Positions 1 to 64,000 of a stretch of DNA of 64,000 nt are shown here, in pieces (positions within the stretch are counted from its first letter, which is position 1; every line of letters starts with the position of its first letter). Both the position numbers and the translations under genes were made by a program. The DNA comes from Fibrobacteria bacterium. GTDB lineage: Bacteria; Fibrobacterota; Fibrobacteria; UBA11236. Below the pieces are notes generated by a model that ran no database searches, was not told the origin of the DNA, and worked only from the letters and a program-made list of their open reading frames with translations. The stretch is taken from the NCBI GenBank assembly GCA_043732185.1, contig JAYTHY010000136.1, positions 2,326 to 66,325 on the forward strand, read 5' to 3'.

Positions 1-2053
1 TCTTCCGATAGAGGATCGTCGTAAAAATCTGGATAACTTAATCAAATCCCAAAAAGAGCAAGCTGCAAAGTTAGCAGCGCTTAAAAACAAACTCGATACT
101 ACAGCCAAAGCATCTGGACCGCTTGACCTGCCGAAGGCACAATTGGATGAACTAGCCAAGGAATTGGATCGCAACATTGCCAATCAAACCGATTTGCAAA
201 AACACCTGCAGGAAGAATTTACCCAGGCTAAGGCAAAGAGCGATATGATGGATCAGGCCATTGAGGAACAAATGCGCATGGCGCAAGATATGCAATCTGC
301 CTCTCAGGATATTAAAAAGAATATGGAACAGGGAGCGAAGAACGGCATGCTCTCTCCGGAGTTGATGCAGAAAATGAAAAAAGTGGATGAACTTCTGCGG
401 GAAGTTTTACCGGACAGTTTGCGGCAAATGATGGAGCGAAAACTGCAGGGGCAGGAGGTCAATCAAGAGGAGCTGCGCCAGAAGTTAAAGGAAATGTTGG
501 AAAAACAGGCAGAATTGGTGGAAAATCTAAATCGAGCGTTGGCCATGTTGGAACAGTTACGGGATCGCAAGCGCATGCAGGAATTGAAACAAGCCTTGGA
601 AGAATTAAAATCGCGCGAAGACCGATTGTCAATGGATTTGCAAGCGGGCAAAGGAGACAAGCCTGAGGATGCCGAGCAGAAATCCATTCAACAAGGCACT
701 CAAAAAGCGTTGGCGGATTTCGCTGCTCAGGCGTCCGCCAGAAAATCCTTGCAGGACATGAACAAGCGTATGTCCGCCATACCCGTGCAGAAGGATATGC
801 AGGCTGTTCGAGAAGCATTGGCAAAAAGTTCCAAATCCGATTCCCCGTCCTCCTCTGCCGCAAACTCTGCTTCGGCTGCACAATCAGCGGCTTCTGCTTC
901 AGAAAAATTGGGTGCCATGTCCCAGTCGCTGGGAGACGCTATGGCCGGCATGGAAAATTCTGTGGACATGGGTGAAGTGCAAGAGCTGCTTCAAGAATCT
1001 CTTGCGCTCTCCCGTATGCAAATTTTGATTCGCAGTGGCTCGGCTGGACGAAGATCAGAAGGCTGGGAAGCGGATGAGGCCGGCCTTTATACGACCATAG
1101 CTCAAACTTCGGAATGGCTGAATGGGCGGGTGAAACAAGTTGCCGCAAAAGTGCCTTTTATTGGCTCGGCTCTGATGTCCGCATCCCGAAATTTAACGGC
1201 AAGCTCTCGAGAGACGGCGCGCCTATATTCCTCCGAGAAGGCAGACCAGACCCTTAAGTACACGCAAAACCTTTCACGCGAACTTTTGAAACTCATCAAA
1301 ATGGCTCAGTCGGGAAGTGGACAAGGGAGCGGGTCCGGATCCGGATCTGGGTCAGGCGCATCGTCCAGTAATCCTGGAGGCTCCGGGGAAGGACAATCCG
1401 GCGGAGATCTTTCCAGCCAGCTTCAGGGATTAAGCGGCAAGCAGATGGCAATCAATCAGGCCACGTACCAATTGCTAAAGTCCATGCTAGCAGGTAGGCA
1501 ACCTGGTCAAGGCCAAGCCGGTGCTGGAGAGAGCGGGCAAGCCCAAGGTGAAGGTGGCACGCCAAGCGGCAAACAAGGTGAAGGTGGCACACCAAGCGGC
1601 AAACCGGGAGGATCGGGATCCTCAACACTCCCTGGGATTGCCAATCGCCAAGGGGAGCTGGGCGAAGGTCTTGAATCCTTGGCGGAAGCGTTAGGTGAAG
1701 AGGGTGGAGCGGGTCAAAAGCTGCGGGGCTTGGCGGACCAGGCCCGCCAACTTGAAGAGGATTTGCGGCAAGGCCGGATGACTCCGGAAGAATTGAGGCA
1801 GCAACAAGAACGCTTTCAATCCAGATTGCTCGATGCTTCAAATGCCATGCAGGAACGCGGACAGAGTGAAATGCGTCAAGCAGAAACCCGTCACGGACCT
1901 GCCGGTGAAATTTCTGACGCTACTAAATCTGTAAGTGAGTCGAGATTGCTGCAGATCTTGCGTGAAGCCCATAAGAGCTCCAAGGGGCTATCTTTATCTC
2001 AGGCCCAACGGAAATACCTTGAAGAGTATTACGAGAGCCTGTTGACCCGCTGA
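1..2053 (+). CDS. Coiled-coil, low-complexity repeat protein, 5'-partial (the frame is open from nt 2 to the window edge with no stop before the first Met at 143)
   Basis: Long open frame with a heptad-like charged/Met/Gln-rich sequence. It carries an SGSGQGSGSGSGSGSG linker and a QGEGGTPSGK x2 repeat. The stop at 2051-2053 lies 12 nt before the mlaE start. Confidence 0.6.
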   Translation, partial: LPIEDRRKNLDNLIKSQKEQAAKLAALKNKLDTTAKASGPLDLPKAQLDELAKELDRNIANQTDLQKHLQEEFTQAKAKSDMMDQAIEEQMRMAQDMQSASQDIKKNMEQGAKNGMLSPELMQKMKKVDELLREVLPDSLRQMMERKLQGQEVNQEELRQKLKEMLEKQAELVENLNRALAMLEQLRDRKRMQELKQALEELKSREDRLSMDLQAGKGDKPEDAEQKSIQQGTQKALADFAAQASARKSLQDMNKRMSAIPVQKDMQAVREALAKSSKSDSPSSSAANSASAAQSAASASEKLGAMSQSLGDAMAGMENSVDMGEVQELLQESLALSRMQILIRSGSAGRRSEGWEADEAGLYTTIAQTSEWLNGRVKQVAAKVPFIGSALMSASRNLTASSRETARLYSSEKADQTLKYTQNLSRELLKLIKMAQSGSGQGSGSGSGSGSGASSSNPGGSGEGQSGGDLSSQLQGLSGKQMAINQATYQLLKSMLAGRQPGQGQAGAGESGQAQGEGGTPSGKQGEGGTPSGKPGGSGSSTLPGIANRQGELGEGLESLAEALGEEGGAGQKLRGLADQARQLEEDLRQGRMTPEELRQQQERFQSRLLDASNAMQERGQSEMRQAETRHGPAGEISDATKSVSESRLLQILREAHKSSKGLSLSQAQRKYLEEYYESLLTR
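1544..1603 (+). repeat. Near-perfect 30-bp tandem duplication (caaggtgaaggtggcac[g/a]ccaagcggcaaa) encoding QGEGGTPSGK twice
   Basis: Direct reading of the sequence; the two copies differ at one position. Confidence 0.8.
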
Positions 2054-2065
2054 GGAGGATTTAGC

Positions 2066-2857
2066 TTGAAGGTTTGGACTGGCATCGACGCACGCATTGT
2101 AAAGCTGGGCTACGCCTTTCTGGAATCCAAGCGAAACGTTGTGATATTTTTAAGGTTCACGCTGGATATGTTTTTGAGTTTGCCCTCGGTTTTCAGCAAC
2201 TTTCACATTGCCGTTGAACAAATGTATCTCATCGGCATCACATCCGTTCCACTGGTCGCCCTCACCTCCATTTTCACTGGCGCGGTAGCGGCTTGGCAAG
2301 CGGCCTATAACTTTGCCGACTATGTGCCGCTGCGTTATGTGGGTACGGCAGTAGGAAAGTCGGTTATGCTTGAAGTCGGTCCAGTGCTCACGGCCCTGGT
2401 GGTTTCCGGTCGAGTAGGTGCTGCAATGACCGCCGAACTGGGTACTATGGCGGTTACGGAACAACTAGATGCTATGAAGGTGCTGGATCTCAATCCCTTC
2501 CGTTTTCTAATGGCACCGCGACTTTTTGCCGCCATGATTATGTTGCCTATGCTGACGATATTTTCTTCCTTAATCGCCATTCTGGGTGCCCTTTTCGTGG
2601 TTACCCTGTTCAAAGGCTTAGCACCGGAATCTTTCTGGTACGGTGTTCGGCTCTTTTATACCAACTGGGACATGTTTGTGGGTATTCTGAAGTCCTTTGT
2701 ATTCGGAATCATCATTTCCCTATTCGGCTGCTATTACGGTTATACGAGCACGCATGGCGCAGAAGGCGTTGGCCGAGCGACCATGGCTTCTGTAGTCGCC
2801 GCCAATGTTTCCGTGCTCATTTCCGGATTTTTGATTTCTAATTTCTTGCTCCGTTAA
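2066..2857 (+). CDS. mlaE: MlaE/YrbE-family ABC transporter permease (phospholipid/organic-solvent-resistance type)
   Basis: 263 aa, multi-TM, with typical MlaE blocks (VGPVLTALVVSGRVGAAMTAELGTM...EQLDAMKVL). TTG start preceded by a GAGGAGG SD. No mlaF or mlaD is adjacent. Confidence 0.75.
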   Translation: MKVWTGIDARIVKLGYAFLESKRNVVIFLRFTLDMFLSLPSVFSNFHIAVEQMYLIGITSVPLVALTSIFTGAVAAWQAAYNFADYVPLRYVGTAVGKSVMLEVGPVLTALVVSGRVGAAMTAELGTMAVTEQLDAMKVLDLNPFRFLMAPRLFAAMIMLPMLTIFSSLIAILGALFVVTLFKGLAPESFWYGVRLFYTNWDMFVGILKSFVFGIIISLFGCYYGYTSTHGAEGVGRATMASVVAANVSVLISGFLISNFLLR

Positions 2858-2884
2858 GCCCTACCCGCCCCTAGAGGACCCCAC

Positions 2885-5560
2885 ATGAATCAGAAATACC
2901 TGACCAATCTCGGCCTGCAAGGCGATTTTGTCGACTCCTTGCGCGAATGCTACAACCGGCGTGAACCAGCCGAGCGGATCACTGCCGTCAAGTCCGTTCT
3001 GGCGCGCCATCGCAGCAGGATTCGGACTATCAATCAAAGCGGCCTCTCCGGTACAGATACGGTGCGTTTTATCAGTGAAATGACCGACACTTTGATCCGG
3101 GTGATGTGGGATCAACTTGAGATGACGCAGCCCAACGAGGCCAATCTGGTTGGCGTAGTGGCTGTCGGAGGTTATGGCAGGATGGAGTTGTGTCCGCAAT
3201 CGGATATCGATTTGCTGATCATCACTTCAGAAAAACCCACTCGGCATGAAATCGAACAAGCCGAATACCTGGTTCAGAATTTATGGGACTATGGCTTTCA
3301 GTTGGGCAGTTCAGTCCGCAGTATCTCCCAATGCAAGGAAGCTTCCAGCAAAGATTCTGAAACCTGGACATCTTTTCTCAATGAACGCTTTGTAGCCGGC
3401 AATCACGTCCTCTACCGAAAGTTTGTCGACCTATTATCCAAAAGGCTTTTCCCTTGGAGGGTTTCGGCTTTGATCGAAGCCAAGATCGAGGAACGCGAAC
3501 TCCGCAAGAATCAATTGGGCTCACTTGTGCAGCTACTTGAGCCTAACCTTAAGGAGGGGATAGGTTGCTTGCGCGACGTCCATTCCATGATGTGGATCGC
3601 TAAAGTAAAACACAACTGCAATGATTTCGGAGATTTGGTTCGCGAAGGATTGCTCACGCCACAAGAGGCGGAAGATATCCGCGTGGGGTATGATTTTCTC
3701 TTGCAAGTACGTTGCTGTCTGCATTTTATGACGCAGAAGAAGGACGATCATCTCACCTTTTCCCTGCAACCCGATGTGGCCAAAGAACTCGGTTTTGAAG
3801 AGGATCACAATCAAAAACCGGTCGAAGTTTTTCTTAAAGTCTTTTATCATCACACCAAAACCATCCTTCGCGTAACCTCCGGAGTGGTCTCGCGTTGGAT
3901 TAAAGTCAAAGAGAAAATCGCTAAAGCTTCCATACTCAAGGATCACTCCCATTTCAAAACCGTGGACGGTGTTCTTGACTTGAAAACGCGAGTGGGGAAC
4001 CCATTCCTGGATAATATCAGCTTGATATTGGAGTATTTTGAGATATCCAATCAGCGCCAACTTGGATATGCCCATCACGCCATCCTTCGTCTCAAACAGG
4101 CTATCAGCATCCTATCCAGCAACCAAGAACTCGACACAAAATCGCATCTGATTGAATTCCTCCGCCTTTGCAAAAGCACGGAGCGAGCCGGTCGCATGCT
4201 CAGATGCATGAATGACGTTCGATTAATTGGCCTACTCATACCGGACTTCAACCATATCTACTGTCATAGCCAGCACGACATTTACCATATCTACACAACC
4301 GATGAGCATACTATCACTGTGGTGCGACAGCTGGCTTATATGGCCAAGCATACCGATAAGCAAATGGAATCCCTCCAGAAGGCGTTTTCCTTGGTCAATG
4401 ACATGGAAGTGCTGATCTTGGCCTGCTTCTACCACGATATTGGAAAGGGCGTGGGCCCCAATCACAGCATCAGCGGCGCGAAGATGATTTTCGAGTTCAT
4501 GGAGAAAATGGGATTCTCAGCTTCGCGATGTAAGGAAGCAGCCAATTTGGTTTTATACCATCTCATTATGAACGAGGTAATTCAGAGAAGGGATTTGGAA
4601 GATCCCAAAACTATCAGGGATTTCATTACCAAGGTGGAAAGTCCAGCTACCTTGCATAAGCTCTATGTGCTGACCTATTGTGACGTCTCCTCCGTGCATC
4701 CTGATGCCTGGTCCAGTTGGAAGGCTATCTTGCTGCAGAAGTTATATGACGGGGCGCTAGAGGAGATGCAAAGCCCTTTCCAGGCTGTTTTAGCTTCGCG
4801 AAGCCTGGAAGATCAGTTGATAGAGAACGTATCCAAGCGAATTTCGGAATCCGAAGTTCGCACGCACCTGGAGATGCTGCCTCGCCAGTACGCATCTTCA
4901 ACTACACCGGAAGATATCATTGTCCATATTGGTATGCTGGCTTCCTTGGTTTCACAAAAGTTTAGCGTTCGTATTCTCGAAAGACCTACCCATTGGGAGA
5001 TTACCGTAGTCGCAAATGATGATGAAGCTCTGCTTCTCACCATAGCGGGTACGCTGACCCAACTCGATCTCTCCATTTTAAGTGCCCGTATTTTCACTCG
5101 TGTGGATGGTAAAGCAATCGATAAGTTCTCTGTATCCGTGCCCGAAGGATGGAAATCGGGATCTAGTTTGGAGCATGGCCTGGTCCAAGAATTGGAGAAG
5201 AACACTCGATTGTCGCATGCGCAATTGCAGGATTTAAGAACGCGCTTTAAGACGAAAAATGTTTTTAAAAAAGTGCGCGACATGCGTATGAAGCCCGCTG
5301 TGACGTTCTCAAACACGATCTCTGATAATTTCAGCACGGTCGATCTCACCTGCTCGGACCGCATAGGATTGCTTTTCCAAGTGTGTAAGGTCCTCAGCGA
5401 GTTGAAGTTGCAAGTCCATGGCGCCATCTTGACTACCGAAGCCGACAAGGCGATGGACGCATTTTATATTACCGACGCTGCGAATAAAAAAATTGAAGAT
5501 GCACAACTCATTGATTCGATTATGACTACACTCATTTCGGAGTTGTCGGATACGTTGTGA
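2885..5560 (+). CDS. glnD: [Protein-PII] uridylyltransferase/uridylyl-removing enzyme GlnD
   Basis: 891 aa. Nucleotidyltransferase motif GGYGRMELCPQSDIDLL, HD domain (HDIGKG), and two C-terminal ACT-like domains. Confidence 0.85.
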   Translation: MNQKYLTNLGLQGDFVDSLRECYNRREPAERITAVKSVLARHRSRIRTINQSGLSGTDTVRFISEMTDTLIRVMWDQLEMTQPNEANLVGVVAVGGYGRMELCPQSDIDLLIITSEKPTRHEIEQAEYLVQNLWDYGFQLGSSVRSISQCKEASSKDSETWTSFLNERFVAGNHVLYRKFVDLLSKRLFPWRVSALIEAKIEERELRKNQLGSLVQLLEPNLKEGIGCLRDVHSMMWIAKVKHNCNDFGDLVREGLLTPQEAEDIRVGYDFLLQVRCCLHFMTQKKDDHLTFSLQPDVAKELGFEEDHNQKPVEVFLKVFYHHTKTILRVTSGVVSRWIKVKEKIAKASILKDHSHFKTVDGVLDLKTRVGNPFLDNISLILEYFEISNQRQLGYAHHAILRLKQAISILSSNQELDTKSHLIEFLRLCKSTERAGRMLRCMNDVRLIGLLIPDFNHIYCHSQHDIYHIYTTDEHTITVVRQLAYMAKHTDKQMESLQKAFSLVNDMEVLILACFYHDIGKGVGPNHSISGAKMIFEFMEKMGFSASRCKEAANLVLYHLIMNEVIQRRDLEDPKTIRDFITKVESPATLHKLYVLTYCDVSSVHPDAWSSWKAILLQKLYDGALEEMQSPFQAVLASRSLEDQLIENVSKRISESEVRTHLEMLPRQYASSTTPEDIIVHIGMLASLVSQKFSVRILERPTHWEITVVANDDEALLLTIAGTLTQLDLSILSARIFTRVDGKAIDKFSVSVPEGWKSGSSLEHGLVQELEKNTRLSHAQLQDLRTRFKTKNVFKKVRDMRMKPAVTFSNTISDNFSTVDLTCSDRIGLLFQVCKVLSELKLQVHGAILTTEADKAMDAFYITDAANKKIEDAQLIDSIMTTLISELSDTL

Positions 5561-5626
5561 AGACATCTTGCAGCGACGAGATGATCACAGACTAAAAAAT
5601 ATTTTTTCATTTTTTTTAAATAACTG

Positions 5627-5645
5627 CTTGACTATTTAAGTCAAG
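5627..5645. promoter_or_regulatory. Perfect 7-bp inverted repeat CTTGACT-attta-AGTCAAG overlapping a TTGACT (-35-like) / TATCAT (-10-like) pair; candidate operator/promoter
   Basis: Seen directly in the sequence. Additional AGTCAA-like half-sites occur at about 5712 and 5755. Confidence 0.3.
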
Positions 5646-5809
5646 AACTTTATCATTAAGTCATCAAAGAGTTGAAGCGGGAAAGATTGAACATCAAAAG
5701 CAAACATTCTGAAGTCAATCTCGAGGAAAGAAAATTTTCTCGAAACGTTTTTCGGTCAATAACCACAGACCCAAAACGAACCGCACTGTCTGTCGTAACA
5801 AACATCACT

Positions 5810-5815
5810 TATAAT
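5810..5815 (+). promoter_or_regulatory. Consensus TATAAT -10 hexamer about 28 nt upstream of the mini-ORF start
   Basis: Perfect TATAAT, but no good -35 match. Called from sequence only. Confidence 0.25.
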
Positions 5816-5843
5816 AATTTAAATGCCGGAGGGAGGTGATTAC

Positions 5844-5930
5844 ATGGCCGCCAAGAAGAAAGCTACCAAGAAGGTTGCAAAGAAAGCTGCAAAAAAGGTT
5901 GCTAAGAAAGCTTCCAAGAAGAAGAAGTAG
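5844..5930 (+). CDS. 28-aa lysine/alanine-rich basic mini-protein (MAAKKKATKKVAKKAAKKVAKKASKKKK), histone-H1/Hc-like tail composition
   Basis: GGAGG sits 8 nt upstream of the ATG. The frame is clean to a TAG stop and is followed by a hairpin plus T-run terminator. It falls below the 60-aa cutoff of the supplied ORF track. Confidence 0.5.
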   Translation: MAAKKKATKKVAKKAAKKVAKKASKKKK

Positions 5931-5973
5931 TTCTTCGGTATCCCCGTGAGGGTGATATCTAAGCTTAGAGGAG

Positions 5974-6002
5974 GTCAGGATTTCCTGACTTCCTTTTTTA
6001 TT
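5974..6002 (+). terminator. Rho-independent terminator (GTCAGG-attt-CCTGAC stem followed by TTCCTTTTTTATT)
   Basis: The hairpin and T-tract lie immediately downstream of the mini-ORF. Confidence 0.5.
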
Positions 6003-6108
6003 GTATATCGAGTAATTAAAACATCTTAGCAGGCCAAGTAAACGACCTTCAGATGGAACCTCTGGGTAAGCACTAGGAAAATATTTCCTAGTCAGCCCCA
6101 TCTGCAAC

Positions 6109-7854
6109 TTACATTTGTTCGATTGCCGGTACGCCGATCATCTCAAGGGCTAAGCCAAGGGTAATTCGAGTGCAATCGATTAAGAAGAGCCGCTCGGCTT
6201 CCGCTTCGCTGCCCAATGCGCGGCATACATGCAGAAAACTATGCGTTCCCTCTGCAATTTCAAGTACATATTGGGCTACGGCGATGGGGTCATTGGCATC
6301 GATGGCAGTCTTGATTTTATCAGGAAAAAGGCTCAAGGTTCGGATTAATGCCTGTGTTTGCGGCTCAGAAAACTTCGAAAAGTCGATTCCGGCAGTGCCA
6401 GACTGGGCAGGACGATCCGGCTCATGCCGGTTAAATCGCTCCGCACTTTTTCGGAGGATGCTGCAAAGCCGGACATGAGCATTCTGCACATAGGGTCCAG
6501 AATCGCCTTCAAAGCTTAGTGCTTTATCCCATTCAAAGCGTATGTCGTTAAGGCGTCGGTTCTTAAGTTCGGAGAAAACCAGCGCACCCACACCGATTTT
6601 CATGGCCAGAGTATCCTTATCGACGGCATCAGGGTTTTTTTCCTGAATAATACCAAGGATTTTTTCCTGCGCGCCGATCATCACATCTTTAAGCAAACTG
6701 GTTTGCCCGCTCCGAGTCTTTCCCTTTTCCCATCCGCCTTCTTCACTCTTAATCAAGACCAATCCAAATGGGACATGGACAACTTTATCCTGCCAAGGGA
6801 ATTCCATGAGTTCCAATATTTTTTTCAACTGCTGGAAATGCAGGCTTTGTCCATTGTCGACGATATACAAGCAAAGGTCGAAGGAAAAAGTTTGCTGGCG
6901 ATATATGGCCGCAGCAATATCACGGGTGATATACAGGGTGGCGCCATCGGTTTTGCGCAGCAGGGCTGGGGGCAGATTGTGTAGAGATAGGTCCACTATT
7001 TCAGCGCCTTGACTTTTTGTCACCAGTCCCCGGTTTTCGAGATCGAGCATTGTCTTACCCATGTGATCCAGGAAGTAAGATTCACCTGTGTAATAATCGA
7101 ACTCAACGGCAAGCATTGTGTAAATGCGCTGGAGCTCCTTTAAGGTGATATCCTTAAAGGCCTGCCAGAGACCACGGAATCGCACATCTCCCGCTTCCAG
7201 CTGTTGGAAAGCGTCTCGCGCCTGGTTTTCAAGAATCGCATCTATTTGGGAAGCTTTTTCAAATCCCTTATACAGGTTATTGAGTCGCTCGATCGTTATA
7301 TCGGCCAAGTCAGATTCCGATAATCCTTCGCGCAAGAACATCACAATGAGTTTGCCGTAGGACGTGCCCCAGTCACCCAGGTGGTTGATTCTGACAACCC
7401 GATATCCAGCCCATCGATATATTCGGCTTAGTGAGTTGCCGATCATCGTTCCGCGTAAATGGTGAAAGGCAAGTTCTTTCCCCATATTTGGAGAGGAATA
7501 ATCAATGACTACCGTGCGGCCTTGGCCAAGCTCAGTTTTTCCATAGTCTCGACCCATCTCTGCAATCTTGCTCAAAGTCCGTCGGGCAAAATCAGTTGGG
7601 TCAATGAAAAAATTGAGATAACCACCGAGCGCTTCAATTTTTGTAAACGCACCGAAAGGCTGGATGGCATCCGCCAATTCTTTCGCGATAACGGGTGGGG
7701 CCTTGCGCAATTTTTTGGCGAGGGCAAAACATGGAAATGAGAAGTCTCCCTGGCCAGCATGCTGGGGAAGAGTCAAGACATCGTGAATTTCGGTGGGAGA
7801 GAGAGTAGCAAGCGGCGCAAGCAAGGCCGCAATTTCCTCTTTATAAGTCTTCAT
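6109..7854 (-). CDS. argS: Arginine--tRNA ligase
   Basis: Class-I motif block IDYSSPNMGKELAFHHLRGTMIGNSLSRIY plus the C-terminal anticodon-binding region. The ORF is open to 7968, but the Met at 7854 (MKTYKEE) avoids overlap with rsfS and gives a typical length. Confidence 0.85.
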   Translation of the reverse strand: MKTYKEEIAALLAPLATLSPTEIHDVLTLPQHAGQGDFSFPCFALAKKLRKAPPVIAKELADAIQPFGAFTKIEALGGYLNFFIDPTDFARRTLSKIAEMGRDYGKTELGQGRTVVIDYSSPNMGKELAFHHLRGTMIGNSLSRIYRWAGYRVVRINHLGDWGTSYGKLIVMFLREGLSESDLADITIERLNNLYKGFEKASQIDAILENQARDAFQQLEAGDVRFRGLWQAFKDITLKELQRIYTMLAVEFDYYTGESYFLDHMGKTMLDLENRGLVTKSQGAEIVDLSLHNLPPALLRKTDGATLYITRDIAAAIYRQQTFSFDLCLYIVDNGQSLHFQQLKKILELMEFPWQDKVVHVPFGLVLIKSEEGGWEKGKTRSGQTSLLKDVMIGAQEKILGIIQEKNPDAVDKDTLAMKIGVGALVFSELKNRRLNDIRFEWDKALSFEGDSGPYVQNAHVRLCSILRKSAERFNRHEPDRPAQSGTAGIDFSKFSEPQTQALIRTLSLFPDKIKTAIDANDPIAVAQYVLEIAEGTHSFLHVCRALGSEAEAERLFLIDCTRITLGLALEMIGVPAIEQM

Positions 7855-8254
7855 CCTCGTCTTCGGCATCTTCCTGGTGAGTGACATAATCTTCCGCTTT
7901 GAGCTTGGTCGATTTGGCATCGGCCCAAAGGCGTTCCAAGGAATAATAATTTCTGGTGTCTTTTTCAAACAGATGTAGGATCAGATCGCCATAGTCGAGC
8001 ACGGCCCATTTCACACCGCCGTGGTATTCGGAGCGCAGCGCTTTCAGTCCATCCCGACTGAGCATTTTATAGGTATAGTGCAAAAGTGCCCGCATTTGCG
8101 CTTCATTGGCGCAGGTGCAGATGAGATAGTAATCCGTTAGTGAACTCAGACCGCGCAAATCGAGCAAGACCACTTCTTCCGCCTTCTTGCTGAAAAGTAT
8201 GGTCGCTGCTTTATTAGCCAAGTCCAGTGCCTCTATGTTTTTTGCTTTTGCCAT
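7841..8254 (-). CDS. rsfS: Ribosomal silencing factor RsfS (Iojap family)
   Basis: 137 aa with VLLDLRGLSSLTDYYLICTCANEAQMRAL and an acidic C-terminal tail. Confidence 0.8.
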   Translation of the reverse strand: MAKAKNIEALDLANKAATILFSKKAEEVVLLDLRGLSSLTDYYLICTCANEAQMRALLHYTYKMLSRDGLKALRSEYHGGVKWAVLDYGDLILHLFEKDTRNYYSLERLWADAKSTKLKAEDYVTHQEDAEDEDEDL

Positions 8255-8628
8255 CGCTTGATGACCTCCTCGTAATCCCTTCCGATAAAAACCGTGGCAT
8301 CCACCATGGCCGTTGGATCGAAAAGATGAATCAAATTATCGGTGTGCAGAACTTTCGCCAAATCACTGGCTATATTTTTATTTGCCGTGCGCGCGACGAC
8401 AATGGTCCGTGAATAATTCCAGCTGGATGCATTCCCGAATTCAATAATGTCGAAACCTTGATCCGTGAGATAATTTCTAAAAAGTTCAGCGGCTCCACCT
8501 TTTCCTGATCCGTTCAAGACCTGGATCTGGCCTGTATTCGGTACGAATACAGGTGCAGTTTCTTTCTCGCGGCATGCGTTAAAGAGCAATGCCAAAAGCG
8601 CTAAGAGTAATGCTGGAATGCGAAACAA
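8233..8628 (-). CDS. LytR_C-domain lipoprotein
   Basis: Signal peptide with Cys (LLFNAC). The remainder fits the LytR cell-envelope-related C-terminal domain pattern (IQVLNGSGKGGAAELFRNYLTDQGF...). Confidence 0.5.
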   Translation of the reverse strand: MFRIPALLLALLALLFNACREKETAPVFVPNTGQIQVLNGSGKGGAAELFRNYLTDQGFDIIEFGNASSWNYSRTIVVARTANKNIASDLAKVLHTDNLIHLFDPTAMVDATVFIGRDYEEVIKRWQKQKT

Positions 8629-8635
8629 TAGATGC

Positions 8636-9220
8636 TTATCGAATCCAGGGATTTAAAAATGGGTCCGGATTCCCATAGGCCTTGACTGCATCCTGGCCAT
8701 TGATGAGGTGGATGGAAAAGGTTGTGTTTTGGGTGGGCTTATATTCCAAGCCTAAACGAGGCAACACCAGTGACGAACCACGGCTTGGATCTTGAATGCC
8801 GCGCGTGCCAAAGCTACCCGGCGTACTTGAGTACAGAGGAGAATAAAACCCGACGTCAGCGGAAAGCGTTAACGGGTCCGCTAATTTATAACTCAGCGTA
8901 TTCAAATACAAACCAGCGGAAGCGGAGCCGAAGGAGCCAGAAGCAAAGTTAACGGAATAACTCTGACGCATGGAAAAACGGTTGGGATTCAGGAAAGAGA
9001 ATCCGGAAACTCTGGTAGAAGAACGATAGTCGGGCGAAAACAAATCATTGCGGTCAAAGGTCGAATTTTGGGTAAGGAGGGTATGCGGTGTGTTTGCCCC
9101 ATCCACCGCATCCATTACATCAGCTGCGAAAACAAAATTTAGGCTCGATAGACACAGGAATAAACCAAGGGCCAACCGCTGAAAACGGCATGGGCTCGCA
9201 GGATTATTGGAATTTTCCAT
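8636..9220 (-). CDS. Hypothetical secreted protein
   Basis: The ORF is open to 9292, but a Met at 9220 gives a plausible signal peptide (…RFQRLALGLFLCLSSLNFVFA) and removes the overlap with panD. I recognise no family. Confidence 0.4.
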   Translation of the reverse strand: MENSNNPASPCRFQRLALGLFLCLSSLNFVFAADVMDAVDGANTPHTLLTQNSTFDRNDLFSPDYRSSTRVSGFSFLNPNRFSMRQSYSVNFASGSFGSASAGLYLNTLSYKLADPLTLSADVGFYSPLYSSTPGSFGTRGIQDPSRGSSLVLPRLGLEYKPTQNTTFSIHLINGQDAVKAYGNPDPFLNPWIR

Positions 9221-9266
9221 CGGTTCCCGGCGTTTATGTGCTTCCATTATAATATAGGCTGGCAGG

Positions 9267-9617
9267 TCAGTGGGAAGGGACATTTTTTCCATCCACTAGG
9301 ACAATGCGGGGACTGTGTAATGCCAGTTCCTTTTCTTCCATTAAAGCGTAAGTCATTATGATAACTGTATCACCAACATGGACAAGGCGCGCAGCTGCCC
9401 CGTTTACGCAAATTTCGCCGGACTCGGCTTTGCCGGCAATAGCATAGGTGTCAAACCGTTGGCCATTGTTGAGATTTACGACATTGACTTTTTCAAATTC
9501 CCGAATATCAGCCAATCGCATCAAATTGGAATCAATGGTTATCGAACCATTGTAATTGAGATTGGCGTCGGTAACTGTGGCGCGATGTATCTTGGATTTG
9601 AGGATATCCCTAAGCAT
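9267..9617 (-). CDS. panD: Aspartate 1-decarboxylase
   Basis: 116 aa with the N-terminal [29 protein letters not shown], which is classic PanD. Confidence 0.9.
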
Positions 9618-9630
9618 TTACCCCAATTTA

Positions 9631-10257
9631 CTAAAAACTAAGGGAAAGCAAGGTAGTCGGGCCACCGAATTGATTTAGCCCCAAATTCCACGAAAATCGA
9701 CCTGCTTCTTGATTGTCGACATACCTAGTGCCCATGAAGGCATCACCCGCGCTGGTCAGCATTGCCCCCAAGGCAACAATGGGGTAAAAGGGGTAGATCG
9801 TATGGCTTTCTTTATTCTGGTGCAATATGGTGAGTGCGATTCCGCCTACGAAAAGCGATGTTAGTGCGGCGCCAAAGTAAGGTCTATGGGTCCGATACTC
9901 ATAAAATCCCGGTAGAACAAAAGAAACAAAGGGTGCCATATTGTTAGCATCCTGCTTACGATAGCTCCGATCGATATCGTCATCGGCCATGCCACCCTTT
10001 TTTTCAGAAAGCCAATGATCTTCAGTGACTCCTAGCTTCTTCCATGGTTCCGAAAAATATTCATTGGGCGAAATGCCCACTTCCAGCAGGCGAAGAAATT
10101 TGGACTTGGACATGCCGCTTTCCTTGACCTTTTGGAATTCTTCCTGACTGATCCCCATGTCCTCTGCAGTGGTGTTTTCCCATTCATTTGCCAATACCAA
10201 ACCGCTTGGAAGCAGAAGGAGCACGGCCAGAAGGATTACTCTTTTTATTGATGTCAT
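9631..10257 (-). CDS. Hypothetical secreted protein
   Basis: N-terminal signal peptide MTSIKRVILLAVLLLLPSGLVLA. No recognisable domain. Confidence 0.45.
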   Translation of the reverse strand: MTSIKRVILLAVLLLLPSGLVLANEWENTTAEDMGISQEEFQKVKESGMSKSKFLRLLEVGISPNEYFSEPWKKLGVTEDHWLSEKKGGMADDDIDRSYRKQDANNMAPFVSFVLPGFYEYRTHRPYFGAALTSLFVGGIALTILHQNKESHTIYPFYPIVALGAMLTSAGDAFMGTRYVDNQEAGRFSWNLGLNQFGGPTTLLSLSF

Positions 10258-10337
10258 AAGGAGAAGTTTCCTTTTGATTGTTCTGGATTAAGATAAGGCC
10301 ATTTCGAAAAAAAAACATGGCTCAGAAAAAAGTTTTC

Positions 10338-10424
10338 TGGTGCCGAGGGGGGGAATTGAACCCCCACAGAGTTGCCCCTATCGGATTTTGAGTCCGACGC
10401 GTCTACCAATTTCACCACCTCGGC
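10338..10424 (-). tRNA. tRNA-Leu(CAA), type II with a long variable arm and encoded CCA
   Basis: Reverse complement reads GCCGAGGTGGTGAAATTGGTAGACGCGTCGGACTCAAAATCCGATAGGGGCAACTCTGTGGGGGTTCAATTCCCCCCCTCGGCACCA. It has a 7-bp acceptor stem, anticodon stem TCGGA/TCCGA with loop CTCAAAA, and T-arm GGGGG-TTCAATT-CCCCC. Confidence 0.9.
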
Positions 10425-10494
10425 GATGAACCTTACCCTTCCAGGGCTAGGGAAATATAATTCAAAACTTTGGAAAGTGGGAAAGTCCGGTAGA

Positions 10495-11763
10495 TCAAGG
10501 TGAGAGCGGCACCGGCTGAGAAAGGAGTTCATGCGGTTTAAGAACCTTTTGCGCGTATTCCGAGGCTGCTTCCAGGGTTGGAAATCTGCCCAAACGTACT
10601 TGATAAAAGATTTTGCCGTTCCGTTTGGTTTCAACGATTTCTGGAACCAAATCGAGCCTGGCCAAAACTACAGCCATTGATTTTGCATTGGCTACCTGAG
10701 AGAACGCTCCCAATTGCAAGGTGTAAGTGGATTCCTGCGTTGGTGGGAAAGGAGTTGGATTTTTTTTGCTAACCAACGGTGTTACCGATGTGTCCTTGGA
10801 TGATCTGGTGGCTCCTTTATAAGGGCCGGAGCCTGTTTTCCAGCGCGCTGAAGGGATTCCGATATTCAACTTTCGTATGTATCTAGCCTCTGGGCTTTGT
10901 GGATAGACCGATACCAATGTATCCATTAGACGTTTTTCCTCTTCGCGGCTGAGTCCCTGTTGCAGCTGTGCAGATAGGAGTAATAAAGCAGGCTTTTCTT
11001 CTTGAGGAGCGCGGTCCAAGGCAACCGTGGCCGCTTCCACGGCACCCAATCGATCTCCCATCGCAGCCTTGGTTTTTGCAATACCCTCTAAGGCCAATGG
11101 CAAATAATAAGCGTCAGTATTTTGGGGGCTGGAAAGGGTTTGAAAATATCCGAGCGCGGAATCGGTGTAAGAGGGTTTATCCGGATTGCTTTGTGCTAAG
11201 GACAAGCAGGCATTGCCCATCCAATAAAGCGCAGGGTCGCGCCAGTTCCCAACTGGATAGAGTCGCAGGTAATTGCGAAATAATGGGATGGCCTGTGTGT
11301 ATTTTCCGGCGGCATAACAGTACTGCCCTTGGCGGAAATAACTTTCCTCGCTTTCCTCATCCGGTCCTGAGGCTTTAATTCTCTTGCGAAAAAAATCACC
11401 GGATACTTTTCCTTCAGAACTTAATTTAGCGACCATGAACATGGCAAAAACATCGGTGGAATCCGCTTTCAGAGATTGTTGGCTGAGGTGCAAAGCCGAG
11501 TCCAGCAATCCCTGGCGGGCCAGGCTTTGGATTTCCTCATGTTTGGAAGAAATCGACGGAGTGCTTTGCGTAGGCGTTGAGGCTGTGACAGCTTCTTGTT
11601 GATCTGTCACGGCTTCTTGATGGCTAGTCGAAAGTGACGACAGCGAGGCTGAAGTGGCTTGGCAGCCAATCAGAAACCAGAGAAAAAAAAGGCGTTTAAG
11701 ACGTTCCAACTTGGCTCTTTTCAAATCAGTCGGCAGAGACTTGACCGCGTAAAACGGTTCCAC
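10495..11763 (-). CDS. TPR-repeat protein with a C-terminal SPOR (peptidoglycan-binding) domain
   Basis: TPR-like helical repeats. The C-terminus YTLQLGAFSQVANAKSMAVVLARL...FYQVRLGRFPTLEAASEYAQKV is typical of SPOR. Confidence 0.6.
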   Translation of the reverse strand: MEPFYAVKSLPTDLKRAKLERLKRLFFLWFLIGCQATSASLSSLSTSHQEAVTDQQEAVTASTPTQSTPSISSKHEEIQSLARQGLLDSALHLSQQSLKADSTDVFAMFMVAKLSSEGKVSGDFFRKRIKASGPDEESEESYFRQGQYCYAAGKYTQAIPLFRNYLRLYPVGNWRDPALYWMGNACLSLAQSNPDKPSYTDSALGYFQTLSSPQNTDAYYLPLALEGIAKTKAAMGDRLGAVEAATVALDRAPQEEKPALLLLSAQLQQGLSREEEKRLMDTLVSVYPQSPEARYIRKLNIGIPSARWKTGSGPYKGATRSSKDTSVTPLVSKKNPTPFPPTQESTYTLQLGAFSQVANAKSMAVVLARLDLVPEIVETKRNGKIFYQVRLGRFPTLEAASEYAQKVLKPHELLSQPVPLSP

Positions 11764-13045
11764 TGCGAGAAAGGATTTTAGCCTGCACCAAAGAGCCTTT
11801 GCCTAGGCCGGGAACATCAGGGACAATGACTTTTTTAAAACATCCCGTCTTTCCCACCCATTCGCGATCGCTACGGGAGGATTTCTCTTCGATCAAAATC
11901 ATTTCTTTGCGCCCTACCATTGCTTCCAGCTTCTGCTCCGTGATGCCTGTTTGCAAATGGATAAGTCTTTCCAAACGGTCCTGCTTCTCTGCGGCCGACA
12001 GCGTTTCTATTTCTTCAAAGGCGCGCGTGCCTTCCCGCGGGGAATACGCGAAGGTAAAGGCGCTGTCAAACCCAACCGTTCTGACCAGTGAAAGAGTCTC
12101 TTCAAAGTCCTCTTCCGTTTCACCGACAAAACCCGTAATGATATCGGTGGATAAACCGACATTGGGAATAGTGGATCGAATTTCAGCTACGATTTCCAAA
12201 AAGCGCTCACGGGTATACTGCCTTCGCATCTTTGTCAGAATTTTATTGGAACCGGACTGCACAGGTATATGGACATGGTTGCAAATTTTTTCGCATTCAG
12301 CCATGGCGCGAATGGTTTCAGTATCAAAATGACGTGGATGTGGTGAAGTGAAACGGATGCGATAAAGGCCTTGCACACGGTTCAGCTTGCGAAGTAACGA
12401 CGCAAAAGTGTCGTCGTCTGTGCGATAGGAGTTGACTGTTTGGCCGAGCAGACAAACTTCACGAACACCTTCGGATACGGCCCGCTCTACCTCTTCGATA
12501 ATTGAAGCGGCTTCACGGCTGCGTTCTACGCCACGCACCGTGGGTACAATGCAATAGGTGCAGCGTTTGTTGCAGCCGCGCATGATGGTAATGTGACAAG
12601 ACACTTCGGAATCCAGCTTAGCCATGACTCCCGCATAATTTTCAAAGGCGTTCTGCTCGGTTAGAATCACCGGTTTCTTTTGCATCGGTTCAAAAAGCAA
12701 TGTTTCCAGTCCACGGTAATTGTCCGGCCCCACCACAAAATCAACATGGTCCAGCTCCACGGGAATTTTTTCACCATGGTTCTGGGCCATACACCCAATG
12801 ACGGCAATGCGTACAGCCGGATTCTGACGTTTGTAATAGCGCATTCCGGCTATGCGTGCGTAGGCGCGATCCTCGGCACCTCCACGTATGGAACAGGTGT
12901 TGACTATCAGCACGTCCGCTTCAGCGGCATCCTGAGTCATAAGCATGCCGCGCTTTTCCAGCATTCCGCCGATGAGATTGGAATCGTACACGTTCATTTG
13001 GCAGCCAAAAGTGGCTAGGAAATATTTTTCGTTTTTTCTTATCAT
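11726..13045 (-). CDS. miaB: tRNA-i6A37 methylthiotransferase MiaB (radical SAM)
   Basis: N-terminal TFGCQMN...NTCSIRGGAE, radical-SAM CNKRCTYCIVP, and a C-terminal TRAM domain. Confidence 0.85.
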   Translation of the reverse strand: MIRKNEKYFLATFGCQMNVYDSNLIGGMLEKRGMLMTQDAAEADVLIVNTCSIRGGAEDRAYARIAGMRYYKRQNPAVRIAVIGCMAQNHGEKIPVELDHVDFVVGPDNYRGLETLLFEPMQKKPVILTEQNAFENYAGVMAKLDSEVSCHITIMRGCNKRCTYCIVPTVRGVERSREAASIIEEVERAVSEGVREVCLLGQTVNSYRTDDDTFASLLRKLNRVQGLYRIRFTSPHPRHFDTETIRAMAECEKICNHVHIPVQSGSNKILTKMRRQYTRERFLEIVAEIRSTIPNVGLSTDIITGFVGETEEDFEETLSLVRTVGFDSAFTFAYSPREGTRAFEEIETLSAAEKQDRLERLIHLQTGITEQKLEAMVGRKEMILIEEKSSRSDREWVGKTGCFKKVIVPDVPGLGKGSLVQAKILSRSGTVLRGQVSAD

Positions 13046-13833
13046 GGCTGGCTTCGGGAAAAAGGAATTTTAGGCTCGTTGCTTTCGTCTAGCGGCGGTA
13101 TCAGACTGGCAATGGCTTCAGGAAGAAAATGCATGTCCTCCAAGATAGCTTCCGGTTGCTCGGAGAGGAGTGCTTGCTTGGACCCAATGCCCCCTATAAA
13201 CCCTAAAAAATGAGTGCCGGCACGGCGTGCCACGCCTAAGTCTTGCAATCCATCGCCGATGACCAGGGATTCGGTTGGTCCAGCTTCGGCCCAAGCCAGT
13301 ATTTGCTGCAAAGCGCCCGGATTCGGTTTGACCCCAAAATCATTGTCTCCACCCAATACCCATGAAAAGTATGGAGCAATTCCCAAACCGGCTAAAATGC
13401 GTGTCGTGGGCAAAAGTGGTTTATTGGTCAACACCGCCATGCGGAAATGTCTGAGCTTCTCAAGCGAATTCCGGACACCCGGATAAAGGACGCTTTCACT
13501 CACGCAATGATTCTGGTAATATTCTAAAAATGCCGATAAAACTTTCTCCGTACGTGATTTCGGCGGCGTAAAACTCTCCGGCTCCTTCAAAGCCGATCTA
13601 AGACTGCGTTCAATGAGAAGCGTGGCACCATCGCCAACGAAGGCCAGAATGGATTCCAAGGGTAGGGAAGGATAGTCGCAATGTACCAGTCCATGGTTGA
13701 CTGCATGCCCCAGATCGATCCGCGTATCTACTAAGGTGCCATCCAAATCGAAAACTAATAGCTTTAACACCTTAGAAAGATAAGCTTCCGCCTGGAATGC
13801 GACTAGGGATCTGATGCGCTTCCTTCTTTCCAT
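13042..13833 (-). CDS. HAD-superfamily hydrolase (phosphoglycolate-phosphatase-like)
   Basis: LVFDLDGTLVDT motif I and downstream HAD motifs. The start may be internal because it overlaps the divergent neighbour. Confidence 0.7.
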   Translation of the reverse strand: MERRKRIRSLVAFQAEAYLSKVLKLLVFDLDGTLVDTRIDLGHAVNHGLVHCDYPSLPLESILAFVGDGATLLIERSLRSALKEPESFTPPKSRTEKVLSAFLEYYQNHCVSESVLYPGVRNSLEKLRHFRMAVLTNKPLLPTTRILAGLGIAPYFSWVLGGDNDFGVKPNPGALQQILAWAEAGPTESLVIGDGLQDLGVARRAGTHFLGFIGGIGSKQALLSEQPEAILEDMHFLPEAIASLIPPLDESNEPKIPFSRSQP

Positions 13834-14539
13834 TCACGATGTATGGCCCGGCAACCACTCCCTTGTTGTGGGATATTTGCAGCGTTTGCGATCCTTGGGC
13901 GCCGTCCAGCCGGCATTGCTCGTAGTTCCCAATTATCATGAACGTGCAGCGATGAATCAGAATGCTGAGTTTCTAGCCTGGTTGCGGCAGGAAGCGGAGA
14001 TGGGGACAGAAATTTTTCTGCATGGCTATCGTCACTGGATGCCGGAGCGCGCCGAAGGGGCTGCTTTTAAAGGCCATCGCAACAACTGGGGTCAGTGGAT
14101 CAATCGACACTGGGTTCAGGATGAAGCGGAGTTTTGTGGGCTTTCTGATAATGAAAAAACCAGGTTGCTGAAATTAGGATTGGCAGCGTTTCAACAAGCC
14201 AGCCTAACGTGTGTCGGTTTTATAGCTCCGACATGGCATGGCAGTCCAAAAAAGTCCATTCTGAGATTGCAGGGAATTAAAATTCAGGAAACACGCTTCT
14301 TCATCAAGCACTTGGATTCCTTGCGAGAGAGGTTCGCACCCCCTCTGGCCTGGACCCCTTCTGAAATGGGTAAGGCAAAACTGATTGGAGGCCAGGCTTG
14401 GCTGAAGCTCTTGATGCACTTGCCACTCATCAAAGTGGCCATTCATCCAGGCGATATGGATAGTTCAGAAACCTTGCGTATACTGGAAGGGGTTTGCGCT
14501 TCCGGCAGCTGGTCGAGCTACCGTGAATTATTTGTTTAG
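13814..14539 (+). CDS. Polysaccharide-deacetylase-like (DUF2334-type) protein
   Basis: N-terminal LSIHDVWPG and length and pattern reminiscent of DUF2334. This is a weak call. Confidence 0.35.
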   Translation: MRFLLSIHDVWPGNHSLVVGYLQRLRSLGAVQPALLVVPNYHERAAMNQNAEFLAWLRQEAEMGTEIFLHGYRHWMPERAEGAAFKGHRNNWGQWINRHWVQDEAEFCGLSDNEKTRLLKLGLAAFQQASLTCVGFIAPTWHGSPKKSILRLQGIKIQETRFFIKHLDSLRERFAPPLAWTPSEMGKAKLIGGQAWLKLLMHLPLIKVAIHPGDMDSSETLRILEGVCASGSWSSYRELFV

Positions 14540-14563
14540 GGTTAGTTTTAGGTCCAGGCTCAG

Positions 14564-14932
14564 TTACAGTTTGGAAATCACCTGTACTTTAATGGCATCG
14601 GAAACCATACTGCTTTTTTCATCCTTGGCCTTTACCGTTGTTTCACCGGGAATCCGGCCAACTATTCTCTGGATATTTACCACACCGGCAATGGTTGTGT
14701 CCCCGACAATCAGGCCAAAACTGGAATAGGGATTTGTAGTATACGTGCGGCCCGTGGCATCCGTTAAGGTTTTAGAAAGAACGAGAACTGGACTCGTGTC
14801 TCCGACCGTAATTAAAATGGGAGCGGGCGTTCGAATTTCCACTTTATCTTGTTTGACCTCCGGTTCAGAGCAGGCCGCAAGTGTCAAGCCTATGACCAGG
14901 GTTAGATAGGTGTTCAAGGATGATTTGTGCAT
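14564..14932 (-). CDS. Small lipoprotein, possibly with a Big_2-like beta domain
   Basis: Lipobox LTLAAC followed by a beta-rich sequence. Confidence 0.4.
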   Translation of the reverse strand: MHKSSLNTYLTLVIGLTLAACSEPEVKQDKVEIRTPAPILITVGDTSPVLVLSKTLTDATGRTYTTNPYSSFGLIVGDTTIAGVVNIQRIVGRIPGETTVKAKDEKSSMVSDAIKVQVISKL

Positions 14933-14954
14933 GATTAAGGCCTTTTTTGAAGGT

Positions 14955-15776
14955 TTAAAGTTGACTGAAAAATCTGGCTAGGCGCGCGCGCAGCCCGCGT
15001 TCGGGAAGAAATTCTGTAGCCGCAATTAAATTCTCGGCCATATGTTCGGGATTTCGGGTAGCCGGTATCGCGCAGGTTACATCAGGATGTGAGAGAACGT
15101 ATTGCAAAAAAAGTCTGCTCCATGTGGTTAAGCCCGCCTCCACTGCCCAGGGAGGAATTTCGACTCCATGTACGCGATGAAATAATTCACCTTTTCCCAG
15201 TGGTCGATTGATGAGGACAGCGATGCCATGATCTGCTGCAAACGGAAGCATACGCTTTTCTGCCTCTCGGTCGGCGATGGAAAAATTGAATTGCAGGAAG
15301 TCCGGCTTTTCCTGTTCCGCCACTTTTTCCAATTCCGGGAAAGCGGAACCCTGGTAATGGGTGAGTCCCCAATATCGGATGCGGCCAGCGGCTTTCCATT
15401 CCCGGAGCACTGGCACATGGGTTTGCCAATCCAGCAAATTATGGACTTGCATCAGATCCAGGCTGTACCGGCCCAGAAGACGCAAGGAATTTTCCATTTG
15501 GGCGATTCCGCTCTCACGGCCTTTTGTCCATACCTTGGTAGCCAAAAAAAGTTTTTCAGCGGCACCAAGGCCTGCGGCCGTGTCTCCAAGCGCGTCTTCC
15601 GCCAATCCATACATGGGAGAGGTGTCTACCAAACGGCAACCGGCCGTCAAAAATTCTTCCAGAACCGTTGCGATGGGATTACGCAGCGTACCTTTCGGGA
15701 CGTCAAAGGCGCTCCAGGTACCCAGGCCAAAGGCAGGCAGCATTTCACCGGAGGAAGGAATTCTGCGCATTGGCAT
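14955..15776 (-). CDS. Aldo/keto reductase
   Basis: AFGLGTWSAF, LVDTSPMYG and a C-terminal AKR block. The ORF is open to 15815; the Met at 15776 (MPMRR) fits the usual AKR N-terminus. Confidence 0.75.
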   Translation of the reverse strand: MPMRRIPSSGEMLPAFGLGTWSAFDVPKGTLRNPIATVLEEFLTAGCRLVDTSPMYGLAEDALGDTAAGLGAAEKLFLATKVWTKGRESGIAQMENSLRLLGRYSLDLMQVHNLLDWQTHVPVLREWKAAGRIRYWGLTHYQGSAFPELEKVAEQEKPDFLQFNFSIADREAEKRMLPFAADHGIAVLINRPLGKGELFHRVHGVEIPPWAVEAGLTTWSRLFLQYVLSHPDVTCAIPATRNPEHMAENLIAATEFLPERGLRARLARFFSQL

Positions 15777-15908
15777 TTTTATTTGGTCGCCAGGCAGCAT
15801 ATTATCGGATGTCAAAGGTGATTTTCCGTTCGGTTGCTTCGATTAGTTGTGTCCGTTAATATAGGAATACCATAATGATTAACTTTGCCTAAGATGTAGG
15901 AGTCCACA

Positions 15909-17072
15909 ATGCAGAAATGGGTTTTATCAGCAATCTTGGTTTTTCTCTCCATGATGCCTGTAGCTGCCATCGAAATAGCTCCGGGGGATAGCAGCAACGG
16001 TTGGGGGTATGGCTATGCTGCATTGCTAAAAGACTTGGCCGAGTGGCGGTTAAATCCAAATGTCAAAGTCGATTCCATTGGCGCCACGGTGGAAGGTCGG
16101 GCGTTGTGGATGGTTTCCATTTCCGATGCAGCGGATAGTCTAGGCCAAGCGAGCGCGGGCACTCCGCGAAAACACCGAATCTTCATTCATGCACGAACCC
16201 ATCCGGCCGAGGTGCAGGCCAACTTTATCGCCAATGAAACCATACGTTTTCTGCTTCAGGCAACTCCCGAAGCCGCTCGATTGCGTTCCGATTTTATCTT
16301 CAATATCATCCCCATGTACAATCCTGACGGTGTTGAAGCTGGGCATGGCCGTCTCAATGCACATTTGGTGGATTTGGAGTCCAATTGGGACAAGCCGGTT
16401 ATTGAACCAGAAGTGCTGGCCCTGCGGGGCCTTTTCGATCGACTCATGCAAGGGCCTATTCCTGTTGAAGTGGCGCTTAATTTGCATTCCGATCAACTGA
16501 ATTGCACTCGATTCTTTTTTTACCACCTTGCGGCCGGGACCTCGGAGGCGTATACCGGAATGGAGCAAAATTTTATCGGCAAAGTGCAAGGATACTTTCC
16601 AGCTGGCATCCAAGATTGGAATTTTGTAAGCAGTTGGGGCAATGGGACACAAACGCGCTATCCCGAAGGGTACTGGTGGCTCAATTACCATGAGAATGTT
16701 TTGGCTCTCACCTATGAAGACACCAATTGTCCCAATGCCAGTGGCTTTGATAGCACAGGACATGCCTTGGTCTTGGGCGCTGCGGCGTATATCCGAAGTA
16801 AAAATTTATTGGCAATCCGAACGCCTATGTCAGAAGCATTTGGTTTAATCACTGAGCAGGAAGGCATTCGAATTCTGGCGTTGGCAAGGACTAGTTGGAA
16901 AACTTGGGTGCTCACAGATATCCAAGGCCATAACCGGGTAGGGGGGATATTGTCGCCTTCCGAGGATTTTCTCACTTGGAACAGACTTCCTAAATCAGGG
17001 GGCCAAGTCCTTTCCATTTTTAGTTCTGGACGACTTTTGGGTCGATTGATTGTGCCAATGCGGCAACTTTGA
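15909..17072 (+). CDS. M14-family zinc carboxypeptidase, secreted
   Basis: Signal peptide. HARTHPAEV zinc-ligand block, NPDGVEAGH, and a downstream His/Glu region. The C-terminal 70 aa could be a T9SS-type sorting domain, but that is unverified. Confidence 0.65.
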   Translation: MQKWVLSAILVFLSMMPVAAIEIAPGDSSNGWGYGYAALLKDLAEWRLNPNVKVDSIGATVEGRALWMVSISDAADSLGQASAGTPRKHRIFIHARTHPAEVQANFIANETIRFLLQATPEAARLRSDFIFNIIPMYNPDGVEAGHGRLNAHLVDLESNWDKPVIEPEVLALRGLFDRLMQGPIPVEVALNLHSDQLNCTRFFFYHLAAGTSEAYTGMEQNFIGKVQGYFPAGIQDWNFVSSWGNGTQTRYPEGYWWLNYHENVLALTYEDTNCPNASGFDSTGHALVLGAAAYIRSKNLLAIRTPMSEAFGLITEQEGIRILALARTSWKTWVLTDIQGHNRVGGILSPSEDFLTWNRLPKSGGQVLSIFSSGRLLGRLIVPMRQL

Positions 17073-17204
17073 AGGGCTACTGCAGAAGCCAAAGTTGAGC
17101 TAATTTTGAAAATTCACGGATTTCACCCCACAAAACAATGAATTTGCGGGGATCTTACGCATTAAGGCTTGACTGTGGAAACGCTAAAGGTAGTTTTCAA
17201 ATGC

Positions 17205-17639
17205 ATGCAATACTTTTTCAAAACATTTCTGATAGGATGCTTGGCAATGGGGCTTAACTGTGCTTCCGCGCAGTCCAGCACTGATGCGAAAATGGAATCA
17301 GAACAGACAGCCAAGCTGGAGTATGCAAATCCTTATATGGAACATGCCTCACTAGCCGCTTTTTCCGTCGGGTCCCTGCTTGTCGGCGGGGTTTTTTACG
17401 CGCTTCAGTCCTCGATGCCAGGGCCGCGTGCCGGTTTTATTAAAGACGATCGGTCTACTCTTGGGACCGCAGTTGGCGCGGCCGGAATCACAGCCGCAGT
17501 CGCTGGCATTGCCTATTTCTTTTATTCGGCTCGCGATGTCCAACGAGCCAGGTCCTGGGATGCGCATCTTTCCGGAGGCCTTGATCCAGGGGGCAAGTTG
17601 AACGTGTCTGCCGCACTCTCGATGCCACTGCCATTATGA
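17205..17639 (+). CDS. Hypothetical secreted or membrane protein
   Basis: Signal peptide MQYFFKTFLIGCLAMGLNCASA. The 4-nt overlap (ATGA) with the nadA start suggests coupling. Confidence 0.4.
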   Translation: MQYFFKTFLIGCLAMGLNCASAQSSTDAKMESEQTAKLEYANPYMEHASLAAFSVGSLLVGGVFYALQSSMPGPRAGFIKDDRSTLGTAVGAAGITAAVAGIAYFFYSARDVQRARSWDAHLSGGLDPGGKLNVSAALSMPLPL

Positions 17640-18667
17640 CGGCTGAAGAATTATTTGAAAAGCTGCGCAATGTCAAAGTGAACGGAGCCTTATGCACGTA
17701 TACTTTGGACAAATGCGCCTCCTTGATCCCCATAATCAATGCCATCAATGAAATCAAGCGGGCTAAAAATGCCGTCATACTGGCACATTCGTACGTCGCT
17801 CCAGAAATAGTTTATGGCGTCGCTGATTTCTCAGGCGACTCCTACGGATTGAGCAAAGACGCGGCGCGGACCACGGCGGATACCATTGTGTTTGCGGCTG
17901 TTCGTTTTATGGGAGAGACGGCTAAGATTCTCAATCCCGATAAGGAAGTGCTGATTCCCGGAAAGAATCCGGGCTGTAGTCTGGCGGATGCAATTACCGG
18001 AGAAGATGTGCGAGCCTTGCGACAACTCTTCCCGGACCATACCTTTGTCTGTTATATCAATACCACCGCGGACGTCAAGGCGGAATGCGATGTGTGTGTA
18101 ACCTCCTCTAACGTGTACAATATCGTCGAGGCCATTCCCAACGACAAGATTTATTTTCTGCCGGACAAACTGATGGGGAAAAATCTGCAAGAGGAAATGA
18201 TCCGCCGGAATGTCATTAAGGACATCCAAATTTTTGACGGCACCTGTTATGTTCATGAACAATATGATCCGGAAATGATCCGATACCTTCGCCTTAAATT
18301 TCCGAAAATGGAAGTTGTGACCCATCCGGAGTGCAGTCCCCAGGTTGTGCAGGCATCGGACTATATTGGCAGCACTTCGCAAATGCTGACCCATATTGGC
18401 GAATCCAAACAGGATACGTTTCTGGTCCTGACGGAATGCGGTCTGGTTTCGCGTCTACAGGTGGAGCATCCGGGAAAAACCTTTGTCGGCTCCTGTACGC
18501 AATGCAAGTATATGCAGTCGAACACACTCGAAGGTATCCTGCGGGTGCTGGTGAAACCGGAACCACGGGATCGCGTCACCATCGAAAATTCCGTCAGGCT
18601 TCGCGCCTTGAAGTCTATCGAAGAAATGTTCCGCATAACCGAGAATTACCAACCTCGGCATGTCTAG
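17636..18667 (+). CDS. nadA: Quinolinate synthase NadA
   Basis: 343 aa with ILAHSY, TSSN and GxCxxH-type NadA blocks. Confidence 0.9.
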   Translation: MTAEELFEKLRNVKVNGALCTYTLDKCASLIPIINAINEIKRAKNAVILAHSYVAPEIVYGVADFSGDSYGLSKDAARTTADTIVFAAVRFMGETAKILNPDKEVLIPGKNPGCSLADAITGEDVRALRQLFPDHTFVCYINTTADVKAECDVCVTSSNVYNIVEAIPNDKIYFLPDKLMGKNLQEEMIRRNVIKDIQIFDGTCYVHEQYDPEMIRYLRLKFPKMEVVTHPECSPQVVQASDYIGSTSQMLTHIGESKQDTFLVLTECGLVSRLQVEHPGKTFVGSCTQCKYMQSNTLEGILRVLVKPEPRDRVTIENSVRLRALKSIEEMFRITENYQPRHV

Positions 18668-19754
18668 TAGTGCCTTTCGGATTCACACTACCGGAATTGG
18701 ACGGACTGATTTCGTTGGAACGACCCAGTCGACAGGTACCCTGGAGGGTACCGTCGGTGGGATAGCATTGGTTTCCGCCGCGGTAGCCTCGCAATTGCTC
18801 AAGCCATCGAAAGTACCGGTAACTTTTTATGGCGTGTCCGGTGATGATGAACACTCCTCAAATCTTCGGCACCTACTGGCGCAGTCCCCGCTGGATTTGA
18901 CCTGCTTTCGCCAGCGCCAAGGCTTTTCGCCTACGACAGGGAAAAGCGCAGAAGCGCAGGAGAGCCGGGAATCGGGCAGGGAGATTTACTCACACGAACC
19001 TGGAACAGTGGTATGGGACCCGTCTTTATTGGGTGAAAGTTTTTTTCAGGCCACCGTAAATGTTTATGCAGCTACTGGCATGGATGGGACTTGGCCTTTA
19101 GAATTGCCGGACCTGTTAGCCAAAGGCCATCGTCGTGGAGCATTGAATGTGGTTGTATTGGGAGCGGATCCGATAGCGGGACGCGTCGCTGCGGGGGCGC
19201 CATTGAATTTTAAAGTCGATGGGACGTATTCCCATATCGACTTGCTGTTGGCGGACGAGCAAGGAGTGTGTCAATTAGCGGGGCAACCGGATATTTCCGA
19301 ATCCATCCATTCCCTATTGCAAGCTGGCCTTCCCGCTGTGATTGTCACGCACGGGTCCGGTTCGATGGAATACCGCTCACAGGGTGGCGCTTTTGGGCAG
19401 TCCAACGGCATTGTTCCCATGCATCCAGAATTGCTTGCACTCTCCGAAAATAGCGCGCATTCCAATGGGGACGATAAGGGTGTGGTGGACAACTTTCTGG
19501 CCGGCTTGCTTACGGATTTAATGCTTCAAATACTAGCGGATGATTTTTATCCCAAAGGTGAGCTCCATATCGAGCGGGAACTTCTGGAGATTTGTCCGTT
19601 GCGTATACGCCATGCCACTGAATTCGGAGTTGCGGCCGCAGGTTTGGCACGTTTACGAAAGGGTGGATTTCACATTGAGGCAAATCGGGGCGAACGTTTG
19701 TCCCAGGTGCGAAAATATTTTCCAGATAGCGCGCCCGTTGGACGCCCTTGGTAA
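18660..19754 (+). CDS. PfkB/ribokinase-family carbohydrate-kinase-like protein with degenerate motifs
   Basis: GGIALVSAAVASQL resembles PfkB signature 1. The C-terminal DTxGAGD motif is replaced by ATEFGVAAAGLA. Confidence 0.35.
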   Translation: MSSSAFRIHTTGIGRTDFVGTTQSTGTLEGTVGGIALVSAAVASQLLKPSKVPVTFYGVSGDDEHSSNLRHLLAQSPLDLTCFRQRQGFSPTTGKSAEAQESRESGREIYSHEPGTVVWDPSLLGESFFQATVNVYAATGMDGTWPLELPDLLAKGHRRGALNVVVLGADPIAGRVAAGAPLNFKVDGTYSHIDLLLADEQGVCQLAGQPDISESIHSLLQAGLPAVIVTHGSGSMEYRSQGGAFGQSNGIVPMHPELLALSENSAHSNGDDKGVVDNFLAGLLTDLMLQILADDFYPKGELHIERELLEICPLRIRHATEFGVAAAGLARLRKGGFHIEANRGERLSQVRKYFPDSAPVGRPW

Positions 19755-19763
19755 ATTAGTCAG

Positions 19764-20297
19764 ATGAGTAATCGAAAATTTTTTGTTCTCAACGCGATTT
19801 TCAGCTCCGTAGCATTGTCTTTTCTTTTTTGGCTGCTTTACTTTCGGCAGGGAAGGGGGGAAGCCGGCTGGCTAGATTTTCTTCCCAGTGTTAATGCAAT
19901 TTTAAATTCTCTGACTACAGCTTTTCTCATTCGAGGATTTATAGCCATAAAATCCGGCAATAGGAAGCTGCATGCTCTTTGCCAAAAATCTGCCTTTGGC
20001 TTCTCCACGCTTTTTCTGATCTGCTATATCCTGTACCACAGTTTTCACGGGGACTCTCATTTTCCGGGTCAAGGTATCATCCGACCCATTTATTTCCTGA
20101 TTCTCATCTCGCATATAGTTCTTTCCGTAGCTGCATTGCCCATGGTTCTGACAACATTTTTCTTCGCATTGAGCGGCCGCCTGGATATGCATCGTAAGCT
20201 GGCCAAAATTACTTTGCCAATTTGGCTATACGTTTCCATCACTGGCGTACTGATCTTTGCGCTTCTTAAAGCCTACACACCATCACAGGTTGGATAG
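19764..20297 (+). CDS. DUF420 (CtaM-like) membrane protein associated with haem-copper oxidase operons
   Basis: 177 aa with about 4 TM helices, lying directly upstream of ctaA/ctaB. CtaM of Bacillus belongs to DUF420 (established knowledge). Confidence 0.5.
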   Translation: MSNRKFFVLNAIFSSVALSFLFWLLYFRQGRGEAGWLDFLPSVNAILNSLTTAFLIRGFIAIKSGNRKLHALCQKSAFGFSTLFLICYILYHSFHGDSHFPGQGIIRPIYFLILISHIVLSVAALPMVLTTFFFALSGRLDMHRKLAKITLPIWLYVSITGVLIFALLKAYTPSQVG

Positions 20298-20395
20298 TGG
20301 CGCTGCTGTTTTGACCAACGTAGACGGTCCTAATGGCTAGCCAGGCCCTTGGGAAATTGATACTTTAGCCAGCCATTCATGCCAGCCAACTCCCC

Positions 20396-21352
20396 ATGAA
20401 ATCGCACCCATCCAACCCACATCTGGCTTCACTCCATTTTTATGCTGTTGCGTTGAGTATAGCGACATTCCTGCTCCTCTTTGCTGGGGGAATGGTTACC
20501 AGTACCAACTCCGGCCTTTCCGTGCCGGACTGGCCCACTACCTTCGGACAAAACATGTTCACTTTTCCACCCTCCATGATGAAAGGTGGAATCTTTTATG
20601 AACATGGACATCGTCTACTGGCATCCCTGGTTGGATTGCTTACGGTAGGCCTATGCGTATTTTTTTGGATCCGGGAAAAACGTCGTTGGCTGCAGTGGAC
20701 GGGAACCGCAGCTTTACTTCTGGTACTCATACAAGGAATTTTAGGAGGGTTGACTGTTCGGCTTAAGTTGCCCATGCCGGTTTCAGCGGCCCATGCGTGC
20801 ACGGCGGAACTTTTTTTCTTGCTGACCCTACTGATGGCCTTCGCCACATCCAAAGTTTGGATGTGTTCTCCACCCCGCGACGGTGGCGTCAGGATTCCGG
20901 AACAATGGCTGGCTGGATTGTTTTGCCTGGCCGTATTTTTACAAATACTGGTAGGGGCAGTGATGCGCCACAGTTATGCCGGTTTGGCCATTCCTACTTT
21001 TCCCCTAGCCTTTGGTCAGTTTATCCCACCTTTTTGGAATTTTGGGATATTCGTTCAATTCTTGCACACTCGGATCTTGGCATCTGTTCTTGTTGCTCTC
21101 GGCTCAGCCTTGATCTTCCGGGTCCTTTTATCACATCATCAGGCTAAAATGGCCAAGAACCTTGCCGGATTTCTCGGAATAGGCCTTACCCTTCAATGTC
21201 TTTTAGGCATGTTTACAATTTGGTCTGGAAAGGCTCCCGTGCCCACAACTTTTCACCTGTCGGTAGGTGCCTTGGTATTCGGCACTGGATTTCTACTCTT
21301 CCTAACCATCAGCCGGTTTCCAAAACCGATCCAAGATGGAAAGTCCCAGTGA
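20396..21352 (+). CDS. ctaA: Haem A synthase (CtaA/COX15)
   Basis: 318 aa, polytopic, with a conserved YEHGHR-containing N-terminal half and a repeated C-terminal half. Confidence 0.85.
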   Translation: MKSHPSNPHLASLHFYAVALSIATFLLLFAGGMVTSTNSGLSVPDWPTTFGQNMFTFPPSMMKGGIFYEHGHRLLASLVGLLTVGLCVFFWIREKRRWLQWTGTAALLLVLIQGILGGLTVRLKLPMPVSAAHACTAELFFLLTLLMAFATSKVWMCSPPRDGGVRIPEQWLAGLFCLAVFLQILVGAVMRHSYAGLAIPTFPLAFGQFIPPFWNFGIFVQFLHTRILASVLVALGSALIFRVLLSHHQAKMAKNLAGFLGIGLTLQCLLGMFTIWSGKAPVPTTFHLSVGALVFGTGFLLFLTISRFPKPIQDGKSQ

Positions 21353-21387
21353 GCCTTAAAACCAAGTCTTTATCCGCGTTTGTGGAA

Positions 21388-22227
21388 ATGTGGAAACTGA
21401 AAATGGTTTTCCATATCCTGATTACCACCTTTGTGGGCTTTTATATGGGCAGTAAAGAGCACCTGGATTTTGCGCTACTTTGGCGCACTTTACTGGGAAC
21501 CGGAATACTAGCCATCGGTGCTTTTGCCCTGAATCAAGCCATTGAAAAAGACTATGACAAGTTGATGGTACGCACTTCTGGACGGCCCTTACCAACAGAA
21601 AGAGTGAGTCGAACTCTTGCTTTTATTTTTGGATTGCTTTGTTTCGTTTTGGGCACCGGTTTTCTCTGGCGCTATACCAACATCCTGACCGCCATACTAG
21701 GCGGATCTACCGTGATTTTATATGCAGCCGTTTACACTCCCCTTAAACGCATTTCGAGCCTCAATACGCTAGTTGGCGCAATTCCAGGTGCATTACCACC
21801 TCTCATGGGTTGGACGGCCATTCAGAACAACTTAGGCCTGGGCGGACTAGCATTAACGGCGATTCTATTCTTTTGGCAATTGCCCCACTTTTTGGCTTTG
21901 GCACTGATGTACCAAGAAGACTACCGATTGGGAGGCTTCAAAATGTTGAGCGTTACCGATCCGTCAGGAGAGGCGTGCTATCGGCATATCATCTTGCAAA
22001 CCCTGGTATTGGTGTTGGTATCAACCTTTCCATTTTTATTCCATTTGGCTGGTCCTTGGTATTTGGCAAGCGCGTTAATCGGAGGGGCCCTGTTTCTGTA
22101 TTCAGCTGTCTCGCTCTCGCGTCGTCGCAACAGAATTGCCGCGCGAGCCGTTTTTTTTACCTCGCTTATTTTTCTGCCAGTTCTGCTTTTGATCATGGCT
22201 TGGGACAAAACCATACTTTTTGTTTAA
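21388..22227 (+). CDS. ctaB: Protohaem IX farnesyltransferase (haem O synthase)
   Basis: UbiA-family motifs NQAIEKDYDKLMVRTSGRPLP and YTPLKR. The start is set at the Met after the ctaA stop; the ORF is open from 21196. Confidence 0.85.
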   Translation: MWKLKMVFHILITTFVGFYMGSKEHLDFALLWRTLLGTGILAIGAFALNQAIEKDYDKLMVRTSGRPLPTERVSRTLAFIFGLLCFVLGTGFLWRYTNILTAILGGSTVILYAAVYTPLKRISSLNTLVGAIPGALPPLMGWTAIQNNLGLGGLALTAILFFWQLPHFLALALMYQEDYRLGGFKMLSVTDPSGEACYRHIILQTLVLVLVSTFPFLFHLAGPWYLASALIGGALFLYSAVSLSRRRNRIAARAVFFTSLIFLPVLLLIMAWDKTILFV

Positions 22228-22564
22228 CTATTTACTAACCGTTTAAGTATTTGATACTAGGTGATATAGCCTTGGCGAGTAGGTCGGTCAGCAAGTCGCT
22301 CACTAGCTGTAGCGCATTCATCGATTTTTATCGATTGCGAATTTGTCCTCGCCCAAATTTGATTGCAGCTTGAACTCAGCAAAAATAAACCTTGCGCATG
22401 ACTTTGCCGCTGACCTATACTCTGGGCAATATTATCGTTAAAATTTAAGGAAGTCATATTGCAATTAGAAATTCCGAGTGCTATCTTTTTCGCCCGATAA
22501 TGCAAGAACCGAATAAAATCGTACAACGCCTTCTCGCTCCAATTTATCCACGGAGAGCTGCTTA

Positions 22565-23206
22565 ATGGTATTCCCAAAGTGGACCAACAAGATACCGACC
22601 ATCCTTGTGGTTTCGGCTTTCGGAACTCTTTGCGCTTTGATCTTTATTTTTTGGTATTGGCTTTCGCCCAAGCACCTTAATGTGGGCTACATGCCCCAAC
22701 AACCCGTGCACTATAGCCATAAGTTGCATGCAGGCGAATTAGGAATCGATTGCCGCTATTGCCATTTCAATGTTGAGCGTGGCCAGTTTGCGGGAGTGCC
22801 ACCCACAGAAGTGTGCATGAACTGCCATAGCTTGATTAAAACGACCTCTCCGGAAATCATCAAGATTCGGGAAGCTTTTTCAAGTGGCGTGCCCATTCCG
22901 TGGGTGCGTATCCATAAACTTCCTGAGTTCGCCTATTTCAATCATAGCGCCCATGTTAATAAGGGTGTCAGCTGCGTCAGTTGCCATGGCAGAGTGGACC
23001 AGATGGATGTTGTCCGCGAGGTTGAACCTTTGGGAATGTCCTGGTGTTTGGACTGTCATAAGAATCCCGCCCCGAATATTCGCGACCGCAAACTCGTCAC
23101 TAAATTGGCTTGGCACCCGGATGGGGATCCAGCCGAGAATGGGCGAAAGTTCATGGAATTGTATCACGTTAATACCAGAACGGATTGTTCAACATGTCAC
23201 CGCTGA
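22565..23206 (+). CDS. actA: Alternative complex III subunit ActA (pentahaem cytochrome c)
   Basis: N-terminal TM helix and five CxxCH motifs (CRYCH, CMNCH, CVSCH, CLDCH, CSTCH). Confidence 0.85.
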   Translation: MVFPKWTNKIPTILVVSAFGTLCALIFIFWYWLSPKHLNVGYMPQQPVHYSHKLHAGELGIDCRYCHFNVERGQFAGVPPTEVCMNCHSLIKTTSPEIIKIREAFSSGVPIPWVRIHKLPEFAYFNHSAHVNKGVSCVSCHGRVDQMDVVREVEPLGMSWCLDCHKNPAPNIRDRKLVTKLAWHPDGDPAENGRKFMELYHVNTRTDCSTCHR

Positions 23207-26200
23207 ATCTGGACCCTAAGAATACCGGAAAGCAGTATTGGAAGAGCTTGGACGAGCTGGGTGAAGCTCCCGAGTTCAAAGAATTCCTCCACCGGGAATT
23301 TCCTGAGGGTGCAGCCGAAATGGGCAGCGGTGTGTCGCGCCGAAAATTTCTGCAGGTCATGGGTGCTGGAATGGCTTTGGCCGGAGTGTCCGGTTGCAAA
23401 GCTATCCGCAGACCCGAGCAGAATATTCTCACCTACAATAAAACGCCGGAAAGTTTGATTCCAGGCGTTCCCCAGTTCTACGCAACTACCATGACCGTTG
23501 GTGGTGAATCCGTTGGACTTTTAGTCGAAAGCCATGAAGGTCGGCCTACCAAAGTTGAGGGCAATCCCAAGCATCCCTCCAGTTTGGGCGGAACGACTCG
23601 TTACAATCAAGCATCGGTCCTTGGCCTATACGATCCGGACCGGAGTCAAGTTCCCTTAAAAGGCGGAGTGGAATCTTCCTGGACCTCATTTTGGTCGGAA
23701 ATGGAAAGCGTACTAGCAGGTTACAAAGCCAATGGTGGGCAAGGCCTGTGCTTTCTGAGTGGATTTATTGGTTCACCCTCCCTTGCCGACACCAAGTCTG
23801 CAGTATTAAAAGCGTTTCCGAATGCAAAGTGGACTACTTATGAATCCGTGAACAACGATGGCCAGGCTGAGGGATTACGAGCCGTCACGGGTGCTGATCT
23901 GGTACCTCATTACAAATTTGGATCCGTCAAACGCGCGCTCTCCATCGATTCCGATTTTTTTGAGTCGGAATCAAACCATATTGCCAATGCCAAGGCCTTC
24001 GTCAAAACTCGGAATCCGGATCTGGGTATCGAGACCATGAGTCGGTTGTACGTGGTGGAATCTCAGTTTTCGCCAACGGGTGGATCGGCCGATCATCGTC
24101 TGCGCGTCAAACCAAGTCAAATTGTTCCTGTTCTCATTCTCATCGCCAAGGAACTGCAGACGCAAAGTCTTACATTGGGGGAATGGGCTGAAGACGTTGC
24201 AGCATTGGCTGCGGATGCGTCTACTGCGGGCGTTAAAGCGGAGTGGATAACTGAGGTTGCGAAAGATTTAATAGCCCATAAGGGTACATCACTAATATTG
24301 GTTGGGAAATATCAACCTGCATTGGCTCACGCTCTCGCTCATGTCCTGAATGTAGGCCTAGGTAACTTAAACGCTACTCTTGAATATCGTCCTTCGGCAG
24401 TTCGCTTACTTAACGGCGCAACGGCAGGCTCGTATACTTCTATCCAGGATTTGGCCACTGCTATGGAAGCGGGTCAGGTTGAAACATTGTTTATTTTGGA
24501 CAGTAATCCTGCATTCACCACTCCCAAGGATGTTCAATTTGCCAGCCGCTTAGGCAAAGTTAAGCGTGTCATCCATGCAGGCTCAGAGGTGGATGAGACG
24601 GCACTATTGTCCGGCTGGCATTTGCCGCTTAACCACTTCATGGAAGAGTGGGGCGACGGCTTGGCCTATGACGGAACTGCTGCAATCGCCCAGCCGTTGA
24701 TCGCGCCCATGTACGCCACTCAGGGCCTTTCGGAAATCTTGGCCGGGGTTGCGGGTCTCCCCAACGGCAAGAGCTACGATATCGTCAAAGAATATTGGCG
24801 GAAACAAAGCGCCAGTGTCGATTTCGAGCATGTCTGGCGTCGCTGGCTGAATGAAGGCATTATTGAGAAGTCCACCTACGCCACGGTCCAACCAGGTGCC
24901 GTTAAGAATGGCATTTCCCAAACGGCGCAAGCCTATCTTGCCATCGCTAGTTCTGTAAAACCCGGAAACCTGGAAATCCAGTTCCGCGCGCACCCCAATT
25001 TGTATGACGGACGCTATGCCAATAACGCTTGGCTGCAGGAATTGCCAGATCCAATTACCAAATTGACCTGGGACAATGCTGTTTTTATTAGTCCTAAGCT
25101 GGCAGATAAGCTCGGCATCACTAGCCAGCTCTTTCTCAAAGACAAAACAGGTACTACCCCTGGTGAATACCGTAATCGCCCTATGGTTAAACTGACCGTA
25201 CATGGCAACAGTTTGGAAGCCGTAGCGTGGATTGTACCCGGCCTTGCAAATGAAACTGTCCTGCTGCATTTTGGATATGGACGCAGAAAGACGGGCAAGG
25301 TTGGTACCGGTTCCGGCTTTGACGCCTACGGCCTCATGGATAGCAAAAACCCATTCTTTGGTTCGGACGTTCAATTAGAAGCAACCGGCGGGTTGTACGA
25401 AGTTGCCTGTACACAGGATCATTGGTCCTTGGAAGGACGCCCGATTGTCCGCGAATCCAGCCTTGAGGGCTATGAAGAGAATAAGGACGAAGCGTTTTCT
25501 GAAGAAAAGTGGAATGAACACCCTGGCTCTAAACCGGGTGAATTAGAAAAATCCCTTTGGACGGAAGCACCAGCATCCAAGGGCGGCGATCGAGGAACCT
25601 TTGACTTTACCACGGGAATGCAATGGGGTATGGTCATTGACTTCAATAGTTGTACCGGTTGTAACACGTGTTTGATCGCCTGCACATCCGAGAATAATGT
25701 TCCCGTAGTAGGTAAGGAACAGGTTTTACGGGGTCGGGAAATGCATTGGATACGGCTGGATCGATATTTCTCAGGAAACATCGACAACCCTGATCTGGTC
25801 TTCCAGATCATGACCTGCCAACAATGCGAAAACGCTCCATGCGAAGAAGTGTGTCCTGTAGCCGCGACCACGCACACCCATGAGGGTTTAAATGATATGG
25901 TTTACAACCGTTGCGTGGGCACTCGTTACTGTTCCAACAATTGCCCCTATAAGGTTCGGCGCTTTAACTTTTTCAACTACACCAGCGAATGGAAGAATTC
26001 ACCACTGGCCATGCAGAAGAATCCGGATGTAACCGTACGCTTTCGCGGTGTCATGGAAAAATGCACCTATTGCGTGCAGCGCATCAATCGGGCCCGTATC
26101 CAATACAAGAACAAGGGCCAGGAAGTTATTCCAGATGGCGCAGTGACTCCGGCTTGTGCCCAGGCGTGTCCAACCGATGCTATCATTTTTGGTAACATCA

Positions 26201-26343
26201 ACGACCCTGCTAGCCGCGTTGCCAAGCTAAAAAGTCATCCCCGCAATTATGGCGTGCTGCGGGATATCAATACCAAGCCCCGGACCAGCTATCTCGGCCG
26301 CGTTCGGAATCCCAATAAAGCCATCGAGAAAATCCAGGCATAA
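23185..26343 (+). CDS. actB: ACIII subunit ActB (fused molybdopterin-oxidoreductase-like plus 4Fe-4S ferredoxin domains)
   Basis: Tat-type [19 protein letters not shown]. Large CISM-like domain, then Cys clusters [33 protein letters not shown]...CAQAC. 1052 aa. Confidence 0.85.
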
Positions 26344-26368
26344 GGACCCGGGCAAGGGACAAAAGGCA

Positions 26369-27802
26369 ATGAATCGCATGATGCTACACGACGACAACGA
26401 TCCCACACGCAGGCCAGTCCTGGTTGAGACCGGTGACTTCCACGAAGTTACCGAGATCATCAGTTCCCCTGCGGAAAAGAAACCCACAGCGACTTGGGTG
26501 ATATTGCTCTTGATGAGTTTATCGCTTCTATCCCTACTGATTGGCCTTCTCGGATACCTATTCTGGCAAGGAACAGGCGTTTGGGGCGTCAATATTCCCG
26601 TAGGCTGGGGTTGGGCCATTGTGAACTTTGTGTGGTGGATCGGTATCGGTCATGCAGGAACTTTGATTTCCGCTATTCTTTTCCTATTCCGACAAAGGTG
26701 GCGTACCGCTATCAATCGCTTCTCGGAAGCCATGACCATTTTCGCGGTGATGTGCGCGGGTATTTTCCCAGTTGTTCACGTCGGCCGAATCTGGGTCATT
26801 TACTATGTGTTCCCGATTCCAAACCAGATGGCTGTATGGCCAAATTTCAGAAGCCCACTTTTGTGGGACGTTTTTGCGGTCAGCACGTACTTTACTGTTT
26901 CCCTGCTCTTTTGGTACATGGGCTTGATTCCCGACTTGGCTACTTTTCGCGACCGGGCAACATCCGGTGTGAGAAAATTTATATTGGCAATATTCGCTTT
27001 GGGCTGGCGTGGTTCCGCCCGGCATTGGCAGAATTATGAACGCGCCTATTTGATCCTGGCTGCCATTTCTACACCGCTGGTACTCTCCGTGCACTCCATT
27101 GTGTCCTTCGACTTTGCCGTATCCAAGGTGCCTGGCTGGCACACCACAATCTTCCCTCCCTATTTCGTCGCTGGTGCTGTGTTCTCGGGATTCGCACTTG
27201 TGGAAACTCTACTGCTCATTGCACGCCAAGTTTTTGGTTTGCATAAGGTGGTGCGCATGCATCATCTAGATAACATGAATAAGTTCATGTTGCTTACTGG
27301 GTCCCTTGTAGGTTACGCCTATGCGATGGAGGTGTTCATCGCCTGGTACAGCGGAAATATCTATGAGCGGTTCGCCTTTTGGAATAGGGCCTTCGGTACT
27401 TACTGGTGGGCTTATTTAATCATGGTATCGTGCAATGTTATTGCTCCACAACTTTTCTGGTTCAAGAAAATTCGATTCAGCATTCCTATCATGTTCATCA
27501 TTACCATTGTCATCAATATCGGCATGTGGTTTGAACGATTCGTAATCGTCATCACCCTGCATGCGGACTTTTTGCCTTCTTCATGGGGTTACTATCGGCC
27601 AACCTGGGTGGACATTTGGACCTACGTGGGCACGTTTGGATTGTTTGGAACGTTTTTCCTCCTTTTCCTGAAATTTTTACCTCAACTAGCTATCGCTGAA
27701 GTTAAAGGAGTTATGCCTGAAGCCAGTCCGCATTTTGGACACGATCAGATCGCGCATAACGAACCTTCCGGTGCAGCGGGCCAGAAAGGCAGAGGGCATT
27801 GA
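26369..27802 (+). CDS. actC: ACIII subunit ActC (NrfD/PsrC-like quinol-interacting membrane subunit)
   Basis: Polytopic NrfD-like protein. The start is set at the Met after the actB stop; the ORF is open from 26249. Confidence 0.8.
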
Positions 27803-27804
27803 AA

Positions 27805-28359
27805 ATGGAAAAAACCCGCTCCGAAGCCAAGCCGAAAATTTTTGGTATTCTCGCTGAATTCAAAAGCCCGGCGGCTGTCTATCATGCTGCAGAAAAGGTC
27901 CGGGATCAGGGTTTTAAGCGCTGGGATGTGCATTCTCCATATCCTATTCATGGCATTGATGGGGCGATGGGAATCGGTGATTCTCGAATGGGTTGGATAG
28001 CTTTGTTCATGGCGATGGCTGGCGCATTTGGTGGTTTTGGCCTTCAGTATTGGATCAATGTCTATGCCCAGCCCGTGCTGATTGGTGGAAAGGCTATGAA
28101 TCCGTATCCGGTGTTTGTTCCCGTTACTTTTGAACCTGGGATTCTTTTTACGGCCTTCGGATGCATTTTTGGAATGTTGGTCCTAAATGGTTTGCCTCGC
28201 TTGTACCATGCTCTGTTTAAGAGCAAGAATTTTCACCGCTTTTCCGACAACAGTTTTTTCATCAGTATCGAAGCCAAGGACCCGCGCTTTAGCGTAAATG
28301 ATACGCGGAAATTACTAGAGGATATCGGTGGAACCAATATCGAAGTCTTGGAGGATTGA
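27805..28359 (+). CDS. actD: ACIII subunit ActD (DUF3341)
   Basis: About 185 aa with a central two-TM segment, in the canonical operon position. Confidence 0.7.
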   Translation: MEKTRSEAKPKIFGILAEFKSPAAVYHAAEKVRDQGFKRWDVHSPYPIHGIDGAMGIGDSRMGWIALFMAMAGAFGGFGLQYWINVYAQPVLIGGKAMNPYPVFVPVTFEPGILFTAFGCIFGMLVLNGLPRLYHALFKSKNFHRFSDNSFFISIEAKDPRFSVNDTRKLLEDIGGTNIEVLED

Positions 28360-28363
28360 GCCT

Positions 28364-28978
28364 TTGAAATCCCAAATTCGAAATTTGCTCGTCTTAACAG
28401 CTCTCGGAATGCTTTCGAGTATACTGGGATGTCGCGGTCAAACCACGGAAGAACGTCCCCTCTGGATTAAACACGGAATGGAATTCCAGCCTAAGTGGTT
28501 ACCCTATGGAAAAAACACCTTCTACGCCGACGGACGGAATATGCGAGCTCCTCCTGAAGGGACTGTTGCCGTAGGCTTGGTCAAGGAAGATGATGCGTAC
28601 TATCGCGGCGGAGAAGGACCGGATCATTGGGTTACAACCAATCCAGTTAAAGTCACGGCTGATTTGATGGAACGAGGTAAGGACCGATTCACCATTTACT
28701 GTACGCCTTGCCACGGTCAAACCGGTGTTGGCAATGGTATTGTCATTAAACGGGGCTTTATGGTTCCACCCAACTTTCATGATGAGCGTATTTTGACCAT
28801 GGCTGATGGTCAAATTTTCAGTACAATTTCCAATGGCGCGCGCTTGATGCCTTCATACGGCAAGCAAATTCCGGAAGAAGATCGTTGGGCCATTGTGGCC
28901 TATATCCGCGCATTGCAGCGGAGCCAGCGGGCCACCATTAGCGATGTTCCCGAGAGCGAACGCGCCCAACTGCAGTAG
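28364..28978 (+). CDS. actE: ACIII subunit ActE (monohaem cytochrome c lipoprotein)
   Basis: Single CTPCHG haem site. TTG start with GGAGGA SD gives the lipoprotein signal MKSQIRNLLVLTALGMLSSILGC. The ORF is open from 28328 and an alternative ATG lies at 28409. Confidence 0.7.
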   Translation: MKSQIRNLLVLTALGMLSSILGCRGQTTEERPLWIKHGMEFQPKWLPYGKNTFYADGRNMRAPPEGTVAVGLVKEDDAYYRGGEGPDHWVTTNPVKVTADLMERGKDRFTIYCTPCHGQTGVGNGIVIKRGFMVPPNFHDERILTMADGQIFSTISNGARLMPSYGKQIPEEDRWAIVAYIRALQRSQRATISDVPESERAQLQ

Positions 28979-28990
28979 CAAGGAATAGGG

Positions 28991-30190
28991 ATGTCACAGG
29001 ATAATTACCGATTGAACTTAAACCTGAAGGGTGGACCCATATTTTTGGGTCTTGGCATCCTGGGTGCTCTAGGTTGCGTCTTCAGTTTTATTAATAATCG
29101 CAAGGACTTTTTCTCTTCTTATCTCACGTCTGTGGCTTTCTTTTTAGCCATTTCCTTGGGAACTCTTTTCTTTGTCATGGTACAGCATCTGGCACGAGCG
29201 GGGTGGAGCACTACGGTTCGCCGATTGGCTGAAACCGTGGCCGCTAACTTAAAGTGGATGCCATTATTTTTCATTCCATTGGCCTTCGGGGTAAACGATC
29301 TTTTTCCTTGGCTCAATCCGGATATGCGTGCCCATGATATTCTGGTGCAAAAAAAGGCCGCCTATTTGAACATCACCTTTTTCACGATTAGACAAGTGTT
29401 TTATTTATCGGTTTGGTGGGTGCTAAGCTGGTACTTTTTGCGCACCTCGCTCAAACAAGATGAAACACGAGACCCCGGTTTATCGCCTCACATGGGGAAG
29501 GTGGCAGCGGGTGGATTGGCTCTTTTCGCCCTGACCCAAACCTTCTGGGCATTTGATTGGATTATGTCTTTGGAGCCCCATTGGTTTTCGACCATGTTCG
29601 GGGTGTACTTTTTTGCAGGGTCCATCGTAGCCCAGTATTGTGTTCTCATTTTGTTTATGACGGTGGCCCGGAAGGCAAGTGGGCGTGGAGATGTTTTCCG
29701 ACTAGAGCATTATCACGATTCTGGTAAGTTGCTTTTTGGCCACAATGTATTCTGGACTTATATCGGCTTCAGCCAATTTTTCCTCATCTACTACGCTAAT
29801 ATTCCCGAAGAAACCGTTTTCTTCTTGCATCGAGCTGCCGGATCCTGGAAAGTGGTCAGTTTGATGCTGCCATGGTTTCATTTTGCAGTTCCTTTTCTGT
29901 ACCTCATGTCATGGCATGTGAAACGTAATATTACGGCAATTTGCATTGGTGCGATTTGGCTATTGACCATGTGTTACATCGATATTTATTGGCTGATACA
30001 GCCAAATTTCCACCATGAAGGCGCTCATTTTGGAATAAGTGATATTAGCTCGATTTTAATGGTTGGCGGCTTCTTCATTTATTTGATTATTAATCGCTTC
30101 AAAACCTACAACTTCATACCTGCTGGGGATCCTCGCCTCAAAGAATGTCTAACCTATGACAATGGGATTATATCGCATGAGCAGCACTGA
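28991..30190 (+). CDS. actF: ACIII subunit ActF (second NrfD-like membrane subunit)
   Basis: 399-aa polytopic paralogue of ActC, in the canonical position. Confidence 0.75.
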   Translation: MSQDNYRLNLNLKGGPIFLGLGILGALGCVFSFINNRKDFFSSYLTSVAFFLAISLGTLFFVMVQHLARAGWSTTVRRLAETVAANLKWMPLFFIPLAFGVNDLFPWLNPDMRAHDILVQKKAAYLNITFFTIRQVFYLSVWWVLSWYFLRTSLKQDETRDPGLSPHMGKVAAGGLALFALTQTFWAFDWIMSLEPHWFSTMFGVYFFAGSIVAQYCVLILFMTVARKASGRGDVFRLEHYHDSGKLLFGHNVFWTYIGFSQFFLIYYANIPEETVFFLHRAAGSWKVVSLMLPWFHFAVPFLYLMSWHVKRNITAICIGAIWLLTMCYIDIYWLIQPNFHHEGAHFGISDISSILMVGGFFIYLIINRFKTYNFIPAGDPRLKECLTYDNGIISHEQH

Positions 30191-30698
30191 TCCTCGACAC
30201 GCAGACGCAGGAAACCATCATTCTACTTCGAATGAGGAACACGAATTATCGGATTTCGATTGGACAAAAATTATCTGGTCACTGCCGATTTTTGTCGCTA
30301 TTCTCATTGGCTTCACTTTGCTATGTGTGTACTCGTACCAAGGTTACCGAAATGATGAGTACCGAACCCAACAAGCAAAATTCCAGACAACGGAAATCAA
30401 TATTTTGCGAGCTGCTGAAAACGAAATACTGTCCCAATCCAAAACGCTAGATAAAGCAGCTGGTCGTTACCAGATTCCCATTGCTAAGGCCATGGAATTG
30501 ATTGTCGCCGAGCATCAAAATATCCCCGGCAGCGATTGGAAACCCATTGCGGATGTGTACATGCAAGGTGCACCTTTCGTGCCTGCACCGGAAGCAGCCC
30601 CAACAACTGAACCGAATGGTATTTCAATTGAAGAGGCTGCCGTGCCATCGGCTGCAACCAAAAAAGCATTAGTGCACACTAAAAAGAAGAAGCGCTGA
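30177..30698 (+). CDS. Small single-TM protein, possible ActG-like accessory subunit of ACIII
   Basis: One TM helix (IIWSLPIFVAILIGFTLLCVY), sandwiched between actF and sco. I cannot verify the family assignment from sequence. Confidence 0.35.
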   Translation: MSSTDPRHADAGNHHSTSNEEHELSDFDWTKIIWSLPIFVAILIGFTLLCVYSYQGYRNDEYRTQQAKFQTTEINILRAAENEILSQSKTLDKAAGRYQIPIAKAMELIVAEHQNIPGSDWKPIADVYMQGAPFVPAPEAAPTTEPNGISIEEAAVPSAATKKALVHTKKKKR

Positions 30699-30707
30699 TA
30701 CATCGGT

Positions 30708-31601
30708 ATGCATATTCTTTCTAGTAACCCCTTAACTACCACCCTAAAAACTTTCGCCATACTTTTGGTTTTGGCTGTGTTTTGCCGGGAAGTGAGTGCC
30801 TTTGGTGGGAGTTACAATGGGGGAGCCGGTTCCGTTCCAGCAAAAGATGGGCAGACGCTTCCAGATGCATTAGTTGATGTGGGCATTGAGGAGCACTTGG
30901 GTGAACAAATTCCACTTGATGCCGTATTTTTGGACGATGCAGGTAAGGAAGTACACCTCTCAGATTATTTTCAATCGGGCAAACCAGTCCTTCTTAATTT
31001 TGCCTACTATCAATGCCCCATGCTCTGCAATATGGTTCTAAATGGAATGCTGGGCGGCATGAAAAAAATGACATGGGTACCTGGTAAGGAATTCGAGGTC
31101 GTCACGATCAGTATTGATCCAAATGAAGGACCTGATTTGGCGGCAGCAAAAAAAGAAACCCATATCAAAGCTTTGGGAAACCCTAATGCGGCAGTGGGAT
31201 GGCACTTTTTGACAGGTACGGAAACAAATATTCGCAAGGTTGCCAAAGCTGTCGGTTTCAAATACCAATATATGGCAGTAAGCAAGGAATTCGCACATTC
31301 AGCGGGTATATTCACGATTTCGCCGGCTGGAAAAATTTCCCGTTATCTGTATGGAGTGGAATTTCGATCCAAGGATCTAAAACTGGCTTTGTTGGATGCC
31401 TCGGAAGGCAAGTCCATTTCTTTCGGCGATAAAATCGTGATGTTCTGCTATCGCTATGACTCCAATGCAAAGGGCTATGTTCTGTTTGCACGCAACTTTA
31501 TGAAGGGTGGCGGCATTGTGGTTATATTGGGCCTGGCTTTGCTTTTAGGCGGGCTCTGGCGCAAGGAATTCAATCGACGCGATCCTGTTCCAAGTCACTA
31601 A
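30708..31601 (+). CDS. SCO1/SenC-family copper chaperone with an extra C-terminal TM helix
   Basis: Thioredoxin-like fold with CPMLC (CxxxC) and a downstream His. N-terminal signal plus C-terminal hydrophobic helix. Confidence 0.7.
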   Translation: MHILSSNPLTTTLKTFAILLVLAVFCREVSAFGGSYNGGAGSVPAKDGQTLPDALVDVGIEEHLGEQIPLDAVFLDDAGKEVHLSDYFQSGKPVLLNFAYYQCPMLCNMVLNGMLGGMKKMTWVPGKEFEVVTISIDPNEGPDLAAAKKETHIKALGNPNAAVGWHFLTGTETNIRKVAKAVGFKYQYMAVSKEFAHSAGIFTISPAGKISRYLYGVEFRSKDLKLALLDASEGKSISFGDKIVMFCYRYDSNAKGYVLFARNFMKGGGIVVILGLALLLGGLWRKEFNRRDPVPSH

Positions 31602-31623
31602 ATACCGGATGTAAGAGAAGCAT

Positions 31624-32565
31624 ATGGACAACAGCAAAACTTTCTGGCTCCCTGAAAAGGCCTCTACCTTTGTCGATATGGTAGATCCGGCTTTTATGCT
31701 CTTTTACTGGATTTCGATCTTTTTCTTTGTGCTCATCTGCGCATTGATCCTCGTTTTTACTTTTAAATACCTTCGCCGTCGGCCCAATCAGCTTGCTACT
31801 GCCCAAATAACGCATAACCTCAAAATCGAACTCGCCTGGACGTTAATTCCCTTATTCATCGTAATGGGCCTTTTCTTCATTGGCATGAAAGGTTATCTGC
31901 ACATGCGCATAGCTCCAGCTGGTTTCATGCAGGTTAATGTGCAGGGCCAAAAATGGAGCTGGAGTTTTGAGTATCCAACCGGGGCAAAAAATGATACGCT
32001 GGTCGTACCAGTGGATACTCCCGTAAAACTTGTTATGACTTCCCATGATGTCCTTCACAGCTTTTATGTACCCGCTTTCCGAATTAAGGCGGACGTCCTA
32101 CCCAATCGATATACCTCACAATGGTTCCAAGCGACCCGGACAGGTGTATTTCAGGTGGAATGCACTCAGTATTGCGGTACCAGTCATTCCTACATGTTGA
32201 CTTCAGTAAAAGTGCTCGAAGCCGATGCCTATCGCGAATGGTTGTTGGCCGCCTCCGATCCTAGCAAAGGCCTAACTCCTGAACAGTACGGCGCATTGCT
32301 CTATGCGAAACGGGGTTGCAATGCTTGCCATAGCGTGGATGGTACCAGAGGTGTGGGTCCTTCATGGAAAGGCATTGCTGGGATTTCGGAAAACTGTGGC
32401 CCGGCAGGAATGGTTACTATCGACGATGCCTATCTCCGCGAATCAATGATGGACCCAACGGCCAAAGTGGTCAATGGCTTCTTGCCAGTGATGCCCACAT
32501 TTAAGGGCCAACTAACTGATAGGGAAGTAGAAGCCCTTATTGCGTACATCAAATCCTTAAAGTGA
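31624..32565 (+). CDS. coxB: Cytochrome c oxidase subunit II, caa3-type, with a C-terminal cytochrome c domain
   Basis: CuA site ECTQYCGTSHSYM and a C-terminal CNACHS haem c motif. Confidence 0.85.
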   Translation: MDNSKTFWLPEKASTFVDMVDPAFMLFYWISIFFFVLICALILVFTFKYLRRRPNQLATAQITHNLKIELAWTLIPLFIVMGLFFIGMKGYLHMRIAPAGFMQVNVQGQKWSWSFEYPTGAKNDTLVVPVDTPVKLVMTSHDVLHSFYVPAFRIKADVLPNRYTSQWFQATRTGVFQVECTQYCGTSHSYMLTSVKVLEADAYREWLLAASDPSKGLTPEQYGALLYAKRGCNACHSVDGTRGVGPSWKGIAGISENCGPAGMVTIDDAYLRESMMDPTAKVVNGFLPVMPTFKGQLTDREVEALIAYIKSLK

Positions 32566-32603
32566 GAAACAAGTAAAAAGGTTTAAAACCCGGACGGATT
32601 CAC

Positions 32604-34208
32604 ATGACTGCCCACGCACATCCTGAAAATATCAACTATCTGAAAGCGAGCCGGGGCATCATGTCCTGGTTGGTGACTGTAGATCACAAGCGCATCGGCA
32701 TGATGTACTTAGCCTCCATATTATGCTTTTTTATCGCCGGTGGTACGTTCGCCTTTCTTTTCCGGTTAGAACTGTGGAGTCCGTTAAAGGAATTCCTCAC
32801 GCCGGATCAATACAATCAATTTTTCACTCTGCACGGCGTCATTATGGTCTTTTTAGTAGTGGTACCCGGAATTCCCGGTGCCTTGGGAAACTTTATTCTC
32901 CCCCTCCAAATTGGCGCCAAGGATTTGGCTTTTCCTAAACTCAATTTGACCAGCCTCTACCTTTATTGGATTGGTGCTGCACTGGCATTATGGAGCATTG
33001 TGGCCGGTCACGCGGATTCAGGATGGACCATGTATGCGCCATACTCCCTTTCCCAGAATCCCGCTGTTTTATGGATGTTAGTCGCAGCATTTATATTGGG
33101 CTTCTCATCCATTTTAACCGGATTGAATTTCTTGGTGACGATGCATAATATGCGGGCTCCTGGTATGACCTGGTACCGCATGCCTTTATTTCTCTGGGCG
33201 ATGTATGCCACCGCGATCATGCAAATTTTCGCGACTCCGGTCCTTGCTTTAACATTAATGCTATTGCTAATGGAAAATTTCTTCCATATTGGAATTTTTG
33301 ATCCAGCCTTGGGCGGGGATCCCTTGCTCATGCAGCATTTCTTCTGGTTTTACTCCCATCCTGCTGTGTACATAATTATTGTCCCAGGATTTGGAATCAC
33401 ATCGGAACTCATTACTTGTTTCGCCAAAAAAGATATTTTCGGATACAAATTTGTGGCCTACTCCTCCATTGCTATTGCCATCATCGGCTTTATAGTCTGG
33501 GGACATCATATGTTTGTGTCCGGTCAGTCTGAATTGGCTGATTTTATATTTTCCTTCTTAACCTTCTTTACGGCAGTACCATCGGCCATTAAAGTCTTTA
33601 ACTGGACAGCGACCCTTTATAAGGGCTCAATTGATTTAAAGACACCGATGCTCTATGCCTTACAGTTTCTGTTCAACTTCACTATTGGGGGATTGACTGG
33701 AATCATTCTGGGTATTCTTTCCGTGGACATTCACCTCCACGACACTTACTTTATCGTTTCACACTTCCATTATGTTGCGATGGGCAGCACCATGATTGCC
33801 TTTATCGGTGGCATTCATTATTGGTGGCCAAAAATGACCGGTAAAATGTACAACGAATTCTGGGGGCGTTTTGGTGCCATCTTGGTCTTCATCGGCTTCA
33901 ATGTGACTTTTTTTGTGCAACTGATTATGGGTTCACAGGGAAGTCCACGACGTTACTACCATTACCTGGATCAATTTCAGATTTATCACCAGATTTCCAC
34001 CGTTGGGGTCGTCATTCTGGCTACTGGACTGTTCATGGCCCTCATCAATCTACTGGTATCGTTAAAGACCGGAGTAGCTGCTGGAAAAAATCCTTGGGGA
34101 GCCAAGACCCTGGAATGGCAGGCCGATTCTCCTCCGGTACTGTATAACTTTACTGAAATACCCGTTGTCACTGAAGGTCCCTATGCCTTTGAGACGGAGA
34201 AAGCATAA
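32604..34208 (+). CDS. ctaD: Cytochrome c oxidase subunit I
   Basis: 534 aa with 12 TM helices and the conserved His ligands and GHPEVY-like blocks. Confidence 0.9.
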
Positions 34209-34861
34209 TGGCCACCGCACATACCGGATTAAAAGATCACGAAGTCGCCCATCATTTTGATTCGCTAGAACAGGAATTTGAATCTGCCAAGACGGGAATG
34301 TGGCTGTTTCTGGCTTCTGAAATCATGATGTTTGGAGCACTTTTTGTTGGGGCATTAGTGTTCCATACCTTGCATCCCGCGGCATTCGCCGAAGGCTCAC
34401 AGCACCTAAATTGGCATATGGGTGCAGTGAACACTTTTTTCCTTTTGACCAGTGGTCTAACCATGGGACTTGCAGTAATTGCGGCACAGCGCTCCGATCA
34501 AAATGCCGTACGCTTAAACTTGGTGTTAAGTATACTCTTCGCATCTGGATTCTTAGTTGTAAAGTTTTTTGAATATAAGGCCAAATTTCATCATGGCACT
34601 CTACCTGGCAAGCTATTTCACGGAGAAGGGTTCCACGATCCATTCGTCCACATTTTCTACAGCTTTTATTTTGTAATGACTGGCCTTCACGGTCTCCATG
34701 TCCTCATTGGAATGGGTTTAATGACATGGTGTTTGATTCGTTCCGGCCAAACGCGATTTACTCGAAGCTACTTTACCCCAATCGAAAACGTGGCCATGTA
34801 CTGGGCGCTTGTTGATTTTGTTTGGGTCTTTTTGTTTCCTCTCCTCTATCTCATTGGATGA
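34208..34861 (+). CDS. ctaE: Cytochrome c oxidase subunit III
   Basis: 217 aa, polytopic, with typical CoxIII blocks. 1-nt start/stop overlap with ctaD (TAATG). Confidence 0.8.
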   Translation: MATAHTGLKDHEVAHHFDSLEQEFESAKTGMWLFLASEIMMFGALFVGALVFHTLHPAAFAEGSQHLNWHMGAVNTFFLLTSGLTMGLAVIAAQRSDQNAVRLNLVLSILFASGFLVVKFFEYKAKFHHGTLPGKLFHGEGFHDPFVHIFYSFYFVMTGLHGLHVLIGMGLMTWCLIRSGQTRFTRSYFTPIENVAMYWALVDFVWVFLFPLLYLIG

Positions 34862-34866
34862 ATACC

Positions 34867-35274
34867 ATGGAACAACCCGGTCATGCCATTCCAAAATCTA
34901 CCATTGTGGGCACCTATATTGGTTTATTGGTGCTGGCGGCTTTGATGCTCGCCATTTCGCGTATTCCAGTTGAGCGTCTTTCCATTGACTGGATCAATCT
35001 GCATGCCGTAAAAACCTGCGTGGTTTTGCTTATAGCCTTTACGATGGCGTCGATTATCGCCTTGTATTTAATGGGTTTGCGTTACGACCATAAATTTCTG
35101 AATATTACCATCTTCCTATCCAATTTTGCCTTCCTGCTCATTTTCGTACTTTTTACCTGGGCGGATACTTCCTTCCGTGAAAAAGTGGATCCCGTATTCG
35201 GAAAAAGTGTTGAATTTGAATCGCCTGTAAAGGTTGATTCCGCCGGTGAAGAAAGTCACGCACCTGCCCCTTAA
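34867..35274 (+). CDS. Cytochrome c oxidase subunit IV-like small membrane protein
   Basis: About 135 aa with 3 TM helices, immediately after ctaE. The start is set at the Met after the ctaE stop. Confidence 0.5.
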   Translation: MEQPGHAIPKSTIVGTYIGLLVLAALMLAISRIPVERLSIDWINLHAVKTCVVLLIAFTMASIIALYLMGLRYDHKFLNITIFLSNFAFLLIFVLFTWADTSFREKVDPVFGKSVEFESPVKVDSAGEESHAPAP

Positions 35275-35944
35275 AACTGAAGTTGTTGCCGGATCAGACC
35301 CTACTTTTTTTAAGGGTTCCTTCTTGGTTTTCCTGCTATTTCTTCCAGCCTTTTTGCTGATTATTCTTGCCATTTTGTTAGCCATGCAATACAAGCAATT
35401 GCGGGCATTTGTTTCTCCTCAGGCCATTGAACTATTAACCGTACCCGTTTCGCCGGAAGCCCAAGTAGCAGTGGTGGCCAAGCTGCACACCTTTTTTACA
35501 AATGCGCGTTCCGATAGTTTATCAGACACATTGGCCCTGTCCATAGTCGAGGTAAACCATCTCGTTCGGTCCAGTTCGTCCTTGGAAGCATTACACCTTG
35601 ATTACCATATGGATATTCAGGACACCCTGCTGATAGCCCATAACAGTTTGCCGGTGGACCGATTAAATGGCGTTCTATCCCTCCTTGCTAAAACCTTACG
35701 TGTGAAGGGCTTCCTCAATTCGGAAATGCGTGGCTATATCACTGTTTCAAAATCCGGGGTAAATATTATACCCGTTTCAGCAACCATGAATGGAGTAGCC
35801 GCGCCGATTTCCGTCTTGAATCGCAAAGGCGGAATTGATCCTTCCGAATGGGTCGCGGATCGAGACTTTTACAACCGTTGCTTGGCCCGCTTGTCCGGTA
35901 TTGAGATTCGAAATGGCTCTCTGCTTTTTATTAAACGGCCTTGA
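35234..35944 (+). CDS. Hypothetical membrane protein trailing the oxidase operon
   Basis: One strongly hydrophobic helix (FLVFLLFLPAFLLIILAILLA). The start is uncertain and the 3' end converges on and overlaps the ECF sigma gene. Confidence 0.35.
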   Translation: MIPPVKKVTHLPLKTEVVAGSDPTFFKGSFLVFLLFLPAFLLIILAILLAMQYKQLRAFVSPQAIELLTVPVSPEAQVAVVAKLHTFFTNARSDSLSDTLALSIVEVNHLVRSSSSLEALHLDYHMDIQDTLLIAHNSLPVDRLNGVLSLLAKTLRVKGFLNSEMRGYITVSKSGVNIIPVSATMNGVAAPISVLNRKGGIDPSEWVADRDFYNRCLARLSGIEIRNGSLLFIKRP

Positions 35945-36444
35945 GCCTGCATGTCCCGCTTAAACCGAGTGAGCCTGCGCGTAATGGCAACCCTGGATAC
36001 GCCCATATGTACGGCAATTTCTCGGTGATTGAGTCCTTGTTCCAGGCTCAAGTGTAAAATCTCTTTCAGCTTCCCGCGTACTTTTGGGAGGGCTTTTTCC
36101 AAGCGCATGCGGTGCAAAACATGGTCTTCCTCCGGCTCCCGGAAGTTGCCTATCGTATCTTCATAACCCATTTGACTTCGCTTGTCCATTTGGTCGCGAT
36201 GCTTTTTAATTCTACTGAAACAGTCGTATTTGGCGATGGTGCCAATCCAGGTGAGGGGATCGCATTTCCATTCAAAATCGTTCCACGCACGAAAGGCTTT
36301 AATAAAGACATCATGTGAGGCATCTCTGGCTTCTTCCCTGTCTTTCAAAAAATATTGGCAGATACCCAAAACCTTTTGATGGTACCTGCTATAAAGTAAT
36401 CCTTGCCAATCCGCACTATTTTTCAATTCTTCATTAGCCGTCAT
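35869..36444 (-). CDS. ECF-subfamily RNA polymerase sigma-70 factor
   Basis: Sigma-2 region (HDVFIKAFRAW) and sigma-4 HTH (LNHREIAVHMGVSRVAITRRL). Confidence 0.8.
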   Translation of the reverse strand: MTANEELKNSADWQGLLYSRYHQKVLGICQYFLKDREEARDASHDVFIKAFRAWNDFEWKCDPLTWIGTIAKYDCFSRIKKHRDQMDKRSQMGYEDTIGNFREPEEDHVLHRMRLEKALPKVRGKLKEILHLSLEQGLNHREIAVHMGVSRVAITRRLTRFKRDMQAQGRLIKSREPFRISIPDKRAKQRL

Positions 36445-36598
36445 TGCTTTTTTTTCCTTTAGGATCCAGGTTTGGAAAAGGGATCCAGAAGCTTAGACGG
36501 AAAAAATATTTAGGAATGTAGTCAGGCTTTTAGGCGTGCCTATGTAAAGCGCTCCATTTTGTGAGCGCGAAGGTTAGGTGATGGAAAAGAAGGAAACT

Positions 36599-37612
36599 TT
36601 ATCTCGTTGCAGGAACTTGGTCGAGAAGGTCCTGGTTTCCATCAGGCCAGCACAATCCGGAAGCGGGTCGGCACGGGAAATGGAAATGCAAGAGAACGGG
36701 TCCATCAGGGGGCGGAGTGCTCCGATTATTTTTAGAGGTCGCCACAGTGACTTCTGCAAGCACGGTAACGGCTGGAACTAAATATTCGCCGTCCCGTGAA
36801 TTGGCTGAACCCAATTTTTCTTTGGTTACGACGTAGCTTTCAAAGATGCGCACGGGCTTGATGAAGCGAATGGCGAGATTATCTGGATGGAAAGGATAGG
36901 TATAGGTTCGAGTGTGGGTTCGCGATTTCTCCCATTTTTTAAGGCTATCCGCCACCATTTCTTTGGACGGGATTTGCTGTGAACCTGTTTCAACCAACTC
37001 TGGATCCCGGAAAGAAAAGGACTGAAGTGCGCCACCAGCACCGTAGGCCACACGAATTTGCATCGCATCCCCGAGTACAATGCGGCCATCTACTTTTTTT
37101 AGATAGCGACCTATGTAGTAGGCCGGTACAGCCGGACCAACGCTATCTTTGTGTTCCGGATCTCGCTTTTGGACCATGGTTATTTCATAATTGGCAAAAA
37201 CCAGGTTTTCAATTTTTTCTCTCAGGACGGATTTTACAAGCATATCCGATTTAAGGTGGATTGACGAATCCGGAACAACATCTTTTTGGGTGAGTGCCGG
37301 AACCATTTCATTGGTAAAGGCGAACTCGGATGTCGCAGGTTCATATGCCAAGCGTGCACCAACCCTGTCATGCCAACTGGTATTGACCCCGGATATTTGG
37401 GGCTTACCCATTGGCCGAAGTTTAAAGGTTGCCAATAGTGATTTGATATTTTCTGGATTTAAGGGACGCGGCGCAATTTGGTAATATTTTGCGGTCACAT
37501 ATTCACCGGGTTGGGATTGCACTACCGGGGCAGTAGGTGCCGCATTCGAAAGGGCCACAAAAAGGCCGGCCAATGTCCATATCGAAATTTGCTTTTCCAC
37601 TTTTCGCTCCAT
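36599..37612 (-). CDS. Hypothetical secreted protein (operon member C)
   Basis: Signal peptide. No recognisable domain. Confidence 0.5.
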   Translation of the reverse strand: MERKVEKQISIWTLAGLFVALSNAAPTAPVVQSQPGEYVTAKYYQIAPRPLNPENIKSLLATFKLRPMGKPQISGVNTSWHDRVGARLAYEPATSEFAFTNEMVPALTQKDVVPDSSIHLKSDMLVKSVLREKIENLVFANYEITMVQKRDPEHKDSVGPAVPAYYIGRYLKKVDGRIVLGDAMQIRVAYGAGGALQSFSFRDPELVETGSQQIPSKEMVADSLKKWEKSRTHTRTYTYPFHPDNLAIRFIKPVRIFESYVVTKEKLGSANSRDGEYLVPAVTVLAEVTVATSKNNRSTPPPDGPVLLHFHFPCRPASGLCWPDGNQDLLDQVPATR

Positions 37613-37658
37613 AAATGAATGAGGGGACGTTTATTCTAGAATGCGAATCATTCTGACC

Positions 37659-38492
37659 TTAGTACTGCGGTGTTCCAATAATCCGGGAGTAATAATTTCC
37701 GCTATTGGCGATTGCCAAAGCGTAATCGTGGTTCACGTTCCGGAAGGTGGTGCTGCAATGGTCCGGGCTTCCCGCAAATACTTGTGCGGATAGGCAACCG
37801 GGTTCCAAACCTCTTGTGGGGTACAGATGCTTGTATCCATAGTTGGCCTCGGCATCGAAAAAGGCGTTGTAGAGATTTTTTTCGCGAAATGTCCAGTTGA
37901 GCCAAAAATCATTGAACAAATCCCAGCTTAGATTATTGTCGTAGATCAGAGACTTAAAACTGAGCATGGCTTTTAGGCCACGAAAGGAAGTTTGCCAGGC
38001 ATCGGCAGGGGGTGTGGCCGTTTTGAAAATGGAACAGCCGTGGGCCATAAACCAACGGGTGTATCCGGTTCCAAGCGATAAATTATTGGGTCCCACTGCA
38101 CCATAGTTGACACCTGCTCCAAGGTAGAGATTGCCGCTGATTCCGTGACCACCATAATACACGAAATCGCAATATTCACGGTTGCCTTGGGTATTGCTTC
38201 CAGAAGTTATTGCGGCTTTGGTGACGTACGTATTCCGTTTGTCCAACGCAAATGTTGGTCCAGTGGTGCCCAAGCCTGGGGAGGCGTTCAGGCTGGAGAA
38301 GGGTGGTACATTGACATTGGCGCCAGCAAAAAAGTTTTGGCCCATAGCAATTTGATAGCTGAGATTGGGGAGACCACCGCCATTGCCTCCATAGTCGTCA
38401 ATTGTATAGGTGCCAATATCCAAGCTGGGTGGAAAGGCCGATACCAATACCGTTAACGCACCAATGGCAATCAAACCTTTGGAAATATTCAT
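37659..38492 (-). CDS. Hypothetical secreted protein with a possible clan-CD-like His-Gly / Cys dyad (operon member B)
   Basis: Signal peptide. DFVYYGGHG, then WFMAHGCS about 37 residues later. The peptidase interpretation is a hypothesis only. Confidence 0.5.
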   Translation of the reverse strand: MNISKGLIAIGALTVLVSAFPPSLDIGTYTIDDYGGNGGGLPNLSYQIAMGQNFFAGANVNVPPFSSLNASPGLGTTGPTFALDKRNTYVTKAAITSGSNTQGNREYCDFVYYGGHGISGNLYLGAGVNYGAVGPNNLSLGTGYTRWFMAHGCSIFKTATPPADAWQTSFRGLKAMLSFKSLIYDNNLSWDLFNDFWLNWTFREKNLYNAFFDAEANYGYKHLYPTRGLEPGCLSAQVFAGSPDHCSTTFRNVNHDYALAIANSGNYYSRIIGTPQY

Positions 38493-38534
38493 CGTCGCAT
38501 CCTCTCTTCATTTTTATTCTCAACCAACAGGCTT

Positions 38535-39440
38535 CTAAAGTCCATGGGTTCGGAGTGTAAGGGTGTTGTTGGTGTGCATGGACAGAATCTTTTTGCCAAT
38601 TTCGAACTCTTTTGGTTGCATCTGGTCTAGTTCTACTACTTCATATATTTCCACTTCACTGCCATGCTGCCCGGTTGAATTGGGGCTTAGCCTTAACAAT
38701 CGTAGGGGATAATGGCCTTCCGGTAAGGGTCCAAGCCGAAGGGAATCCAGTTTTACCGGCCAATAAAAGGGCGAGCCAGGAATATAGAAACTGAGAACAG
38801 AATTATTTAGAGTTGTAGACTGCGTCACGATATTTGTCGCATTACACTTTCCCTGGAAATAGCGTTCTGTTCGATCCAAAAAGTTCGAATTTTCCGGAGT
38901 TAAAGAAGTTGCAGGATCAATAAGCTGGCCGCTAGATGTCGAGTATTTGAATCCCATTAAAAACGATTTACCCCAGCGAGTAGACACAATCAGTATGTTG
39001 AAATCTAAAGTGTCACGGCCCTGTGTAAGCAGGGGAGACAGGCTGGCGGAGGAAAGCGTCACCGTATCCAGCTCCTGAAAAGCAATCGTTACCTGTGGTA
39101 CGGAATCCAAGGAGGGAATGGCACTGCTTTTAAAAATCGTCAGGGAGCCGTTGATTTTAAAGCCCACTGCCTGAAAGGTGGAGTCCAAGAAGGAGAATAA
39201 AAATTTTAAATCTTTGCCAGATTTCCATTTAACCTGTATGGTGGTGTCGCCAACCAAATCAGGAGGCCAGGTTGTTCGCGACGATGCACCGGCCAGCAAA
39301 TCTTGATCTTCAACTTTTGAATCTGTTTTTGAATCGGAACCAGGTAGACTTGTGTCCGGAGCCATACAGCCAAGGACAAACAGGCCGAATACCCAAGTGG
39401 AGACATACTTTTTTCCAGATTTCCAGCGGATTGTTTTCAA
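38535..39440 (-). CDS. Hypothetical lipoprotein (operon member A)
   Basis: Lipobox VFGLFVLGC. No recognisable domain. Confidence 0.5.
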   Translation of the reverse strand: MKTIRWKSGKKYVSTWVFGLFVLGCMAPDTSLPGSDSKTDSKVEDQDLLAGASSRTTWPPDLVGDTTIQVKWKSGKDLKFLFSFLDSTFQAVGFKINGSLTIFKSSAIPSLDSVPQVTIAFQELDTVTLSSASLSPLLTQGRDTLDFNILIVSTRWGKSFLMGFKYSTSSGQLIDPATSLTPENSNFLDRTERYFQGKCNATNIVTQSTTLNNSVLSFYIPGSPFYWPVKLDSLRLGPLPEGHYPLRLLRLSPNSTGQHGSEVEIYEVVELDQMQPKEFEIGKKILSMHTNNTLTLRTHGL

Positions 39441-39455
39441 GGTTGCTTTCCTCGT

Positions 39456-40349
39456 TCAACGGGTATTGGGAATGATTTGAAATACCAAGGTGCAGACTTT
39501 ATCCGTTTTTTTATCCTTGGCGACAACTTCTTGAATTTCATCATCGAGCGCCGCCACTTTTTCACGGATGATTTTTAGGCTTTCATTGGATACGGTCAAC
39601 ACTTGGGTATTGTAGGCTTTGAATTTTCGAAATCCATCCTCGACAATACTGGAACTGAGATCATGAATTTGGCGGTTATAGCCTAAGGCAACTTCCCCCT
39701 GGAAGGCATCACCGGAAATCAGCAAATTGTTGGTGAGTGCGTACCCGGTATCTGACTTTCGAATCATTTGGAGATCGACGAGCAGATCAATGGCTTCCTG
39801 CACCTGGTCGGCGGAAATGGGAGGGTAGATTTCCTTGGCGATATCTGCAGGGCGAACTTTTTTTTGATCCAGCCCTAGGTAGTTGAAAACGACAGCGTAA
39901 TACCATTTGGCGTAGTACTTGTGCTGATTCTCCCGCACGATCCAGGCTTTGGAATTCCTAAATTTTGAAAGCTTGCCGAACAAAAAATTCCTTTCCAGGT
40001 CTGACCTGGCCTGGTTATGCTGAACCAGAACATCAAAATACTGGTTTTCCTTTTCGCCCAGGGAGAGAGCGGCCGCACAGCGAACCCGCAACTTGGGACC
40101 CAAATCCCGCTTGCCTTGCATCACGGAATAGAGCAGCGCCGTCGACCCAAAATATTTCAGGGAAAACGCCCGCTTGGAAAACTTGCTATTGCCTTTCTGT
40201 TTCCATTTCATAAAATCGGTCAAAAAGAGCCTGTATTCCAAATACTGGAACAGGCTAGGCTTGATCGAGTTGTTATGTGAAATAAGAGTGTTCAAATGGT
40301 CCGTCCGGTAACCGGAATTTTGCCTAGGCAGCAAAAATTCCAACTCCAA
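39456..40349 (-). CDS. TIGR02147/DUF4423-like protein (Fibrobacter/FCB-group conserved hypothetical family)
   Basis: N-terminal YLEYRLFLTDFMKWKQKGNSKFSKRAFSLKYFGSTALLYSVMQGKRDLG fits the family pattern as I recall it. 15-nt gap to the downstream lipoprotein gene. Confidence 0.45.
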   Translation of the reverse strand: MELEFLLPRQNSGYRTDHLNTLISHNNSIKPSLFQYLEYRLFLTDFMKWKQKGNSKFSKRAFSLKYFGSTALLYSVMQGKRDLGPKLRVRCAAALSLGEKENQYFDVLVQHNQARSDLERNFLFGKLSKFRNSKAWIVRENQHKYYAKWYYAVVFNYLGLDQKKVRPADIAKEIYPPISADQVQEAIDLLVDLQMIRKSDTGYALTNNLLISGDAFQGEVALGYNRQIHDLSSSIVEDGFRKFKAYNTQVLTVSNESLKIIREKVAALDDEIQEVVAKDKKTDKVCTLVFQIIPNTR

Positions 40350-40411
40350 CCTAAGGAATCGGAACTAAACCTACATATTGGACCAAGAAAGCGAAAGGCC
40401 TTGCGCTTGGC

Positions 40412-41419
40412 TTACTCCACCGTCCACGTGCTGCCGGAGTTGAATAGTTTGTCCAAGCTAGGAGGATTTTTGGCGGCTGCCGTATCGATCTGAGCGCGCA
40501 TGGCATCCGCATAGGAAGGCCTATCGACATTACGGAACACGCCCACCGGAACGGGGTACTCGGGATGGGACAATCGGGAGAGGTGAAAACCCAATGCACC
40601 GGTAGATTCCTTTTCATCATGCACCAGGATCTCAGAATCTAAGGGGTTCACCTTGGTCTTGATGGCCATCTTGTCCAGAACCAGAGCTTTTTCCAATTCT
40701 TTGCCATAGCGCATGGGCTGACCATGCTTTAAATAGAGTAGGGTATCTGGGCGGGTTGGGCGGCCATAGTACGGCTCGTGAATTTTATCCGCAAAGATAA
40801 TGCAGTTCTGGAGCACTTCAACCAATGCCGTTCCTTTATAAGCCGCAGCTGCAGCAAATACTTCACCCATATGTTTCACGTCATTGTCGGAGGTCCGGGC
40901 CACAAATCCGGCTTCAGCTCCAATGGCCATGCTGATAGGTGACAACGGCAAGTCTACGGAGCCCATGGGTGTGGAGGGGCTCACCGTCCCAACGCCGGAG
41001 GTGGGGGAATACTGGCCTTTGGTTAATCCATAGATTTTATTGTTGAACAGGATAATCTTGAGATCCATGTTTCGACGCAGGGCGTGGATAAAATGGTTGC
41101 CGCCAATGCTGAGCGCGTCGCCGTCTCCGGTAATGACCCAAACTTGGAGATTGGGGTTGCTGAGCTTGACTCCAGTTGAAATGGCGGGTGCCCGACCATG
41201 GATGGTATGAAATCCATAGGTGTTCATATAGTACGGGAAGCGACTGGAACAGCCGATGCCGGATACGAACACAAAATTTTCCTTGGGAAGGCCCAAAGTT
41301 GGCAGAATGCCTTGCATGGTGGACAAAATGGAATAATCTCCGCAGCCCGGACACCATCGAATGGCGGAAGGTGACGCAAAGTCTTTACGCGAGAGCGGTT
41401 CGGCCGTAGTCGTTGTCAT
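40412..41419 (-). CDS. korB: 2-oxoacid:ferredoxin oxidoreductase beta subunit (TPP-binding)
   Basis: CPGCGDYSIL and a TPP-binding GDG block. Confidence 0.85.
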   Translation of the reverse strand: MTTTTAEPLSRKDFASPSAIRWCPGCGDYSILSTMQGILPTLGLPKENFVFVSGIGCSSRFPYYMNTYGFHTIHGRAPAISTGVKLSNPNLQVWVITGDGDALSIGGNHFIHALRRNMDLKIILFNNKIYGLTKGQYSPTSGVGTVSPSTPMGSVDLPLSPISMAIGAEAGFVARTSDNDVKHMGEVFAAAAAYKGTALVEVLQNCIIFADKIHEPYYGRPTRPDTLLYLKHGQPMRYGKELEKALVLDKMAIKTKVNPLDSEILVHDEKESTGALGFHLSRLSHPEYPVPVGVFRNVDRPSYADAMRAQIDTAAAKNPPSLDKLFNSGSTWTVE

Positions 41420-43308
41420 TTCTGAGTCTCCAAAATGCGATGAAATTCTGCGGTGAGATAGGAAATTTTAAAGGGCTTGCCACGAACCTGGCTAATGCTT
41501 TGAATAGGCACGCCAAAGGTACCTCCCAACAACATTTTCAATTGACCCATATTCAATTCGGGTACAATGATCCGTTCGGCATTTCTGAGGATTTCGCCCA
41601 GGTTACGTGGGAATGGATTCATGTGCTGAAGATGGACGTGTCCGAGTTCCATGCCGCCTTTATTGCATTCATCGACTGCCGTCGAGACAGAGCCATAGGT
41701 TCCACCCCAGCTGACAACGATAGTCTTAGCATTTTTGTGGCCTGCTATTTCAATCAGAGGAATGTCATTGGCGATATTGGCAATTTTGGCGTGTCGCTCA
41801 TTGGTCATGGCCTGATGATTTTCCGGATCATAGGAGATTGTTCCTGTATTGTGGGCTTTTTCCAAACCACCGATGCGATGCTCTAACCCTTGAGTTCCCG
41901 GTATGGCCCACTTTCTGGCCTGAGTAATGGGATCCCGCTCATAAGGCATAAAGGCTTCTCCAGCCTGAGCGAGCTTCACTTCCATTTTAGGCAGTTTATC
42001 CGGGTCTGGAATAATCCACGGTTCCGATCCATTTGCGATGAACCCATCCGTCAATAGAATGACGGGAGTCATATATTTCATGGCGATACGGGCAGCCTCA
42101 TAGGCCATTTCAAAACAGTCACCGGGTGAACGGGCCGCTAATACCGGGAGTGGGCTGTCGCCACTGCGGCCGAACATAACCATCAGTAAATCACTTTGTT
42201 CCGTTTTTGTCGGCAATCCTGTGGATGGGCCACCGCGTTGCACGTCGATGATGACTAATGGCAGTTCCGTCATGACGCCGAGACCCATGGCTTCCAGCTT
42301 AAGGCAGACACCCGGTCCGGAGGTAGACGTGACACCCAAGTTACCGGCATATGCCGAACCGATGGCAGAGCAAATGGCCGCAATTTCATCTTCCGCTTGG
42401 AAGGTAATGACTCCGTAATTCTTGTATTTGGATAATCCGTGAAGGATATCGGATGCGGGTGTGATTGGATAGCTGCCGCAGAAAATATTGCGCCCGGATT
42501 TTTGTGATGCCGCGAGCAGACCGAATACAGTAGCCTCGTTGCCGGAGATCTTACGGTACTTGCCTTTGGGCAGCGCCGCTTTTTTGACTCGGTAATGCGA
42601 AGTGAAAAGCTCTACCGTGTCTGAAAAATAGAATCCGGACATCAGCGCCTTTTTATTGGCTTCGGCAATTTGTGGCTTATCCTTATACTTGGTTTTGGGA
42701 CCATACTTTTCATCCAACCACTTCAAGGTATGATTGAGCGGACGGTCGTACAGCCAATACATCATGCCTAAGGTGAAGAAGTTTTTGCACAGCTCTGCGG
42801 ATTTGCCTTTAAGACCTGTTTCGGCTACGGCGTTGATGGTAAGCTCCGTGATATTGGCACGAATGACGCGGTAACCGGCAAGTGACCCATCCTCCAAGGG
42901 ATTGGTTTTGAACTCGGCCTTTTCAATATCTTTTTCCGTGAAACCGGCTTCGTCCACTAGGAGTATGCCGCCTTCTTCCAGATCCGCGATGTTGGCTTTG
43001 AGCGCGGCTGCATTCATGGCTACCAAAACATTCAGGTCATCCCCGGGTGTTTTGATTTCTTCCGATGAAAAATGGATTTGAAAAGCACTGACGCCGGCTA
43101 CGGTACCGGCAGGCGCTCGAATTTCCGCGGGAAAATCCGGCATGGTGGCCAGATCGTTTCCAAAAAGGGCAGAGGCATCGGTAAATTGGGTGCCCGTGAT
43201 TTGCATGCCATCACCGGAATCTCCAGCGAATCGGATAGTAACCGAATCCACATCGATATGGGCTTTTTCATTGGGATTGATCGGGATGTTATGTACTTCT
43301 GTTGACAT
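41416..43308 (-). CDS. korA: 2-oxoacid:ferredoxin oxidoreductase alpha subunit (fused alpha/gamma)
   Basis: 630 aa with POR/KOR N-terminal and catalytic domains. 4-nt overlap with korB. Confidence 0.85.
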   Translation of the reverse strand: MSTEVHNIPINPNEKAHIDVDSVTIRFAGDSGDGMQITGTQFTDASALFGNDLATMPDFPAEIRAPAGTVAGVSAFQIHFSSEEIKTPGDDLNVLVAMNAAALKANIADLEEGGILLVDEAGFTEKDIEKAEFKTNPLEDGSLAGYRVIRANITELTINAVAETGLKGKSAELCKNFFTLGMMYWLYDRPLNHTLKWLDEKYGPKTKYKDKPQIAEANKKALMSGFYFSDTVELFTSHYRVKKAALPKGKYRKISGNEATVFGLLAASQKSGRNIFCGSYPITPASDILHGLSKYKNYGVITFQAEDEIAAICSAIGSAYAGNLGVTSTSGPGVCLKLEAMGLGVMTELPLVIIDVQRGGPSTGLPTKTEQSDLLMVMFGRSGDSPLPVLAARSPGDCFEMAYEAARIAMKYMTPVILLTDGFIANGSEPWIIPDPDKLPKMEVKLAQAGEAFMPYERDPITQARKWAIPGTQGLEHRIGGLEKAHNTGTISYDPENHQAMTNERHAKIANIANDIPLIEIAGHKNAKTIVVSWGGTYGSVSTAVDECNKGGMELGHVHLQHMNPFPRNLGEILRNAERIIVPELNMGQLKMLLGGTFGVPIQSISQVRGKPFKISYLTAEFHRILETQK

Positions 43309-43478
43309 AGGAAAAGTCCGCTCCAGGTACAGTGAAATGTGTCATAGGTTTCGCGCTAATTATAGCATTATCCGGATTATTTTTCTTTCCAATTATGGAG
43401 GTTCTACAAACGTCGCAAACCTTTCTATTCCGCGTTCATGCGATAAGTCGAAATGATTTTGCACCATCGGACAAGGTG

Positions 43479-44624
43479 TCAATACTTAATGGCTGCAACT
43501 TCCTTTTTAAGACTGCCGGGAAGCCAGTATAGGGTACTGTGGAACGTATCTGAATGCCATAATGCCATTTGACTGGCCAATAATTTTTGTTCCTTTTGTC
43601 TAGCGTAGATTTTGGCCAAGTTACCGACTGAACTCATGTAGCCCGTTGGCAAGTATGTTTGAGATGCCTGGGACGTGCGGATCGCTGCATATTCTTGTTG
43701 TAAAGCTTCTTGTAGGACTCGGGCGGAGGCTAAATCACCCTTGCGGAAGAGGAAGTCGGCCTTAATTTGTCGGTAAAGCCGATTTTTGGGGTATCGGGTA
43801 AGAAAAGCATCAATTAAATTCAGGCCGGAGTCCCAGCGCCCTGTGTCATAGAAAAGCCAGAGCAACGTGGTTTGCAAGAACACCTTGAGATAGCGAGAAC
43901 GCTGCGCTGCGTTTTGCAGTCGAAGAACCGGTCCGGCTTGGTCTGAATGGACAAATGGTAACCAATCGACCTTTTTGAGTACGGTTGCCATATAATAATC
44001 ATACAAAGCCAGGTAGGCGCTCGCTTCCGCCTTATTGGCCAGAGGTTTGAGCGCACTAACCGCTTTCCTCCCTAAACGTGTAGCCTGTAATGTCTGATGG
44101 GTAACACTCGCCACATAGCTGAGCTGCATAGTGGTAAGTCCCAAGTAGAAATCCAAACTCGTATGGGAATCAGGAGTAGAATGGCTGGATTGGGATAAGG
44201 AATCCCAAAGCCGCTCCGCCTTAAATAGGGAAGCCGTATCGCCAAGGTCATTAAAACGGTTTGCCAATACCAGACCTCGGAAATAGGGTCGGGCAGGAAT
44301 TTCCGGCAGGGTGGAAAGCAGAGAGTCCGCGGCCGTATAATCCATTTGATAAAGGCGATCCAGCGCTGTTAGGATTAAACTGTCATAGGCTGGTTCGTAA
44401 AGGCATGCGTCACTTCCAGGCGTCACAGTGAAGGGGATTGAAGGTAGAGTGTTATTTAAGGTCGAGGGTGTTGTCGTCGCTGTCGCTGTCGTTGACCTTG
44501 AGCCTTGAACCGGAGCCCCGTACAGTGCTAGTGAGCAGATAAAAATCCAAACTGAAATCAATGCAAGATTGCGGTGGAAATGGTTAAGGTCGGGGTGACA
44601 TACTTTTCTTAATTTAAAGGCCAT
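43479..44624 (-). CDS. Hypothetical secreted helical-repeat (TPR-like) protein
   Basis: The ORF is open to 44843. The Met at 44624 gives the signal peptide MAFKLRKV...ALISVWIFICSLALYG and avoids overlap with aroD. Confidence 0.4.
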   Translation of the reverse strand: MAFKLRKVCHPDLNHFHRNLALISVWIFICSLALYGAPVQGSRSTTATATTTPSTLNNTLPSIPFTVTPGSDACLYEPAYDSLILTALDRLYQMDYTAADSLLSTLPEIPARPYFRGLVLANRFNDLGDTASLFKAERLWDSLSQSSHSTPDSHTSLDFYLGLTTMQLSYVASVTHQTLQATRLGRKAVSALKPLANKAEASAYLALYDYYMATVLKKVDWLPFVHSDQAGPVLRLQNAAQRSRYLKVFLQTTLLWLFYDTGRWDSGLNLIDAFLTRYPKNRLYRQIKADFLFRKGDLASARVLQEALQQEYAAIRTSQASQTYLPTGYMSSVGNLAKIYARQKEQKLLASQMALWHSDTFHSTLYWLPGSLKKEVAAIKY

Positions 44625-44625
44625 T

Positions 44626-45447
44626 GTGGGTGAAAGTACAAAAAACCGTTTCGGAGCCAGAATCATCGGGATTGTAACGTCCGCTAACCGAAAGGATCCA
44701 GAAGCTTGGAGCGCCCTAGCAAAATGCGCTATGGTTGAATTCCGCGCCGACAGCTGGGAAGCCTCCCAGATTCCGACAGAATTACGGTCTTTCCGGGACG
44801 AATACAAACAACGGTTTGGTTCCGACCCTGAGACGATTTTCACTATTCGCTTAGCACGGGATGGTGGCGCGTGGCTCGATTCCGAGGCAGCTCAACGGGA
44901 CAAAATTTGGATAGCCCTGGAAGGGGATGAAGCAGGATGCCAGAGTGAGTGGATTGATGTGGAATTGGAACATATCGCTTCGCTTTCCCCAGCGTTGGTT
45001 TCCTTGATCGCGGACAAAAAATTCAAGGTACTTGTGTCCCACCACAATTTTGAGGGCAGCTACAGTAAAGAGGCGCTTGCACGTTTGGGTCGGGACATGC
45101 TGGCTGTTCGGGCCGATGGTATAAAACTGGCCACCACGTGTCGAACCCGAGCAGAGGTACTGAATCTCATGCATTTCGCGCGAGAAGCCGCCATAAGTCG
45201 AAAGCCCGCCGCAGTTCTAAGCATGGGTACCGTAGGCCAGGCTATGCGAATATTGAGTCCGCTACTGGGTTGCCCATGGACCTATGGTTATCTTTCAGGA
45301 GGTGCGGTGGCCCCGGGCCAATTTTCCGTCAGTCAAATGCACAATATTTTTACCAGGATGGACGTGCCAATGCAGCCAGACCTATCGGATTCGGAAATGT
45401 TTGATTGGGTGGAAGGCCGCCTAAATGAGGCGCTCCTTGCGAATTAG
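44626..45447 (+). CDS. aroD: 3-dehydroquinate dehydratase, type I
   Basis: VEFRAD, VSHHNF, the Schiff-base Lys region IKLAT, and SMGTVGQAMR motifs. GTG start. Confidence 0.75.
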   Translation: MGESTKNRFGARIIGIVTSANRKDPEAWSALAKCAMVEFRADSWEASQIPTELRSFRDEYKQRFGSDPETIFTIRLARDGGAWLDSEAAQRDKIWIALEGDEAGCQSEWIDVELEHIASLSPALVSLIADKKFKVLVSHHNFEGSYSKEALARLGRDMLAVRADGIKLATTCRTRAEVLNLMHFAREAAISRKPAAVLSMGTVGQAMRILSPLLGCPWTYGYLSGGAVAPGQFSVSQMHNIFTRMDVPMQPDLSDSEMFDWVEGRLNEALLAN

Positions 45448-48400
45448 CTTGGCTCGAAAATGGACGCTCAAAAGCCTCTTGTTCTCGGCGATCCTCTGTG
45501 GATGGTCTCTGGGATGGGGACAAGAATTCGGCCAAAACAAAGTGCAGTTCCAGCAATTTGTTTGGTCTTATTACCGAACGGAACATTTCGATATCTACTT
45601 TCCGCAAGGTGCGGAGCTGATCGCGAATTTTGCAGGAGGCCATGTTGAGGAGATGTATAAAAGTGTTTCCGCAACAGTCGGCCATCGACTCACGGGACGC
45701 GTTCCTATTATCCTACACAATTCGCATGTGGAGTTTGAACAGACCAATGTCATCCGCCTCCCTTTGCATGAAGGCATCGGTGGCTTTACGGAAATTTTCA
45801 AGAACCGGATTGTGCTTCCGTTTGAAGGCAGCTATACGGAATTTTACCATGTCTTAAAGCATGAAATGACCCATGCTGTCATGTTCGATATGATGTTTGG
45901 TGAAAGCGCCGCTTCCAAGGTTTCCAATCAAGGTGGCCAATTTCCGTTATGGGTGAGCGAAGGCTTGGCTGAGTACGCTTCCTTAGGTTGGGATCTGTCT
46001 TCAGAATTTTTCATGGTGGATGCGACCACTTTTGGTTATGTCGAACCGCCCACTTCCGACTTCGGTGGGTTTTTAGCCTACAAAGGAGGCCAACTGTTTT
46101 TCCATTGGATGGAAAAAACCTACGGCAAGCCTGCGGTCACAAAATTAATCCAAAGTATGACAGACTCGCATGACCTTCCTCAAGCATTTAAAAAAGTAAC
46201 CAAGACATCATTGGAAGAGGCGGGGGAAATCTGGCTGCGTGAATTGCGATACCTTTATTGGCCGGAACTCGGTCAGCGTAAATACGGTAAAAGTATAGCC
46301 AGACGATTAACGGAACACGGCAAAGACTTATCCTTTTTCAATTTGCAGCCATCCATATCGCCCAATGGCGAGGAGATTGCCTTTTTCAGCGATAGAGAAT
46401 CTTGGGAAGCGATATTCATTCTCAATATCAAAAGCGAAAAAGTCACCCGCTCAGTCATTCAAGGAGGAAAGGAAGGGAAGCATGAAAGCTTTCACTCTTT
46501 TAAATCGGGAATCACCTGGAGCCCGGACAGCAAGCAACTTGCTATTGTCAGCAAAAGTCAAGGGAAAGACGTCATCAATATCATCGATGCGCGCAAAGGC
46601 ACCGTCAAGCGAACCATCACTCCTGAAGTGCAGGCTATACTATCGCCAAATTGGTCGCGCGATGGCCGACGAATCGCCTTCAGTGGCATGCAAGATGGCC
46701 TCACCGACATTTATGTCTGGGATTTAGAAACCAGCACGTTATTGCGATTGACACATGATTTGGCCCATGATGATAAACCGGTATTTTCTCCTTCTGGACG
46801 CTGGATAGCGTTTGAAACGGACCGGCCGGATGCTGCGATCCGACCGCTTTCTCCCCATCCTCTAGACGACTACAATCAGTTGCTTCCATTTAAGGATATC
46901 TATAAGATTCGTAGTGAAGGGGACAGCCTGGTCAAAGTGGCCGGCGGCAATTGGGATGAAAAGGAGCCCTCCTACGGTCCGTCCGACACCACCCTGATGT
47001 TCATTTCCAATCGGTCCGGCATCGACAACATTTATATGAGCAAGGATTCGGTCGGTATGTCTTTGGTCAGACCCGTAACCAACCTGCTTTCCGGATGTTT
47101 CACGCCATCGTGGTCGAGAAGCGGTGGACTGCTGGCTTTTTCCCTTTTTGAAGAAGGAGGTTGGGATATTTTTCTGATGAAGGATCCGGTGAGTAAAGTT
47201 ATTTCTGGTGAGCTTCCCAAAACCCGTTTTATCAAAACCCAAGAAGACAGCGCCTTAAGTTTCTTTCGCCCATTAAATTGGGCGAACCTCTCCAGCTACA
47301 ATGCCGACAGTGTCCGCACGGATTCGCTTGGAAGACTAGACTCCTTAAAAAAAGTTGCCAGCAAAGATTCAACCCGTAAAGACAGTCTCTCTAGGGATAC
47401 AACGGCCAAAACTGTCCCATCCGATACGAATAAAAACACGGTGGTTGCCGAGAAGGCCCCTTCCGGCGACAGTGTGGAATCAGCAGGGAGCAAGAAAAAA
47501 GGGAAGAAGAAAAAGGATTCCGTTTTTCTGACTGACAGCTCCGCGTATCTGGCCGGTGATGGAGGGTTTTTAAAACGAAAATACAAGCCTGTATGGAGTC
47601 TGGACAATGCTAACGCGGCCCTAGGAGTTGACAACCAGTATGGATATGGAGGCCTAGCATATATAACCTTGAGCGATTTAATGGGCGATCAGGAGTTGTC
47701 CTTTGCCCTCAGCATCAATGGTAGCTGGGAGAATACGAATGGTTCAGTTGCTTACAGCTATTTGCCCATGAAAACGGATTTGACAATTAGTGCCTACCAC
47801 CAAGCCCAACTTTCGAATGGATTGCTGCAGGATTCCGGCTCGATATCTCCGCCAGACAGTGTGTTTCTGGACAGACAATTTGGTTTCGGAGCAATGGCGC
47901 GTTACCCTTTTTCGGTATATACGCGGCTTGAGTTTGAAGCCAGAACTTTGTTTTCTTCCCGAAGTCTGCAGTCTAATCAGGGTGGCAAATTTGTCACTGA
48001 TAATAGCTATGATCCCATTACCATCAACGCGGTTTTTCCAACTTTGAAATGGGTGCATGACAATACCATCTGGGGAATTGTCGGTCCTGTGAATGGGGAA
48101 CGAGTTTACGGTGCTATCCAGGCCGTACCGCCGGTATTTCAAGATCATATTTCCTTTTATACGCTTGATGCTGATGCCCGTAAATACTGGGAGTTTTTTA
48201 AAAAGTATACTTTAGCTGTCCGAGTCTCCGCAGGCGCTTCTGAAGCCATCGGCAATTATGAAAATCCGCACCAATTCTGGGTAGGCGGTGAAGATTTCAC
48301 TTTTAATGCGCATGCAAATTCGGCGAATCTCCCGAAAAAGCTGGAAGAGTTTTACTTCTCACAATTCGATTTTCCATTGCGGGGATTCGACTATTATGAA

Positions 48401-48703
48401 TTTAAAGGCACACGGAAATTCGTCAGCAATGTTGAATTCAGATATCCCTTTATCCGCGAGTTTTCTGTGGTCTGGCCAATACCATTAGTCTTACGGTATG
48501 TAATGGGTAATGTATTCATGGATTACGGCGGCGCATGGTCGTCGGGCGATCCATTTGATGTCATGGGAATGGGGCTTGGATATGGCATGCGTATGAATCT
48601 CGGAATATTCGTACTGAAGTACACGCGGTCCTGGGCCATCAAAGGCATCGGCTCGCATGAAAATCCACAACGGGATTATTGGTCCCTGGGCGCAGAGTTT
48701 TAA
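45425..48703 (+). CDS. Large secreted/outer-membrane multidomain protein: HExxH metallopeptidase-like domain, TolB-like beta-propeller repeats, C-terminal Omp85/D15-type beta-barrel
   Basis: Signal peptide. HEMTHAV plus a downstream EGLAEY. Repeated SP(N/D)G-type blades (SISPNGEEIAF, WSPDSKQLAIV, SPNWSRDGRRIAF, FSPSGRWIAF). The C-terminus FMDYGGAW...GMGLGYGMRMNLGIFVLKYTRSWAI...F resembles the BamA/Omp85 barrel ending. Confidence 0.6.
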   Translation: MRRSLRISLARKWTLKSLLFSAILCGWSLGWGQEFGQNKVQFQQFVWSYYRTEHFDIYFPQGAELIANFAGGHVEEMYKSVSATVGHRLTGRVPIILHNSHVEFEQTNVIRLPLHEGIGGFTEIFKNRIVLPFEGSYTEFYHVLKHEMTHAVMFDMMFGESAASKVSNQGGQFPLWVSEGLAEYASLGWDLSSEFFMVDATTFGYVEPPTSDFGGFLAYKGGQLFFHWMEKTYGKPAVTKLIQSMTDSHDLPQAFKKVTKTSLEEAGEIWLRELRYLYWPELGQRKYGKSIARRLTEHGKDLSFFNLQPSISPNGEEIAFFSDRESWEAIFILNIKSEKVTRSVIQGGKEGKHESFHSFKSGITWSPDSKQLAIVSKSQGKDVINIIDARKGTVKRTITPEVQAILSPNWSRDGRRIAFSGMQDGLTDIYVWDLETSTLLRLTHDLAHDDKPVFSPSGRWIAFETDRPDAAIRPLSPHPLDDYNQLLPFKDIYKIRSEGDSLVKVAGGNWDEKEPSYGPSDTTLMFISNRSGIDNIYMSKDSVGMSLVRPVTNLLSGCFTPSWSRSGGLLAFSLFEEGGWDIFLMKDPVSKVISGELPKTRFIKTQEDSALSFFRPLNWANLSSYNADSVRTDSLGRLDSLKKVASKDSTRKDSLSRDTTAKTVPSDTNKNTVVAEKAPSGDSVESAGSKKKGKKKKDSVFLTDSSAYLAGDGGFLKRKYKPVWSLDNANAALGVDNQYGYGGLAYITLSDLMGDQELSFALSINGSWENTNGSVAYSYLPMKTDLTISAYHQAQLSNGLLQDSGSISPPDSVFLDRQFGFGAMARYPFSVYTRLEFEARTLFSSRSLQSNQGGKFVTDNSYDPITINAVFPTLKWVHDNTIWGIVGPVNGERVYGAIQAVPPVFQDHISFYTLDADARKYWEFFKKYTLAVRVSAGASEAIGNYENPHQFWVGGEDFTFNAHANSANLPKKLEEFYFSQFDFPLRGFDYYEFKGTRKFVSNVEFRYPFIREFSVVWPIPLVLRYVMGNVFMDYGGAWSSGDPFDVMGMGLGYGMRMNLGIFVLKYTRSWAIKGIGSHENPQRDYWSLGAEF

Positions 48704-48736
48704 AGTGGGACCCGGCGGGTCTAAGGACATGAAAAT

Positions 48737-49201
48737 ATGAAACTATCGGAATCCTTTTCGGAAAAGTGCATCATCATTGATTCCCCGCAAAACCATAAAC
48801 GCGAACTTATTTCGGATATGGTGGATTTGTTATGTCAATCGTATCAGATTGAAAACCGTGACGGCGTGCTGAAAGCTGTGCTGGGTAGGGAAGCGAAAAT
48901 GTCAACTGGCATTGGTTGTGGTCTGGCGGTTCCCCATGGCAAAGTGGACTTCTTGGATAAGATGTGCGTCGTTGCCTGTTCCGTAAAACGCGGGATTAAT
49001 TTTGAAGCCATTGACAAGGAAAACGTGTATTTACTTTTTCTGATTGTTTCGCCGGCAAATACAACGGGCCCACATATTCGAGCGCTCTCGGCAATATCTA
49101 GAATCATGTCCGATGCCGATATTCGTCGCAGTCTCATCGCCTCAGAAAGCCCGTTGGAGTTCTACAACAATTTGAAAATCGGCGAGGCGAAGTACGCCTA
49201 A
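48737..49201 (+). CDS. ptsN: PTS EIIA(Ntr)-type nitrogen regulatory protein
   Basis: 154 aa with the PTS EIIA type-2 fold and the His-containing GCGLAVPHGK motif. Confidence 0.75.
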   Translation: MKLSESFSEKCIIIDSPQNHKRELISDMVDLLCQSYQIENRDGVLKAVLGREAKMSTGIGCGLAVPHGKVDFLDKMCVVACSVKRGINFEAIDKENVYLLFLIVSPANTTGPHIRALSAISRIMSDADIRRSLIASESPLEFYNNLKIGEAKYA

Positions 49202-49402
49202 ATTAAGCGCGTTCGTCCGCACTTCACAATCTTTTTACCGTTTTTTTCTCAAAACTCTCCAACAGGACCTAAACTAGAATACCCCAAAATAATCGGCCAA
49301 ATTCATTGATTTGGAACGGATTAACCTGTCTCATAGCCATCCCTGGCATGAGACGATTAGGTTGGGAGTCCAGGGTACTATGGTGTTAAAAATGGTTATA
49401 TT

Positions 49403-50191
49403 TTGAAGCATATGCCTACCTTCAAGAATTCGAAAGCCCTCGTATATTGTTCCGAATGGGGCCACGTGGACACTGAAGTTTCTTTAGAGCGACAATCTAC
49501 CGAGCTACAGACCTATTGCTTAATGCACGGTCTTGAGGTGGTGGATATCATTTCTGATACGACTGCGCACGTTCCAGGGAAGCTACGCTTAGGCATGGAA
49601 CAACTTATGCATCGGGTAAAGACTGAGCGCATTGGGCATATCATCATTTATGATGTGAGCCGAATTGGGCGTGAAGGAAAAGAAATTTTGACGTTTCTAC
49701 AGGATGCTTTTGAATCCAAGGAAACAGAAATTCATATTTACGCTTGGAAAATGAGCACGGGTTCCGCTGAAGGTCAAAGATTTTTAGCGATGGCCTCCGA
49801 AATTGTTGGAAAAGAAATACCTGTAAGTAAAGAAAAACCACAAATAATATCCGCAGCGAGTGGGCGTGGTGAAAATCTTAGGCATAAGCCATTGTGGGCA
49901 AGGCTATTTGGAATGCTCCAGGATGAACGCTATGCGGAAATTTTAATCAAGGCCTTGTTTCAAATCAAAGACTCCGTTCACCTCAGCGAATCAGAATATG
50001 TTGCCGTGCATGGCGGCTACGATCATCTCATCCTGTTTCGTGCCCTTGGATTCCGAATTAAGGGTGAGAAAACCGATAATACCAAGTTGGTGACCGACGT
50101 TTTAGTGCTCTACTGGGATACGCTTAAGGGCCATATCGGCCCGGACCTCCATAAAATTATAGCAGGCTCTGAAACCGGCGCAATTTTCTGA
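49403..50191 (+). CDS. Serine-recombinase (resolvase) fold protein with apparently degenerate catalytic residues
   Basis: ALVYCSEWGHVDTEVSLERQ...HIIIYDVSRIGRE aligns to the resolvase YxRVSTxxQ...LDRLGR blocks, but with His for Arg8 and Asp for Ser10. The C-terminal 130 aa are unknown. Alignment done by eye. Confidence 0.45.
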   Translation: MKHMPTFKNSKALVYCSEWGHVDTEVSLERQSTELQTYCLMHGLEVVDIISDTTAHVPGKLRLGMEQLMHRVKTERIGHIIIYDVSRIGREGKEILTFLQDAFESKETEIHIYAWKMSTGSAEGQRFLAMASEIVGKEIPVSKEKPQIISAASGRGENLRHKPLWARLFGMLQDERYAEILIKALFQIKDSVHLSESEYVAVHGGYDHLILFRALGFRIKGEKTDNTKLVTDVLVLYWDTLKGHIGPDLHKIIAGSETGAIF

Positions 50192-50204
50192 AATCCCATA
50201 CACT

Positions 50205-50270
50205 CTTCGGCCCCGAAACGCTGAAGGCCCATAGGCTTCCGCCCGTTTCGAAGCGCGTTGTTGTTATATA
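50205..50270 (+). terminator. Imperfect long hairpin (cttcg..gaaacg / cgtttcgaag) followed by a T-rich tract; candidate terminator
   Basis: Seen in the sequence 14 nt after the stop of the resolvase-like gene. Confidence 0.3.
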
Positions 50271-50306
50271 TATTCTTCCCAAGTTAATCCCAACCTAGGA
50301 ACCCCT

Positions 50307-52862
50307 TTGGCCGCTGAAGCCCATAAAACACTCATAATAGCCGAAAAACCCAGTGTCGCCGGCGATATTGTGAAGGCTTTGCCCGAAAAATTCGAAAAGC
50401 ACGAAAGTTATTACGAGAGCCCCAGTTATGTCGTTTCTTATGCGATTGGCCACCTTGTCGGAATAGCCAACCCCAAAGAAATGGACGAACGATTCAAAGA
50501 ATGGGGTCTTAAAAATCTGCCTATCATTCCTGAAAAATTTTCCATCCTGCCCCTTCCCAAAACCAAATCACAGCTTTCGGCATTAGGCAAATTGCTTCGT
50601 CGTAAGGATGTCAAAGAGATTGTAAATGCATGTGACGCAGGCCGAGAAGGCGAATTGATATTCCGGTATATCCTGCAATATTCCGGTGAATCGAAGCCCA
50701 TCAAAGGAACCATCCGAAGACTTTGGCTGCAGAGCATGACGAAAACAGCCATTGAGACGGGCTTCCAACATTTGCGAACCGATGGGGAAATGCAAAATTT
50801 GGCGCAGGCAGCTATGTGTCGTTCTGAAGCGGACTGGCTCATTGGCATCAATGGGTCTCGAGCTCTCACCGGCTACAAGTCCCAATGGGGCGGTTTCTTT
50901 TTGACTCCATGTGGCCGTGTGCAAACGCCCACACTCTCCATGATCGTAAATCGAGAATGGGATAGAGAAAAATTTATTCCAAAGAATTTTTGGGAAGTGA
51001 ATGCGGATTTTGGTCGGTCTGGATCCAAAGCGGGTTCAGATGCCGAGTATTCCGGTCGGTGGTTTGACCCTGAGTTTAAAAAGAAAGAAGGGGTTGAAGA
51101 TGTCCGCCCGGAACGCATTTGGGATCTCGCCCGCGCTCAAGAAATCCAATCAAAGTGCCAGGGGAAACCGGCGGTAGCTACTGAAACCCAGAAGCCTTCT
51201 TCCCAGGGCGCATCGTCGCTATATGATTTGACCAGCTTGCAAAGGGATGCAAATTCTCGCTTCGGATTTTCCGCCAAGAACACATTGGGATTGGCGCAGG
51301 CGCTTTATGAACGCCATAAGGCACTAACCTATCCGAGAACGGACAGTCGATACCTCCCCAACGATTACTTGGAGGTGGCGAAAGGGCTGATGCAAAGTTT
51401 AAAGCAGGGTGAGTATGGTCGTTTTGCCACGCAAGCTTTGGAAAAGAATTATGTGCGAATGGACAAACGCATATTTGATGAGAGCAAGGTTTCCGATCAC
51501 CATGCCATCATTCCCACCAACGTAATTCCCACCGACCTTTCCGAACCGGAACGCAAAATTTATCAAGCCGTGGTTCAGCGCTTTTTGGCGGTCTTTTTCC
51601 CACCGGCGAGATTCCTGAATACCTCACGCATTACTGTCGTCGAGAAGGAACACTTCCGCACAGAAGGCAAGGTGATGGAGGAGGCCGGCTGGAAGGCCAT
51701 TTACGGAGTGGACAAAAAAGAAGAAGAGATTCTTGCGCCACTTATTCCCGGATCCGTTTATTTGGCCGAACAGGTCAACCTAAAGGAAGATGCTACCAAG
51801 CCACAGCCCAGACTTAATGAATCCACCCTGTTGGCTTTTATGGAAAGTGCAGGAAAGTATGTGGAAGATGAGGATCTGGCAGAGGCCTTAAAGGCGCGCG
51901 GCTTGGGAACCCCAGCGACTCGTGCGGCCGTAATCGAAGGTTTATTGTACGACAAATACATTGTTCGCGAGGGCAAGGAACTTGTGCCCACCGCCAAAGG
52001 GGCGGATTTGATGCGACTCCTTTCTGCCATGGGTATTGAAGAATTGGTTTCTCCGGAGTTGACTGGCGAGTGGGAATTTAAACTGAACCGCATTGAACGT
52101 GGATTGTATACCCGGCCTGAGTTCATGCAGGAAACCGTAGATTTGGCGCGAAAAATTGTGTCAAAAATCAAGGGATATGACGAGGATAAAGAACGCAAAG
52201 AGGCCTCTTTTACCAGTCCTCTAGATGGTCAAAAAATGTTTGAAACATTGACGCGCTTCGAGTCTGCCGATGGCACGTTGATGGTGCGCAAGGTTCTCGG
52301 TGGTCGTCAAATGTCCGAGGCGGAAATCATCGAGCTCTTGACCAAGCGGCAGATTGGACCCTTGCAGGGCTTTCGCAGCAAGCAGGGCAAGCCTTTTACG
52401 GCAGCTTTAAAAATCAACGAAAAGAGTAAGGTCGAATTCGTTTTTGATGATAATACGTCCGGCATGGATGGAAACCCTCTCGATCTCGCTGTTGAAATTC
52501 CGGTGGGTATTTCGCCAACAGATGGAACCAGGGTTTTTGAAACCCTTACCGGCTATGCCTCGGAAAGTGCCATCAATGGAGATGCCAAGCTTGGTCTCAA
52601 GATCAATAAAATGATCTTGGGAAAAACGATTGATAGGGAGAACCTGGCCCTGATGCTGGCTGGGGAAAAAACCCAATTGATTAAGGGATTCCAATCTTCC
52701 AAGACCCGCCGGTTTTTTGATGCCTATTTAAAACTTTCCAAAGACGGAAAAATCCAGTTTGAGTTTCCGCCACGCGTATTCAAAGGGCGAGGCAAGTCTA
52801 AGCAAGTGACAGAAGAGGAACCGGCTGGCCAAGAACCGGCCGCCCAAGGTCCGGACGGTTAG
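50307..52862 (+). CDS. topB: DNA topoisomerase III
   Basis: N-terminal Toprim LIIAEKPSVAGDIVKAL (topo III style). Type IA core with the catalytic Tyr region. The C-terminus has duplicated about 60-aa repeats. TTG start. Confidence 0.85.
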   Translation: MAAEAHKTLIIAEKPSVAGDIVKALPEKFEKHESYYESPSYVVSYAIGHLVGIANPKEMDERFKEWGLKNLPIIPEKFSILPLPKTKSQLSALGKLLRRKDVKEIVNACDAGREGELIFRYILQYSGESKPIKGTIRRLWLQSMTKTAIETGFQHLRTDGEMQNLAQAAMCRSEADWLIGINGSRALTGYKSQWGGFFLTPCGRVQTPTLSMIVNREWDREKFIPKNFWEVNADFGRSGSKAGSDAEYSGRWFDPEFKKKEGVEDVRPERIWDLARAQEIQSKCQGKPAVATETQKPSSQGASSLYDLTSLQRDANSRFGFSAKNTLGLAQALYERHKALTYPRTDSRYLPNDYLEVAKGLMQSLKQGEYGRFATQALEKNYVRMDKRIFDESKVSDHHAIIPTNVIPTDLSEPERKIYQAVVQRFLAVFFPPARFLNTSRITVVEKEHFRTEGKVMEEAGWKAIYGVDKKEEEILAPLIPGSVYLAEQVNLKEDATKPQPRLNESTLLAFMESAGKYVEDEDLAEALKARGLGTPATRAAVIEGLLYDKYIVREGKELVPTAKGADLMRLLSAMGIEELVSPELTGEWEFKLNRIERGLYTRPEFMQETVDLARKIVSKIKGYDEDKERKEASFTSPLDGQKMFETLTRFESADGTLMVRKVLGGRQMSEAEIIELLTKRQIGPLQGFRSKQGKPFTAALKINEKSKVEFVFDDNTSGMDGNPLDLAVEIPVGISPTDGTRVFETLTGYASESAINGDAKLGLKINKMILGKTIDRENLALMLAGEKTQLIKGFQSSKTRRFFDAYLKLSKDGKIQFEFPPRVFKGRGKSKQVTEEEPAGQEPAAQGPDG

Positions 52863-52907
52863 AAACCGGACGGTTAAAAACCGGACGGTTAAAAACCGGG
52901 CGTTGAA
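52816..52907. repeat. Six consecutive 15-nt periodic units: GAACCGGC[T/C]G[G/C]CCAA x2, then [GG/AA][T/A]CCGGACGGTTA[G/A] x3, then a degenerate fourth AAACCGGGCGTTGAA
   Basis: Direct reading. The units encode EPAGQ-EPAAQ-GPDG*-KPDG*-KPDG*, which puts three in-frame stops in a row at the topB end. Confidence 0.7.
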
Positions 52908-53819
52908 TTATTTGGCGTCAAAGACCGAGATAAAGTATCCGCCTGTTTTGTCGGATGGATCTCTGGTTTGATGGAACACATCTAGAATTACTTGTGAGCG
53001 GTGGAATCGGTTTGACCGATACCGAAAGAAGACTTGGCAATTGAGTTTCTTAATGGGTTCTTCCAACGCGCCCTCGACAAATAAAGATCGAAGCTGCGTT
53101 AGGTGGCTCAATTCATGCCGGTGTGCGTTGGCATAGTCCACCTTGAAACAAACGCCTTTGGGCTTTAACAAATGGCGTAAATTGCGGCTGATGACGCGGT
53201 CAGTCATAATACCTTCATACATTTCGGCGGGATCCACTTTAGCGACTTCATCCTCCGGATCCATTTCCCTCAGGCGCGCCAGAATTTTTGCCACCTTGGT
53301 ATCGCCAACTTTTTTATATCCGTTTTTGTCATAGTAGGGTTGATCGGATGGAGCCGGGGTTAGGTTAGGGAAAACAAAAACCACGGCATCGGCTTTACCC
53401 TTGGGCAGTGAGAAATTGGGAAGACTCGTTTGCACCAATCGAATTCGCGGACCCTGTGGAGAAAAGGATTCGGCAGCAGTCACTACGCCGGCTTCTTCAC
53501 CGGCATCTTCCATTCGAACCCGCGCCTGCTCCAGCATTTTACGGGAGCCGTCCAAGGCCACAATGCGCGCCTTGGGAAAACGCCTGGCTAAACTGGCTAG
53601 AAAATGACCGCTGCCACAGGCATAATCTACGATCCACTTTGGATATCCAGGCCCTCTCTTTGGCAATTGTTCACCCACATATTTGGCCACTGCAGCATAG
53701 GCCTTGCGGTGTGCTTCATTAGAGGCTTGTTTTTCCCACCAATCACCGATAGCAGAGTCATAGGATTTATGGCCTTTTAAAAAGAGCTTATCGAAGTCAA
53801 TGTTTTTGTGATTACTCAT
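52908..53819 (-). CDS. Class I SAM-dependent methyltransferase
   Basis: Motif I VDYACGSGHF, an acidic residue after beta-2 (VALDGS), and motif IV-like VVFVFPN. Confidence 0.7.
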   Translation of the reverse strand: MSNHKNIDFDKLFLKGHKSYDSAIGDWWEKQASNEAHRKAYAAVAKYVGEQLPKRGPGYPKWIVDYACGSGHFLASLARRFPKARIVALDGSRKMLEQARVRMEDAGEEAGVVTAAESFSPQGPRIRLVQTSLPNFSLPKGKADAVVFVFPNLTPAPSDQPYYDKNGYKKVGDTKVAKILARLREMDPEDEVAKVDPAEMYEGIMTDRVISRNLRHLLKPKGVCFKVDYANAHRHELSHLTQLRSLFVEGALEEPIKKLNCQVFFRYRSNRFHRSQVILDVFHQTRDPSDKTGGYFISVFDAK

Positions 53820-54738
53820 CTTGTTTGAAACGCTCCAAAAAGGTGCGGGCCTCCACCATTTCTTTTGGCAAGGGACTTTCGAATTGCATTCTCTCGCCGG
53901 TTATCGGATGTAAAAAGGACAATTGGTGAGCGTGCAAAGCTTGCGTTTGGAAAAAGGAAAGCAGCTTGATCGCAAAAGGCTGGTGAATGGGTTGAATGCG
54001 TCCGAGTAGGGATTGACGGCCTCCATAAGTGGGGTCACCGACAACGGGATGGTTGATGTAGGCCATATGCACGCGGATCTGATGCGTCCTACCCGTGTCC
54101 AAAGTCAGCTCCACGTAAGACGCAAATTGATGGAACCCCAAAACCCGATAATGGGTTACGGCGCGTTTGCCTCCGGAATGCACACCCATTTTTAATGGGT
54201 CACGAGGATTGCGGGCGATGGGTTGGTCGACCGTTCCGTTAGTGTCGGAAAGTTCACGCCATACGAAGGCATGATAGATCCTGTGAATGTCCCTGGCTTC
54301 CAATTGCTTGGCCAGACTCAAGTGCGCGGCATTATTTTTAGCGACAACCAATAATCCGGACGTATCCTTATCCAAACGGTGGAGAATTCCCGGTCGCAAC
54401 GGACCGTTCACATCCGAAAGCCGTGGATAGCGGAAGGCCAGCGCGTTGGCCAGTGTTCCGGAATGCACGCCGTTTCCTGGATGGGTAATCATGCCTTTGG
54501 ATTTGTCGACCACTAACAAGTGTTCGTCTTCAAAGACGATTTGCAAAGGAATGTTTTCGGGTACCAGAGTGGTGACTTCTAGCTCAGGTGCAAGAATAAG
54601 GGTAACGGTGTCCCCGGGACTTACGAAATCTTTTTTTCTGGCCGTAGCCCCGTTGATCGCGAAACAGCCCTGCTCGATCCATTTTTGAATGCGATTCCTG
54701 GAAACTTCAAGCGCGCGTGTCCCCAAAAAATGGTCCAA
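53812..54738 (-). CDS. rluD: RluA/RluD-family 23S rRNA pseudouridine synthase
   Basis: N-terminal S4-like domain and the catalytic HRLDKDTSGLLVVAKN. Confidence 0.8.
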   Translation of the reverse strand: MDHFLGTRALEVSRNRIQKWIEQGCFAINGATARKKDFVSPGDTVTLILAPELEVTTLVPENIPLQIVFEDEHLLVVDKSKGMITHPGNGVHSGTLANALAFRYPRLSDVNGPLRPGILHRLDKDTSGLLVVAKNNAAHLSLAKQLEARDIHRIYHAFVWRELSDTNGTVDQPIARNPRDPLKMGVHSGGKRAVTHYRVLGFHQFASYVELTLDTGRTHQIRVHMAYINHPVVGDPTYGGRQSLLGRIQPIHQPFAIKLLSFFQTQALHAHQLSFLHPITGERMQFESPLPKEMVEARTFLERFKQDE

Positions 54739-54806
54739 CCGGGCAGCAACTTCCTCGGCCGAGCACGTCCAAGATTTTCCAATGGTAAGTAAGGAAACCG
54801 TAGGCC

Positions 54807-55376
54807 TCAGGATCCTGCGCTTGGAGCGCGGTTTTTAATGAACATCGGCGCAATAATAATCAGTCCAACTCCGATGCATACACAGCTGTCCGCCACATTG
54901 AAAGTCGGCCATCGTGTTGGCCAGGCAGGAACACCCACATCGATAAAGTCGGTGACTTTATGGAAACGCAAGCGATCAATGAGGTTGCCAAAGGCGCCGG
55001 AAAGTATCAAGGTCAATCCTGCTTTTTGCCAAAGGTCCTGCGGACGAAGATGTCGATAGTAGTAGATCAAAGCGACAATCGCCACAGTTGAAAAAATTGA
55101 GTAGAATAGCGTAGGATTTAAAAAGGGAATAATGCTTTGGGGCTTCATGCCGAACGCAGCGCCGCTATTAAATACCAGCCTGAATTGGATCCATTCACCT
55201 AAAACCTGCTTGATTTTGAAATAATCCGGCTCACCGCCGGGCAATCCAAAATGGAGCCTGGCCAAGTACTTGGTGACTTGATCTGCGACCAAGGTTAGCA
55301 CAAGCAGAATCATCCGCAGTAGGTCGCCTTTAATAGGGCTATTGTAAGTGGTTTCTGTACTCTGTTCCATATGCAT
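54807..55376 (-). CDS. lspA: Lipoprotein signal peptidase (signal peptidase II)
   Basis: ADQVTKYLAR, FGNLIDR, and NVADSCVCIG blocks. The true start may be the internal Met at 55313. Confidence 0.8.
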   Translation of the reverse strand: MHMEQSTETTYNSPIKGDLLRMILLVLTLVADQVTKYLARLHFGLPGGEPDYFKIKQVLGEWIQFRLVFNSGAAFGMKPQSIIPFLNPTLFYSIFSTVAIVALIYYYRHLRPQDLWQKAGLTLILSGAFGNLIDRLRFHKVTDFIDVGVPAWPTRWPTFNVADSCVCIGVGLIIIAPMFIKNRAPSAGS

Positions 55377-56572
55377 TATCCCGAAATTCCGGCCGCAAAA
55401 CCTGGTTTATATGCTGTGTTTGCGGCACTATGACCGGAATATTTTTGCAAAGTGGAATCCATGCTTTCCAAAGTTGTACGCAACATTTTTCGAGTCAGCC
55501 CATTTGACCAACATACTAAACTGGTCTTCCTGACGATTCGCTTAACCTGTGAACGTGAAATCTTGGTATTCGGTTCCTCTTTTGTCGCATCAAGTTCACG
55601 GGCAATCAAAACAATGGTTTCCGCGGCCATGAACAATGGCCATAGGCAAAATAATCGTAGGCGCGGTTCCAATCGGGGCAATAAGCAGGTGTATTCCAGA
55701 GCATCCTCAAGGTGTTTTTTGGCCTTCTGGATCAAATGTACCATAATGCGAGCTTTGGCCTGCCGGCCTTCTTGGGAAAGAAAGTTTACGGAGGAGAGTC
55801 CCTCCTGTGCCAGAAGGGACAGGGGAATATAGGATACATTTCGCTGGGCATCTTCATGAATGTCTTTTAGGATATTTGTCAGTTGTAGCCCCAGTCCAAA
55901 AGAGACTGCCAGCGAATTTAAAGCTTGAGCCCGCTTGGTGCCGATGAGGTTGGAATGCAAGGCGAATAATTTGCACAACAAAAGACCGACGGTACCAGCC
56001 ACGTAATAGCAATACCCATCAAGATCCTCCATCGTTTCAATGAGGACGGGCTCGTCCTGACCTGAAGCCGCCTTGGACTGTTTGGCGGTAAAGCGAATCA
56101 TACCATCACACATTTCTTCGACACATTCGGAAATAGCTTTGACGGCAAGCGTTGAAAAACCACTTAACAGGGGAAAGAGCCAATGCCCATGGGCGACTAA
56201 GAGATGATCCCATCGGTCTGACCGGACCCAGTTTTCCGGTAAAGATGCGTAAAAGTGCGACCAGCGCGTATCAAAGTCCGGGCCGGGTGGCATGAGGCCG
56301 CGAAACGCTTGAATAAGTTGAATTTTTTTCAGGCCGTCCAGTTCTGGATCATCTTCCAGGGTATCTGCCATCCGACAGAACAAATAGGCCAGTTGCACTT
56401 GATTGAGCAAGCCCTGGGGGAGCACTTGGATGTTTAACGCGAACGTTCTCGATGTTTTAGCCAGCATAAATGCCGCAAAGTCTGTCGGGTCCGGTCGACG
56501 ATTTTCCGCCATGGCAGTTTTCCATCGCAAATCGTTTTCTTGCTCGGAGGTATTAGGCGAAATCAAGAACAT
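55376..56572 (-). CDS. Squalene/phytoene synthase family protein
   Basis: SRTFALNIQVLP, the first Asp-rich motif YLFCRMADTLEDD, and the second NILKDIHEDAQRNVSYIPL. The start may be the internal Met at 56512. Confidence 0.7.
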   Translation of the reverse strand: MFLISPNTSEQENDLRWKTAMAENRRPDPTDFAAFMLAKTSRTFALNIQVLPQGLLNQVQLAYLFCRMADTLEDDPELDGLKKIQLIQAFRGLMPPGPDFDTRWSHFYASLPENWVRSDRWDHLLVAHGHWLFPLLSGFSTLAVKAISECVEEMCDGMIRFTAKQSKAASGQDEPVLIETMEDLDGYCYYVAGTVGLLLCKLFALHSNLIGTKRAQALNSLAVSFGLGLQLTNILKDIHEDAQRNVSYIPLSLLAQEGLSSVNFLSQEGRQAKARIMVHLIQKAKKHLEDALEYTCLLPRLEPRLRLFCLWPLFMAAETIVLIARELDATKEEPNTKISRSQVKRIVRKTSLVCWSNGLTRKMLRTTLESMDSTLQKYSGHSAANTAYKPGFAAGISG

Positions 56573-56590
56573 GGCTAAGGTCTGCCAGGG

Positions 56591-57175
56591 TTAAATTGAG
56601 GATTCAACGGGCTCATGGATACGGGCTACCTTACGTTGGTTTCTTGAATTCTTGGCTTGGGCACCTAAAGTTTTAATGAGTATTCCCTGCTCATCGGCTT
56701 TACGCAGTAAATTTTGATGTTGGTAAGCTGCTAAGCTTTTAAATGCGCCTTCACCCATGGTTTTCCCTTCGCTTTCCAGCTTGGCCCGGAGTTCATCGTG
56801 CAGGAAGTAATAGGAATCTTCCTGCTGCTGATAGCGAATCCGCAACCACAAGGCATCCAGGCGCATCACCAAAAACCCCAAGGCCACTCCGTAAGCCATG
56901 TACCAGACATTGCCAGCTTTAGGCGTATACAGGTTTACCAGCAGTATTCCGGTACCGACCAGACCCAGCATGATGATGCGTGACACCAAGCGGATTTGAA
57001 ATTTATAGGCACCCTTCCACTGTTTGGGTATGTATACCCAGGACTTTCCCTTTTTCAAATTCTTTTCGAACGAAATAGGATAGGCGACAAACTCGCACCA
57101 CAACCAATGCAATAAAAGCAATGTGGCTAACAAGCCCCAGGCGATGTACTGGTGTTGAACTTTTAAACTGATCAT
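56591..57175 (-). CDS. Hypothetical integral membrane protein
   Basis: Four predicted TM helices. No family recognised. Confidence 0.45.
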   Translation of the reverse strand: MISLKVQHQYIAWGLLATLLLLHWLWCEFVAYPISFEKNLKKGKSWVYIPKQWKGAYKFQIRLVSRIIMLGLVGTGILLVNLYTPKAGNVWYMAYGVALGFLVMRLDALWLRIRYQQQEDSYYFLHDELRAKLESEGKTMGEGAFKSLAAYQHQNLLRKADEQGILIKTLGAQAKNSRNQRKVARIHEPVESSI

Positions 57176-57569
57176 TTTGTCGGGTTCGGGCTGGAAAGTA
57201 ATTTTAGCTCAGTCACAGCCAGTCCACAAGGGATTTGCAGTTCTTTTGAGCTTAAAAGTCCTCAAAGGAAATCATAGTACCTAAGTGTGCGTGGATAGAA
57301 TGTTGAAAACTTTAGCCTACCATACTGCTCAATTTCTGGTTTTTCTCAATAGCGTTATATCTTGTAATTTCAGGGTCTTAAGTCATAAACCGTTCCGGAA
57401 AATCTCGCCACAAATGGGCTATCAACAGGGCACTTTGGTTCATGAAGTTGATTATATTTCTCGCTTGCTCCTGACCCTGAAGGTTTCCACAAATGCTTCG
57501 AATGAATATTCCGCCTAGCTTACTCAAATCCCCAGTATCCACAGGCTTTGCCCTCAAGCACCTTACGCA
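57176..57569. promoter_or_regulatory. dnaA upstream region with DnaA-box-like 9-mers (candidate dnaA promoter and possible oriC-proximal region)
   Basis: GTTTCCACA and GTATCCACA (each 8/9 to TTWTNCACA, same orientation, about 45 bp apart) just upstream of the dnaA start, plus a reverse-orientation CGTGGATAG. Moderately AT-rich at 57300-57400. Confidence 0.3.
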
Positions 57570-58934
57570 ATGCAGTCGCAGGATTGCCTAATGCCCAGTT
57601 TAGTAACATCGCTGCATCCTTGGACTGGCTGTTTGGGTTCCCTGAAGGCCAAGCTTTCTCCAGACGTTTACAGTCAGTGGATAGTGCCGCTTAGGGTTTT
57701 GGATCTTAGCGAATTCCAGGTCATCCTGGAAGTGCCCCAAAATCTGGATATGGAACAATTGTCGAAAATGTACCTCGGGCTTATCGAGCATTGCTTTATG
57801 GAGGCCAATGGCCGTGAGGTTCGGGTTCAGTTGCGGCGCCAACCCAGCATTCCCGTGCCTTCGCAAGGTTCTGGTAGCCACTTTTCCAATATGCCCGTGA
57901 TTGATTTGAACTTCAATTACACTTTCGATGAATTTGTCGTTGGCAGTAATTCCCAGTTTGCGTATTCGGCGGCATTGGCGGTGGCCAAGGATCCGGGAGG
58001 AACCAAGTTCAATCCTCTGCTCATCTACGGCGGCGTCGGACTGGGCAAAACCCACTTGATGCAAGCAATCGGCAATTATGCCGTGGCGCAAAACCTTGGT
58101 AAGAAAGTGCGCTATGTCACCTCTGAAGCCTTCTATCGTGAATTCGTTGAATCGATTCAACACAATCGTATCAATGAGCTTTCCAATTATTATCGCAATG
58201 AAGTTGACATCCTCCTCATGGACGATGTGCAATTTTTAAGCGGCAAGGACCGGACCCAAGAAGAGTTTTTTCACATCTTCAATTCTTTGCATCAAAGCCG
58301 GAAACAGATTGTGCTTACCAGTGATGCGCCTCCCGGTGACTTGAAGGGATTGGAAGACCGATTGGTGAGCCGATTCCAATGGGGACTTTTTGTCGATATT
58401 CAGCCGCCGGATCGGGAAACCCGTGAAGCGATTCTAAATCACAAGGCGCTAGCGCTGAATCTGGATATTTCACCGGAAATTATCGCCTATTTGGCAGAGG
58501 CCATTGATTCCAATATTCGCATTCTGGAAGGCGCCATTCGTCAATTGTTATTGCAAGCCTCTATTAAGCATTCCGATATCACTATGGAACTTGCCAAGGA
58601 GATTGTAAACCGTACTGGCTTGAATCGCCCCGCCAAAAAAATAACGGCGGAAGATATTACCACGGTCGTAGCCAATTATTTTGTGGTCGAGGTAGATAGG
58701 ATAATTGAACAAGGCCGGGGCACAAAAGAAGTTGCGCAGGCTCGTCAGTTGGCCATGTTCATTATGAAGGAGCTGACTTCCGCTTCATTGAAATCTATAG
58801 GACAACGGTTTGGCGGCCGCGATCACAGTACTGTGGTGCATGCCATCAAGACCATTGAAAAGGCCATGGAGAAGGACGGGTCATTTAAGAAGAGTGTGGA
58901 CGCGATACTGGGGAAACTTTCGCCTTCCCGTTGA
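57570..58934 (+). CDS. dnaA: Chromosomal replication initiator protein DnaA
   Basis: Domain I WTGCLGSLKAKLSPDVYSQWIVPL, AAA+ Walker A GVGLGKTHL, and C-terminal domain IV (QRFGGRDHSTVVHA). Confidence 0.9.
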   Translation: MQSQDCLMPSLVTSLHPWTGCLGSLKAKLSPDVYSQWIVPLRVLDLSEFQVILEVPQNLDMEQLSKMYLGLIEHCFMEANGREVRVQLRRQPSIPVPSQGSGSHFSNMPVIDLNFNYTFDEFVVGSNSQFAYSAALAVAKDPGGTKFNPLLIYGGVGLGKTHLMQAIGNYAVAQNLGKKVRYVTSEAFYREFVESIQHNRINELSNYYRNEVDILLMDDVQFLSGKDRTQEEFFHIFNSLHQSRKQIVLTSDAPPGDLKGLEDRLVSRFQWGLFVDIQPPDRETREAILNHKALALNLDISPEIIAYLAEAIDSNIRILEGAIRQLLLQASIKHSDITMELAKEIVNRTGLNRPAKKITAEDITTVVANYFVVEVDRIIEQGRGTKEVAQARQLAMFIMKELTSASLKSIGQRFGGRDHSTVVHAIKTIEKAMEKDGSFKKSVDAILGKLSPSR

Positions 58935-58945
58935 ATCGACCTGCT

Positions 58946-61225
58946 TCAAGCTAATTGAACAGCCTCAAGAAATAATTCCAGCTGGGCCTTTACCTCTTCG
59001 GCCGAATGCAAATTGGCAATGTGGCGAAGTAGATTTTTGCAATCCTCCGTATCCAAGTTTCTAATCGCCATTCTGATTGCATCTGCGGATGCCGGTGCAA
59101 TGGAAAGTTTGGAAATCCCTAGCGCCAGGAAAATGGGTAAAGCCTGAGGATCAGAAGCCATTTCTCCACAAACCGTGATGTCTTTGCCGCCCGCATTGGC
59201 TGCTGTGGTAATGCGCATCAAGGCCTGAATCAAGGCGGGGTGGAATGGCTGATAGTAGGAGGCGATTCTTTCGTTGCCGCGATCGATTGCAAACAGGTAC
59301 TGGATTAAATCGTTGGTGCCGATGCTGATGAAATCCGATTCTTGCACAAAATCTTTAATCTGCATCATGGCGGACGGGATTTCAATCATGGATCCGATTG
59401 GCGGCCGACGGAATTTTTTTCCGGTTTCCATTTCCAATTCCTGGAGGACGGAGTCGATTTCGCCCTTGATGGCCCTAAGTTCCGTAATCAAGGACAGCAT
59501 GGGAATAACCAGTCGGAATGGTCCGAGTTGGGCGGTTCGGAGCAATGCGCGCAGGTGTGGACGCAAAATGTCCGGTCGCTGCAAGAGCATGCGGATGGAG
59601 CGCCACCCCAAGCTGGGATTCTCTTCCTTGCCCCAATCGAAATACTTTAGTGGCTTATCACCGCCGACATCCAGCAATCGAAAAGTGGCACCATGTTCGC
59701 CGCATCGAGCCAAAACGCGGCTGTAAATTTCAAATTGGGTTTCCTCGTCCGGGAATTGGTTCCGGATCATGAAGAAAAATTCCGATCGGTACAGCCCCAC
59801 GCCTTCAATGCCGTTTTGCTCCATGACTTCCAGGTCGGCAAAGAGCGAGAGATTGCCGGACAATTGCATTTTATGCCCGTCCCTGGTTTTGGCTTCAAAA
59901 CCGGGAACGGACAATTGGCGGGTACCAAGGTCCTCCATGAGTCTGGCATATTCCCTCTGGACATGGACGTCAGGGTTGATATAGATGAGGCTGGAGTTGC
60001 CATCCATAATCACCCGGGTTCCATTTTCCAGGTAGGTGGTTAGACCGGGGATACCCATGAAGCAGGGGATACCCAAGGACCTGGCGAGAATCGCCGCATG
60101 GGACGTGATGCCACCGGTTTCGCAGAGTATTCCCGTGATTTTGCGCGTTGAGAGATAAATGAGATCGGAAGGCAGCAGCTCTATAGCAGCTATGATATTT
60201 CCCTCTTCCGCCTCAGCTTCAACGTTGCGGTTTTCTTTTACCTCGCCAAGTGCGTTTAGAATTCTTAGGCCCACGTCTCTAAGGTCAGCCGCCCGGGAAG
60301 ATAACATGGCATTGCCGGATTCCACCATGGATTTCACAATTTCGCGGGTAGCTAATTTTACGGCAAACGGTGCGGCCATATTTTCCAGAATGTGGCCTTC
60401 GATGAGGCCGATATAATGGGGATCCGCTAGCATCAATTCATGCGTATCGAAAATCCGGGCATCGAGTTCGGCAAAAAGTTCTTTAGCTCTCCTTCTTAAC
60501 CAGCGGCTTTCCTGCTTGGCAATTTCCAGGGCCTGGGCCAAGGTTTTCAGTTCGACTTGCGGATCCAGGCATTCTGTAAAAATGATCGTGTCCCAAACCT
60601 GATGGGTTTTGAGGATCATGGCGCGGCCATCGGCAATACCACCAACCGCCACATGGGCTCGGACAAAGGGCGGTGCGGCTTTCGGCACTTCTGGTTCGAC
60701 CAAAGAAATGGGCCGCAGTGAATTTTTGAGGCTGCGGTTTTCCAGAAGGTTGCCGAGCTGGGCTGCCAAGGTATAGGCCAAGTCCTCGACCATGGGTGAA
60801 AAGGGATGGGCTTCCGTGGATTGCAAGGTGATGACACCGGCACCGTGCTTGGCCGCGGGAGGAATGGGAATACCCAGAAAATTTTTCAGGCGATCTTCAC
60901 CCAGAGCCGGAAAATACTTATTGCGTGAATCGGCTTTGGGATTGGCAATGTTGACGATTTCACCGCTGCTGTAGGCAAAACCCGTCAAGCCTTCTCCCGG
61001 AACCATGCTGACTTCCGAGTCTGCACCCCGGTTCAACCCCTCACTGGCGGACAACCGCAGTTTATTGGTTTCCGTATCAAAAAGGTAAATGGAACACACA
61101 TCCACTTCCATCATATCAGAAATAAGTTTGACTACCGCTTCCAAAGCTGGGCGCGTAGTCGCGGACTCCTGCATGGTTTGCGCCACGGAGCGAATGATTT
61201 CCAGGGCTGTGGAGGCATCAGACAT
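58946..61225 (-). CDS. ptsP: Phosphoenolpyruvate-protein phosphotransferase PtsP (EI-Ntr) with an N-terminal GAF domain
   Basis: GAF domain (VDVCSIYLFD), the PEP-utilising His region GGITSHAAILARSLGIPCFMG, and a C-terminal PEP-binding TIM barrel. The ORF is open to 61339; the Met at 61225 matches PtsP N-termini. Confidence 0.8.
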   Translation of the reverse strand: MSDASTALEIIRSVAQTMQESATTRPALEAVVKLISDMMEVDVCSIYLFDTETNKLRLSASEGLNRGADSEVSMVPGEGLTGFAYSSGEIVNIANPKADSRNKYFPALGEDRLKNFLGIPIPPAAKHGAGVITLQSTEAHPFSPMVEDLAYTLAAQLGNLLENRSLKNSLRPISLVEPEVPKAAPPFVRAHVAVGGIADGRAMILKTHQVWDTIIFTECLDPQVELKTLAQALEIAKQESRWLRRRAKELFAELDARIFDTHELMLADPHYIGLIEGHILENMAAPFAVKLATREIVKSMVESGNAMLSSRAADLRDVGLRILNALGEVKENRNVEAEAEEGNIIAAIELLPSDLIYLSTRKITGILCETGGITSHAAILARSLGIPCFMGIPGLTTYLENGTRVIMDGNSSLIYINPDVHVQREYARLMEDLGTRQLSVPGFEAKTRDGHKMQLSGNLSLFADLEVMEQNGIEGVGLYRSEFFFMIRNQFPDEETQFEIYSRVLARCGEHGATFRLLDVGGDKPLKYFDWGKEENPSLGWRSIRMLLQRPDILRPHLRALLRTAQLGPFRLVIPMLSLITELRAIKGEIDSVLQELEMETGKKFRRPPIGSMIEIPSAMMQIKDFVQESDFISIGTNDLIQYLFAIDRGNERIASYYQPFHPALIQALMRITTAANAGGKDITVCGEMASDPQALPIFLALGISKLSIAPASADAIRMAIRNLDTEDCKNLLRHIANLHSAEEVKAQLELFLEAVQLA

Positions 61226-61274
61226 ATTGACTTTGGAAGGAGTTACAGAGGGGATCGGGAATTGAGCCGGCGCA

Positions 61275-61682
61275 TCAATCCCATAGGATTCCCGGTTTTG
61301 CTTCGGGAAGTTTGTCCTTGTTCTTCTTGGCCCATTCAAACTTTTTATTCAGCAGATCCAGCCGGCCGTCTTCGATTTTCTTGGCTTCATCAAATTTGGA
61401 AGCCAAATCTTGCGAGCGGGTTTTGTCCAATTTCATGAACTGTTCCAAACTGGTAGGCGCTTCCTTATGGGGAAAAAATTTAATGACCCCGCCCGTCGCT
61501 GCGTCCAGGATCAATTCGGCTTTGCAACAGGGACAGTCGAGTTTTATTTCCTTCGCATCCATACTCATGCCCTTTTTAAGCAAATTTTCGGTGTCTTTAA
61601 GGTTTTCCGACAGCCCCGTCCATTCCCAATATACCCTTTTATAACCTATTTCGCACCCGGCTTTGGACAAAAATTCAAGCAT
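61275..61682 (-). CDS. Small hypothetical protein (possible Cys-cluster plus coiled-coil)
   Basis: DCPCCKAELILD followed by a charged helical tail. The start is ambiguous (Met at 61568 is an alternative). It overlaps the longest ptsP ORF. Confidence 0.3.
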   Translation of the reverse strand: MLEFLSKAGCEIGYKRVYWEWTGLSENLKDTENLLKKGMSMDAKEIKLDCPCCKAELILDAATGGVIKFFPHKEAPTSLEQFMKLDKTRSQDLASKFDEAKKIEDGRLDLLNKKFEWAKKNKDKLPEAKPGILWD

Positions 61683-61748
61683 CGGTGGGTCAAAACTCCG
61701 GTCTTTGAATTAAGCTGGTGTGATATCTATCCCGCATATATTTAAAAA

Positions 61749-63554
61749 TCAAAACTTCTCAATTTTGAAAATATGTAGGACCTCTTTTTGAGGATTTAAT
61801 TCTACATAATTGTGACTGCCGGACCACACGAAACTCTCCTGCGTCAACAGATCAAAAACACCATAGATATTCTCCGCCTGCAGACCTATTTTTTGCAGAT
61901 CAACGCTGACGATTCCCGCTTGCTGCTGGTTCGGGTCCAGGTTCACGACAAATAAGAGAATATTTTCTTCCATGTGCTTGGAGTACACGAGGATATTGGC
62001 ATTGTTGCAGGTATGAAAATTAAGGTTTTTCAAACCATGCAAGGCTTGATTGGCGCGGCGGATTTCATTGACTGTGCGGATGAAATCCTTGATATTGCCG
62101 GGACGATTCCAATCCCATACCTTGTACTGATATTTTTCGGAATTGAGATATTCTTCCTTGCCTGGATACGGCACGTTTTCGCAAATTTCATATCCATTGT
62201 ACATGCCATAACACCCGGACAAAGTTGCCGCCAGTGCGAAACGGATTTTAAAGGCAGCGGGAGGCGCGTTTTGCAGATGCCAGGGAAGAATGTCCGGAGT
62301 GGTTGGAAAGAAAATGGGTTTCATAAAATGTTTCGAGGGGCCTTGGGTCAATTCCTCGCAGTATTCCTGCAATTCTTCCGCACTTGTTCGCCAAGTGAAA
62401 TAGGTGTAGGAAAGGTCAAAACCCAATTTTGCCAATCGCTTCATTACTTTCGGCCTTGTGAAGGCTTCGGCTAGAAAGATGATATTCGGATTTTGTTTTT
62501 TGATATCCGCGATCATCCATTCCCAAAACGCAAAGGGTTTGGTGTGGGGGTTGTCTACCCGGAAAAGGGTCACACCCATTTCCATCCAGAATTCCACGAT
62601 GGATTTTATTTCAAGCCATAACGCCCGGCTATCCTTGCAAAAGAAATTTAGGGGATAAACATCTTCGTAACGCTTGGGCGGATTCTCGGCGCATTTTATG
62701 GTTCCGTCTTTTTCTCGATAAAACCAATCCGGATGCGCCTTGACATAAGGATGATCGGGTGAACAATTGAGAGCGAAATCGAGTGCGATATGAAAACCCA
62801 TGGCCTTACAGCTTTTGAAAAATGCACGACATTGGCTAAGGGTTCCCAATTCCGGATCCACGGCTTTGTGACCACCGTGCGCATTACCGATGGCATACGG
62901 GCAACCGGGTTCCCCAGGCTTGGCCGTGAGGCTGTTGTTGACGCCCTTGCGTTTGGTGACACCGATGGGGTGAATGGGCGGCAGGTAGAGGACGTCGAAA
63001 CCCAAATCCTTGATGGCGGGAAGTCGGGCTGTCATTTCCTGAAAGGTGGCGCTTCGATTGGGATCGGTGCCTTGAGATTTTGCCCACATTTCGTACCAGG
63101 CACTGTACTGGGTCAAGGCCGAATCCACGCGCAGCGTTCCATAAGGACTAAAGACGCACGGGCTTTCCAGCTCCGGCTTGGATTTGCTGTCCGTGCTGGG
63201 CGCCGTGCTGGGTGCCGTTATAGCTTCGACGGTAAATTCATAATTGCCGGTGCCGGCTGCGGTAAACCGTCCGAGCCATGCATCGTTGTCGACAAAATGC
63301 ATTGGAGTACGCTGCCAGGTATTCTGACCGACGCGCCGGTACAGGAGAGTCGCTACGCATTTTTCATGGCCACCGCGATAAATATCCGCCGTCACAGCAA
63401 CGCTTTCTCCAGGTATGGCCTTGATGGGAAAGCGTCCGCCTTCAACCATAGGCTGAAGATTTTCCACAATCACATGAATGGTTTGAATCTCAGGAAGTGG
63501 GATGGCTGGACTTTTTGCGGATTTTTTTTTCACACTTTTTTTACTGGCGACCAT
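61749..63554 (-). CDS. glgE: Alpha-1,4-glucan:maltose-1-phosphate maltosyltransferase (GH13_3)
   Basis: N-terminal GRFPIKA...GESVAVTADIYRGGHE and LYLPPIHPIG...GNAHGGHKAVDPELGTL fit the GlgE signature as I recall it. Confidence 0.75.
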   Translation of the reverse strand: MVASKKSVKKKSAKSPAIPLPEIQTIHVIVENLQPMVEGGRFPIKAIPGESVAVTADIYRGGHEKCVATLLYRRVGQNTWQRTPMHFVDNDAWLGRFTAAGTGNYEFTVEAITAPSTAPSTDSKSKPELESPCVFSPYGTLRVDSALTQYSAWYEMWAKSQGTDPNRSATFQEMTARLPAIKDLGFDVLYLPPIHPIGVTKRKGVNNSLTAKPGEPGCPYAIGNAHGGHKAVDPELGTLSQCRAFFKSCKAMGFHIALDFALNCSPDHPYVKAHPDWFYREKDGTIKCAENPPKRYEDVYPLNFFCKDSRALWLEIKSIVEFWMEMGVTLFRVDNPHTKPFAFWEWMIADIKKQNPNIIFLAEAFTRPKVMKRLAKLGFDLSYTYFTWRTSAEELQEYCEELTQGPSKHFMKPIFFPTTPDILPWHLQNAPPAAFKIRFALAATLSGCYGMYNGYEICENVPYPGKEEYLNSEKYQYKVWDWNRPGNIKDFIRTVNEIRRANQALHGLKNLNFHTCNNANILVYSKHMEENILLFVVNLDPNQQQAGIVSVDLQKIGLQAENIYGVFDLLTQESFVWSGSHNYVELNPQKEVLHIFKIEKF

Positions 63555-64000
63555 GTTTTTCGATCAACTCCTGATAAAATTGGTAAGTCTGCTTGGCCAC
63601 TTGAGACCATGCGAAATGATCTTCCACGCGCTTTCTGGATTTTTTCGCCATCGATTGTCTTAGGTCCGCATTATCCAAGAGGGAATTGGTGGCATCGGCA
63701 AGGTCGCGGGAAAATTTATTTGCATCTTGCGGTTCGAAATCATTCGGGCCTTTAGCTTTGAACGGGACGAGCAGTCCGGTCTCGCCGTGTTGGACCACTT
63801 CGGTAATGCCACCAACGGCTGATGCGACTACCGGAGTCTCACACGCCATGGCTTCCAAGTTGATAATCCCAAAGGGCTCATAGACGGATGGGCAAATGAA
63901 AACGGCTGCATGGGTATACAGGGAAATGATTTCCCTTTTGGGCAACATCTGGGGAATCCAGATGATTTCATGATCGGAATCCTGTCGACTCGCTTCGACC
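63541..64000 (-). CDS. GT4-family glycosyltransferase, 3'-partial in the window (N-terminus beyond 64000); GlgM/GlgA-like
   Basis: C-terminal GT4 block YEPFGIINLEAMACETPVVASAVGGITEVV...GETGLLV. The frame is open to the window edge. Confidence 0.7.
   Translation of the reverse strand, partial: VEASRQDSDHEIIWIPQMLPKREIISLYTHAAVFICPSVYEPFGIINLEAMACETPVVASAVGGITEVVQHGETGLLVPFKAKGPNDFEPQDANKFSRDLADATNSLLDNADLRQSMAKKSRKRVEDHFAWSQVAKQTYQFYQELIEKHGRQ

What the first reader, a model, noticed from the sequence alone, without database searches (positions are those of the whole stretch)
5844..5930. Unannotated 28-codon lysine/alanine-rich mini-gene with its own SD and terminator
It encodes MAAKKKATKKVAKKAAKKVAKKASKKKK. 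GGAGG sits 8 nt upstream, a TATAAT lies about 28 nt further up, and a clean hairpin plus T-run terminator follows 44 nt after the TAG. The composition is that of histone H1 / chlamydial Hc / AlgP-type KKAAKK DNA-binding tails, but here it is a free-standing peptide. It is too short for the ORF track and would be missed by most gene callers. It could be a nucleoid- or ribosome-associated basic peptide.
Basis: seen in the sequence. Interest (0 to 1): 0.5.

Follow-up and report, generated by a model that had tools for sequence, protein, structure and literature searches.

The report
Conserved unannotated polylysine micro-gene
A 28-codon gene for a very positively charged lysine/alanine peptide is real and conserved across an uncultured Fibrobacteria lineage, has its own promoter, structured leader and terminator, and is almost absent from protein databases; its cellular target is still unknown.

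Summary
The ORF at 5844-5930 (MAAKKKATKKVAKKAAKKVAKKASKKKK) is there as described. It is a real gene. A small ORF starting MA[A/T/I]KKK lies between glnD and a convergent argS in all 21 informative Fibrobacteria loci (ArgS identity 98% to 55%), and in metagenome contigs. Its length runs from 19 to 91 codons, always in frame. Substitutions fall mostly at third codon positions, every lysine is invariant, and the other sense frames acquire stops. The long ribosome-binding site GGAGGTGAT, a hairpin after the stop codon and an intrinsic terminator are conserved.

The conserved promoter is TTGACT-N17-TATCAT at 5628-5656. It implies a leader of about 185 nt with a covarying three-helix fold (5669-5794) that matches no Rfam family.

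Gene callers miss the gene. An exhaustive search of 1.84 billion representative proteins found one hit, and the nearest other database entry checked is a stop-codon read-through artefact.

The most likely function is a sequence-independent polycation that binds DNA or another polyanion. It would act like a free-standing histone H1 tail, or like the Hc2, AlgP or ScvA proteins. This function is inferred, not shown. A ribosome or RNA role is the main rival.

Similar tiny polylysine genes, many with sigma-54-type promoter motifs upstream, occur in high-GC bacteria of undetermined phylum.

The parts
5593..5627 (+). A/T-rich tract directly upstream of the -35 element. It could be an UP-like element. 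In relatives it also serves as the T-run of the glnD terminator.
   Evidence: Sequence. In the alignment, most closer relatives have a GC-rich hairpin followed by a T-run between the glnD stop and the promoter. The role is inferred.
5628..5656 (+). Conserved sigma-70-type promoter TTGACT-N17-TATCAT. It includes an inverted repeat, TTGAC-N7-GTCAA (5628-5644). The implied transcription start is near 5663.
   Evidence: Best promoter match in the region, 10 of 12. Present 187-259 nt upstream of the ATG in every Fibrobacteria-type locus that has enough upstream sequence. A single match in the window, against 0.02 expected. The transcription start itself is not mapped.
5669..5794 (+). Structured 5' leader. 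P1 pairs 5677-5680 with 5781-5784. P2 is the hairpin 5721-5743. P3 spans 5746-5778 and carries the conserved loop AATAACCACA (5758-5767).
   Evidence: RNAalifold on 10 relatives gives 23 pairs, 11 with compensatory changes. 87.4% of cells are paired against 78.9% in shuffles, with 0 of 500 shuffles reaching the observed covariation; slid controls give 28-50%. The window's own minimum-energy fold reproduces it, z = -3.5. The covariance model scores 105 bits here and hits nowhere else in the window. No Rfam family matches.
5828..5840 (+). Extended Shine-Dalgarno sequence GGAGGGAGGTGAT.
   Evidence: AGGGAGGTGAT, or AGGAGGTGAT in one locus, is present in all 21 syntenic loci. The predicted duplex with a generic 16S 3' tail is -19.5 kcal/mol, against a best of -14.4 among 44 long ORFs of the window. 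GGAGGTGAT is unique in the window.
5844..5930 (+). Coding sequence of the 28-aa Lys/Ala peptide: an MAAKKK cap, xxKK tetrapeptide repeats and a KKKK tail. About 3.0 kDa, pI about 11.2, net charge about +14.5.
   Evidence: The frame is conserved over lengths of 19-91 codons. Replacements are only A/V, A/T and S/T. Lys codons are AAG 11 to AAA 4, against 373 to 541 in the long ORFs of the window.
5937..5959 (+). Hairpin in the 3' UTR just after the stop codon (GGTATCCCC-GTGA-GGGTGATATC).
   Evidence: RNAfold places a hairpin between the stop codon and the terminator in nearly all of the 22 sequences folded. The sequence varies while the stem is kept. Function unknown.
5967..5999 (+). Intrinsic terminator: a 13-bp stem followed by a T-run.
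   Evidence: Terminator scan. A strong hairpin followed by a T-run is present in all related loci.

Best explanation
The ORF at 5844-5930 is a genuine, independently transcribed micro-gene.

Transcription and translation (inferred from conserved signals):
- Transcription starts at a conserved sigma-70-type promoter (5628-5656).
- It runs through a structured leader of about 185 nt.
- Translation starts from an unusually long Shine-Dalgarno sequence.
- Transcription ends at an intrinsic terminator about 70 nt after the stop codon.

Product: a peptide of 28 aa, or 27 aa if the initiator Met is removed. It is a uniform polycation, with lysine pairs every four residues separated by Ala, Val or Thr.

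Proposed mechanism (inferred): the peptide binds polyanions by charge and not by sequence. The most probable target is chromosomal DNA. It would neutralise and compact DNA in the way the C-terminal tail of histone H1, chlamydial Hc2, the AlgP/PhaF KPAA domain and Coxiella ScvA do, but as the tail alone. The number of repeats, and so the charge, is free to drift between lineages (19-91 aa). The leader probably sets how much peptide is made.

Shown: the gene is conserved and under coding constraint, and its expression signals are conserved. Inferred: translation itself, the binding target and the regulation.
For: Coding and conservation:
- The gene is syntenic (mlaE-glnD, then the peptide gene, then convergent argS-rsfS) in 21 of 21 informative loci, with ArgS identity 98% to 55%.
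- The frame is kept across lengths of 19-91 codons.
- Variable columns by codon position are 3/5/13, all Lys are invariant and replacements are conservative. The +1 and +2 frames acquire stops in relatives.
- AAG is preferred over AAA, against the usage in the window's long ORFs.

Expression signals:
- The SD is invariant and is the strongest in the window.
- The promoter is conserved.
- The terminator is conserved.
- The leader shows covariation.

Polyanion binding:
- 54% Lys, net charge about +14.5, and no hydrophobic face; the resultant of the Lys positions on a helical wheel is 0.24.
- A profile of the family finds mainly K/A tails fused to other proteins. Seven of the 13 hits are a topoisomerase I fragment or SWIB-domain proteins.
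- Free variation in repeat number parallels Hc2 (PMC2848022).
- KPAA-type peptides bind DNA, and AlgP is nucleoid- and polyphosphate-associated (PMC9239181).
- ScvA and Hq1 are small basic DNA-binding proteins that exist on their own (PMC4766238).
Against: - There are no expression, translation or binding data for this gene or any homologue.
- The composition alone fits RNA, ribosomes or polyphosphate equally well.
- No Pfam or NCBIfam family matches, including HC2, Hc1 and linker histone. The low-complexity bias filters make that result weak in both directions.
- The very long SD and the structured leader recall ribosomal-protein-type autoregulation, which favours the ribosome rival.
- The neighbours (glnD here, a sigma-54 two-component system in the second group) hint at nutrient-regulated expression, not at a constitutive chromatin protein.
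Confidence: 0.5

Rival explanations
1. The peptide is associated with ribosomes or RNA: a lineage-specific ribosomal or hibernation micro-protein. Its synthesis would be coupled to the state of the ribosome through the very long SD, as rpsU (bS21) is in Bacteroidia.
For: - The SD duplex of -19.5 kcal/mol is an extreme outlier in the window. Across 44 long ORFs, SD strength at putative starts does not differ from internal controls, p = 0.63.
- Fibrobacterota are conventionally grouped with Bacteroidota in the FCB group (my own knowledge).
[quoted passage not shown] The one gene with a strong SD is rpsU, which is autoregulated through the free anti-SD (PMC9976891, PMC13000453).
- A strong promoter-like element next to an A/T-rich tract, a structured leader and a tiny basic product are typical of ribosomal-protein genes.
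Against: - The length varies from 19 to 91 aa and no position is conserved other than Lys, Ala and the N-terminal cap. That does not fit a defined rRNA binding pocket.
- No NCBIfam or Pfam ribosomal family matches.
- Several genes in the window do show AGGAG-type motifs, and the start sites are uncertain, so the genome is not shown to ignore SD sequences.
- No rpsU is in the window for comparison.
Confidence: 0.2
2. The peptide is a counter-ion or tether for another polyanion, such as polyphosphate granules, and is made under nutrient (nitrogen) limitation.
For: - The gene sits directly downstream of glnD in all Fibrobacteria loci.
- In the second group, the peptide gene follows a PAS histidine kinase and a sigma-54 enhancer-binding response regulator. 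A TGGCAC/T-N5-CTGC motif lies 87-149 nt upstream of the ATG in 21 of the 34 distinct loci examined.
- AlgP, through its K/A/P repeat domain, localises to and spaces polyphosphate granules during nitrogen starvation (PMC9239181).
Against: - The glnD adjacency may be only positional. In most closer relatives glnD has its own terminator, and the micro-gene has its own sigma-70-type promoter.
- NtrC-family regulators control many processes.
- No polyphosphate genes were seen next to the gene.
Confidence: 0.1
3. The locus makes a non-coding RNA, or a dual-function sRNA, and the ORF is not translated. The purine-rich AAG tract and the hairpins would be the functional parts.
For: - The leader is structured and conserved.
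- In one sub-clade (L021, L024, L030, L042) an intrinsic-terminator-like hairpin with a T8-9 run lies inside the leader about 50 nt before the SD. A leader-only RNA could therefore exist.
- There is a weak CsrC-like hit, 13.8 bits against a gathering score of 61.
Against: - The ATG, the SD and the stop stay in one frame over 19-91 codons.
- Substitutions follow a third-position and conservative pattern.
- The other sense frames are broken by stops in relatives.
- No Rfam family reaches its threshold.
Confidence: 0.05
4. The ORF is a regulatory leader peptide whose translation senses lysine or lysyl-tRNA supply, or it is a secreted cationic antimicrobial peptide.
For: - Runs of Lys codons can slow ribosomes (general knowledge).
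- Cationic peptides can be antimicrobial.
Against: - No co-oriented gene lies downstream. A terminator follows directly and the next gene, argS, is convergent in every locus.
- There is no signal peptide and no amphipathic face.
- None of the flanking genes examined is a transporter or immunity gene for such a peptide.
Confidence: 0.04

Closest known systems
C-terminal K/A/P repeat domains of bacterial histone H1-like proteins (Pseudomonas AlgP and PhaF)
   Same: Tandem short Lys/Ala repeats, a very high positive charge and predicted disorder. Peptides made of the repeat bind DNA (PMC9239181).
   Different: AlgP is 352 aa, with a folded N-terminal domain and proline-containing KPAA units. The protein here is only the tail, 19-91 aa, built of xxKK units mostly without Pro, and it has its own promoter, leader and terminator.
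Chlamydia trachomatis Hc2 (hctB)
   Same: A lysine-rich repeat protein that binds DNA and whose size varies through repeat number (PMC2848022). The repeat number varies here too.
   Different: Hc2 is 165-237 aa and built of pentamer repeats. No Pfam HC2 match was found. Hc2 belongs to a developmental cycle, which nothing suggests here.
Coxiella burnetii ScvA (and Hq1)
   Same: An unusually small, free-standing basic peptide described as DNA-binding and tied to a non-growing cell form (PMC4766238, PMC13568565).
   Different: No sequence comparison was made. From my memory, ScvA is Arg/Gln-rich, not Lys/Ala-rich. It comes from an unrelated lineage and gene context.
Lys-rich tails on a topoisomerase I fragment and on SWIB-domain proteins (hits P0001, P0002, P0007)
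   Same: Nearly the same peptide sequence, for example ATKKAAKKATKKVAKKATKK.
   Different: In those proteins the tail is an appendage of an enzyme or a folded domain. Here it is the whole protein.
rpsU (bS21) of Flavobacteriales
   Same: A small basic product, and a gene that stands out by an extended SD (PMC9976891, PMC13000453).
   Different: No sequence similarity. It is not shown that this lineage ignores SD sequences. This is an analogy of regulation only.

Membership tests
Bacterial histone H1-like / Hc2 / AlgP-type K/A-rich DNA-binding proteins | Low-complexity tandem Lys/Ala(/Pro) repeats with a very high positive charge | tested here: met
   15 Lys and 8 Ala in 28 residues, an xxKK period of 4 and net charge about +14.5. 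Profile hits are mainly K/A tails.
Bacterial histone H1-like / Hc2 / AlgP-type K/A-rich DNA-binding proteins | Match to a curated family model (Pfam HC2, Hc1, linker histone; NCBIfam) | tested here: not met
   No family matched in Pfam (E <= 0.01) or NCBIfam (E <= 10) for the 28-aa peptide. The bias filters weaken this test.
Bacterial histone H1-like / Hc2 / AlgP-type K/A-rich DNA-binding proteins | Repeat tract attached to a larger protein or domain (more than 100 aa) | tested here: not met
   The product is free-standing, 19-91 aa, with a conserved start and stop.
Bacterial histone H1-like / Hc2 / AlgP-type K/A-rich DNA-binding proteins | Binds and compacts DNA | not testable with these tools
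   Needs EMSA, compaction assays or localisation.
Small ribosomal proteins (bTHX, bS22, bL34, bL36, bS21) | Match to a ribosomal-protein family model, with fixed length and conserved positions | tested here: not met
   No NCBIfam or Pfam hit. The length varies 19-91 aa and only Lys, Ala and the N-terminal cap are conserved.
Small ribosomal proteins (bTHX, bS22, bL34, bL36, bS21) | Physical presence in purified ribosomes | not testable with these tools
   Needs ribosome purification with mass spectrometry or cryo-EM.
Known non-coding RNA or riboswitch families (Rfam 15) | Covariance-model score at or above the gathering threshold | tested here: not met
   Only a tRNA elsewhere in the window reaches threshold. 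In 5000-6700 and 5650-6010 the best hits are CsrC at 13.8 bits against a threshold of 61, and other hits far below threshold.
Leader peptide / attenuator | A co-oriented downstream gene whose expression depends on translation of the small ORF | tested here: not met
   A terminator follows directly and then the convergent argS, in all loci.
Type I toxin or membrane-active cationic peptide | A hydrophobic or amphipathic helix | tested here: not met
   No hydrophobic stretch. The Lys residues are spread around the helix, resultant 0.24.
Coxiella ScvA-like small basic DNA-binding peptides | Sequence homology to ScvA | not tested
   No ScvA sequence was compared. The resemblance is one of size and charge only (PMC4766238, PMC13568565).

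The most novel reading that the evidence does not exclude
The window holds one member of a widespread class of regulated polylysine micro-proteins (12-92 aa) that annotation has overlooked. The class would be found in Fibrobacteria and in at least two other bacterial groups. Each gene is a stand-alone unit with a very long SD, a hairpin after the stop codon and a terminator, and each is under dedicated control. In Fibrobacteria that control would be a new structured leader RNA, riboswitch-like, with either a terminator or an SD-sequestering expression platform depending on the clade. In the high-GC group it would be a sigma-54 two-component system. The very long SD may restrict translation to ribosomes whose anti-SD is free, which would tie synthesis of the polycation to the state of the ribosome or of nutrient supply.
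Probability: 0.3. Interest if true: 0.8.

Novelty: new variant of a known kind. Interest (0 to 1): 0.6.

Why it matters
- **A hidden abundant component.** If the peptide is made at the level its signals suggest, it could be a major polycation of these cells. Annotation pipelines miss it because it is under 30 codons. Trypsin-based proteomics would miss it because it is cut at every second residue. The AlgP paper makes the same point about closely spaced lysines (PMC9239181).
- **A minimal model.** It is a natural "H1 tail only" protein. Such a protein would make it possible to test directly how much of nucleoid compaction, or of RNA or polyphosphate handling, needs only charge.
- **A new RNA element.** The covarying leader with no Rfam match is a candidate cis-regulatory RNA.
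- **A blind spot in databases.** Similar genes with sigma-54-type promoter motifs occur in other bacteria, so this may be a general gap in bacterial gene catalogues.

Tried and rejected
- **Upstream ATG at 5823 (35-aa version).** It lies next to the SD and is absent in most relatives. It is the form gene callers pick up (P0014).
- **Antisense ORF 5805-6107 (100 aa).** It is conserved only where it mirrors the coding sequence. It stays open because the reverse complements of Lys, Ala, Val and Thr codons cannot form stops. It has no family match.
- **Upstream ORF 5672-5839 (55 aa, TTG start, ending inside the SD).** The frame is open in close relatives but interrupted in L021, L022 and L024, and the amino acids are not conserved outside the block that is conserved at nucleotide level.
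It is not conserved and has no -35 partner.
- **Protein searches.**
  - Exact look-up of 10 family members found none.
- **Covariance model R1.** It found only its own training loci, so the leader fold could not be extended to distant clades in this way. RNAalifold on the whole set of 18 leaders gave no structure because the alignment was poor.
- **Metagenome pattern.** I used a spacing of N4-7 between the SD and the ATG. The window's own subgroup has N3 and was therefore not retrieved.
- **SD sequestration by the leader.** The SD is predicted to be mostly paired (unpaired probability 0.14-0.61), but there is no consistent conserved partner.
- **Literature searches.** Searches for the peptide sequence motifs and for Fibrobacter basic proteins found nothing on this gene.
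- **Structure prediction.** Not run: the peptide is below the 30-aa minimum, and a model of a low-complexity sequence would say little.

Full report
**Observation**

- The ORF runs from ATG 5844 to TAG 5928-5930 and encodes MAAKKKATKKVAKKAAKKVAKKASKKKK.
- GGAGG is at 5832-5836, 7 nt before the start.
- TATAAT is at 5810-5815.
- A 13-bp hairpin at 5967-5996 is followed by six T. The stem begins 36 nt after the stop, not 44.
- The mechanical ORF list gives 5823-5930 (35 aa) because of an in-frame upstream ATG next to the SD.
- The flanking genes are glnD (2885-5560, +) and, convergent, argS (6109-7968, -) followed by rsfS.

**Origin and relatives**

A scan of one genome per species with ArgS returned 24 loci from uncultured Fibrobacteria/Fibrobacterota genomes, with ArgS identity from 98% down to 55%.

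In 21 of them a small ORF lies just downstream of argS on the opposite strand. It begins MA[A/T/I]KKK and consists of Lys pairs separated by Ala, Val, Thr or Pro. The three other loci end before that position.

The gene order mlaE-glnD, then the peptide gene, then convergent argS-rsfS is kept throughout. The length varies from 19 to 91 codons, always in frame and always with a stop.

**Coding evidence**

- Ten orthologues of the same length show 3, 5 and 13 variable columns at codon positions 1, 2 and 3.
- All lysines are invariant. The only replacements are A/V, A/T and S/T.
- The +1 and +2 frames acquire stops in relatives.
- Lys codons are AAG 11 to AAA 4, while the long ORFs of the window prefer AAA, 541 to 373. 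This fits avoidance of slippery A-runs or a bias of highly expressed genes.
- The antisense 100-aa ORF is open only because reverse complements of these codons cannot give stops. It is conserved only where it mirrors the coding sequence.

I take the gene as real with about 0.9 confidence. Translation itself has not been observed.

**Expression signals**

*Ribosome-binding site.* The SD is not just GGAGG. AGGGAGGTGAT, the complement of the 16S 3' end, is essentially invariant in all 21 syntenic loci. GGAGGTGAT occurs once in the 64 kb. Its predicted duplex with a generic 16S tail is -19.5 kcal/mol, against a best of -14.4 among 44 long ORFs.

*3' end.* After the stop codon, nearly every locus has a first hairpin of variable sequence (window 5937-5959). 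All have a strong terminator hairpin with a T-run.

The most conserved element of the glnD-peptide spacer is TTGACT-N17-TATCAT at 5628-5656.
- It is the best promoter match of the region.
- It is unique in the window, with 0.02 matches expected.
- It is present 187-259 nt upstream of the ATG in every Fibrobacteria-type locus with enough upstream sequence.
- It contains an inverted repeat, TTGAC-N7-GTCAA.
- It is preceded by an A/T-rich tract. In most closer relatives this tract follows a GC-rich hairpin, which is most simply the glnD terminator.

The spacer length of about 275-325 nt is itself conserved.

**The leader**

With a start near 5663, the mRNA has a leader of about 185 nt.
- In the ten closer relatives RNAalifold finds three helices: P1 enclosing P2 and P3. 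Eleven of the 23 pairs have compensatory changes.
- Counted independently, 87.4% of cells pair against 78.9% in shuffles. None of 500 shuffles reaches the observed covariation, and slid controls give 28-50%.
- The window's own minimum-energy fold gives the same helices, z = -3.5.
- P3 carries a conserved loop, CCAATAAMCAC (window 5758-5767). This is the only block conserved in most clades.
- A covariance model built from these sequences hits only this site in the window.
- No Rfam family matches.
- In one sub-clade (L021, L024, L030, L042/L083) the leader contains a clear intrinsic-terminator-like hairpin with T8-9 about 50 nt before the SD. Elsewhere the SD is predicted to be largely paired, but without a consistent partner.

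This pattern fits either a cis-regulatory RNA whose expression platform differs by clade, or a separate small RNA. I could not tell which. An upstream ORF in the leader (5672-5839) is not conserved.

**Absence from databases**

- None of ten family members (28-91 aa) is present by exact sequence among about 15 billion proteins.
- An exhaustive phmmer search of 1.84 billion representatives found a single hit, a 35-aa call that uses the upstream ATG.
- The profile search returned two short entries that carry the peptide plus a tail. I checked one, P0008. Its contig has TAG at the expected stop, so the entry is a read-through artefact. The same contig also carries the promoter and the SD.

**Beyond Fibrobacteria**

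I scanned metagenome contigs for the pattern SD, then N4-7, then ATGGCYRYYAARAARAA. This spacing unfortunately excludes the window's own N3 spacing. The scan gave 62 loci. Only four are of the Fibrobacteria type.

*High-GC group.* The largest group carries a 21-24-aa ORF, MAAKKKAAKKK[A/G]TKKKAAKKKK, on high-GC contigs.
- In the eight loci examined, it lies between a PAS histidine kinase plus a sigma-54 enhancer-binding response regulator and uvrA.
- A sigma-54-like TGGCAC/T-N5-CTGC motif lies 87-149 nt upstream of the ATG in 21 of the 34 distinct loci examined.
- A near-invariant hairpin, GGACCTGGCACGTCC, follows the stop codon.

*A/T-rich group.* A third, A/T-rich group has a 31-43-aa version downstream of argS and glyS.

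The search pattern fixed the SD and the first codons, so those similarities are imposed by the search. The short K-rich ORF and the 3' layout are not. Whether these groups are homologous or convergent is open.

**Function**

The peptide is about 3.0 kDa, with pI about 11.2 and net charge about +14.5. Its lysines are spread all round a helical wheel, so it has no amphipathic face.

The family tolerates a nearly five-fold variation in length. Nothing is conserved except the cap, the Lys pairs and small residues. That argues for a charge-driven interaction without sequence specificity, and against a fixed binding pocket.

The same sequence module is found mainly as a tail on other proteins. The 13 profile hits include a topoisomerase I fragment and six SWIB-domain proteins.

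Known parallels:
- The AlgP/PhaF KPAA domain binds DNA and organises polyphosphate granules (PMC9239181).
- Hc2 varies in size through its repeat number (PMC2848022).
- ScvA and Hq1 are small basic DNA-binding proteins of a non-growing cell form (PMC4766238, PMC13568565).

I therefore favour a stand-alone "H1 tail" that neutralises and compacts DNA, at about 0.5 confidence for the whole statement.

The main rival is a ribosome or RNA role, at about 0.2.
- In its favour is the extreme SD in a window where SD strength at putative starts is no better than at internal controls (p = 0.63). This recalls Flavobacterium johnsoniae, where rpsU is the one gene with a strong SD and is autoregulated through the free anti-SD (PMC9976891, PMC13000453).
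- Against it, the start sites here are uncertain and several genes do show AGGAG motifs. The parallel is therefore a lead and not a result.

A polyphosphate or nutrient-limitation role is suggested by the glnD and sigma-54 contexts. A pure RNA role, a leader-peptide role and an antimicrobial role are all less likely, for the reasons given under the rival explanations.

**Verdict**

The kind of protein (K/A-rich polycationic nucleic-acid binders) is known. New are:
- the free-standing micro-protein form;
- its dedicated transcription unit with a covarying leader that matches no known RNA family;
- its near absence from databases.

I rate it a new variant of a known kind, interest 0.6.

Noticed in passing
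window 5628-5656: The conserved promoter contains an inverted repeat, TTGAC-N7-GTCAA, that overlaps the -35 element and the spacer. It is kept in nearly all Fibrobacteria loci and could be an operator for a dimeric regulator.
   Followed up: partly
window 5669-5794; L021, L024, L030, L042/L083 leaders: The structured leader shows covariation and matches no Rfam family. In one sub-clade it carries an intrinsic-terminator-like hairpin with T8-9 about 50 nt before the SD. This suggests either a riboswitch or attenuator with clade-specific expression platforms, or a separate small RNA.
   Followed up: partly
L026-L085 (e.g. L038 9514-9582, L049 11993-12061, L053, L078): High-GC metagenome contigs carry a 21-24-aa ORF, MAAKKKAAKKK[A/G]TKKKAAKKKK. 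In the eight loci examined it lies between a PAS kinase plus a sigma-54 enhancer-binding response regulator and uvrA. A TGGCAC/T-N5-CTGC motif lies 87-149 nt upstream in 21 of 34 distinct loci, and a near-invariant hairpin, GGACCTGGCACGTCC, follows the stop. The phylum was not determined.
   Followed up: partly
L036, L043, L062, L079: A/T-rich contigs carry a 31-43-aa version (MATKKKVVKKAVKKVAKKAPKK...) downstream of argS and glyS, with a TTGCTA-N17-TATAAT promoter-like site. An arginyl-tRNA synthetase gene is again nearby, which may be coincidence.
   Followed up: no
L088 446-613 (protein P0008); protein P0003: The only short database entries that carry the peptide extend past its stop. For P0008 the contig has TAG at that position, so the entry is a gene call that read TAG as a sense codon. 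P0003 has the same look but was not checked.
   Followed up: partly
window, 44 long ORFs: Predicted anti-SD pairing upstream of putative starts is no stronger than at internal in-frame start-like codons (median -6.0 against -5.9 kcal/mol). The lineage may therefore use SD sequences little, as Bacteroidia do. Start sites are uncertain and some genes do show AGGAG.
   Followed up: partly
window 5967-5996 and homologous terminators in L003-L014: The two arms of the terminator stem read like an SD (AGGAGGT / AAGGGAGGT) and like the 16S 3' end (GACCTCCTTTTT). Distant clades use unrelated GC-rich stems, so this may be chance.
   Followed up: no
window 5672-5839: A 55-codon ORF with a TTG start spans the leader and ends at a TGA inside the SD, 4 nt before the ATG. 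It is open in close relatives but broken in L021, L022 and L024.
   Followed up: yes
L047, L048, L064, L068: An unrelated 53-aa acidic protein (MAAKKKWFNVLLEKTVV...) shares the same SD and the same first six codons. L027 and L033 carry a Cys-rich 32-33-aa ORF with a similar start.
   Followed up: no
L006, L008, L010 (between the peptide terminator and the argS stop): The gap between the micro-gene and argS is about 630-690 nt in these relatives, against about 110 nt in the window. Something may be inserted there.
   Followed up: no
window 10341-10424 (-): The only Rfam hit above threshold in the 64 kb is a tRNA (59 bits).
   Followed up: no

Follow-up and report, generated by a model that had tools for sequence, protein, structure and literature searches.

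A 64,000-nucleotide stretch of DNA from an uncultured Fibrobacteria genome (hereafter the window) carries four closely spaced minus-strand genes, R, A, B and C, which probably constitute one operon, and we interpret the B-C core of this operon, with evenly balanced confidence, as a cysteine protease of clan CD and a trans-acting chaperone-inhibitor of the PepSY type. B would be a small exported cysteine protease with the clan CD fold, with about 255 residues left once the signal peptide is cleaved and with no prodomain of its own. By analogy with known enzyme-inhibitor pairs, C, an exported protein with PepSY/YycI-like domains, probably binds B as its chaperone-inhibitor and would maintain B in a folded, inactive state up to the point at which C is removed by a signal or by proteolysis. 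The remaining members would be R, a cytoplasmic TIGR02147 protein that is probably a regulator and was added in the Fibrobacteria lineage, and A, a lineage-specific lipoprotein that may act as anchor or substrate. If this is correct, B and its relatives are secreted proteases of the caspase fold that make up a rare stand-alone family under separate PepSY/YycI-like control, and the PepSY chaperone-inhibitor principle reaches clan CD cysteine proteases, beyond metalloprotease propeptides and the SleB-YpeB pair. It would also provide testable roles for the short DUF6345 subfamily, for the C family and, more weakly, for TIGR02147.

Gene organisation and the proteins R and A

The open reading frames of the locus follow the order R, A, B, C and sigma on the minus strand, with korB ending 62 nt upstream of R. 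The intergenic gaps are 15 nt (R-A), 42 nt (A-B), 46 nt (B-C) and 154 nt (C-sigma), which confirms the original prediction of four tightly packed genes between korAB and an ECF sigma gene, including its three short distances, and corrects only the last, which had been given as 155 nt. The 3′ end of sigma overlaps by 76 nt with a convergent gene, orf236, encoding a neighbouring membrane protein of the cox cluster. In some relatives the R-A and A-B gaps become overlaps, and they point to co-transcription; transcription of R-A-B-C would start at a promoter between korB and R. Rfam and tRNA scans of the region returned nothing, the number of sites in a sigma-70 promoter and terminator scan was not above that in shuffled sequence, and neither the window nor the loci examined contain a paralogue of any of the four operon genes.

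R (39456..40349, minus strand) is annotated as a protein of 297 amino acids without a signal peptide. Its true start is probably the TTG codon at 40295, a position common to the orthologues, which would yield a protein of 279 residues. Profile searches uphold the proposed membership of the TIGR02147/DUF4423 family, with scores of 183.6 bits against TIGR02147 (cut-off 50), covering residues 32–296, and 54.9 bits against the DUF4423 model PF14394 (cut-off 30). Among the four operon genes R shows the highest conservation, with 62–74% identity in divergent loci. R alone had no match among PDB sequences, and the R profile gave a weak match to a MotA winged-helix-like domain (E 0.8). An XRE-type helix-turn-helix suspected in R was not confirmed, the hhalign comparison with the SinR HTH being negative (probability 2%). 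A DNA-binding domain was thus confirmed by none of these comparisons, and the regulator role originally given to R is putative. Our literature search found no characterised member of the TIGR02147 family.

A (38535..39440, minus strand) encodes a fast-evolving protein of 301 amino acids with the lipobox L-G-C25. Reading of the sequences shows that the N-terminus contains FVLG-C25 and that [LVAG]-G-C is kept in seven of the eight homologues, the eighth (P0104) being without its N-terminus. Searches with A of Pfam, NCBIfam and PDB sequences gave no match. Its identity in divergent loci is only 28–35%; in most of them B reaches 57–62%.

The B-C pair

B (37659..38492, minus strand) is a protein of 277 amino acids whose N-terminal segment resembles a signal peptide. 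It matches the Pfam family DUF6345 (PF19872) with 39.8 bits over residues 107–215, above the gathering threshold of 26.9. Canonical DUF6345 members score 65–200 bits and are long multidomain proteins with PKD, CARDB or CBM96 modules, whereas B belongs to a divergent subfamily of short, stand-alone proteins of about 270 residues paired with C. At 50% identity, only 108 clusters of this short stand-alone family were recovered from 1.84 billion representative proteins. A structural model of medium confidence (pLDDT 74) predicts that B adopts the caspase-hemoglobinase alpha/beta/alpha fold of clan CD, to which caspases and metacaspases (C14), legumain (C13), gingipains (C25), clostripain (C11), CHAT proteins and separase belong. 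The predicted fold is accompanied by a candidate catalytic pair of the clan CD type, each residue being located at the C-terminal end of a hydrophobic beta-strand: His116 (38145..38147, minus strand), in the sequence FVYYGG-H116-G117 that follows strand 110–114, and Cys153 (38034..38036, minus strand), in WFMAHG-C153 after strand 147–151. Both the His-Gly dipeptide and the Cys are at least 90% conserved in 49 diverse sequences and belong to the very small set of residues retained throughout the family, as is typical of an active enzyme.

B has no sequence-profile relationship to the established clan CD families. Comparison with the Pfam C11, C13, C14, C25, C50 and CHAT families produced nothing at E≤1, and profile searches of PDB sequences retrieved no clan CD protein; the narrow profile gave only an insignificant match to DUF4347 (E 1.1) and the wide profile nothing relevant. 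B also differs from these families in being very small, in having no prodomain, Ig or other accessory domain, and in relying on a plain signal peptide for export.

C (36599..37612, minus strand) encodes a protein of 337 amino acids, again with a signal-peptide-like N-terminal segment as judged by reading the sequence. Its C-terminal motif HFHFPC....GLCWPDG, which includes two cysteines, is invariant. C had no match among PDB sequences, and no family at E≤1 in NCBIfam or in Pfam, including PepSY, YycH and YycI. At the level of predicted structure, C consists of tandem domains with a helix on an antiparallel sheet (cystatin-like), for which the best characterised matches are YycI and YycH; the C-terminal domain of YpeB and the propeptides of fungalysin and vibriolysin are also structural hits. 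YycI and YycH match C as well as or better than true PepSY propeptides do. The description of A, B and C as one lipoprotein and two secreted proteins holds, given the lipobox of A and the N-termini of B and C, but the accompanying claim that none contains a nameable domain survives only for A, since B has the DUF6345 match and the clan CD fold and C a fold resembling YycI, YpeB and PepSY.

The partnership of B and C is suggested by loci far removed from the window. Next to very distant B homologues, which are found in unrelated contexts, a C homologue follows B in five of eight loci, in each case without R, A or sigma; in two of the eight (L024 and L028), no homology to C was detectable in the gene that comes next. 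This recurrence indicates that B and C form the functional core. The arrangement resembles that of SleB and YpeB in Bacillus, where YpeB is a PepSY chaperone-inhibitor of SleB encoded in the same operon, a task that PepSY/FTP propeptides perform for M4 and M36 metalloproteases. As with SleB-YpeB, the gene for the putative enzyme is directly followed by one for an exported tandem PepSY-like protein. The putative enzyme partner here, however, has a caspase fold and is neither a lytic transglycosylase nor a metalloprotease, and C, unlike YpeB, has no membrane anchor and escapes the Pfam PepSY model.

The products of the walRK operon that C resembles, YycI and YycH, regulate the histidine kinase WalK through their N-terminal membrane anchor, and this resemblance allows a different interpretation. 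B could be a non-catalytic scaffold or binding protein with a caspase fold and C an accessory regulator of the YycH/YycI type, acting on a membrane sensor or on cell-envelope enzymes, with no protease-inhibitor relationship between them. Besides the structural matches of C, the absence of His or Cys from the B family members P0149, P0151 and P0173 indicates that non-catalytic roles do exist in the family, and genes with REC domains lie upstream of B-C in two loci (L017 and L022). The locus itself contains no kinase, though, the signal peptide of C looks cleavable rather than like the anchor of YycH or YycI, and the family-wide retention of His-Gly and Cys among so few conserved positions argues against a scaffold, so that we judge this interpretation to be improbable and retain that of a protease with its chaperone-inhibitor. 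A role for the caspase-like protein in a CHAT/caspase defence cascade, such as that of type III CRISPR systems with CHAT, was also considered and rejected: PADLOC models gave no significant match to the five proteins, the only hit being HamC with C (E 0.039, 11.6 bits), and the locus is free of defence genes.

Synteny, cis elements and the ECF sigma gene

All 18 related Fibrobacteria loci that we compared share the order korAB-R-A-B-C-sigma-cox, with R beside A-B-C in each, and bear out the conservation of gene order that had been set as a check. Since it is part of a much longer korAB-cox synteny in one Fibrobacteria lineage, the order proves little by itself. It does not on its own demonstrate the self-contained module that had been proposed. 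Outside this lineage only B-C recurs, without R, A and sigma.

The sigma gene (35869..36444, minus strand) encodes an ECF (group IV) sigma-70 factor of 191 amino acids, with matches to Sigma70_r2 (45 bits), Sigma70_r4_2 (25.3 bits) and TIGR02937 sigma70-ECF (74.3 bits, cut-off 42.9). The C-sigma gap contains two conserved elements. The upstream element, boxA (GCTCACAAAATGGAGCGCTTT; 36546..36566, minus strand), is located 102–122 nt before the sigma ATG and is quasi-palindromic, with a potential hairpin GCGCTC-N8-GAGCGC. A count over both strands of the 616 kb made up by the window and the loci gives 22 occurrences of its 17-nt core, always on the coding strand, and all 22 copies can be placed: 14 lie upstream of sigma, one in the window and the others in 13 loci, and eight loci have one in the leader of R, although the R-proximal copy is degenerate or truncated in the window's own clade. 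Pairing of the hairpin is kept in 86% of cells, but the covariation is not significant, being reached by 47 of 500 shuffles, and does not separate an RNA hairpin from a palindromic operator. The second element, boxB (ATATTTTTTCCGTC; 36496..36509, minus strand), lies 52–65 nt upstream of the sigma ATG and is promoter-like, its CGTC resembling an ECF −10 element. An exact boxB is present in the window and nine loci, and L010 has a divergent version at the same offset; the element always starts 57 nt past the start of boxA, the intervening sequence being variable. We know of almost no regulatory genetics in the phylum Fibrobacterota, and boxA and boxB offer concrete cis elements for studying the control of an ECF sigma factor without an anti-sigma factor in this group.

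The window contains no other exact copy of boxB, and the absence of a copy before R, A, B or C led us to reject the idea of an operon driven by sigma through that same promoter; sigma would form a separate transcription unit under its own boxB. As boxA is common to the upstream region of sigma and the leader of R in most relatives, the data suggest co-regulation rather than transcription of the operon by sigma. The sigma factor, which had been called dedicated, is indeed a separate ECF sigma gene, but its tie to the operon is circumstantial, boxA being the sole link.

It may be asked whether anything other than position unites these genes. Apart from the B-C pair, R, A and sigma could be unrelated and kept adjacent by lineage-wide synteny, as the conservation of korAB-R-A-B-C-sigma-cox as a single block in all related loci and the composition of the remote B-C loci would allow. 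The close or overlapping R-A and A-B junctions and the linkage of R and sigma by boxA speak against this, as does the distribution of inserts among the relatives, which lie between korB and R or after sigma and never form independent genes inside R-A-B-C, the sole exception being L015, in which the repeat region of C has become a gene of its own. We consider mere adjacency unlikely and favour an operon built around the B-C core.

Most ECF sigma factors, though not all, are encoded together with a cognate anti-sigma factor. As predicted, domain searches recognised none here, whether in C, orf236 or any neighbour, or in the Na+/H+ exchanger genes that L012, L015 and L020 carry as insertions after sigma. 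An envelope signalling module, in which A, B and C serve as an extracytoplasmic proteolytic switch that controls the adjacent orphan sigma factor, in essence the self-contained module originally proposed, would bring to mind DdvA of Myxococcus xanthus, a transmembrane anti-sigma factor with a periplasmic TPR-CHAT domain that acts on the ECF sigma factor DdvS. B differs from DdvA in being soluble, in having no anti-sigma domain and in possessing a complete His/Cys pair. Such a module is unlikely, since the locus encodes no transmembrane component to relay a signal to a cytoplasmic sigma factor (orf236 being a cox-cluster membrane protein), no sigma gene accompanies the remote B-C pairs, the adjacency of sigma is embedded in the long korAB-cox synteny and boxB is missing from the operon. 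A more elaborate version, in which protease B, the PepSY-like latch C and A as anchor or substrate form a caspase-type switch that is relayed to sigma without a classical anti-sigma factor, with R as a DNA- or RNA-binding factor on the shared boxA, appears to us very doubtful; if true, it would provide the first function for the TIGR02147 and short DUF6345 families.

For the operon itself, a candidate promoter element is present in the korB-R spacer (40365..40378, minus strand). This box, ATATGTAGGTTTAG in the window and TATGTAACTTTG in orthologues, resembles the Bacteroidetes-type −7 motif TAnnTTTG, for which enrichment upstream of genes in the window was not convincing; the box is conserved in six related loci (L004, L009, L010, L011, L012 and L014).

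Gene layout and conserved order

A block of five ORFs is bounded by korB (40412..41419) on one side and by the convergent end of the cox cluster on the other, and the ORF listing places all of them on the minus strand, in agreement with the original prediction: R (39456..40349, 297 aa), the lipoprotein gene A (38535..39440, 301 aa), the genes for the exported proteins B (37659..38492, 277 aa) and C (36599..37612, 337 aa), and the ECF sigma gene (35869..36444, 191 aa), separated by gaps of 15, 42, 46 and 154 nt, respectively. The family assignments proposed for the outer two genes also held, with R matching TIGR02147 (183.6 bits against a cut-off of 50) and containing a DUF4423 domain, and sigma matching Sigma70_r2, Sigma70_r4 and TIGR02937 (74.3 bits). 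GC content over the region is ~0.46-0.50 and its base composition is unremarkable; RNA gene scans detected no RNA genes there, and defence-system models gave no significant match for R, A, B, C or sigma. The window belongs to an uncultured Fibrobacteria lineage, as indicated by a 12-kb contig that is nearly identical to it (L001) and by two closely related Fibrobacteria MAGs with B identities of 97% and 88%.

The order korA-korB-R-A-B-C-sigma, followed by convergent orf236 and cox, was the same in all loci compared (14 GTDB-genome loci plus L001, L019, L020 and the P0112 locus) and is kept down to 34% B identity. Gene order is therefore conserved in relatives as anticipated, but since this synteny is long-range and confined to one lineage, it does not on its own demonstrate a module. 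Identities at the divergent loci were 83-90% for korA, 66-73% for sigma, 62-74% for R, 34-62% (mostly 57-62%) for B, 32-52% for C and only 28-35% for A. The fast evolution of A suggests that this lipoprotein may be surface-exposed. A has a conserved lipobox (L-G-C25) and the conserved motifs DLLAGxSSxTxWPP and FYIPGSPxxW, and Pfam, NCBIfam and PDB sequence searches found no family for it.

The B-C pair

The decisive test was provided by very distant B homologues (~20-30% identity) in unrelated contexts. The gene directly after the B homologue is a C homologue in L016, L017, L022, L023 and L027 (GC 0.41-0.62), all of which lack kor, cox, R, A and sigma genes; the remote C homology is backed by hhalign probabilities of 97.6% and 87.7% and HMM scores of 58, 42, 36, 28 and 22 bits. 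This recurrence in unrelated loci lacking R, A and sigma identifies B-C as the conserved core and R, A and sigma as lineage-specific additions. In L024 and L028 the B homologue is followed by a secreted protein of similar size that is not detectably related to C by its profile, and represents either an extremely diverged C or a protein that has replaced C as partner; both proteins (L024 4333..5340; L028 2694..3380) have a KxKSxKHRSG motif. L025 is too short for the gene after B to be judged. Two unrelated remote loci carry a receiver-domain (REC) gene upstream of B-C (L017 976..1746; L022 4283..5011), where Fibrobacteria have the TIGR02147 gene, and their REC proteins are mutually homologous (BLAST 3e-8).

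B passes the Pfam DUF6345 model weakly (39.8 bits; cut-off 26.9) and represents a short stand-alone subfamily, in contrast to canonical DUF6345 proteins, whose long chains include PKD, CARDB or CBM96 modules. Exhaustive HMMER searching of 1.84 billion representative proteins returned only 108 clusters at E<=1e-3. Only eight columns were at least 90% conserved in an alignment of 49 sequences (17-58% identity), H116, G117, G141, C153, F170, G172 and W200 among them, and His or Cys is lost in three family members. The figures listed for the fold comparison of B were 13.4 for SAVED-CHAT, 12.3 for both metacaspase-9 and caspase-8, 11.8 for gingipain RgpB, 11.6 for asparaginyl endopeptidase (legumain family), 10.5 for the CHAT domain of the anti-sigma DdvA, 10.4 for clostripain and 9.0 for separase. 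Clan CD is said to have been defined, by Chen et al. in 1998, by a His-Gly and a Cys, each behind a hydrophobic strand. B has this arrangement, strand 110-114 being followed by FVYYGG-H116-G117 and strand 147-151 by WFMAHG-C153. Pfam and PDB-sequence profile searches tied B to none of C11, C13, C14, C25 or CHAT, so the modelled protein is assigned to clan CD at the fold level only.

The C-terminus of B (37659..37676) reads G-x-P-Q-Y in 17 of 18 close homologues, a conserved aromatic end that recalls the OMP C-terminal signals sensed by PDZ proteases; in the remote locus L024 the second gene after the B homologue encodes a PDZ-domain protein. P0082, a TPR-repeat protein on an 820-nt ENA contig, matches the B C-terminus at 76% identity over its final 76 residues and is probably an assembly chimera or fragment fusion.

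No sequence family was found for C in Pfam, NCBIfam or PDB sequence searches. Its predicted model (pLDDT 80.2, pTM 0.73) had 5coz (E 5e-8), YycI (1e-6), fungalysin propeptide (3e-3) and YpeB (4e-3) as top Foldseek matches, and on this model C is PepSY/YycI-like. Orthologues share an invariant HFHFPC....GLCWPDG motif close to the C-terminus. Low-complexity extensions of 100-300 aa with KDS..A..K-type repeats occur in C orthologues (L012 10738..12687; L015 12315..13931; P0090; P0092), one of them mislabelled CheA by one source; in L015 the repeats have a 538-aa gene of their own, lying between C and sigma, and the window C is entirely without such an extension.

Proposed action of the pair

B is most likely a prodomain-less exported cysteine protease, and C would most likely act as its chaperone-inhibitor in trans. 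Precedents are SleB-YpeB, in which the enzyme is enclosed and inhibited by a PepSY protein from its own operon, and the PepSY-type propeptides of secreted metalloproteases. For A, a role as anchor of the pair or as a substrate is possible. That A, B and C signal to sigma is a less likely possibility, with the periplasmic CHAT domain of the anti-sigma DdvA as a precedent, but the locus encodes no transmembrane relay and the remote B-C pairs have no sigma. The hope of a categorically new envelope system was not borne out. Our literature search found no published characterisation of DUF6345 or TIGR02147, the names appearing only in proteome tables, and, within its incomplete coverage, no earlier report that the short DUF6345 subfamily has a clan CD fold or is paired with a PepSY/YycI-like protein.

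Conserved elements around R and sigma

Within the C-sigma spacer, two elements are kept across loci amid variable sequence: boxA (36546..36566, GCTCACAAAATGGAGCGCTTT), which has 6-bp hairpin potential, and boxB (36496..36509, ATATTTTTTCCGTC), whose CGTC resembles an ECF -10 element. Their start-to-start distance is 57 nt in 11/11 sequences with both matched. The boxA core has 22 copies on the two strands of 616 kb, 14 upstream of sigma and eight in the R leader, all on the coding strand and none elsewhere; no boxB copy was found before R, A, B or C. Sigma would be transcribed separately, and the common boxA suggests that it is co-regulated with the R unit in most relatives; the R-proximal boxA is truncated in the window's own clade. 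Pairing potential of boxA is high (86% of cells) and covariation is not significant, and the element could be either an operator bound by a protein or a hairpin in the RNA. A conserved box between korB and R (40365..40378; ATATGTAGGTTTAG in the window) resembles the Bacteroidetes -7 motif, which shows no clear enrichment in front of the window's genes.

R is a highly conserved cytoplasmic protein that may plausibly have a regulatory role. Where it starts is uncertain; its orthologues share a TTG equivalent to window position 40295, giving 279 aa. The 5'-most 18 codons of the longest R ORF (40296..40349) probably belong to the leader, not to the coding sequence, and hold the R-proximal boxA remnant (TTGGAGTTGGAATT) and a small palindrome, TCCGGTAACCGGA. 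Sigma orthologues in L012 (13010..13660) and L015 (14197..14889) have degradation tag-like C-terminal tails of ~40 aa ending ...LIAA; the window sigma has a shorter, different tail.

The plus-strand gene orf236 (35234..35944), encoding a 236-aa single-pass membrane protein without family or anti-sigma domain, is the last gene of the cox cluster and shares 76 nt with the 3' end of sigma, which is convergent to it. Because every related locus keeps it beside the small cox4-like gene, orf236 may encode a cytochrome oxidase accessory protein.

Follow-up and report, generated by a model that had tools for sequence, protein, structure and literature searches.

The cysteine peptidases of clan CD are built on an α/β/α sandwich whose central sheet is ordered 2-1-3-4-5-6, and in caspases the chain runs β1-α1-β2-α2-β3 to the His and a small sheet on L3, continues through α3 and β4 to the Cys on L4, and ends in α4 and α5 (PMC4357240). 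Around this fold the gingipains (C25), legumain (C13) and clostripain (C11) have extra parts, whether a prodomain at the N-terminus, an Ig-like or LSAM domain at the C-terminus, or both, and CHAT proteases, among them SAVED-CHAT (8tl0) and the anti-sigma factor DdvA (8rot), are cytoplasmic or membrane-anchored multidomain signalling proteases. The residue two positions before the catalytic Cys lines the S1 pocket and is Gln in caspases and Asp in metacaspases. By comparison, the Pfam family DUF6345 (PF19872) carries no functional annotation, and the single literature mention of it that we found is an entry in the proteome table of a vesicle study, where a Tannerella forsythia member is listed with a predicted outer-membrane location.

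Here we describe a DUF6345 protein encoded within a 64,000-nucleotide stretch of Fibrobacteria DNA that was analysed as a whole (hereafter the window; Table 1). Five co-directional minus-strand genes downstream of korAB encode, in order, a TIGR02147 protein, a lipoprotein (protein A), the DUF6345 protein (protein B), a second secreted protein (protein C) and an ECF sigma factor. We propose that B is likely an active Cys-His peptidase of clan CD type, exported and single-domain, with a caspase-hemoglobinase fold as judged from its predicted structure, and that it probably constitutes a new family of exported cysteine protease.

Table 1. Positions of the features discussed (window coordinates; in the last four rows, coordinates of the named distant loci)
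Feature	Position	Strand	Remarks
tRNA-Leu (CAA)	10338..10424	minus	sole tRNA gene of the window
Alternative complex III and caa3-type oxidase cluster	23185..35274	plus	other flank of the five-gene cluster
236-aa ORF	35234..35944	plus	one transmembrane segment; follows the oxidase genes; no family match
ECF-type sigma-70 family sigma factor	35869..36444	minus	TIGR02937 (E 8e-21), Sigma70_r2/r4; 154 bases downstream of C
Protein C	36599..37612	minus	337-aa secreted protein; 46 bases downstream of B
Protein B	37659..38492	minus	277 aa, ATG start; DUF6345; candidate clan CD cysteine peptidase
C-terminal end of B	37659..37676	minus	G-x-P-x-Y-COOH
Cys233 and Cys246 of B	37755..37796	minus	clade-invariant cysteine pair; codons 37794..37796 and 37755..37757
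Cys153 codon of B	38034..38036	minus	confirmed in the DNA
WFMAHGCS of B, residues 147-154	38031..38054	minus	strand β4, then candidate nucleophile Cys153
His116 codon of B	38145..38147	minus	confirmed in the DNA
DFVYYGGHG of B, residues 109-117	38142..38168	minus	strand β3, then candidate catalytic His116 and Gly117
Signal peptide of B, residues 1-19	38436..38492	minus	MNISKGLIAIGALTVLVSA, read from the sequence; cleavage predicted before FPPS
Protein A	38535..39440	minus	301-aa lipoprotein; 42 bases upstream of B
TIGR02147/DUF4423 protein	39456..40349	minus	TIGR02147 (E 5e-54), DUF4423 (E 1.2e-14); 15 bases upstream of A
korAB, 2-oxoacid:ferredoxin oxidoreductase	40412..43308		upstream of the five-gene cluster
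PD40 beta-propeller protein	45425..48703	plus	1092 aa
Resolvase-type serine recombinase	49403..50191	plus	
Distant two-gene locus L018	5001-6729		DUF6345 gene and downstream secreted ORF
Distant two-gene locus L019	2272-3999		DUF6345 gene and downstream secreted ORF
Distant two-gene locus L022	360-2076		DUF6345 gene and downstream secreted ORF
Distant two-gene locus L020	816-2226		DUF6345 gene and downstream secreted ORF

The reading frame of B is preceded by a Shine-Dalgarno-like AGAGGA about 8 bases 5′ of its ATG, and its N-terminus, MNISKGLIAIGALTVLVSA|FPPS, reads as a Sec signal peptide, with a comparable hydrophobic segment at the start of every orthologue in a 25-sequence alignment; B would be exported by this route. 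Both the signal peptide and the motif pair of the mature protein had been pointed out in the initial annotation, which saw in DFVYYGGHG and, some 37 residues later, WFMAHGCS a candidate His-Gly...Cys dyad of the clan CD kind. The predicted signal peptide agrees with similar N-termini among the orthologues; the distance from His116 to Cys153 is indeed 37 residues, and the dyad itself is supported by its conservation and by the caspase topology of the structural model described below.

Among 5.8 billion proteins searched, 82 proved homologous to B, at 36-97% identity, nearly all of them 247-294 aa long and, where named, from Fibrobacteres/Fibrobacterota MAGs; DUF6345 is recognised in all but two, the exceptions being a short fragment and a probable chimera. 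One sequence, P0082 (226 aa, on an 820-base contig), joins TPR repeats to a final stretch of 76 residues that matches the C-terminus of B at 76% identity, probably as the product of an assembly or gene-calling chimera on this very short contig. Among 25 Fibrobacterota orthologues the invariant positions include His116, Gly117 and Cys153, together with Arg105, Arg146, Cys233 and Cys246, and when the comparison is extended to 49 diverse relatives, down to 18% identity, the only invariant columns left are those of His116 and Cys153. The His-Gly...Cys pattern thus goes beyond chance, because the dyad persists unchanged across both the orthologues and the 49 relatives. Nor is it lost in the family at large: among family representatives, taken as clusters at 50% identity, both residues are kept in 91 of the 94 that cover both sites. 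Counted singly, His116 is present in 95 of 97 (with Gly after it in 91 of 97) and Cys153 in 93 of 96; in 86 of these 96 a small residue (Ala, Ser or Gly) stands just before the Cys.

An AlphaFold2 model of B built on the 25-sequence orthologue alignment is of moderate confidence (mean pLDDT 63.9, pTM 0.70), with the N-terminal two thirds mostly confident and residues 173-186 and 217-251, the expected place of β5 and β6, below 50 pLDDT. It contains a strand at residues 25-30, a helix at 47-61, a strand at 80-86 and a helix at 92-96, then a strand at 108-114 leading to His116, a small hairpin at 116-123 and a helix at 135-138, and finally a strand at 145-151 leading to Cys153, followed by helices at 186-201 and 207-216. 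Element by element, this order of secondary structure is that of the caspases: the mature protein would fold as β1-α1-β2-α2-β3-[His116-Gly117]-small hairpin-α3-β4-[Cys153]-β5-α4-α5, in which we place the conserved KAMLSFKS (residues 174-181) tentatively at β5. The model agrees with the α/β/α sandwich of sheet order 2-1-3-4-5-6 that defines the clan CD fold, and the motifs fall where the clan has them, His116-Gly117 after β3 and Gly152-Cys153 after β4. The equivalence of His116 and Cys153 to the clan CD catalytic residues is one that we infer from topology and conservation rather than from measured geometry.

Structure comparison of the model placed SAVED-CHAT (8tl0) at the top with a score of 11.8, followed by caspases 8, 1 and 3 (10.4-10.5), metacaspase-9 (10.3), CED-3 (10.2), MALT1 (10.2), RgpB (10.0), the asparaginyl endopeptidase OaAEP1 (9.9), legumain (9.8), GPI transamidase (9.2), separases (about 7.9) and clostripain (7.5). 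Foldseek likewise returned SAVED-CHAT first (E 4e-6, probability 1.00) and then legumains and caspases, so that two independent programs rank clan CD first, and every top match that is a characterised enzyme is a peptidase or a transamidase. Two of the checks proposed with the initial annotation are answered by these data: strands 108-114 and 145-151 directly precede the candidate His and Cys, placing each at a strand end, and the predicted fold, far from being an unrelated one, was matched to clan CD ahead of all else by Foldseek and by the second comparison.

At the level of sequence, B matches DUF6345 at 39.8 bits (E 4.5e-10), above the curated threshold of 26.9, and all 25 aligned orthologues match the family too. 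The match extends over profile positions 64-170 of 221 only, and because of this restricted coverage B is placed in a divergent, Fibrobacterota-specific branch of DUF6345, distinguished by features of its own, namely a cysteine pair and a GxPxY C-terminus. The pair, Cys233 and Cys246, falls in a low-confidence part of the model and is not conserved in the wider DUF6345 family; it probably forms a disulfide, as would suit an extracytoplasmic protein. The G-x-P-x-Y end is invariant in the clade, and in the approximately 20 closest family clusters the Gly is kept in 19 of 20, the Pro in 19 of 19 and the Tyr in 15 of 16. The terminal aromatic residue resembles those of outer-membrane-protein C-termini, the kind sensed by envelope-stress proteases.

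The Pfam scan of B and its 25 orthologues detected DUF6345 and no clan CD family, and that of the 49 relatives yielded beyond DUF6345 only marginal matches to Peptidase_C14 (E 0.019) and CHAT (E 0.12), one of each. PDB sequences searched with B by phmmer, and with the 25- and 49-sequence profiles, gave noise only. Against human caspase-3 and -7, represented by approximate sequences, hhalign of the family profile aligned nothing in global mode and reached a probability of 0.1 in local mode, where the alignment paired DFVYYGGHG with FVCVLLSHG and misplaced the Cys; we give this pairing no weight. By sequence, then, B belongs to none of the existing clan CD families C11, C13, C14, C25, C50, C80 and Pfam CHAT, and since none of them matches significantly, B would form a new family of the clan if assigned to it. 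The DUF6345 family is not known to have been assigned to clan CD, and B is best described as representing a sequence family that is new to an established clan. Scans of B with NCBIfam, PHROGs and PADLOC gave no match, and nothing in the PHROGs and PADLOC results points to phages or defence systems as the origin of A, B or C; paralogues of the three were likewise absent from the rest of the 64-kb window.

Set beside the caspases, metacaspases and paracaspase of C14, B shows the same predicted fold, with helices and strands in the same order, and likewise has a His-Gly after β3 and a small-residue-Cys after β4. Its distant DUF6345 relatives read 'HADHG ... LDDCS', reminiscent of metacaspase motifs. 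Unlike C14 proteins, B is predicted to be exported, shows no evidence of a caspase-type dimer or of an inter-subunit cleavage site, and belongs to a family in which the S1-lining position, residue 151 (the His of 'AHGC'), varies: where B has His, most of the clade has Asn and many distant members have Asp. From the CHAT proteases it differs as a 258-residue exported single domain that Pfam CHAT does not match, and from the gingipains, legumain and clostripain by having neither prodomain nor Ig-like or LSAM domain and no sequence match to C25, C13 or C11; separately encoded partners may take the place of the extra domains found in enzymes of the gingipain and legumain type.

In the mechanism that we propose, the Sec signal peptide would direct B through the inner membrane. 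As judged from sequence and model, mature B would start some five residues before strand β1, leaving no N-terminal prodomain. By analogy to caspases, legumain and gingipains, and given the near-absolute conservation of the two residues, Cys153 would act as the nucleophile and His116 as the general acid/base; on the same analogy, the backbone of Gly117 would help to bind P1 and the oxyanion.

A transpeptidase or ligase could also use this fold and dyad, sortase-like in that it attaches a cleaved partner (such as C or A) to another molecule; GPI transamidase, asparaginyl ligases and PorU, a gingipain-like protein, act in this way. We regard this as unlikely for B: the sequence offers no means of telling a ligase from a hydrolase, neither A nor C bears a recognisable sorting signal, and the C protein of the window has no Pro-rich C-terminal tail. 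Less probable again is a Cys-His hydrolase that reuses the caspase-like scaffold for a substrate other than protein, for example the stem peptides of peptidoglycan or a different amide or ester. The predicted periplasmic location of B would suit such a role, a YpeB-like fold of the kind predicted for its partner C regulates a cell-wall hydrolase in Bacillus, and one distant DUF6345 protein carries a CBM96 carbohydrate-binding module; against it, B has no cell-wall-binding domain, and its characterised top structural matches are without exception peptidases or transamidases. That B is an inactive pseudo-peptidase, retained on the caspase fold as a binding or scaffold subunit in the manner of c-FLIP or Raptor, is very improbable, for pseudo-enzymes usually lose the dyad and here His and Cys are the sole positions invariant among the 49 relatives, with the Gly after the His also kept. 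A chance resemblance of the His-Gly...Cys motif in an unrelated fold, which could appeal to the nonsignificant hhalign comparison with the approximate caspase-3 and -7 sequences and to the moderate confidence of the model, is effectively refuted by the first rank of clan CD in two structure-comparison programs, the element-by-element match to caspase topology and the invariance of the dyad in the family.

Taking B as a clan CD peptidase, its regulation deserves separate consideration. Since it has no prodomain, control in trans is probable, and B could be governed by its operon partners or act on them. Protein A has an L-x-G-C lipobox after a hydrophobic segment in 14 of 14 orthologues, which further share the motifs AGA[ST]SxTxWP, FYIPGSP and GPxPxGxxPxRLLR; Pfam, NCBIfam, PHROGs and PADLOC scans of A gave no match. 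Protein C combines a signal peptide with a conserved domain of about 300 residues that carries the invariant C-terminal motif HFxFPCRPxxGLCWPDG. In other species either Ala/Lys-rich repeats of the KDSxAAxxKA type, as long as about 400 residues, or a Pro-rich linker stands before this domain, and a Pro-rich tail that the protein C of the window lacks comes after it. The model of C is confident (pLDDT 80.7) and resembles YycI, YycH, the PepSY domains of YpeB and a fungalysin propeptide, so that C is predicted to adopt a tandem PepSY-like (YycI/YycH/YpeB-like) fold. The likeness is structural only: Pfam PepSY (PF03413) failed to match C and two of its orthologues even at E 10, Pfam as a whole gave no match to C, and its NCBIfam, PHROGs and PADLOC scans returned sub-threshold noise. 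C further differs from PepSY, YpeB, YycI and YycH proteins and from M4 and M36 propeptides by its own HFxFPCRPxxGLCWPDG motif. We also considered C as the anti-sigma factor of the adjacent ECF sigma factor and rejected this possibility, since C and its longer orthologues show a signal peptide followed by low-complexity linkers and lack a cytoplasmic domain.

Proteins of the PepSY/YpeB/YycI fold regulate extracytoplasmic enzymes or hold them inactive, the propeptides of M4 and M36 peptidases being one example. YpeB in particular is described as regulating the cell-wall hydrolase SleB in Bacillus (bioRxiv 10.64898/2026.06.01.729290). Protein C could then be an inhibitor, chaperone or substrate of B, and lipoprotein A its membrane anchor or partner; these roles are drawn from the conserved gene order and from what PepSY/YpeB/YycI folds do elsewhere, and any specific model of how A, B and C work together by such analogy is a tentative and rather doubtful one. 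To our knowledge PepSY-like proteins have not been connected with clan CD enzymes, nor has trans control by a secreted partner been described for the clan.

The wider DUF6345 family is small, comprising 112 clusters at E ≤0.001 when the profile was run against 1.84 billion representatives of clusters at 50% identity, and its members come mostly from uncultured bacteria. Longer proteins of the family add PKD, CARDB, CBM96 or DUF2341 domains, whereas the short, distant ones are rich in cysteines, begin with a signal peptide or lipobox and show the HADHG and LDDCS motifs; both sets of features would suit extracytoplasmic enzymes. In that distant subfamily, whose identity to B is about 20-29%, the DUF6345 gene is followed at exactly 10 bases by an ORF for a secreted protein of 323-329 aa, an arrangement seen in four independent contexts (Table 1). 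This ORF has no Pfam match and recalls protein C in size and position, and hhalign of the protein C family against these distant downstream partners, and against a VWA neighbour, showed no significant similarity; a two-gene module shared across subfamilies is thus a lead, not a result. The VWA protein in question is encoded 10 bases downstream of another distant DUF6345 member. At one of the loci with the secreted 323-329-aa ORF a gene for a true PepSY protein stands two genes upstream, and a 528-aa DUF6345 member is found among conjugation-type genes.

One might nevertheless read the family as a whole as prodomain-less exported clan CD peptidases organised in two-gene modules with a co-translated secreted partner, with release tied to TIGR02147 and the ECF sigma factor. 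In Fibrobacteria the tandem PepSY-like C would then hold the peptidase inactive in trans and the lipoprotein would anchor the pair, and release could constitute a proteolytic switch for envelope signalling. This broader reading is a speculative one that we think improbable as it stands. More immediately, DUF6345 gains a testable function, that of a Cys-His peptidase of caspase fold with named catalytic residues, and clan CD would gain a compact, exported and prodomain-less branch. The recurrence of a downstream secreted partner, PepSY-like in Fibrobacteria, suggests that a caspase-fold enzyme may be controlled in trans, and in Fibrobacteria the genes would form a conserved envelope module adjoining an ECF sigma factor. 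Assigning a domain of this kind to the caspase fold is a useful annotation that would not surprise a specialist and does not amount to a new kind of system.

The genomic surroundings of the cluster are themselves conserved. When one genome per species was scanned, 13 related loci emerged, all from uncultured Fibrobacteria/Fibrobacterota MAGs and the closest of them 97% identical; wherever a related locus extends far enough, the order korAB-TIGR02147-A-B-C-sigma-cox is preserved. Across these loci A diverges fastest (28-35% identity), followed by C (47-51%) and B (57-61%). As synteny in the related MAGs extends over all of the korAB-to-cox region, gene order alone is a weak sign of functional coupling, and the tight spacing of TIGR02147, A, B and C is the better argument for an operon. 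The first gene of the cluster belongs to TIGR02147 ('Fsuc_second'), a paralogous family described from Fibrobacter succinogenes. On the other flank, the alternative complex III genes encode a 1052-aa Fe-S subunit, an NrfD-like ActC, ActD and a cytochrome c subunit, and are followed by SCO1 and then by COX2 with a fused cytochrome c, COX1, COX3 and COX4; the presence of complex III and a caa3 oxidase points to an aerobic respiratory chain in the source bacterium. The 236-aa ORF that follows occurs in all related loci, and at its 3′ end it shares 76 bases with the sigma-factor gene, which is convergent to it.

Next to the ECF sigma factor gene no anti-sigma gene was recognised, and scans for sigma-70 promoters and terminators remained at background level. 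On the minus strand, the ECF-type pattern GGAAC-N15-18-CGT is absent from the DNA preceding the cluster and from that preceding the sigma gene. Counted over the whole window and on both strands, the same pattern occurs 13 times against 5.6 expected, a number that none of the shuffled sequences reached.

Follow-up and report, generated by a model that had tools for sequence, protein, structure and literature searches.

Which kind of protein is encoded by the long ORF at 45425..48703 of the window, i.e., of the whole 64,000-nt stretch of Fibrobacteria DNA analysed here? The first-pass annotation described a fusion of an HExxH peptidase-like domain, a TolB-like propeller and an Omp85-type barrel within one ORF of 1092 aa and knew of no described architecture of this kind. 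We ask whether the fusion is genuine, whether its family is known, and on which side of the outer membrane the N-terminal part would reside.

Gene structure and context

The features of the locus are collected in Table 1. The ORF is intact, i.e., it starts with ATG, encodes 1092 aa followed by a stop codon and contains zero internal stops, which bears out the annotated extent and length. Its GC content is that of the surroundings. The 3' end of the upstream aroD gene overlaps its start by 23 nt, and the PTS EIIA-2 gene begins 33 nt downstream of its stop codon. This gene order (aroD, WD40-like Omp85, EIIA) is stable in Fibrobacterota (three other loci compared).

We rejected a frameshift or a fusion of two genes as origin of the ORF, given more than 120 full-length homologues (35-98% identity) with the same layout. 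The single-ORF arrangement recurs across hundreds of genomes.

With regard to the N-terminus, a basic stretch followed by a hydrophobic core points to a probable Sec signal peptide. The conserved part of the homologues begins at residues 20-35, and aa 1-33 show a pLDDT <50 in the full-length AlphaFold2 model (overall pLDDT 83.7, pTM 0.82). Cys25 is preceded by a poor lipobox (AIL-C).

Table 1. Features of the locus (window positions, strand, and evidence).
Feature	Position	Strand	Evidence
aroD, type I 3-dehydroquinase	44626..45447	+	Pfam DHquinase_I E=7.7e-37
WD40-like Omp85 family protein	45425..48703	+	complete ORF; 98% identical full-length NCBI protein
Probable Sec signal peptide, aa 1-32, MRRSLRISLARKWTLKSLLFSAILCGWSLGWG	45425..45520	+	read from sequence; segment not conserved
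Gluzincin (clan MA) zinc-peptidase catalytic domain, aa 34-295	45524..46309	+	
GGFTE motif, aa 119-123	45779..45793	+	G119, G120, T122 invariant; E123 nearly so
HEMTH, aa 146-150; predicted two zinc-binding His and catalytic Glu	45860..45874	+	invariant, 45 + 46 homologues
WVSEGLAEY, aa 176-184; E179 predicted third zinc ligand	45950..45976	+	W176, E179, G180, E183 invariant
AYKGG, aa 218-222; Y219 predicted transition-state-stabilising Tyr	46076..46090	+	Y219, G222 invariant
Six-bladed PD40/TolB-like beta-propeller, aa 296-620	46310..47284	+	Pfam, NCBIfam, PDB profile, Foldseek
Disordered Ser/Ala/Asp/Lys-rich linker, 80 aa, aa 621-700	47285..47524	+	pLDDT <50 for aa 629-696
KKKGKKKK tract, aa 690-697	47492-47515	+	within linker
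Pre-barrel segment, aa 701-723, conserved	47525..47593	+	Y720 invariant
16-stranded Omp85-type beta-barrel, aa 724-1092, ends YWSLGAEF	47594..48700	+	Pfam, PDB profile, AlphaFold2, Foldseek
Loop 6, aa 942-996, between strands 11 and 12	48248..48412	+	AlphaFold2 loop position
PLRGF, Omp85 (V/I)RG(F/Y) motif, in loop 6	48374-48388	+	conservation of R986, G987
FMDYG, FxDxG motif, strand 13, aa 1031-1035	48515..48529	+	cross-phylum conservation
PTS EIIA-2 (PtsN-like) gene	48737..49201	+	Pfam PTS_EIIA_2 E=5.9e-31

Peptidase domain

The residues H146, E147, H150, E179, and Y219 are 100% conserved among 91 orthologues from at least 12 phyla, i.e., in 45 Fibrobacterota homologues and in 46 full-length orthologues of other phyla that show 27-36% identity. 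E183 is likewise invariant in both sets. The gluzincin-like reading of HEMTH and the Glu of EGLAEY proposed from the sequence alone is thus upheld, and the predicted third zinc ligand is present throughout. Since this residue set is invariant, the N-terminal domain is likely an active enzyme.

In the AlphaFold2 model, WVSEGLAEY is located on a helix (175-187), while GGFTE forms a strand (121-123) that precedes the active-site helix. Judged by spacing only, we take GGFTE as the counterpart of GxMEN in M1 enzymes. AYKGG is aligned to 'PYVKGQLFL' of the cold-active M1 aminopeptidase 3cia in a sub-threshold profile alignment (E=0.4). A PDB profile search with the N-terminal domain gave zero significant sequence matches, and the Pfam Peptidase_MA_2 match remains below the gathering score. 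With other gluzincins of clan MA (M9 collagenases, M30 lugdulysin/hyicolysin, M1 aminopeptidases) the domain shares just 10-16% identity. It lacks the M9 activator domain as well as the N-terminal beta domain and the C-terminal ARM domain of M1, carries GGFTE in contrast to GxMEN, and its second His and its Glu ligand are spaced by 28 residues compared to 18 in M1.

The sub-threshold Pfam match would also fit a pseudo-peptidase, i.e., an HExxH domain that only binds, within a protein that serves as a mere structural envelope link in the manner of TolB; the TolB-like propeller, which suggests a role in protein-protein interaction, points the same way. We consider this highly improbable, given that the H, E, H, E, Y set is kept in all 91 sequences at identities down to 27%, while pseudo-enzymes usually lose the general base.

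Propeller and linker

The first-pass annotation had correctly placed a TolB-like propeller in the centre of the protein, while its 'at least four blades' are an undercount: the about 23 strands over residues 306-586 in the AlphaFold2 secondary structure fit six four-stranded blades. Five stretches of the propeller are matched by Pfam PD40 (E=1.9e-20), and TolB is found both by PDB profile search (E=2.4e-25) and by Foldseek (E=3e-12). The NCBIfam TolB propeller model matches with E=9.1e-37, yet below its family cut-off. The six-bladed PD40-type propeller is common to TolB and the protein studied here, in which the TolA-binding N-terminal domain of TolB is missing.

A comparable propeller-plus-peptidase logic is found in tricorn protease (with factor F3), prolyl-oligopeptidase, and DPP-IV, and the precomputed Pfam matches of the orthologues include Tricorn_N and Tricorn_2nd. 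These three are serine enzymes, whereas our protein is a predicted metallo-peptidase. Furthermore, our protein is placed in the envelope with a membrane anchor and is not cytosolic.

The Lys-rich linker that follows the propeller, including its KKKGKKKK tract, is present as annotated. It is poorly conserved and varies from 34 to 160 aa among homologues. The conserved segment between linker and barrel is too short for a POTRA domain.

Omp85-type barrel

Using the C-terminal 392 aa alone, Pfam Omp85 (PF01103) matches with 33.8 bits (E=3.4e-8, gathering score 24 bits). It is the sole barrel model matched in the Pfam scans, i.e., neither a TpsB/ShlB-type model nor a POTRA model is among the matches. 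BamA (8xnb) is found by PDB profile search with the barrel (E=1.8e-6), and Foldseek aligns the model to the barrels of both BamA and TamA. For isolated BamA barrels, the TM-scores are 0.62-0.65. The AlphaFold2 model shows 16 strands with a 55-aa loop that joins strands 11 and 12. All of this is in accordance with the Omp85-type C-terminus suggested initially.

R986 and G987 are invariant in the 45 Fibrobacterota homologues and found in 46/47 sequences of the cross-phylum alignment, which also retains F1031 (47/47), D1033 (46/47), G1035 (45/47), and an aromatic C-terminal residue (45/47; Phe in our protein). The alignment with D. radiodurans BamA extends over the FMDYG stretch. Judged by the conservation of the RG motif, FxDxG, and the terminal aromatic residue, the barrel is under selection.

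The 16-stranded barrel, the long loop 6 with RG(F/Y), the strand-13 FxDxG, and the C-terminal aromatic residue are shared with BamA and TamA, while their POTRA domains are replaced by the enzyme-propeller module. The protein scores 26 bits with the NCBIfam BamA model (cut-off 1050) and 19 bits with TamL (cut-off 400). A separate Omp85/BamA is known for Fibrobacter succinogenes (FSU_2654; PMC6851124).

Family and distribution

From its domain matches, we assign the protein to the 'WD40-like Omp85' subfamily, which was defined by computer analysis by Heinz & Lithgow 2014 (Front Microbiol 5:370; PMC4104836), because their Table S3 gives the same three matches for subfamily members, i.e., BamA/TamA barrel, TolB propeller, and a 'best aminopeptidase hit'. 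The respective Phyre2 templates were 4k3b (BamA) and 4c00 (TamA), 2w8b and 2ivz (TolB), as well as 1z5h, 4kxd, and 4fgm (aminopeptidase). With the same domain content, no POTRA, and members in several phyla, there is zero difference in kind, which refutes the view of an undescribed architecture. The main text of that study presents merely a WD40-Omp85 fusion 'reminiscent of BamA+BamB'; the peptidase, catalytic residues, and Fibrobacterota members are not discussed there. A 2024 paper still calls the subfamily uncharacterised, and we found no functional experiment on any family member in the literature.

A search for the tripartite architecture, as proposed in the first-pass annotation, places it in hundreds of genomes; in the FCB superphylum and allied phyla, it occupies at least 380 genomic loci. 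At 50% identity, 1076 clusters match with E<=1e-30. For the best 150 of these 1076 clusters, the peptidase domain begins within the first 84 residues (mostly 12-46) and the protein length is mostly 900-1200 aa. The distribution is wide and vertical; together with the unremarkable GC content and the stable gene order, it points to a housekeeping character of the gene.

Orientation of the module

In the AlphaFold2 model, inferred periplasmic turns of 2-5 aa alternate with extracellular loops of 8-55 aa. Given this pattern, the 16 strands, and loop 6 between strands 11 and 12, strand 1 would be entered from the periplasm. The peptidase-propeller module is thus most likely on the periplasmic side. 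We base this placement, and a possible facing of the active site towards the propeller, on analogy and strand parity.

The best experimental precedent for the topology is PlpD, the sole experimentally studied enzyme-Omp85 fusion, whose enzyme domain is likewise linked N-terminally to the barrel and stays periplasmic (PMC11116518). Its enzyme is a lipase and not a peptidase, it keeps one POTRA where we detected none, and, unlike our protein, it has no propeller and forms homodimers. PlpD is a patatin-like Omp85, formerly termed 'type Vd'.

The first-pass annotation had proposed a surface-anchored protease or a two-partner-like transporter. Accordingly, the Omp85 barrel might translocate its own peptidase-propeller passenger to yield a type-V-like surface or released protease for nutrient acquisition or substrate capture. 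Many organisms of these phyla degrade polymers and use surface hydrolases, the linker (34-160 aa) could reach across the barrel lumen, and at a superficial level the order of passenger, linker, and barrel recalls that of autotransporters and of PlpD in its original type Vd model (PMC4104836). We nevertheless regard self-export as quite improbable: strand parity puts the linker on the periplasmic side, POTRA domains were not found next to the sole Pfam barrel match (PF01103), and the passenger forms a compact module of 590 aa, predicted to bind zinc, and not a beta-helix. In addition, the lock of loop 6 RG and FxDxG is kept, which occupies the barrel lumen of BamA and TamA. Finally, a periplasmic location has been shown for the PlpD enzyme domain (PMC11116518).

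Proposed function

We consider it fairly probable, taking the explanation as a whole, that the protein is an outer-membrane-tethered, periplasm-facing protease-propeller module. Following Sec export, the C-terminal 16-stranded barrel would insert into the outer membrane, and a flexible tether of 34-160 residues would hold the module on the periplasmic side, where the gluzincin zinc peptidase would pack beside the six-bladed propeller. In analogy to tricorn, prolyl-oligopeptidase, and DPP-IV, the propeller might serve as a filter or as a platform for binding such that only unfolded chains or peptides reach the zinc site. The substrates of the module would thus be peptides or those envelope proteins that are unfolded or mis-targeted, cleaved right under the outer membrane.

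A sharper version of this explanation adds substrate capture at the barrel seam, i.e., the barrel would act like BamA/TamA on nascent beta-barrel or AsmA-like clients in a BamA+BepA-like fusion, with the propeller as BamB-like scaffold (as suggested by Heinz & Lithgow) and the peptidase degrading stalled clients. In line with that, the hallmark motifs of the barrel are conserved as strongly as the catalytic residues, and strand 16 is short in the model (1083-1090), which may correspond to the BamA seam. In 15 loci of Ignavibacteria, Balneolales, and Bacteroidota, an AsmA-family protein (~1500 aa) is encoded upstream in the same orientation, while murA, LpxH-like or lolD-like genes adjoin the gene in other phyla. 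BepA, a BAM-associated HExxH protease, provides a precedent. It combines a zinc protease with a domain for protein interaction and acts where the outer membrane is assembled. The likeness is a functional analogy alone: BepA is a peptidase of an unrelated family (M48), has TPR repeats and no propeller, and is a separate soluble periplasmic protein. On the other hand, the POTRA domains needed for BamA and TamA function are absent, the AsmA-like gene is separated from our gene by RNase R such that the synteny may be incidental, and a partner conserved in all phyla was not found. Neither did the neighbourhoods across phyla contain a conserved neighbour gene that points to a pathway. We rate this sharper version, i.e., a factor for assembly or quality control of outer membrane proteins, as unlikely, if worth considering.

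For the tethered protease-propeller module, the retention of the loop-6 RG and the strand-13 FxDxG suggests that the barrel does not merely serve as an anchor but may bind substrates or partners on its own. As the role of the protein, we infer quality control of envelope proteins or the trimming of peptides.

ORF integrity and domain layout

The protein encoded at 45425..48703 (+) is a Fibrobacterota member of a computationally described, experimentally uncharacterised Omp85 subfamily. Its ORF starts with ATG, is intact and encodes 1092 aa. Since a 98% identical protein is on record together with more than 120 full-length homologues (35-98% identity; where a source is named, nearly all are Fibrobacterota metagenome-assembled genomes), we consider it a real gene. 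A fusion or frameshift artefact was rejected, as over 120 close and over 46 distant full-length orthologues show the same single-ORF layout. Horizontal transfer of the gene was likewise rejected, i.e., its GC of 0.48-0.50 is the same as that of the rest of the window.

We modelled the full-length protein with AlphaFold2 based on 45 homologues (mean pLDDT 83.7, pTM 0.82). Disorder is confined to aa 1-33, 629-696 and 801-809. An N-terminal secretion signal is probable, while a lipoprotein was rejected given that, judged on sequence only, A-I-L-C before Cys25 does not fit a lipobox. The resulting layout is listed in the table. The first-pass annotation had placed HEMTH, SEGLAEY, PD40-type repeats, KKKGKKKK, FMDYGGAW and a terminal Phe correctly, and its three domains are recovered, i.e., a gluzincin-like domain (invariant motifs), a TolB-like propeller (PD40 and TolB matches) and an Omp85 barrel (PF01103, 16-strand model).

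Features of the protein and of the loci with an AsmA-family/RNase R neighbourhood (L-numbers denote loci in other genomes that encode similar proteins)
Feature	Position	Remark
Peptidase domain	aa 34-295	N-terminal
HEMTH	aa 146-150	
SEGLAEY	aa 178-184	
PD40/TolB-type propeller	aa 296-620	
Disordered linker	aa 621-700	window 47285-47524
Conserved pre-barrel segment	aa 701-723	
Barrel, 16 beta-strands	aa 724-1090	AlphaFold2 model (prediction)
PLRGF	aa 984-988	loop-6 (V/I)RG(F/Y) motif
FMDYG	aa 1031-1035	strand-13 FxDxG motif
AsmA-RNase R loci	~nt 1000-7900	L013, L023, L024, L035, L043, L045, L050, L059, L063, L064, L072, L074, L080
AsmA-RNase R loci with upstream gene cut		L014, L044

Peptidase domain

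A profile search of the PDB with the full-length protein was dominated by propeller matches, such that separate segment alignments were made. For the N-terminal domain, this yielded nothing significant (top match: cold-active aminopeptidase 3cia, E=0.4) and we thus used fold comparison. The domain is predicted to adopt a thermolysin-like fold with HExxH and a third ligand Glu on a following helix, which places it among the gluzincins (clan MA(E)). H146, E147, H150, E179 and Y219 are invariant in the 45 Fibrobacterota sequences and also in 46 full-length orthologues outside Fibrobacterota, although the latter share only 27-36% identity. Here, E179 is embedded in W-x-x-E-G-L-A-E-Y and Y219 in A-Y-K-G-G-Q. 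A non-catalytic scaffold, i.e., a peptidase-like domain that has lost its activity, is highly improbable given this invariance of the catalytic residues.

Assignment to a family is less direct. Pfam Peptidase_MA_2 (PF13485) matches the domain weakly and below threshold (E=1.2e-4; 18.8-22.3 bits vs. a gathering cut-off of 32.4), and precomputed PF13485 matches, with thresholds not shown, are on record for several homologues. Another weak match is found for the NCBIfam flagellinolysin HExxH model (E=4.6e-8). With regard to family M1, the strand preceding the active-site helix carries GGFTE, at what we take to be the position of the GxMEN motif of M1 enzymes and with its Glu one residue off. Furthermore, 28 residues separate H150 from the Glu ligand E179, compared to 18 in M1. 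Because of the displaced Glu and this spacing, we call the domain a gluzincin and reject M1 membership. The flanking M1 domains (N-terminal beta, C-terminal ARM) are not present in the protein, and only the catalytic Tyr (Y219) is common to both, as seen in a weak alignment. The comparison with LTA4H used an approximate query sequence and is a lead only. The peptidase is M9/M30-like in nature rather than strictly M1-like.

Propeller and linker

Within the propeller region, Pfam PD40 matches five times (E=1.9e-20), and TolB is found both by PDB profile search (E=2.4e-25) and by Foldseek (E=3e-12). The strand count of the AlphaFold2 model fits six blades. The TolB equivalog TIGR02800 scores 127 bits, i.e., below its cut-off of 343, and its best-scoring stretch, at profile positions 198-299 of 418, falls within the propeller. 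The protein lacks the N-terminal alpha/beta domain with which TolB binds TolA.

The linker is rich in Ser, Ala, Asp and Lys and varies between 34 and 160 aa across homologues. Its poly-Lys tract KKKGKKKK (aa 690-697) is retained in the closest relatives only. We also observe repeated (K/R/T/L)-D-S/T-(L/T) motifs (TDSL, LDSL, KDST, KDSL, RDTT) before the poly-Lys tract, and in many homologues a D-S/T motif ends the linker just ahead of the pre-barrel segment.

Omp85 barrel

Pfam Omp85 (PF01103) is missed in the full-length scan but matches the isolated C-terminal 392 aa with 33.8 bits (gathering cut-off 24, E=3.4e-8), spanning model positions 62-325 of 325. PF01103 also matches 16 of 22 homologues. 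In agreement, the PDB profile search relates the barrel region to D. radiodurans BamA (E=1.8e-6), and Foldseek aligns it with isolated BamA barrels at TM-scores of 0.62-0.65 (about 400-430 aligned columns), with TamA barrels matched as well. Whether the C-terminus models as a 16-stranded barrel was one of the checks proposed in the first-pass annotation, and the AlphaFold2 model does show this strand number, including a 55-residue loop that joins strands 11 and 12. FMDYGGAW occupies aa 1031-1038 and the chain ends in Phe. R986 and G987 are invariant among the 45 Fibrobacterota homologues, and across phyla the barrel hallmark motifs are conserved in 45-47 of 47 sequences. Because the complete active site and the barrel motifs are both strictly conserved, both halves are likely functional.

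The Pfam scan yields no POTRA model at E<=1, although most matches with E above about 0.1 are removed by the HMMER filters. The stretch from the disordered linker to strand 1 has just 23 ordered residues (aa 701-723), which leaves no room for such a domain. Models of specific Omp85 families remain far below their cut-offs, i.e., 26.2 bits vs. 1050 for NCBIfam BamA (Deinococcus), 19 vs. 400 for TamL and 16.6 vs. 200 for Omp85_fam. A ShlB-type Pfam match is found neither in the scan of the full-length protein nor in that of its C-terminal region. In summary, the protein belongs by its features to the Omp85 superfamily and, within it, to the WD40-like subfamily, while it falls outside BamA, TamA, TpsB, TolB and M1.

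Relation to described Omp85 proteins

Heinz & Lithgow (2014, PMC4104836) recognise ten subfamilies within the Omp85/TpsB superfamily, including a 'WD40-like' one. Its Pfam architectures combine PF01103 with PF07676 repeats, and the main text likens it to a BamA-BamB fusion. For its members, Table S3 lists Phyre2 matches to the BamA/TamA barrel, TolB, and M1-type aminopeptidases or tricorn factor F3 (PMC4104836). The same three modules are found in our protein, i.e., in N- to C-terminal order, an aminopeptidase-like (gluzincin) domain, a PD40/TolB-like propeller in place of POTRA, and an Omp85 barrel. Contrary to the initial assumption, the architecture has thus been described before. Our assignment compares domain content with the published description rather than sequence with the listed accessions (e.g., H1XQ58, D0MEQ5). 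The 'Metallo' subfamily of the same study carries PF00149 Metallophos (PMC4104836), a calcineurin-like phosphoesterase according to Pfam, and is a different family.

The WD40-like subfamily is still counted among the uncharacterised Omp85 groups (Hanson et al. 2024, PMC11116518), and our literature searches found no functional study of it. The sole experimentally examined enzyme-Omp85 fusion is PlpD, which was long assumed to be secreted and whose enzyme domain is now shown to be periplasmic (PMC11116518).

Distribution and gene neighbourhood

Scanning one genome per species, we found at least 380 loci that encode similar proteins. Of the best 80, most cover nearly the whole query, and shorter matches are largely located on short or cut contigs. 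These 80 loci include Fibrobacterota, Zixibacteria, Ignavibacteria, Calditrichota, KSB1, Bacteroidota, Balneolales, Rhodothermales, Marinimicrobia, Eisenbacteria, Cloacimonadota, Latescibacterota, Poribacteria, WOR-3 and Chlorobiota as well as one bin labelled Deltaproteobacteria. The same architecture thus exists elsewhere, in at least a dozen phyla. The peptidase-domain profile alone retrieves 1076 clusters (50% identity, E<=1e-30). In its 150 best matches, the domain begins no later than residue 84, mostly at residues 12-46, while protein length is mostly 900-1200 aa. A barrel-less or soluble form was rejected, since the representatives of 565-669 aa are fragments that break off arbitrarily or run into garbled tails. 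Given the N-terminal position of the peptidase domain, the narrow length range and the fragmentary nature of shorter proteins, we consider the tripartite layout ancient and stable.

Two paralogues, P0007 and P0061 (VJ385_01720 and VJ385_22800; 76% and 46% identity), occur in one Fibrobacteria metagenome-assembled genome, such that some genomes hold more than one copy. Multiple copies per genome are also suggested by the accession lists of Heinz & Lithgow (PMC4104836). Within the 64-kb window, no second Omp85 protein or canonical bamA is found; Fibrobacter succinogenes has a canonical bamA (FSU_2654), tabulated beside the OmpH-family protein FSU_2655 (PMC6851124).

Within Fibrobacterota, the order aroD, peptidase-barrel gene, PTS EIIA-2 is held down to 39% identity. 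An overlap of 23 nt between aroD and the start of the gene suggests their co-transcription. The order recurs in three other Fibrobacterota contigs (L081, L082, L083), with the compared window intervals being 44626-45447, 48737-49201, 49403-50191 and 50307-52862. In two of the three, a glycosyltransferase gene (absent from the window) is followed by a resolvase-like gene and a topoisomerase (Toprim/Topoisom_bac/Toprim_Crpt).

Beyond these genes, the window contains adjacent ORFs of 630 and 335 aa (40412-43308, -), whose same-position counterparts in L081 and L083 match POR/POR_N and TPP_enzyme_C, i.e., 2-oxoacid:ferredoxin oxidoreductase subunits. A same-strand ORF run (35869-40349, -) encodes a 191-aa sigma-factor-like protein, a 297-aa ORF (the L083 gene at this position is annotated DUF4423) and three ORFs of 277-337 aa, possibly secreted given their hydrophobic N-termini. 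About 9 kb downstream of the peptidase-barrel gene, a 454-aa ORF (57570-58934, +) with Walker A GGVGLGKTH is DnaA-like by translation, which would put the window near a replication origin. A tRNA-Leu (CAA) at 10338-10424 (-) is the sole tRNA and the sole Rfam match at gathering threshold in the 64 kb.

Outside Fibrobacterota, only the EIIA gene recurs among the window's neighbours (5/80 loci), and no operon partner conserved across phyla was found among the 80 loci examined. Lineage-specific neighbours are nevertheless observed. In 15 Ignavibacteria, Balneolales and Bacteroidota loci, two genes of the same orientation stand upstream of the orthologue, first one for an AsmA-family protein (about 1500 aa; Pfam AsmA, E=4.8e-10), then one for RNase R. 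Since TamB and other AsmA-like proteins are known to partner Omp85 proteins, this neighbour may offer a functional clue. murA is located directly upstream in 12 loci of Zixibacteria and Ignavibacteria, and 14 other loci have an upstream metallophosphoesterase (LpxH-like) gene, in 13 cases on the opposite strand. Taken together, these neighbours give a weak 'envelope' flavour.

Proposed orientation and function

In the AlphaFold2 model, the 16 strands are joined in alternation by turns of 2-5 residues and loops of 8-55 residues, with loop 6 connecting strands 11 and 12. On this basis, the chain is predicted to enter strand 1 from the periplasm and the enzyme-propeller module should be periplasmic according to the model, unless the linker threads back through the lumen, which in Omp85 barrels is normally filled by loop 6. 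Strand parity and the periplasmic enzyme domain of PlpD, although indirect, thus argue against surface display or self-export of the module as a type V-like passenger. These secretion and surface readings, put forward by the first-pass annotation, are the less likely ones and we consider them improbable. Overall, its interpretation is partly supported.

By analogy to tricorn, prolyl-oligopeptidase and DPP-IV, the propeller probably lets only unfolded chains or peptides reach the zinc site, which would favour a role in envelope proteostasis or peptide processing. We therefore lean towards a periplasm-facing protease that would be tethered to the outer membrane; our confidence in any specific substrate is lower.

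A sharper variant of this explanation is a self-contained outer-membrane quality-control machine. Here, the BamA-like seam of the POTRA-less barrel would capture beta-signals and hand the client to its own tethered, propeller-gated zinc protease. Clients could be stalled or misfolded barrel proteins or other envelope proteins, e.g., AsmA-like ones. The barrel motifs are conserved as strongly as the catalytic ones, which speaks for such a use of the seam, while the missing POTRA domain argues against a BamA-like mode of action; we regard the variant as rather unlikely. If true, the Omp85 scaffold would be degradative rather than assembling, and conserved as such across the FCB superphylum.

Significance

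Taken as one genomic instance, the protein is the orthologue one would expect and brings no surprise. The analysis adds that the complete gluzincin catalytic set and the barrel motifs are strictly conserved over at least a dozen phyla, that the peptidase is M9/M30-like rather than strictly M1-like and that POTRA is absent. It also adds the size of the family and its lineage-specific synteny. Omp85 proteins are central to outer-membrane building and, to our knowledge, subfamilies besides BamA, TamA, TpsB and PlpD are functionally unexplored. The FCB superphylum includes gut Bacteroidota as well as fibre-degrading Fibrobacterota, groups in which a BAM machinery unlike that of E. coli is already known (PMC12611786). 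Substrate and membrane side of the protein would show whether the Omp85 scaffold was reused for envelope proteolysis, and the family could reveal a missing quality-control step in this superphylum.
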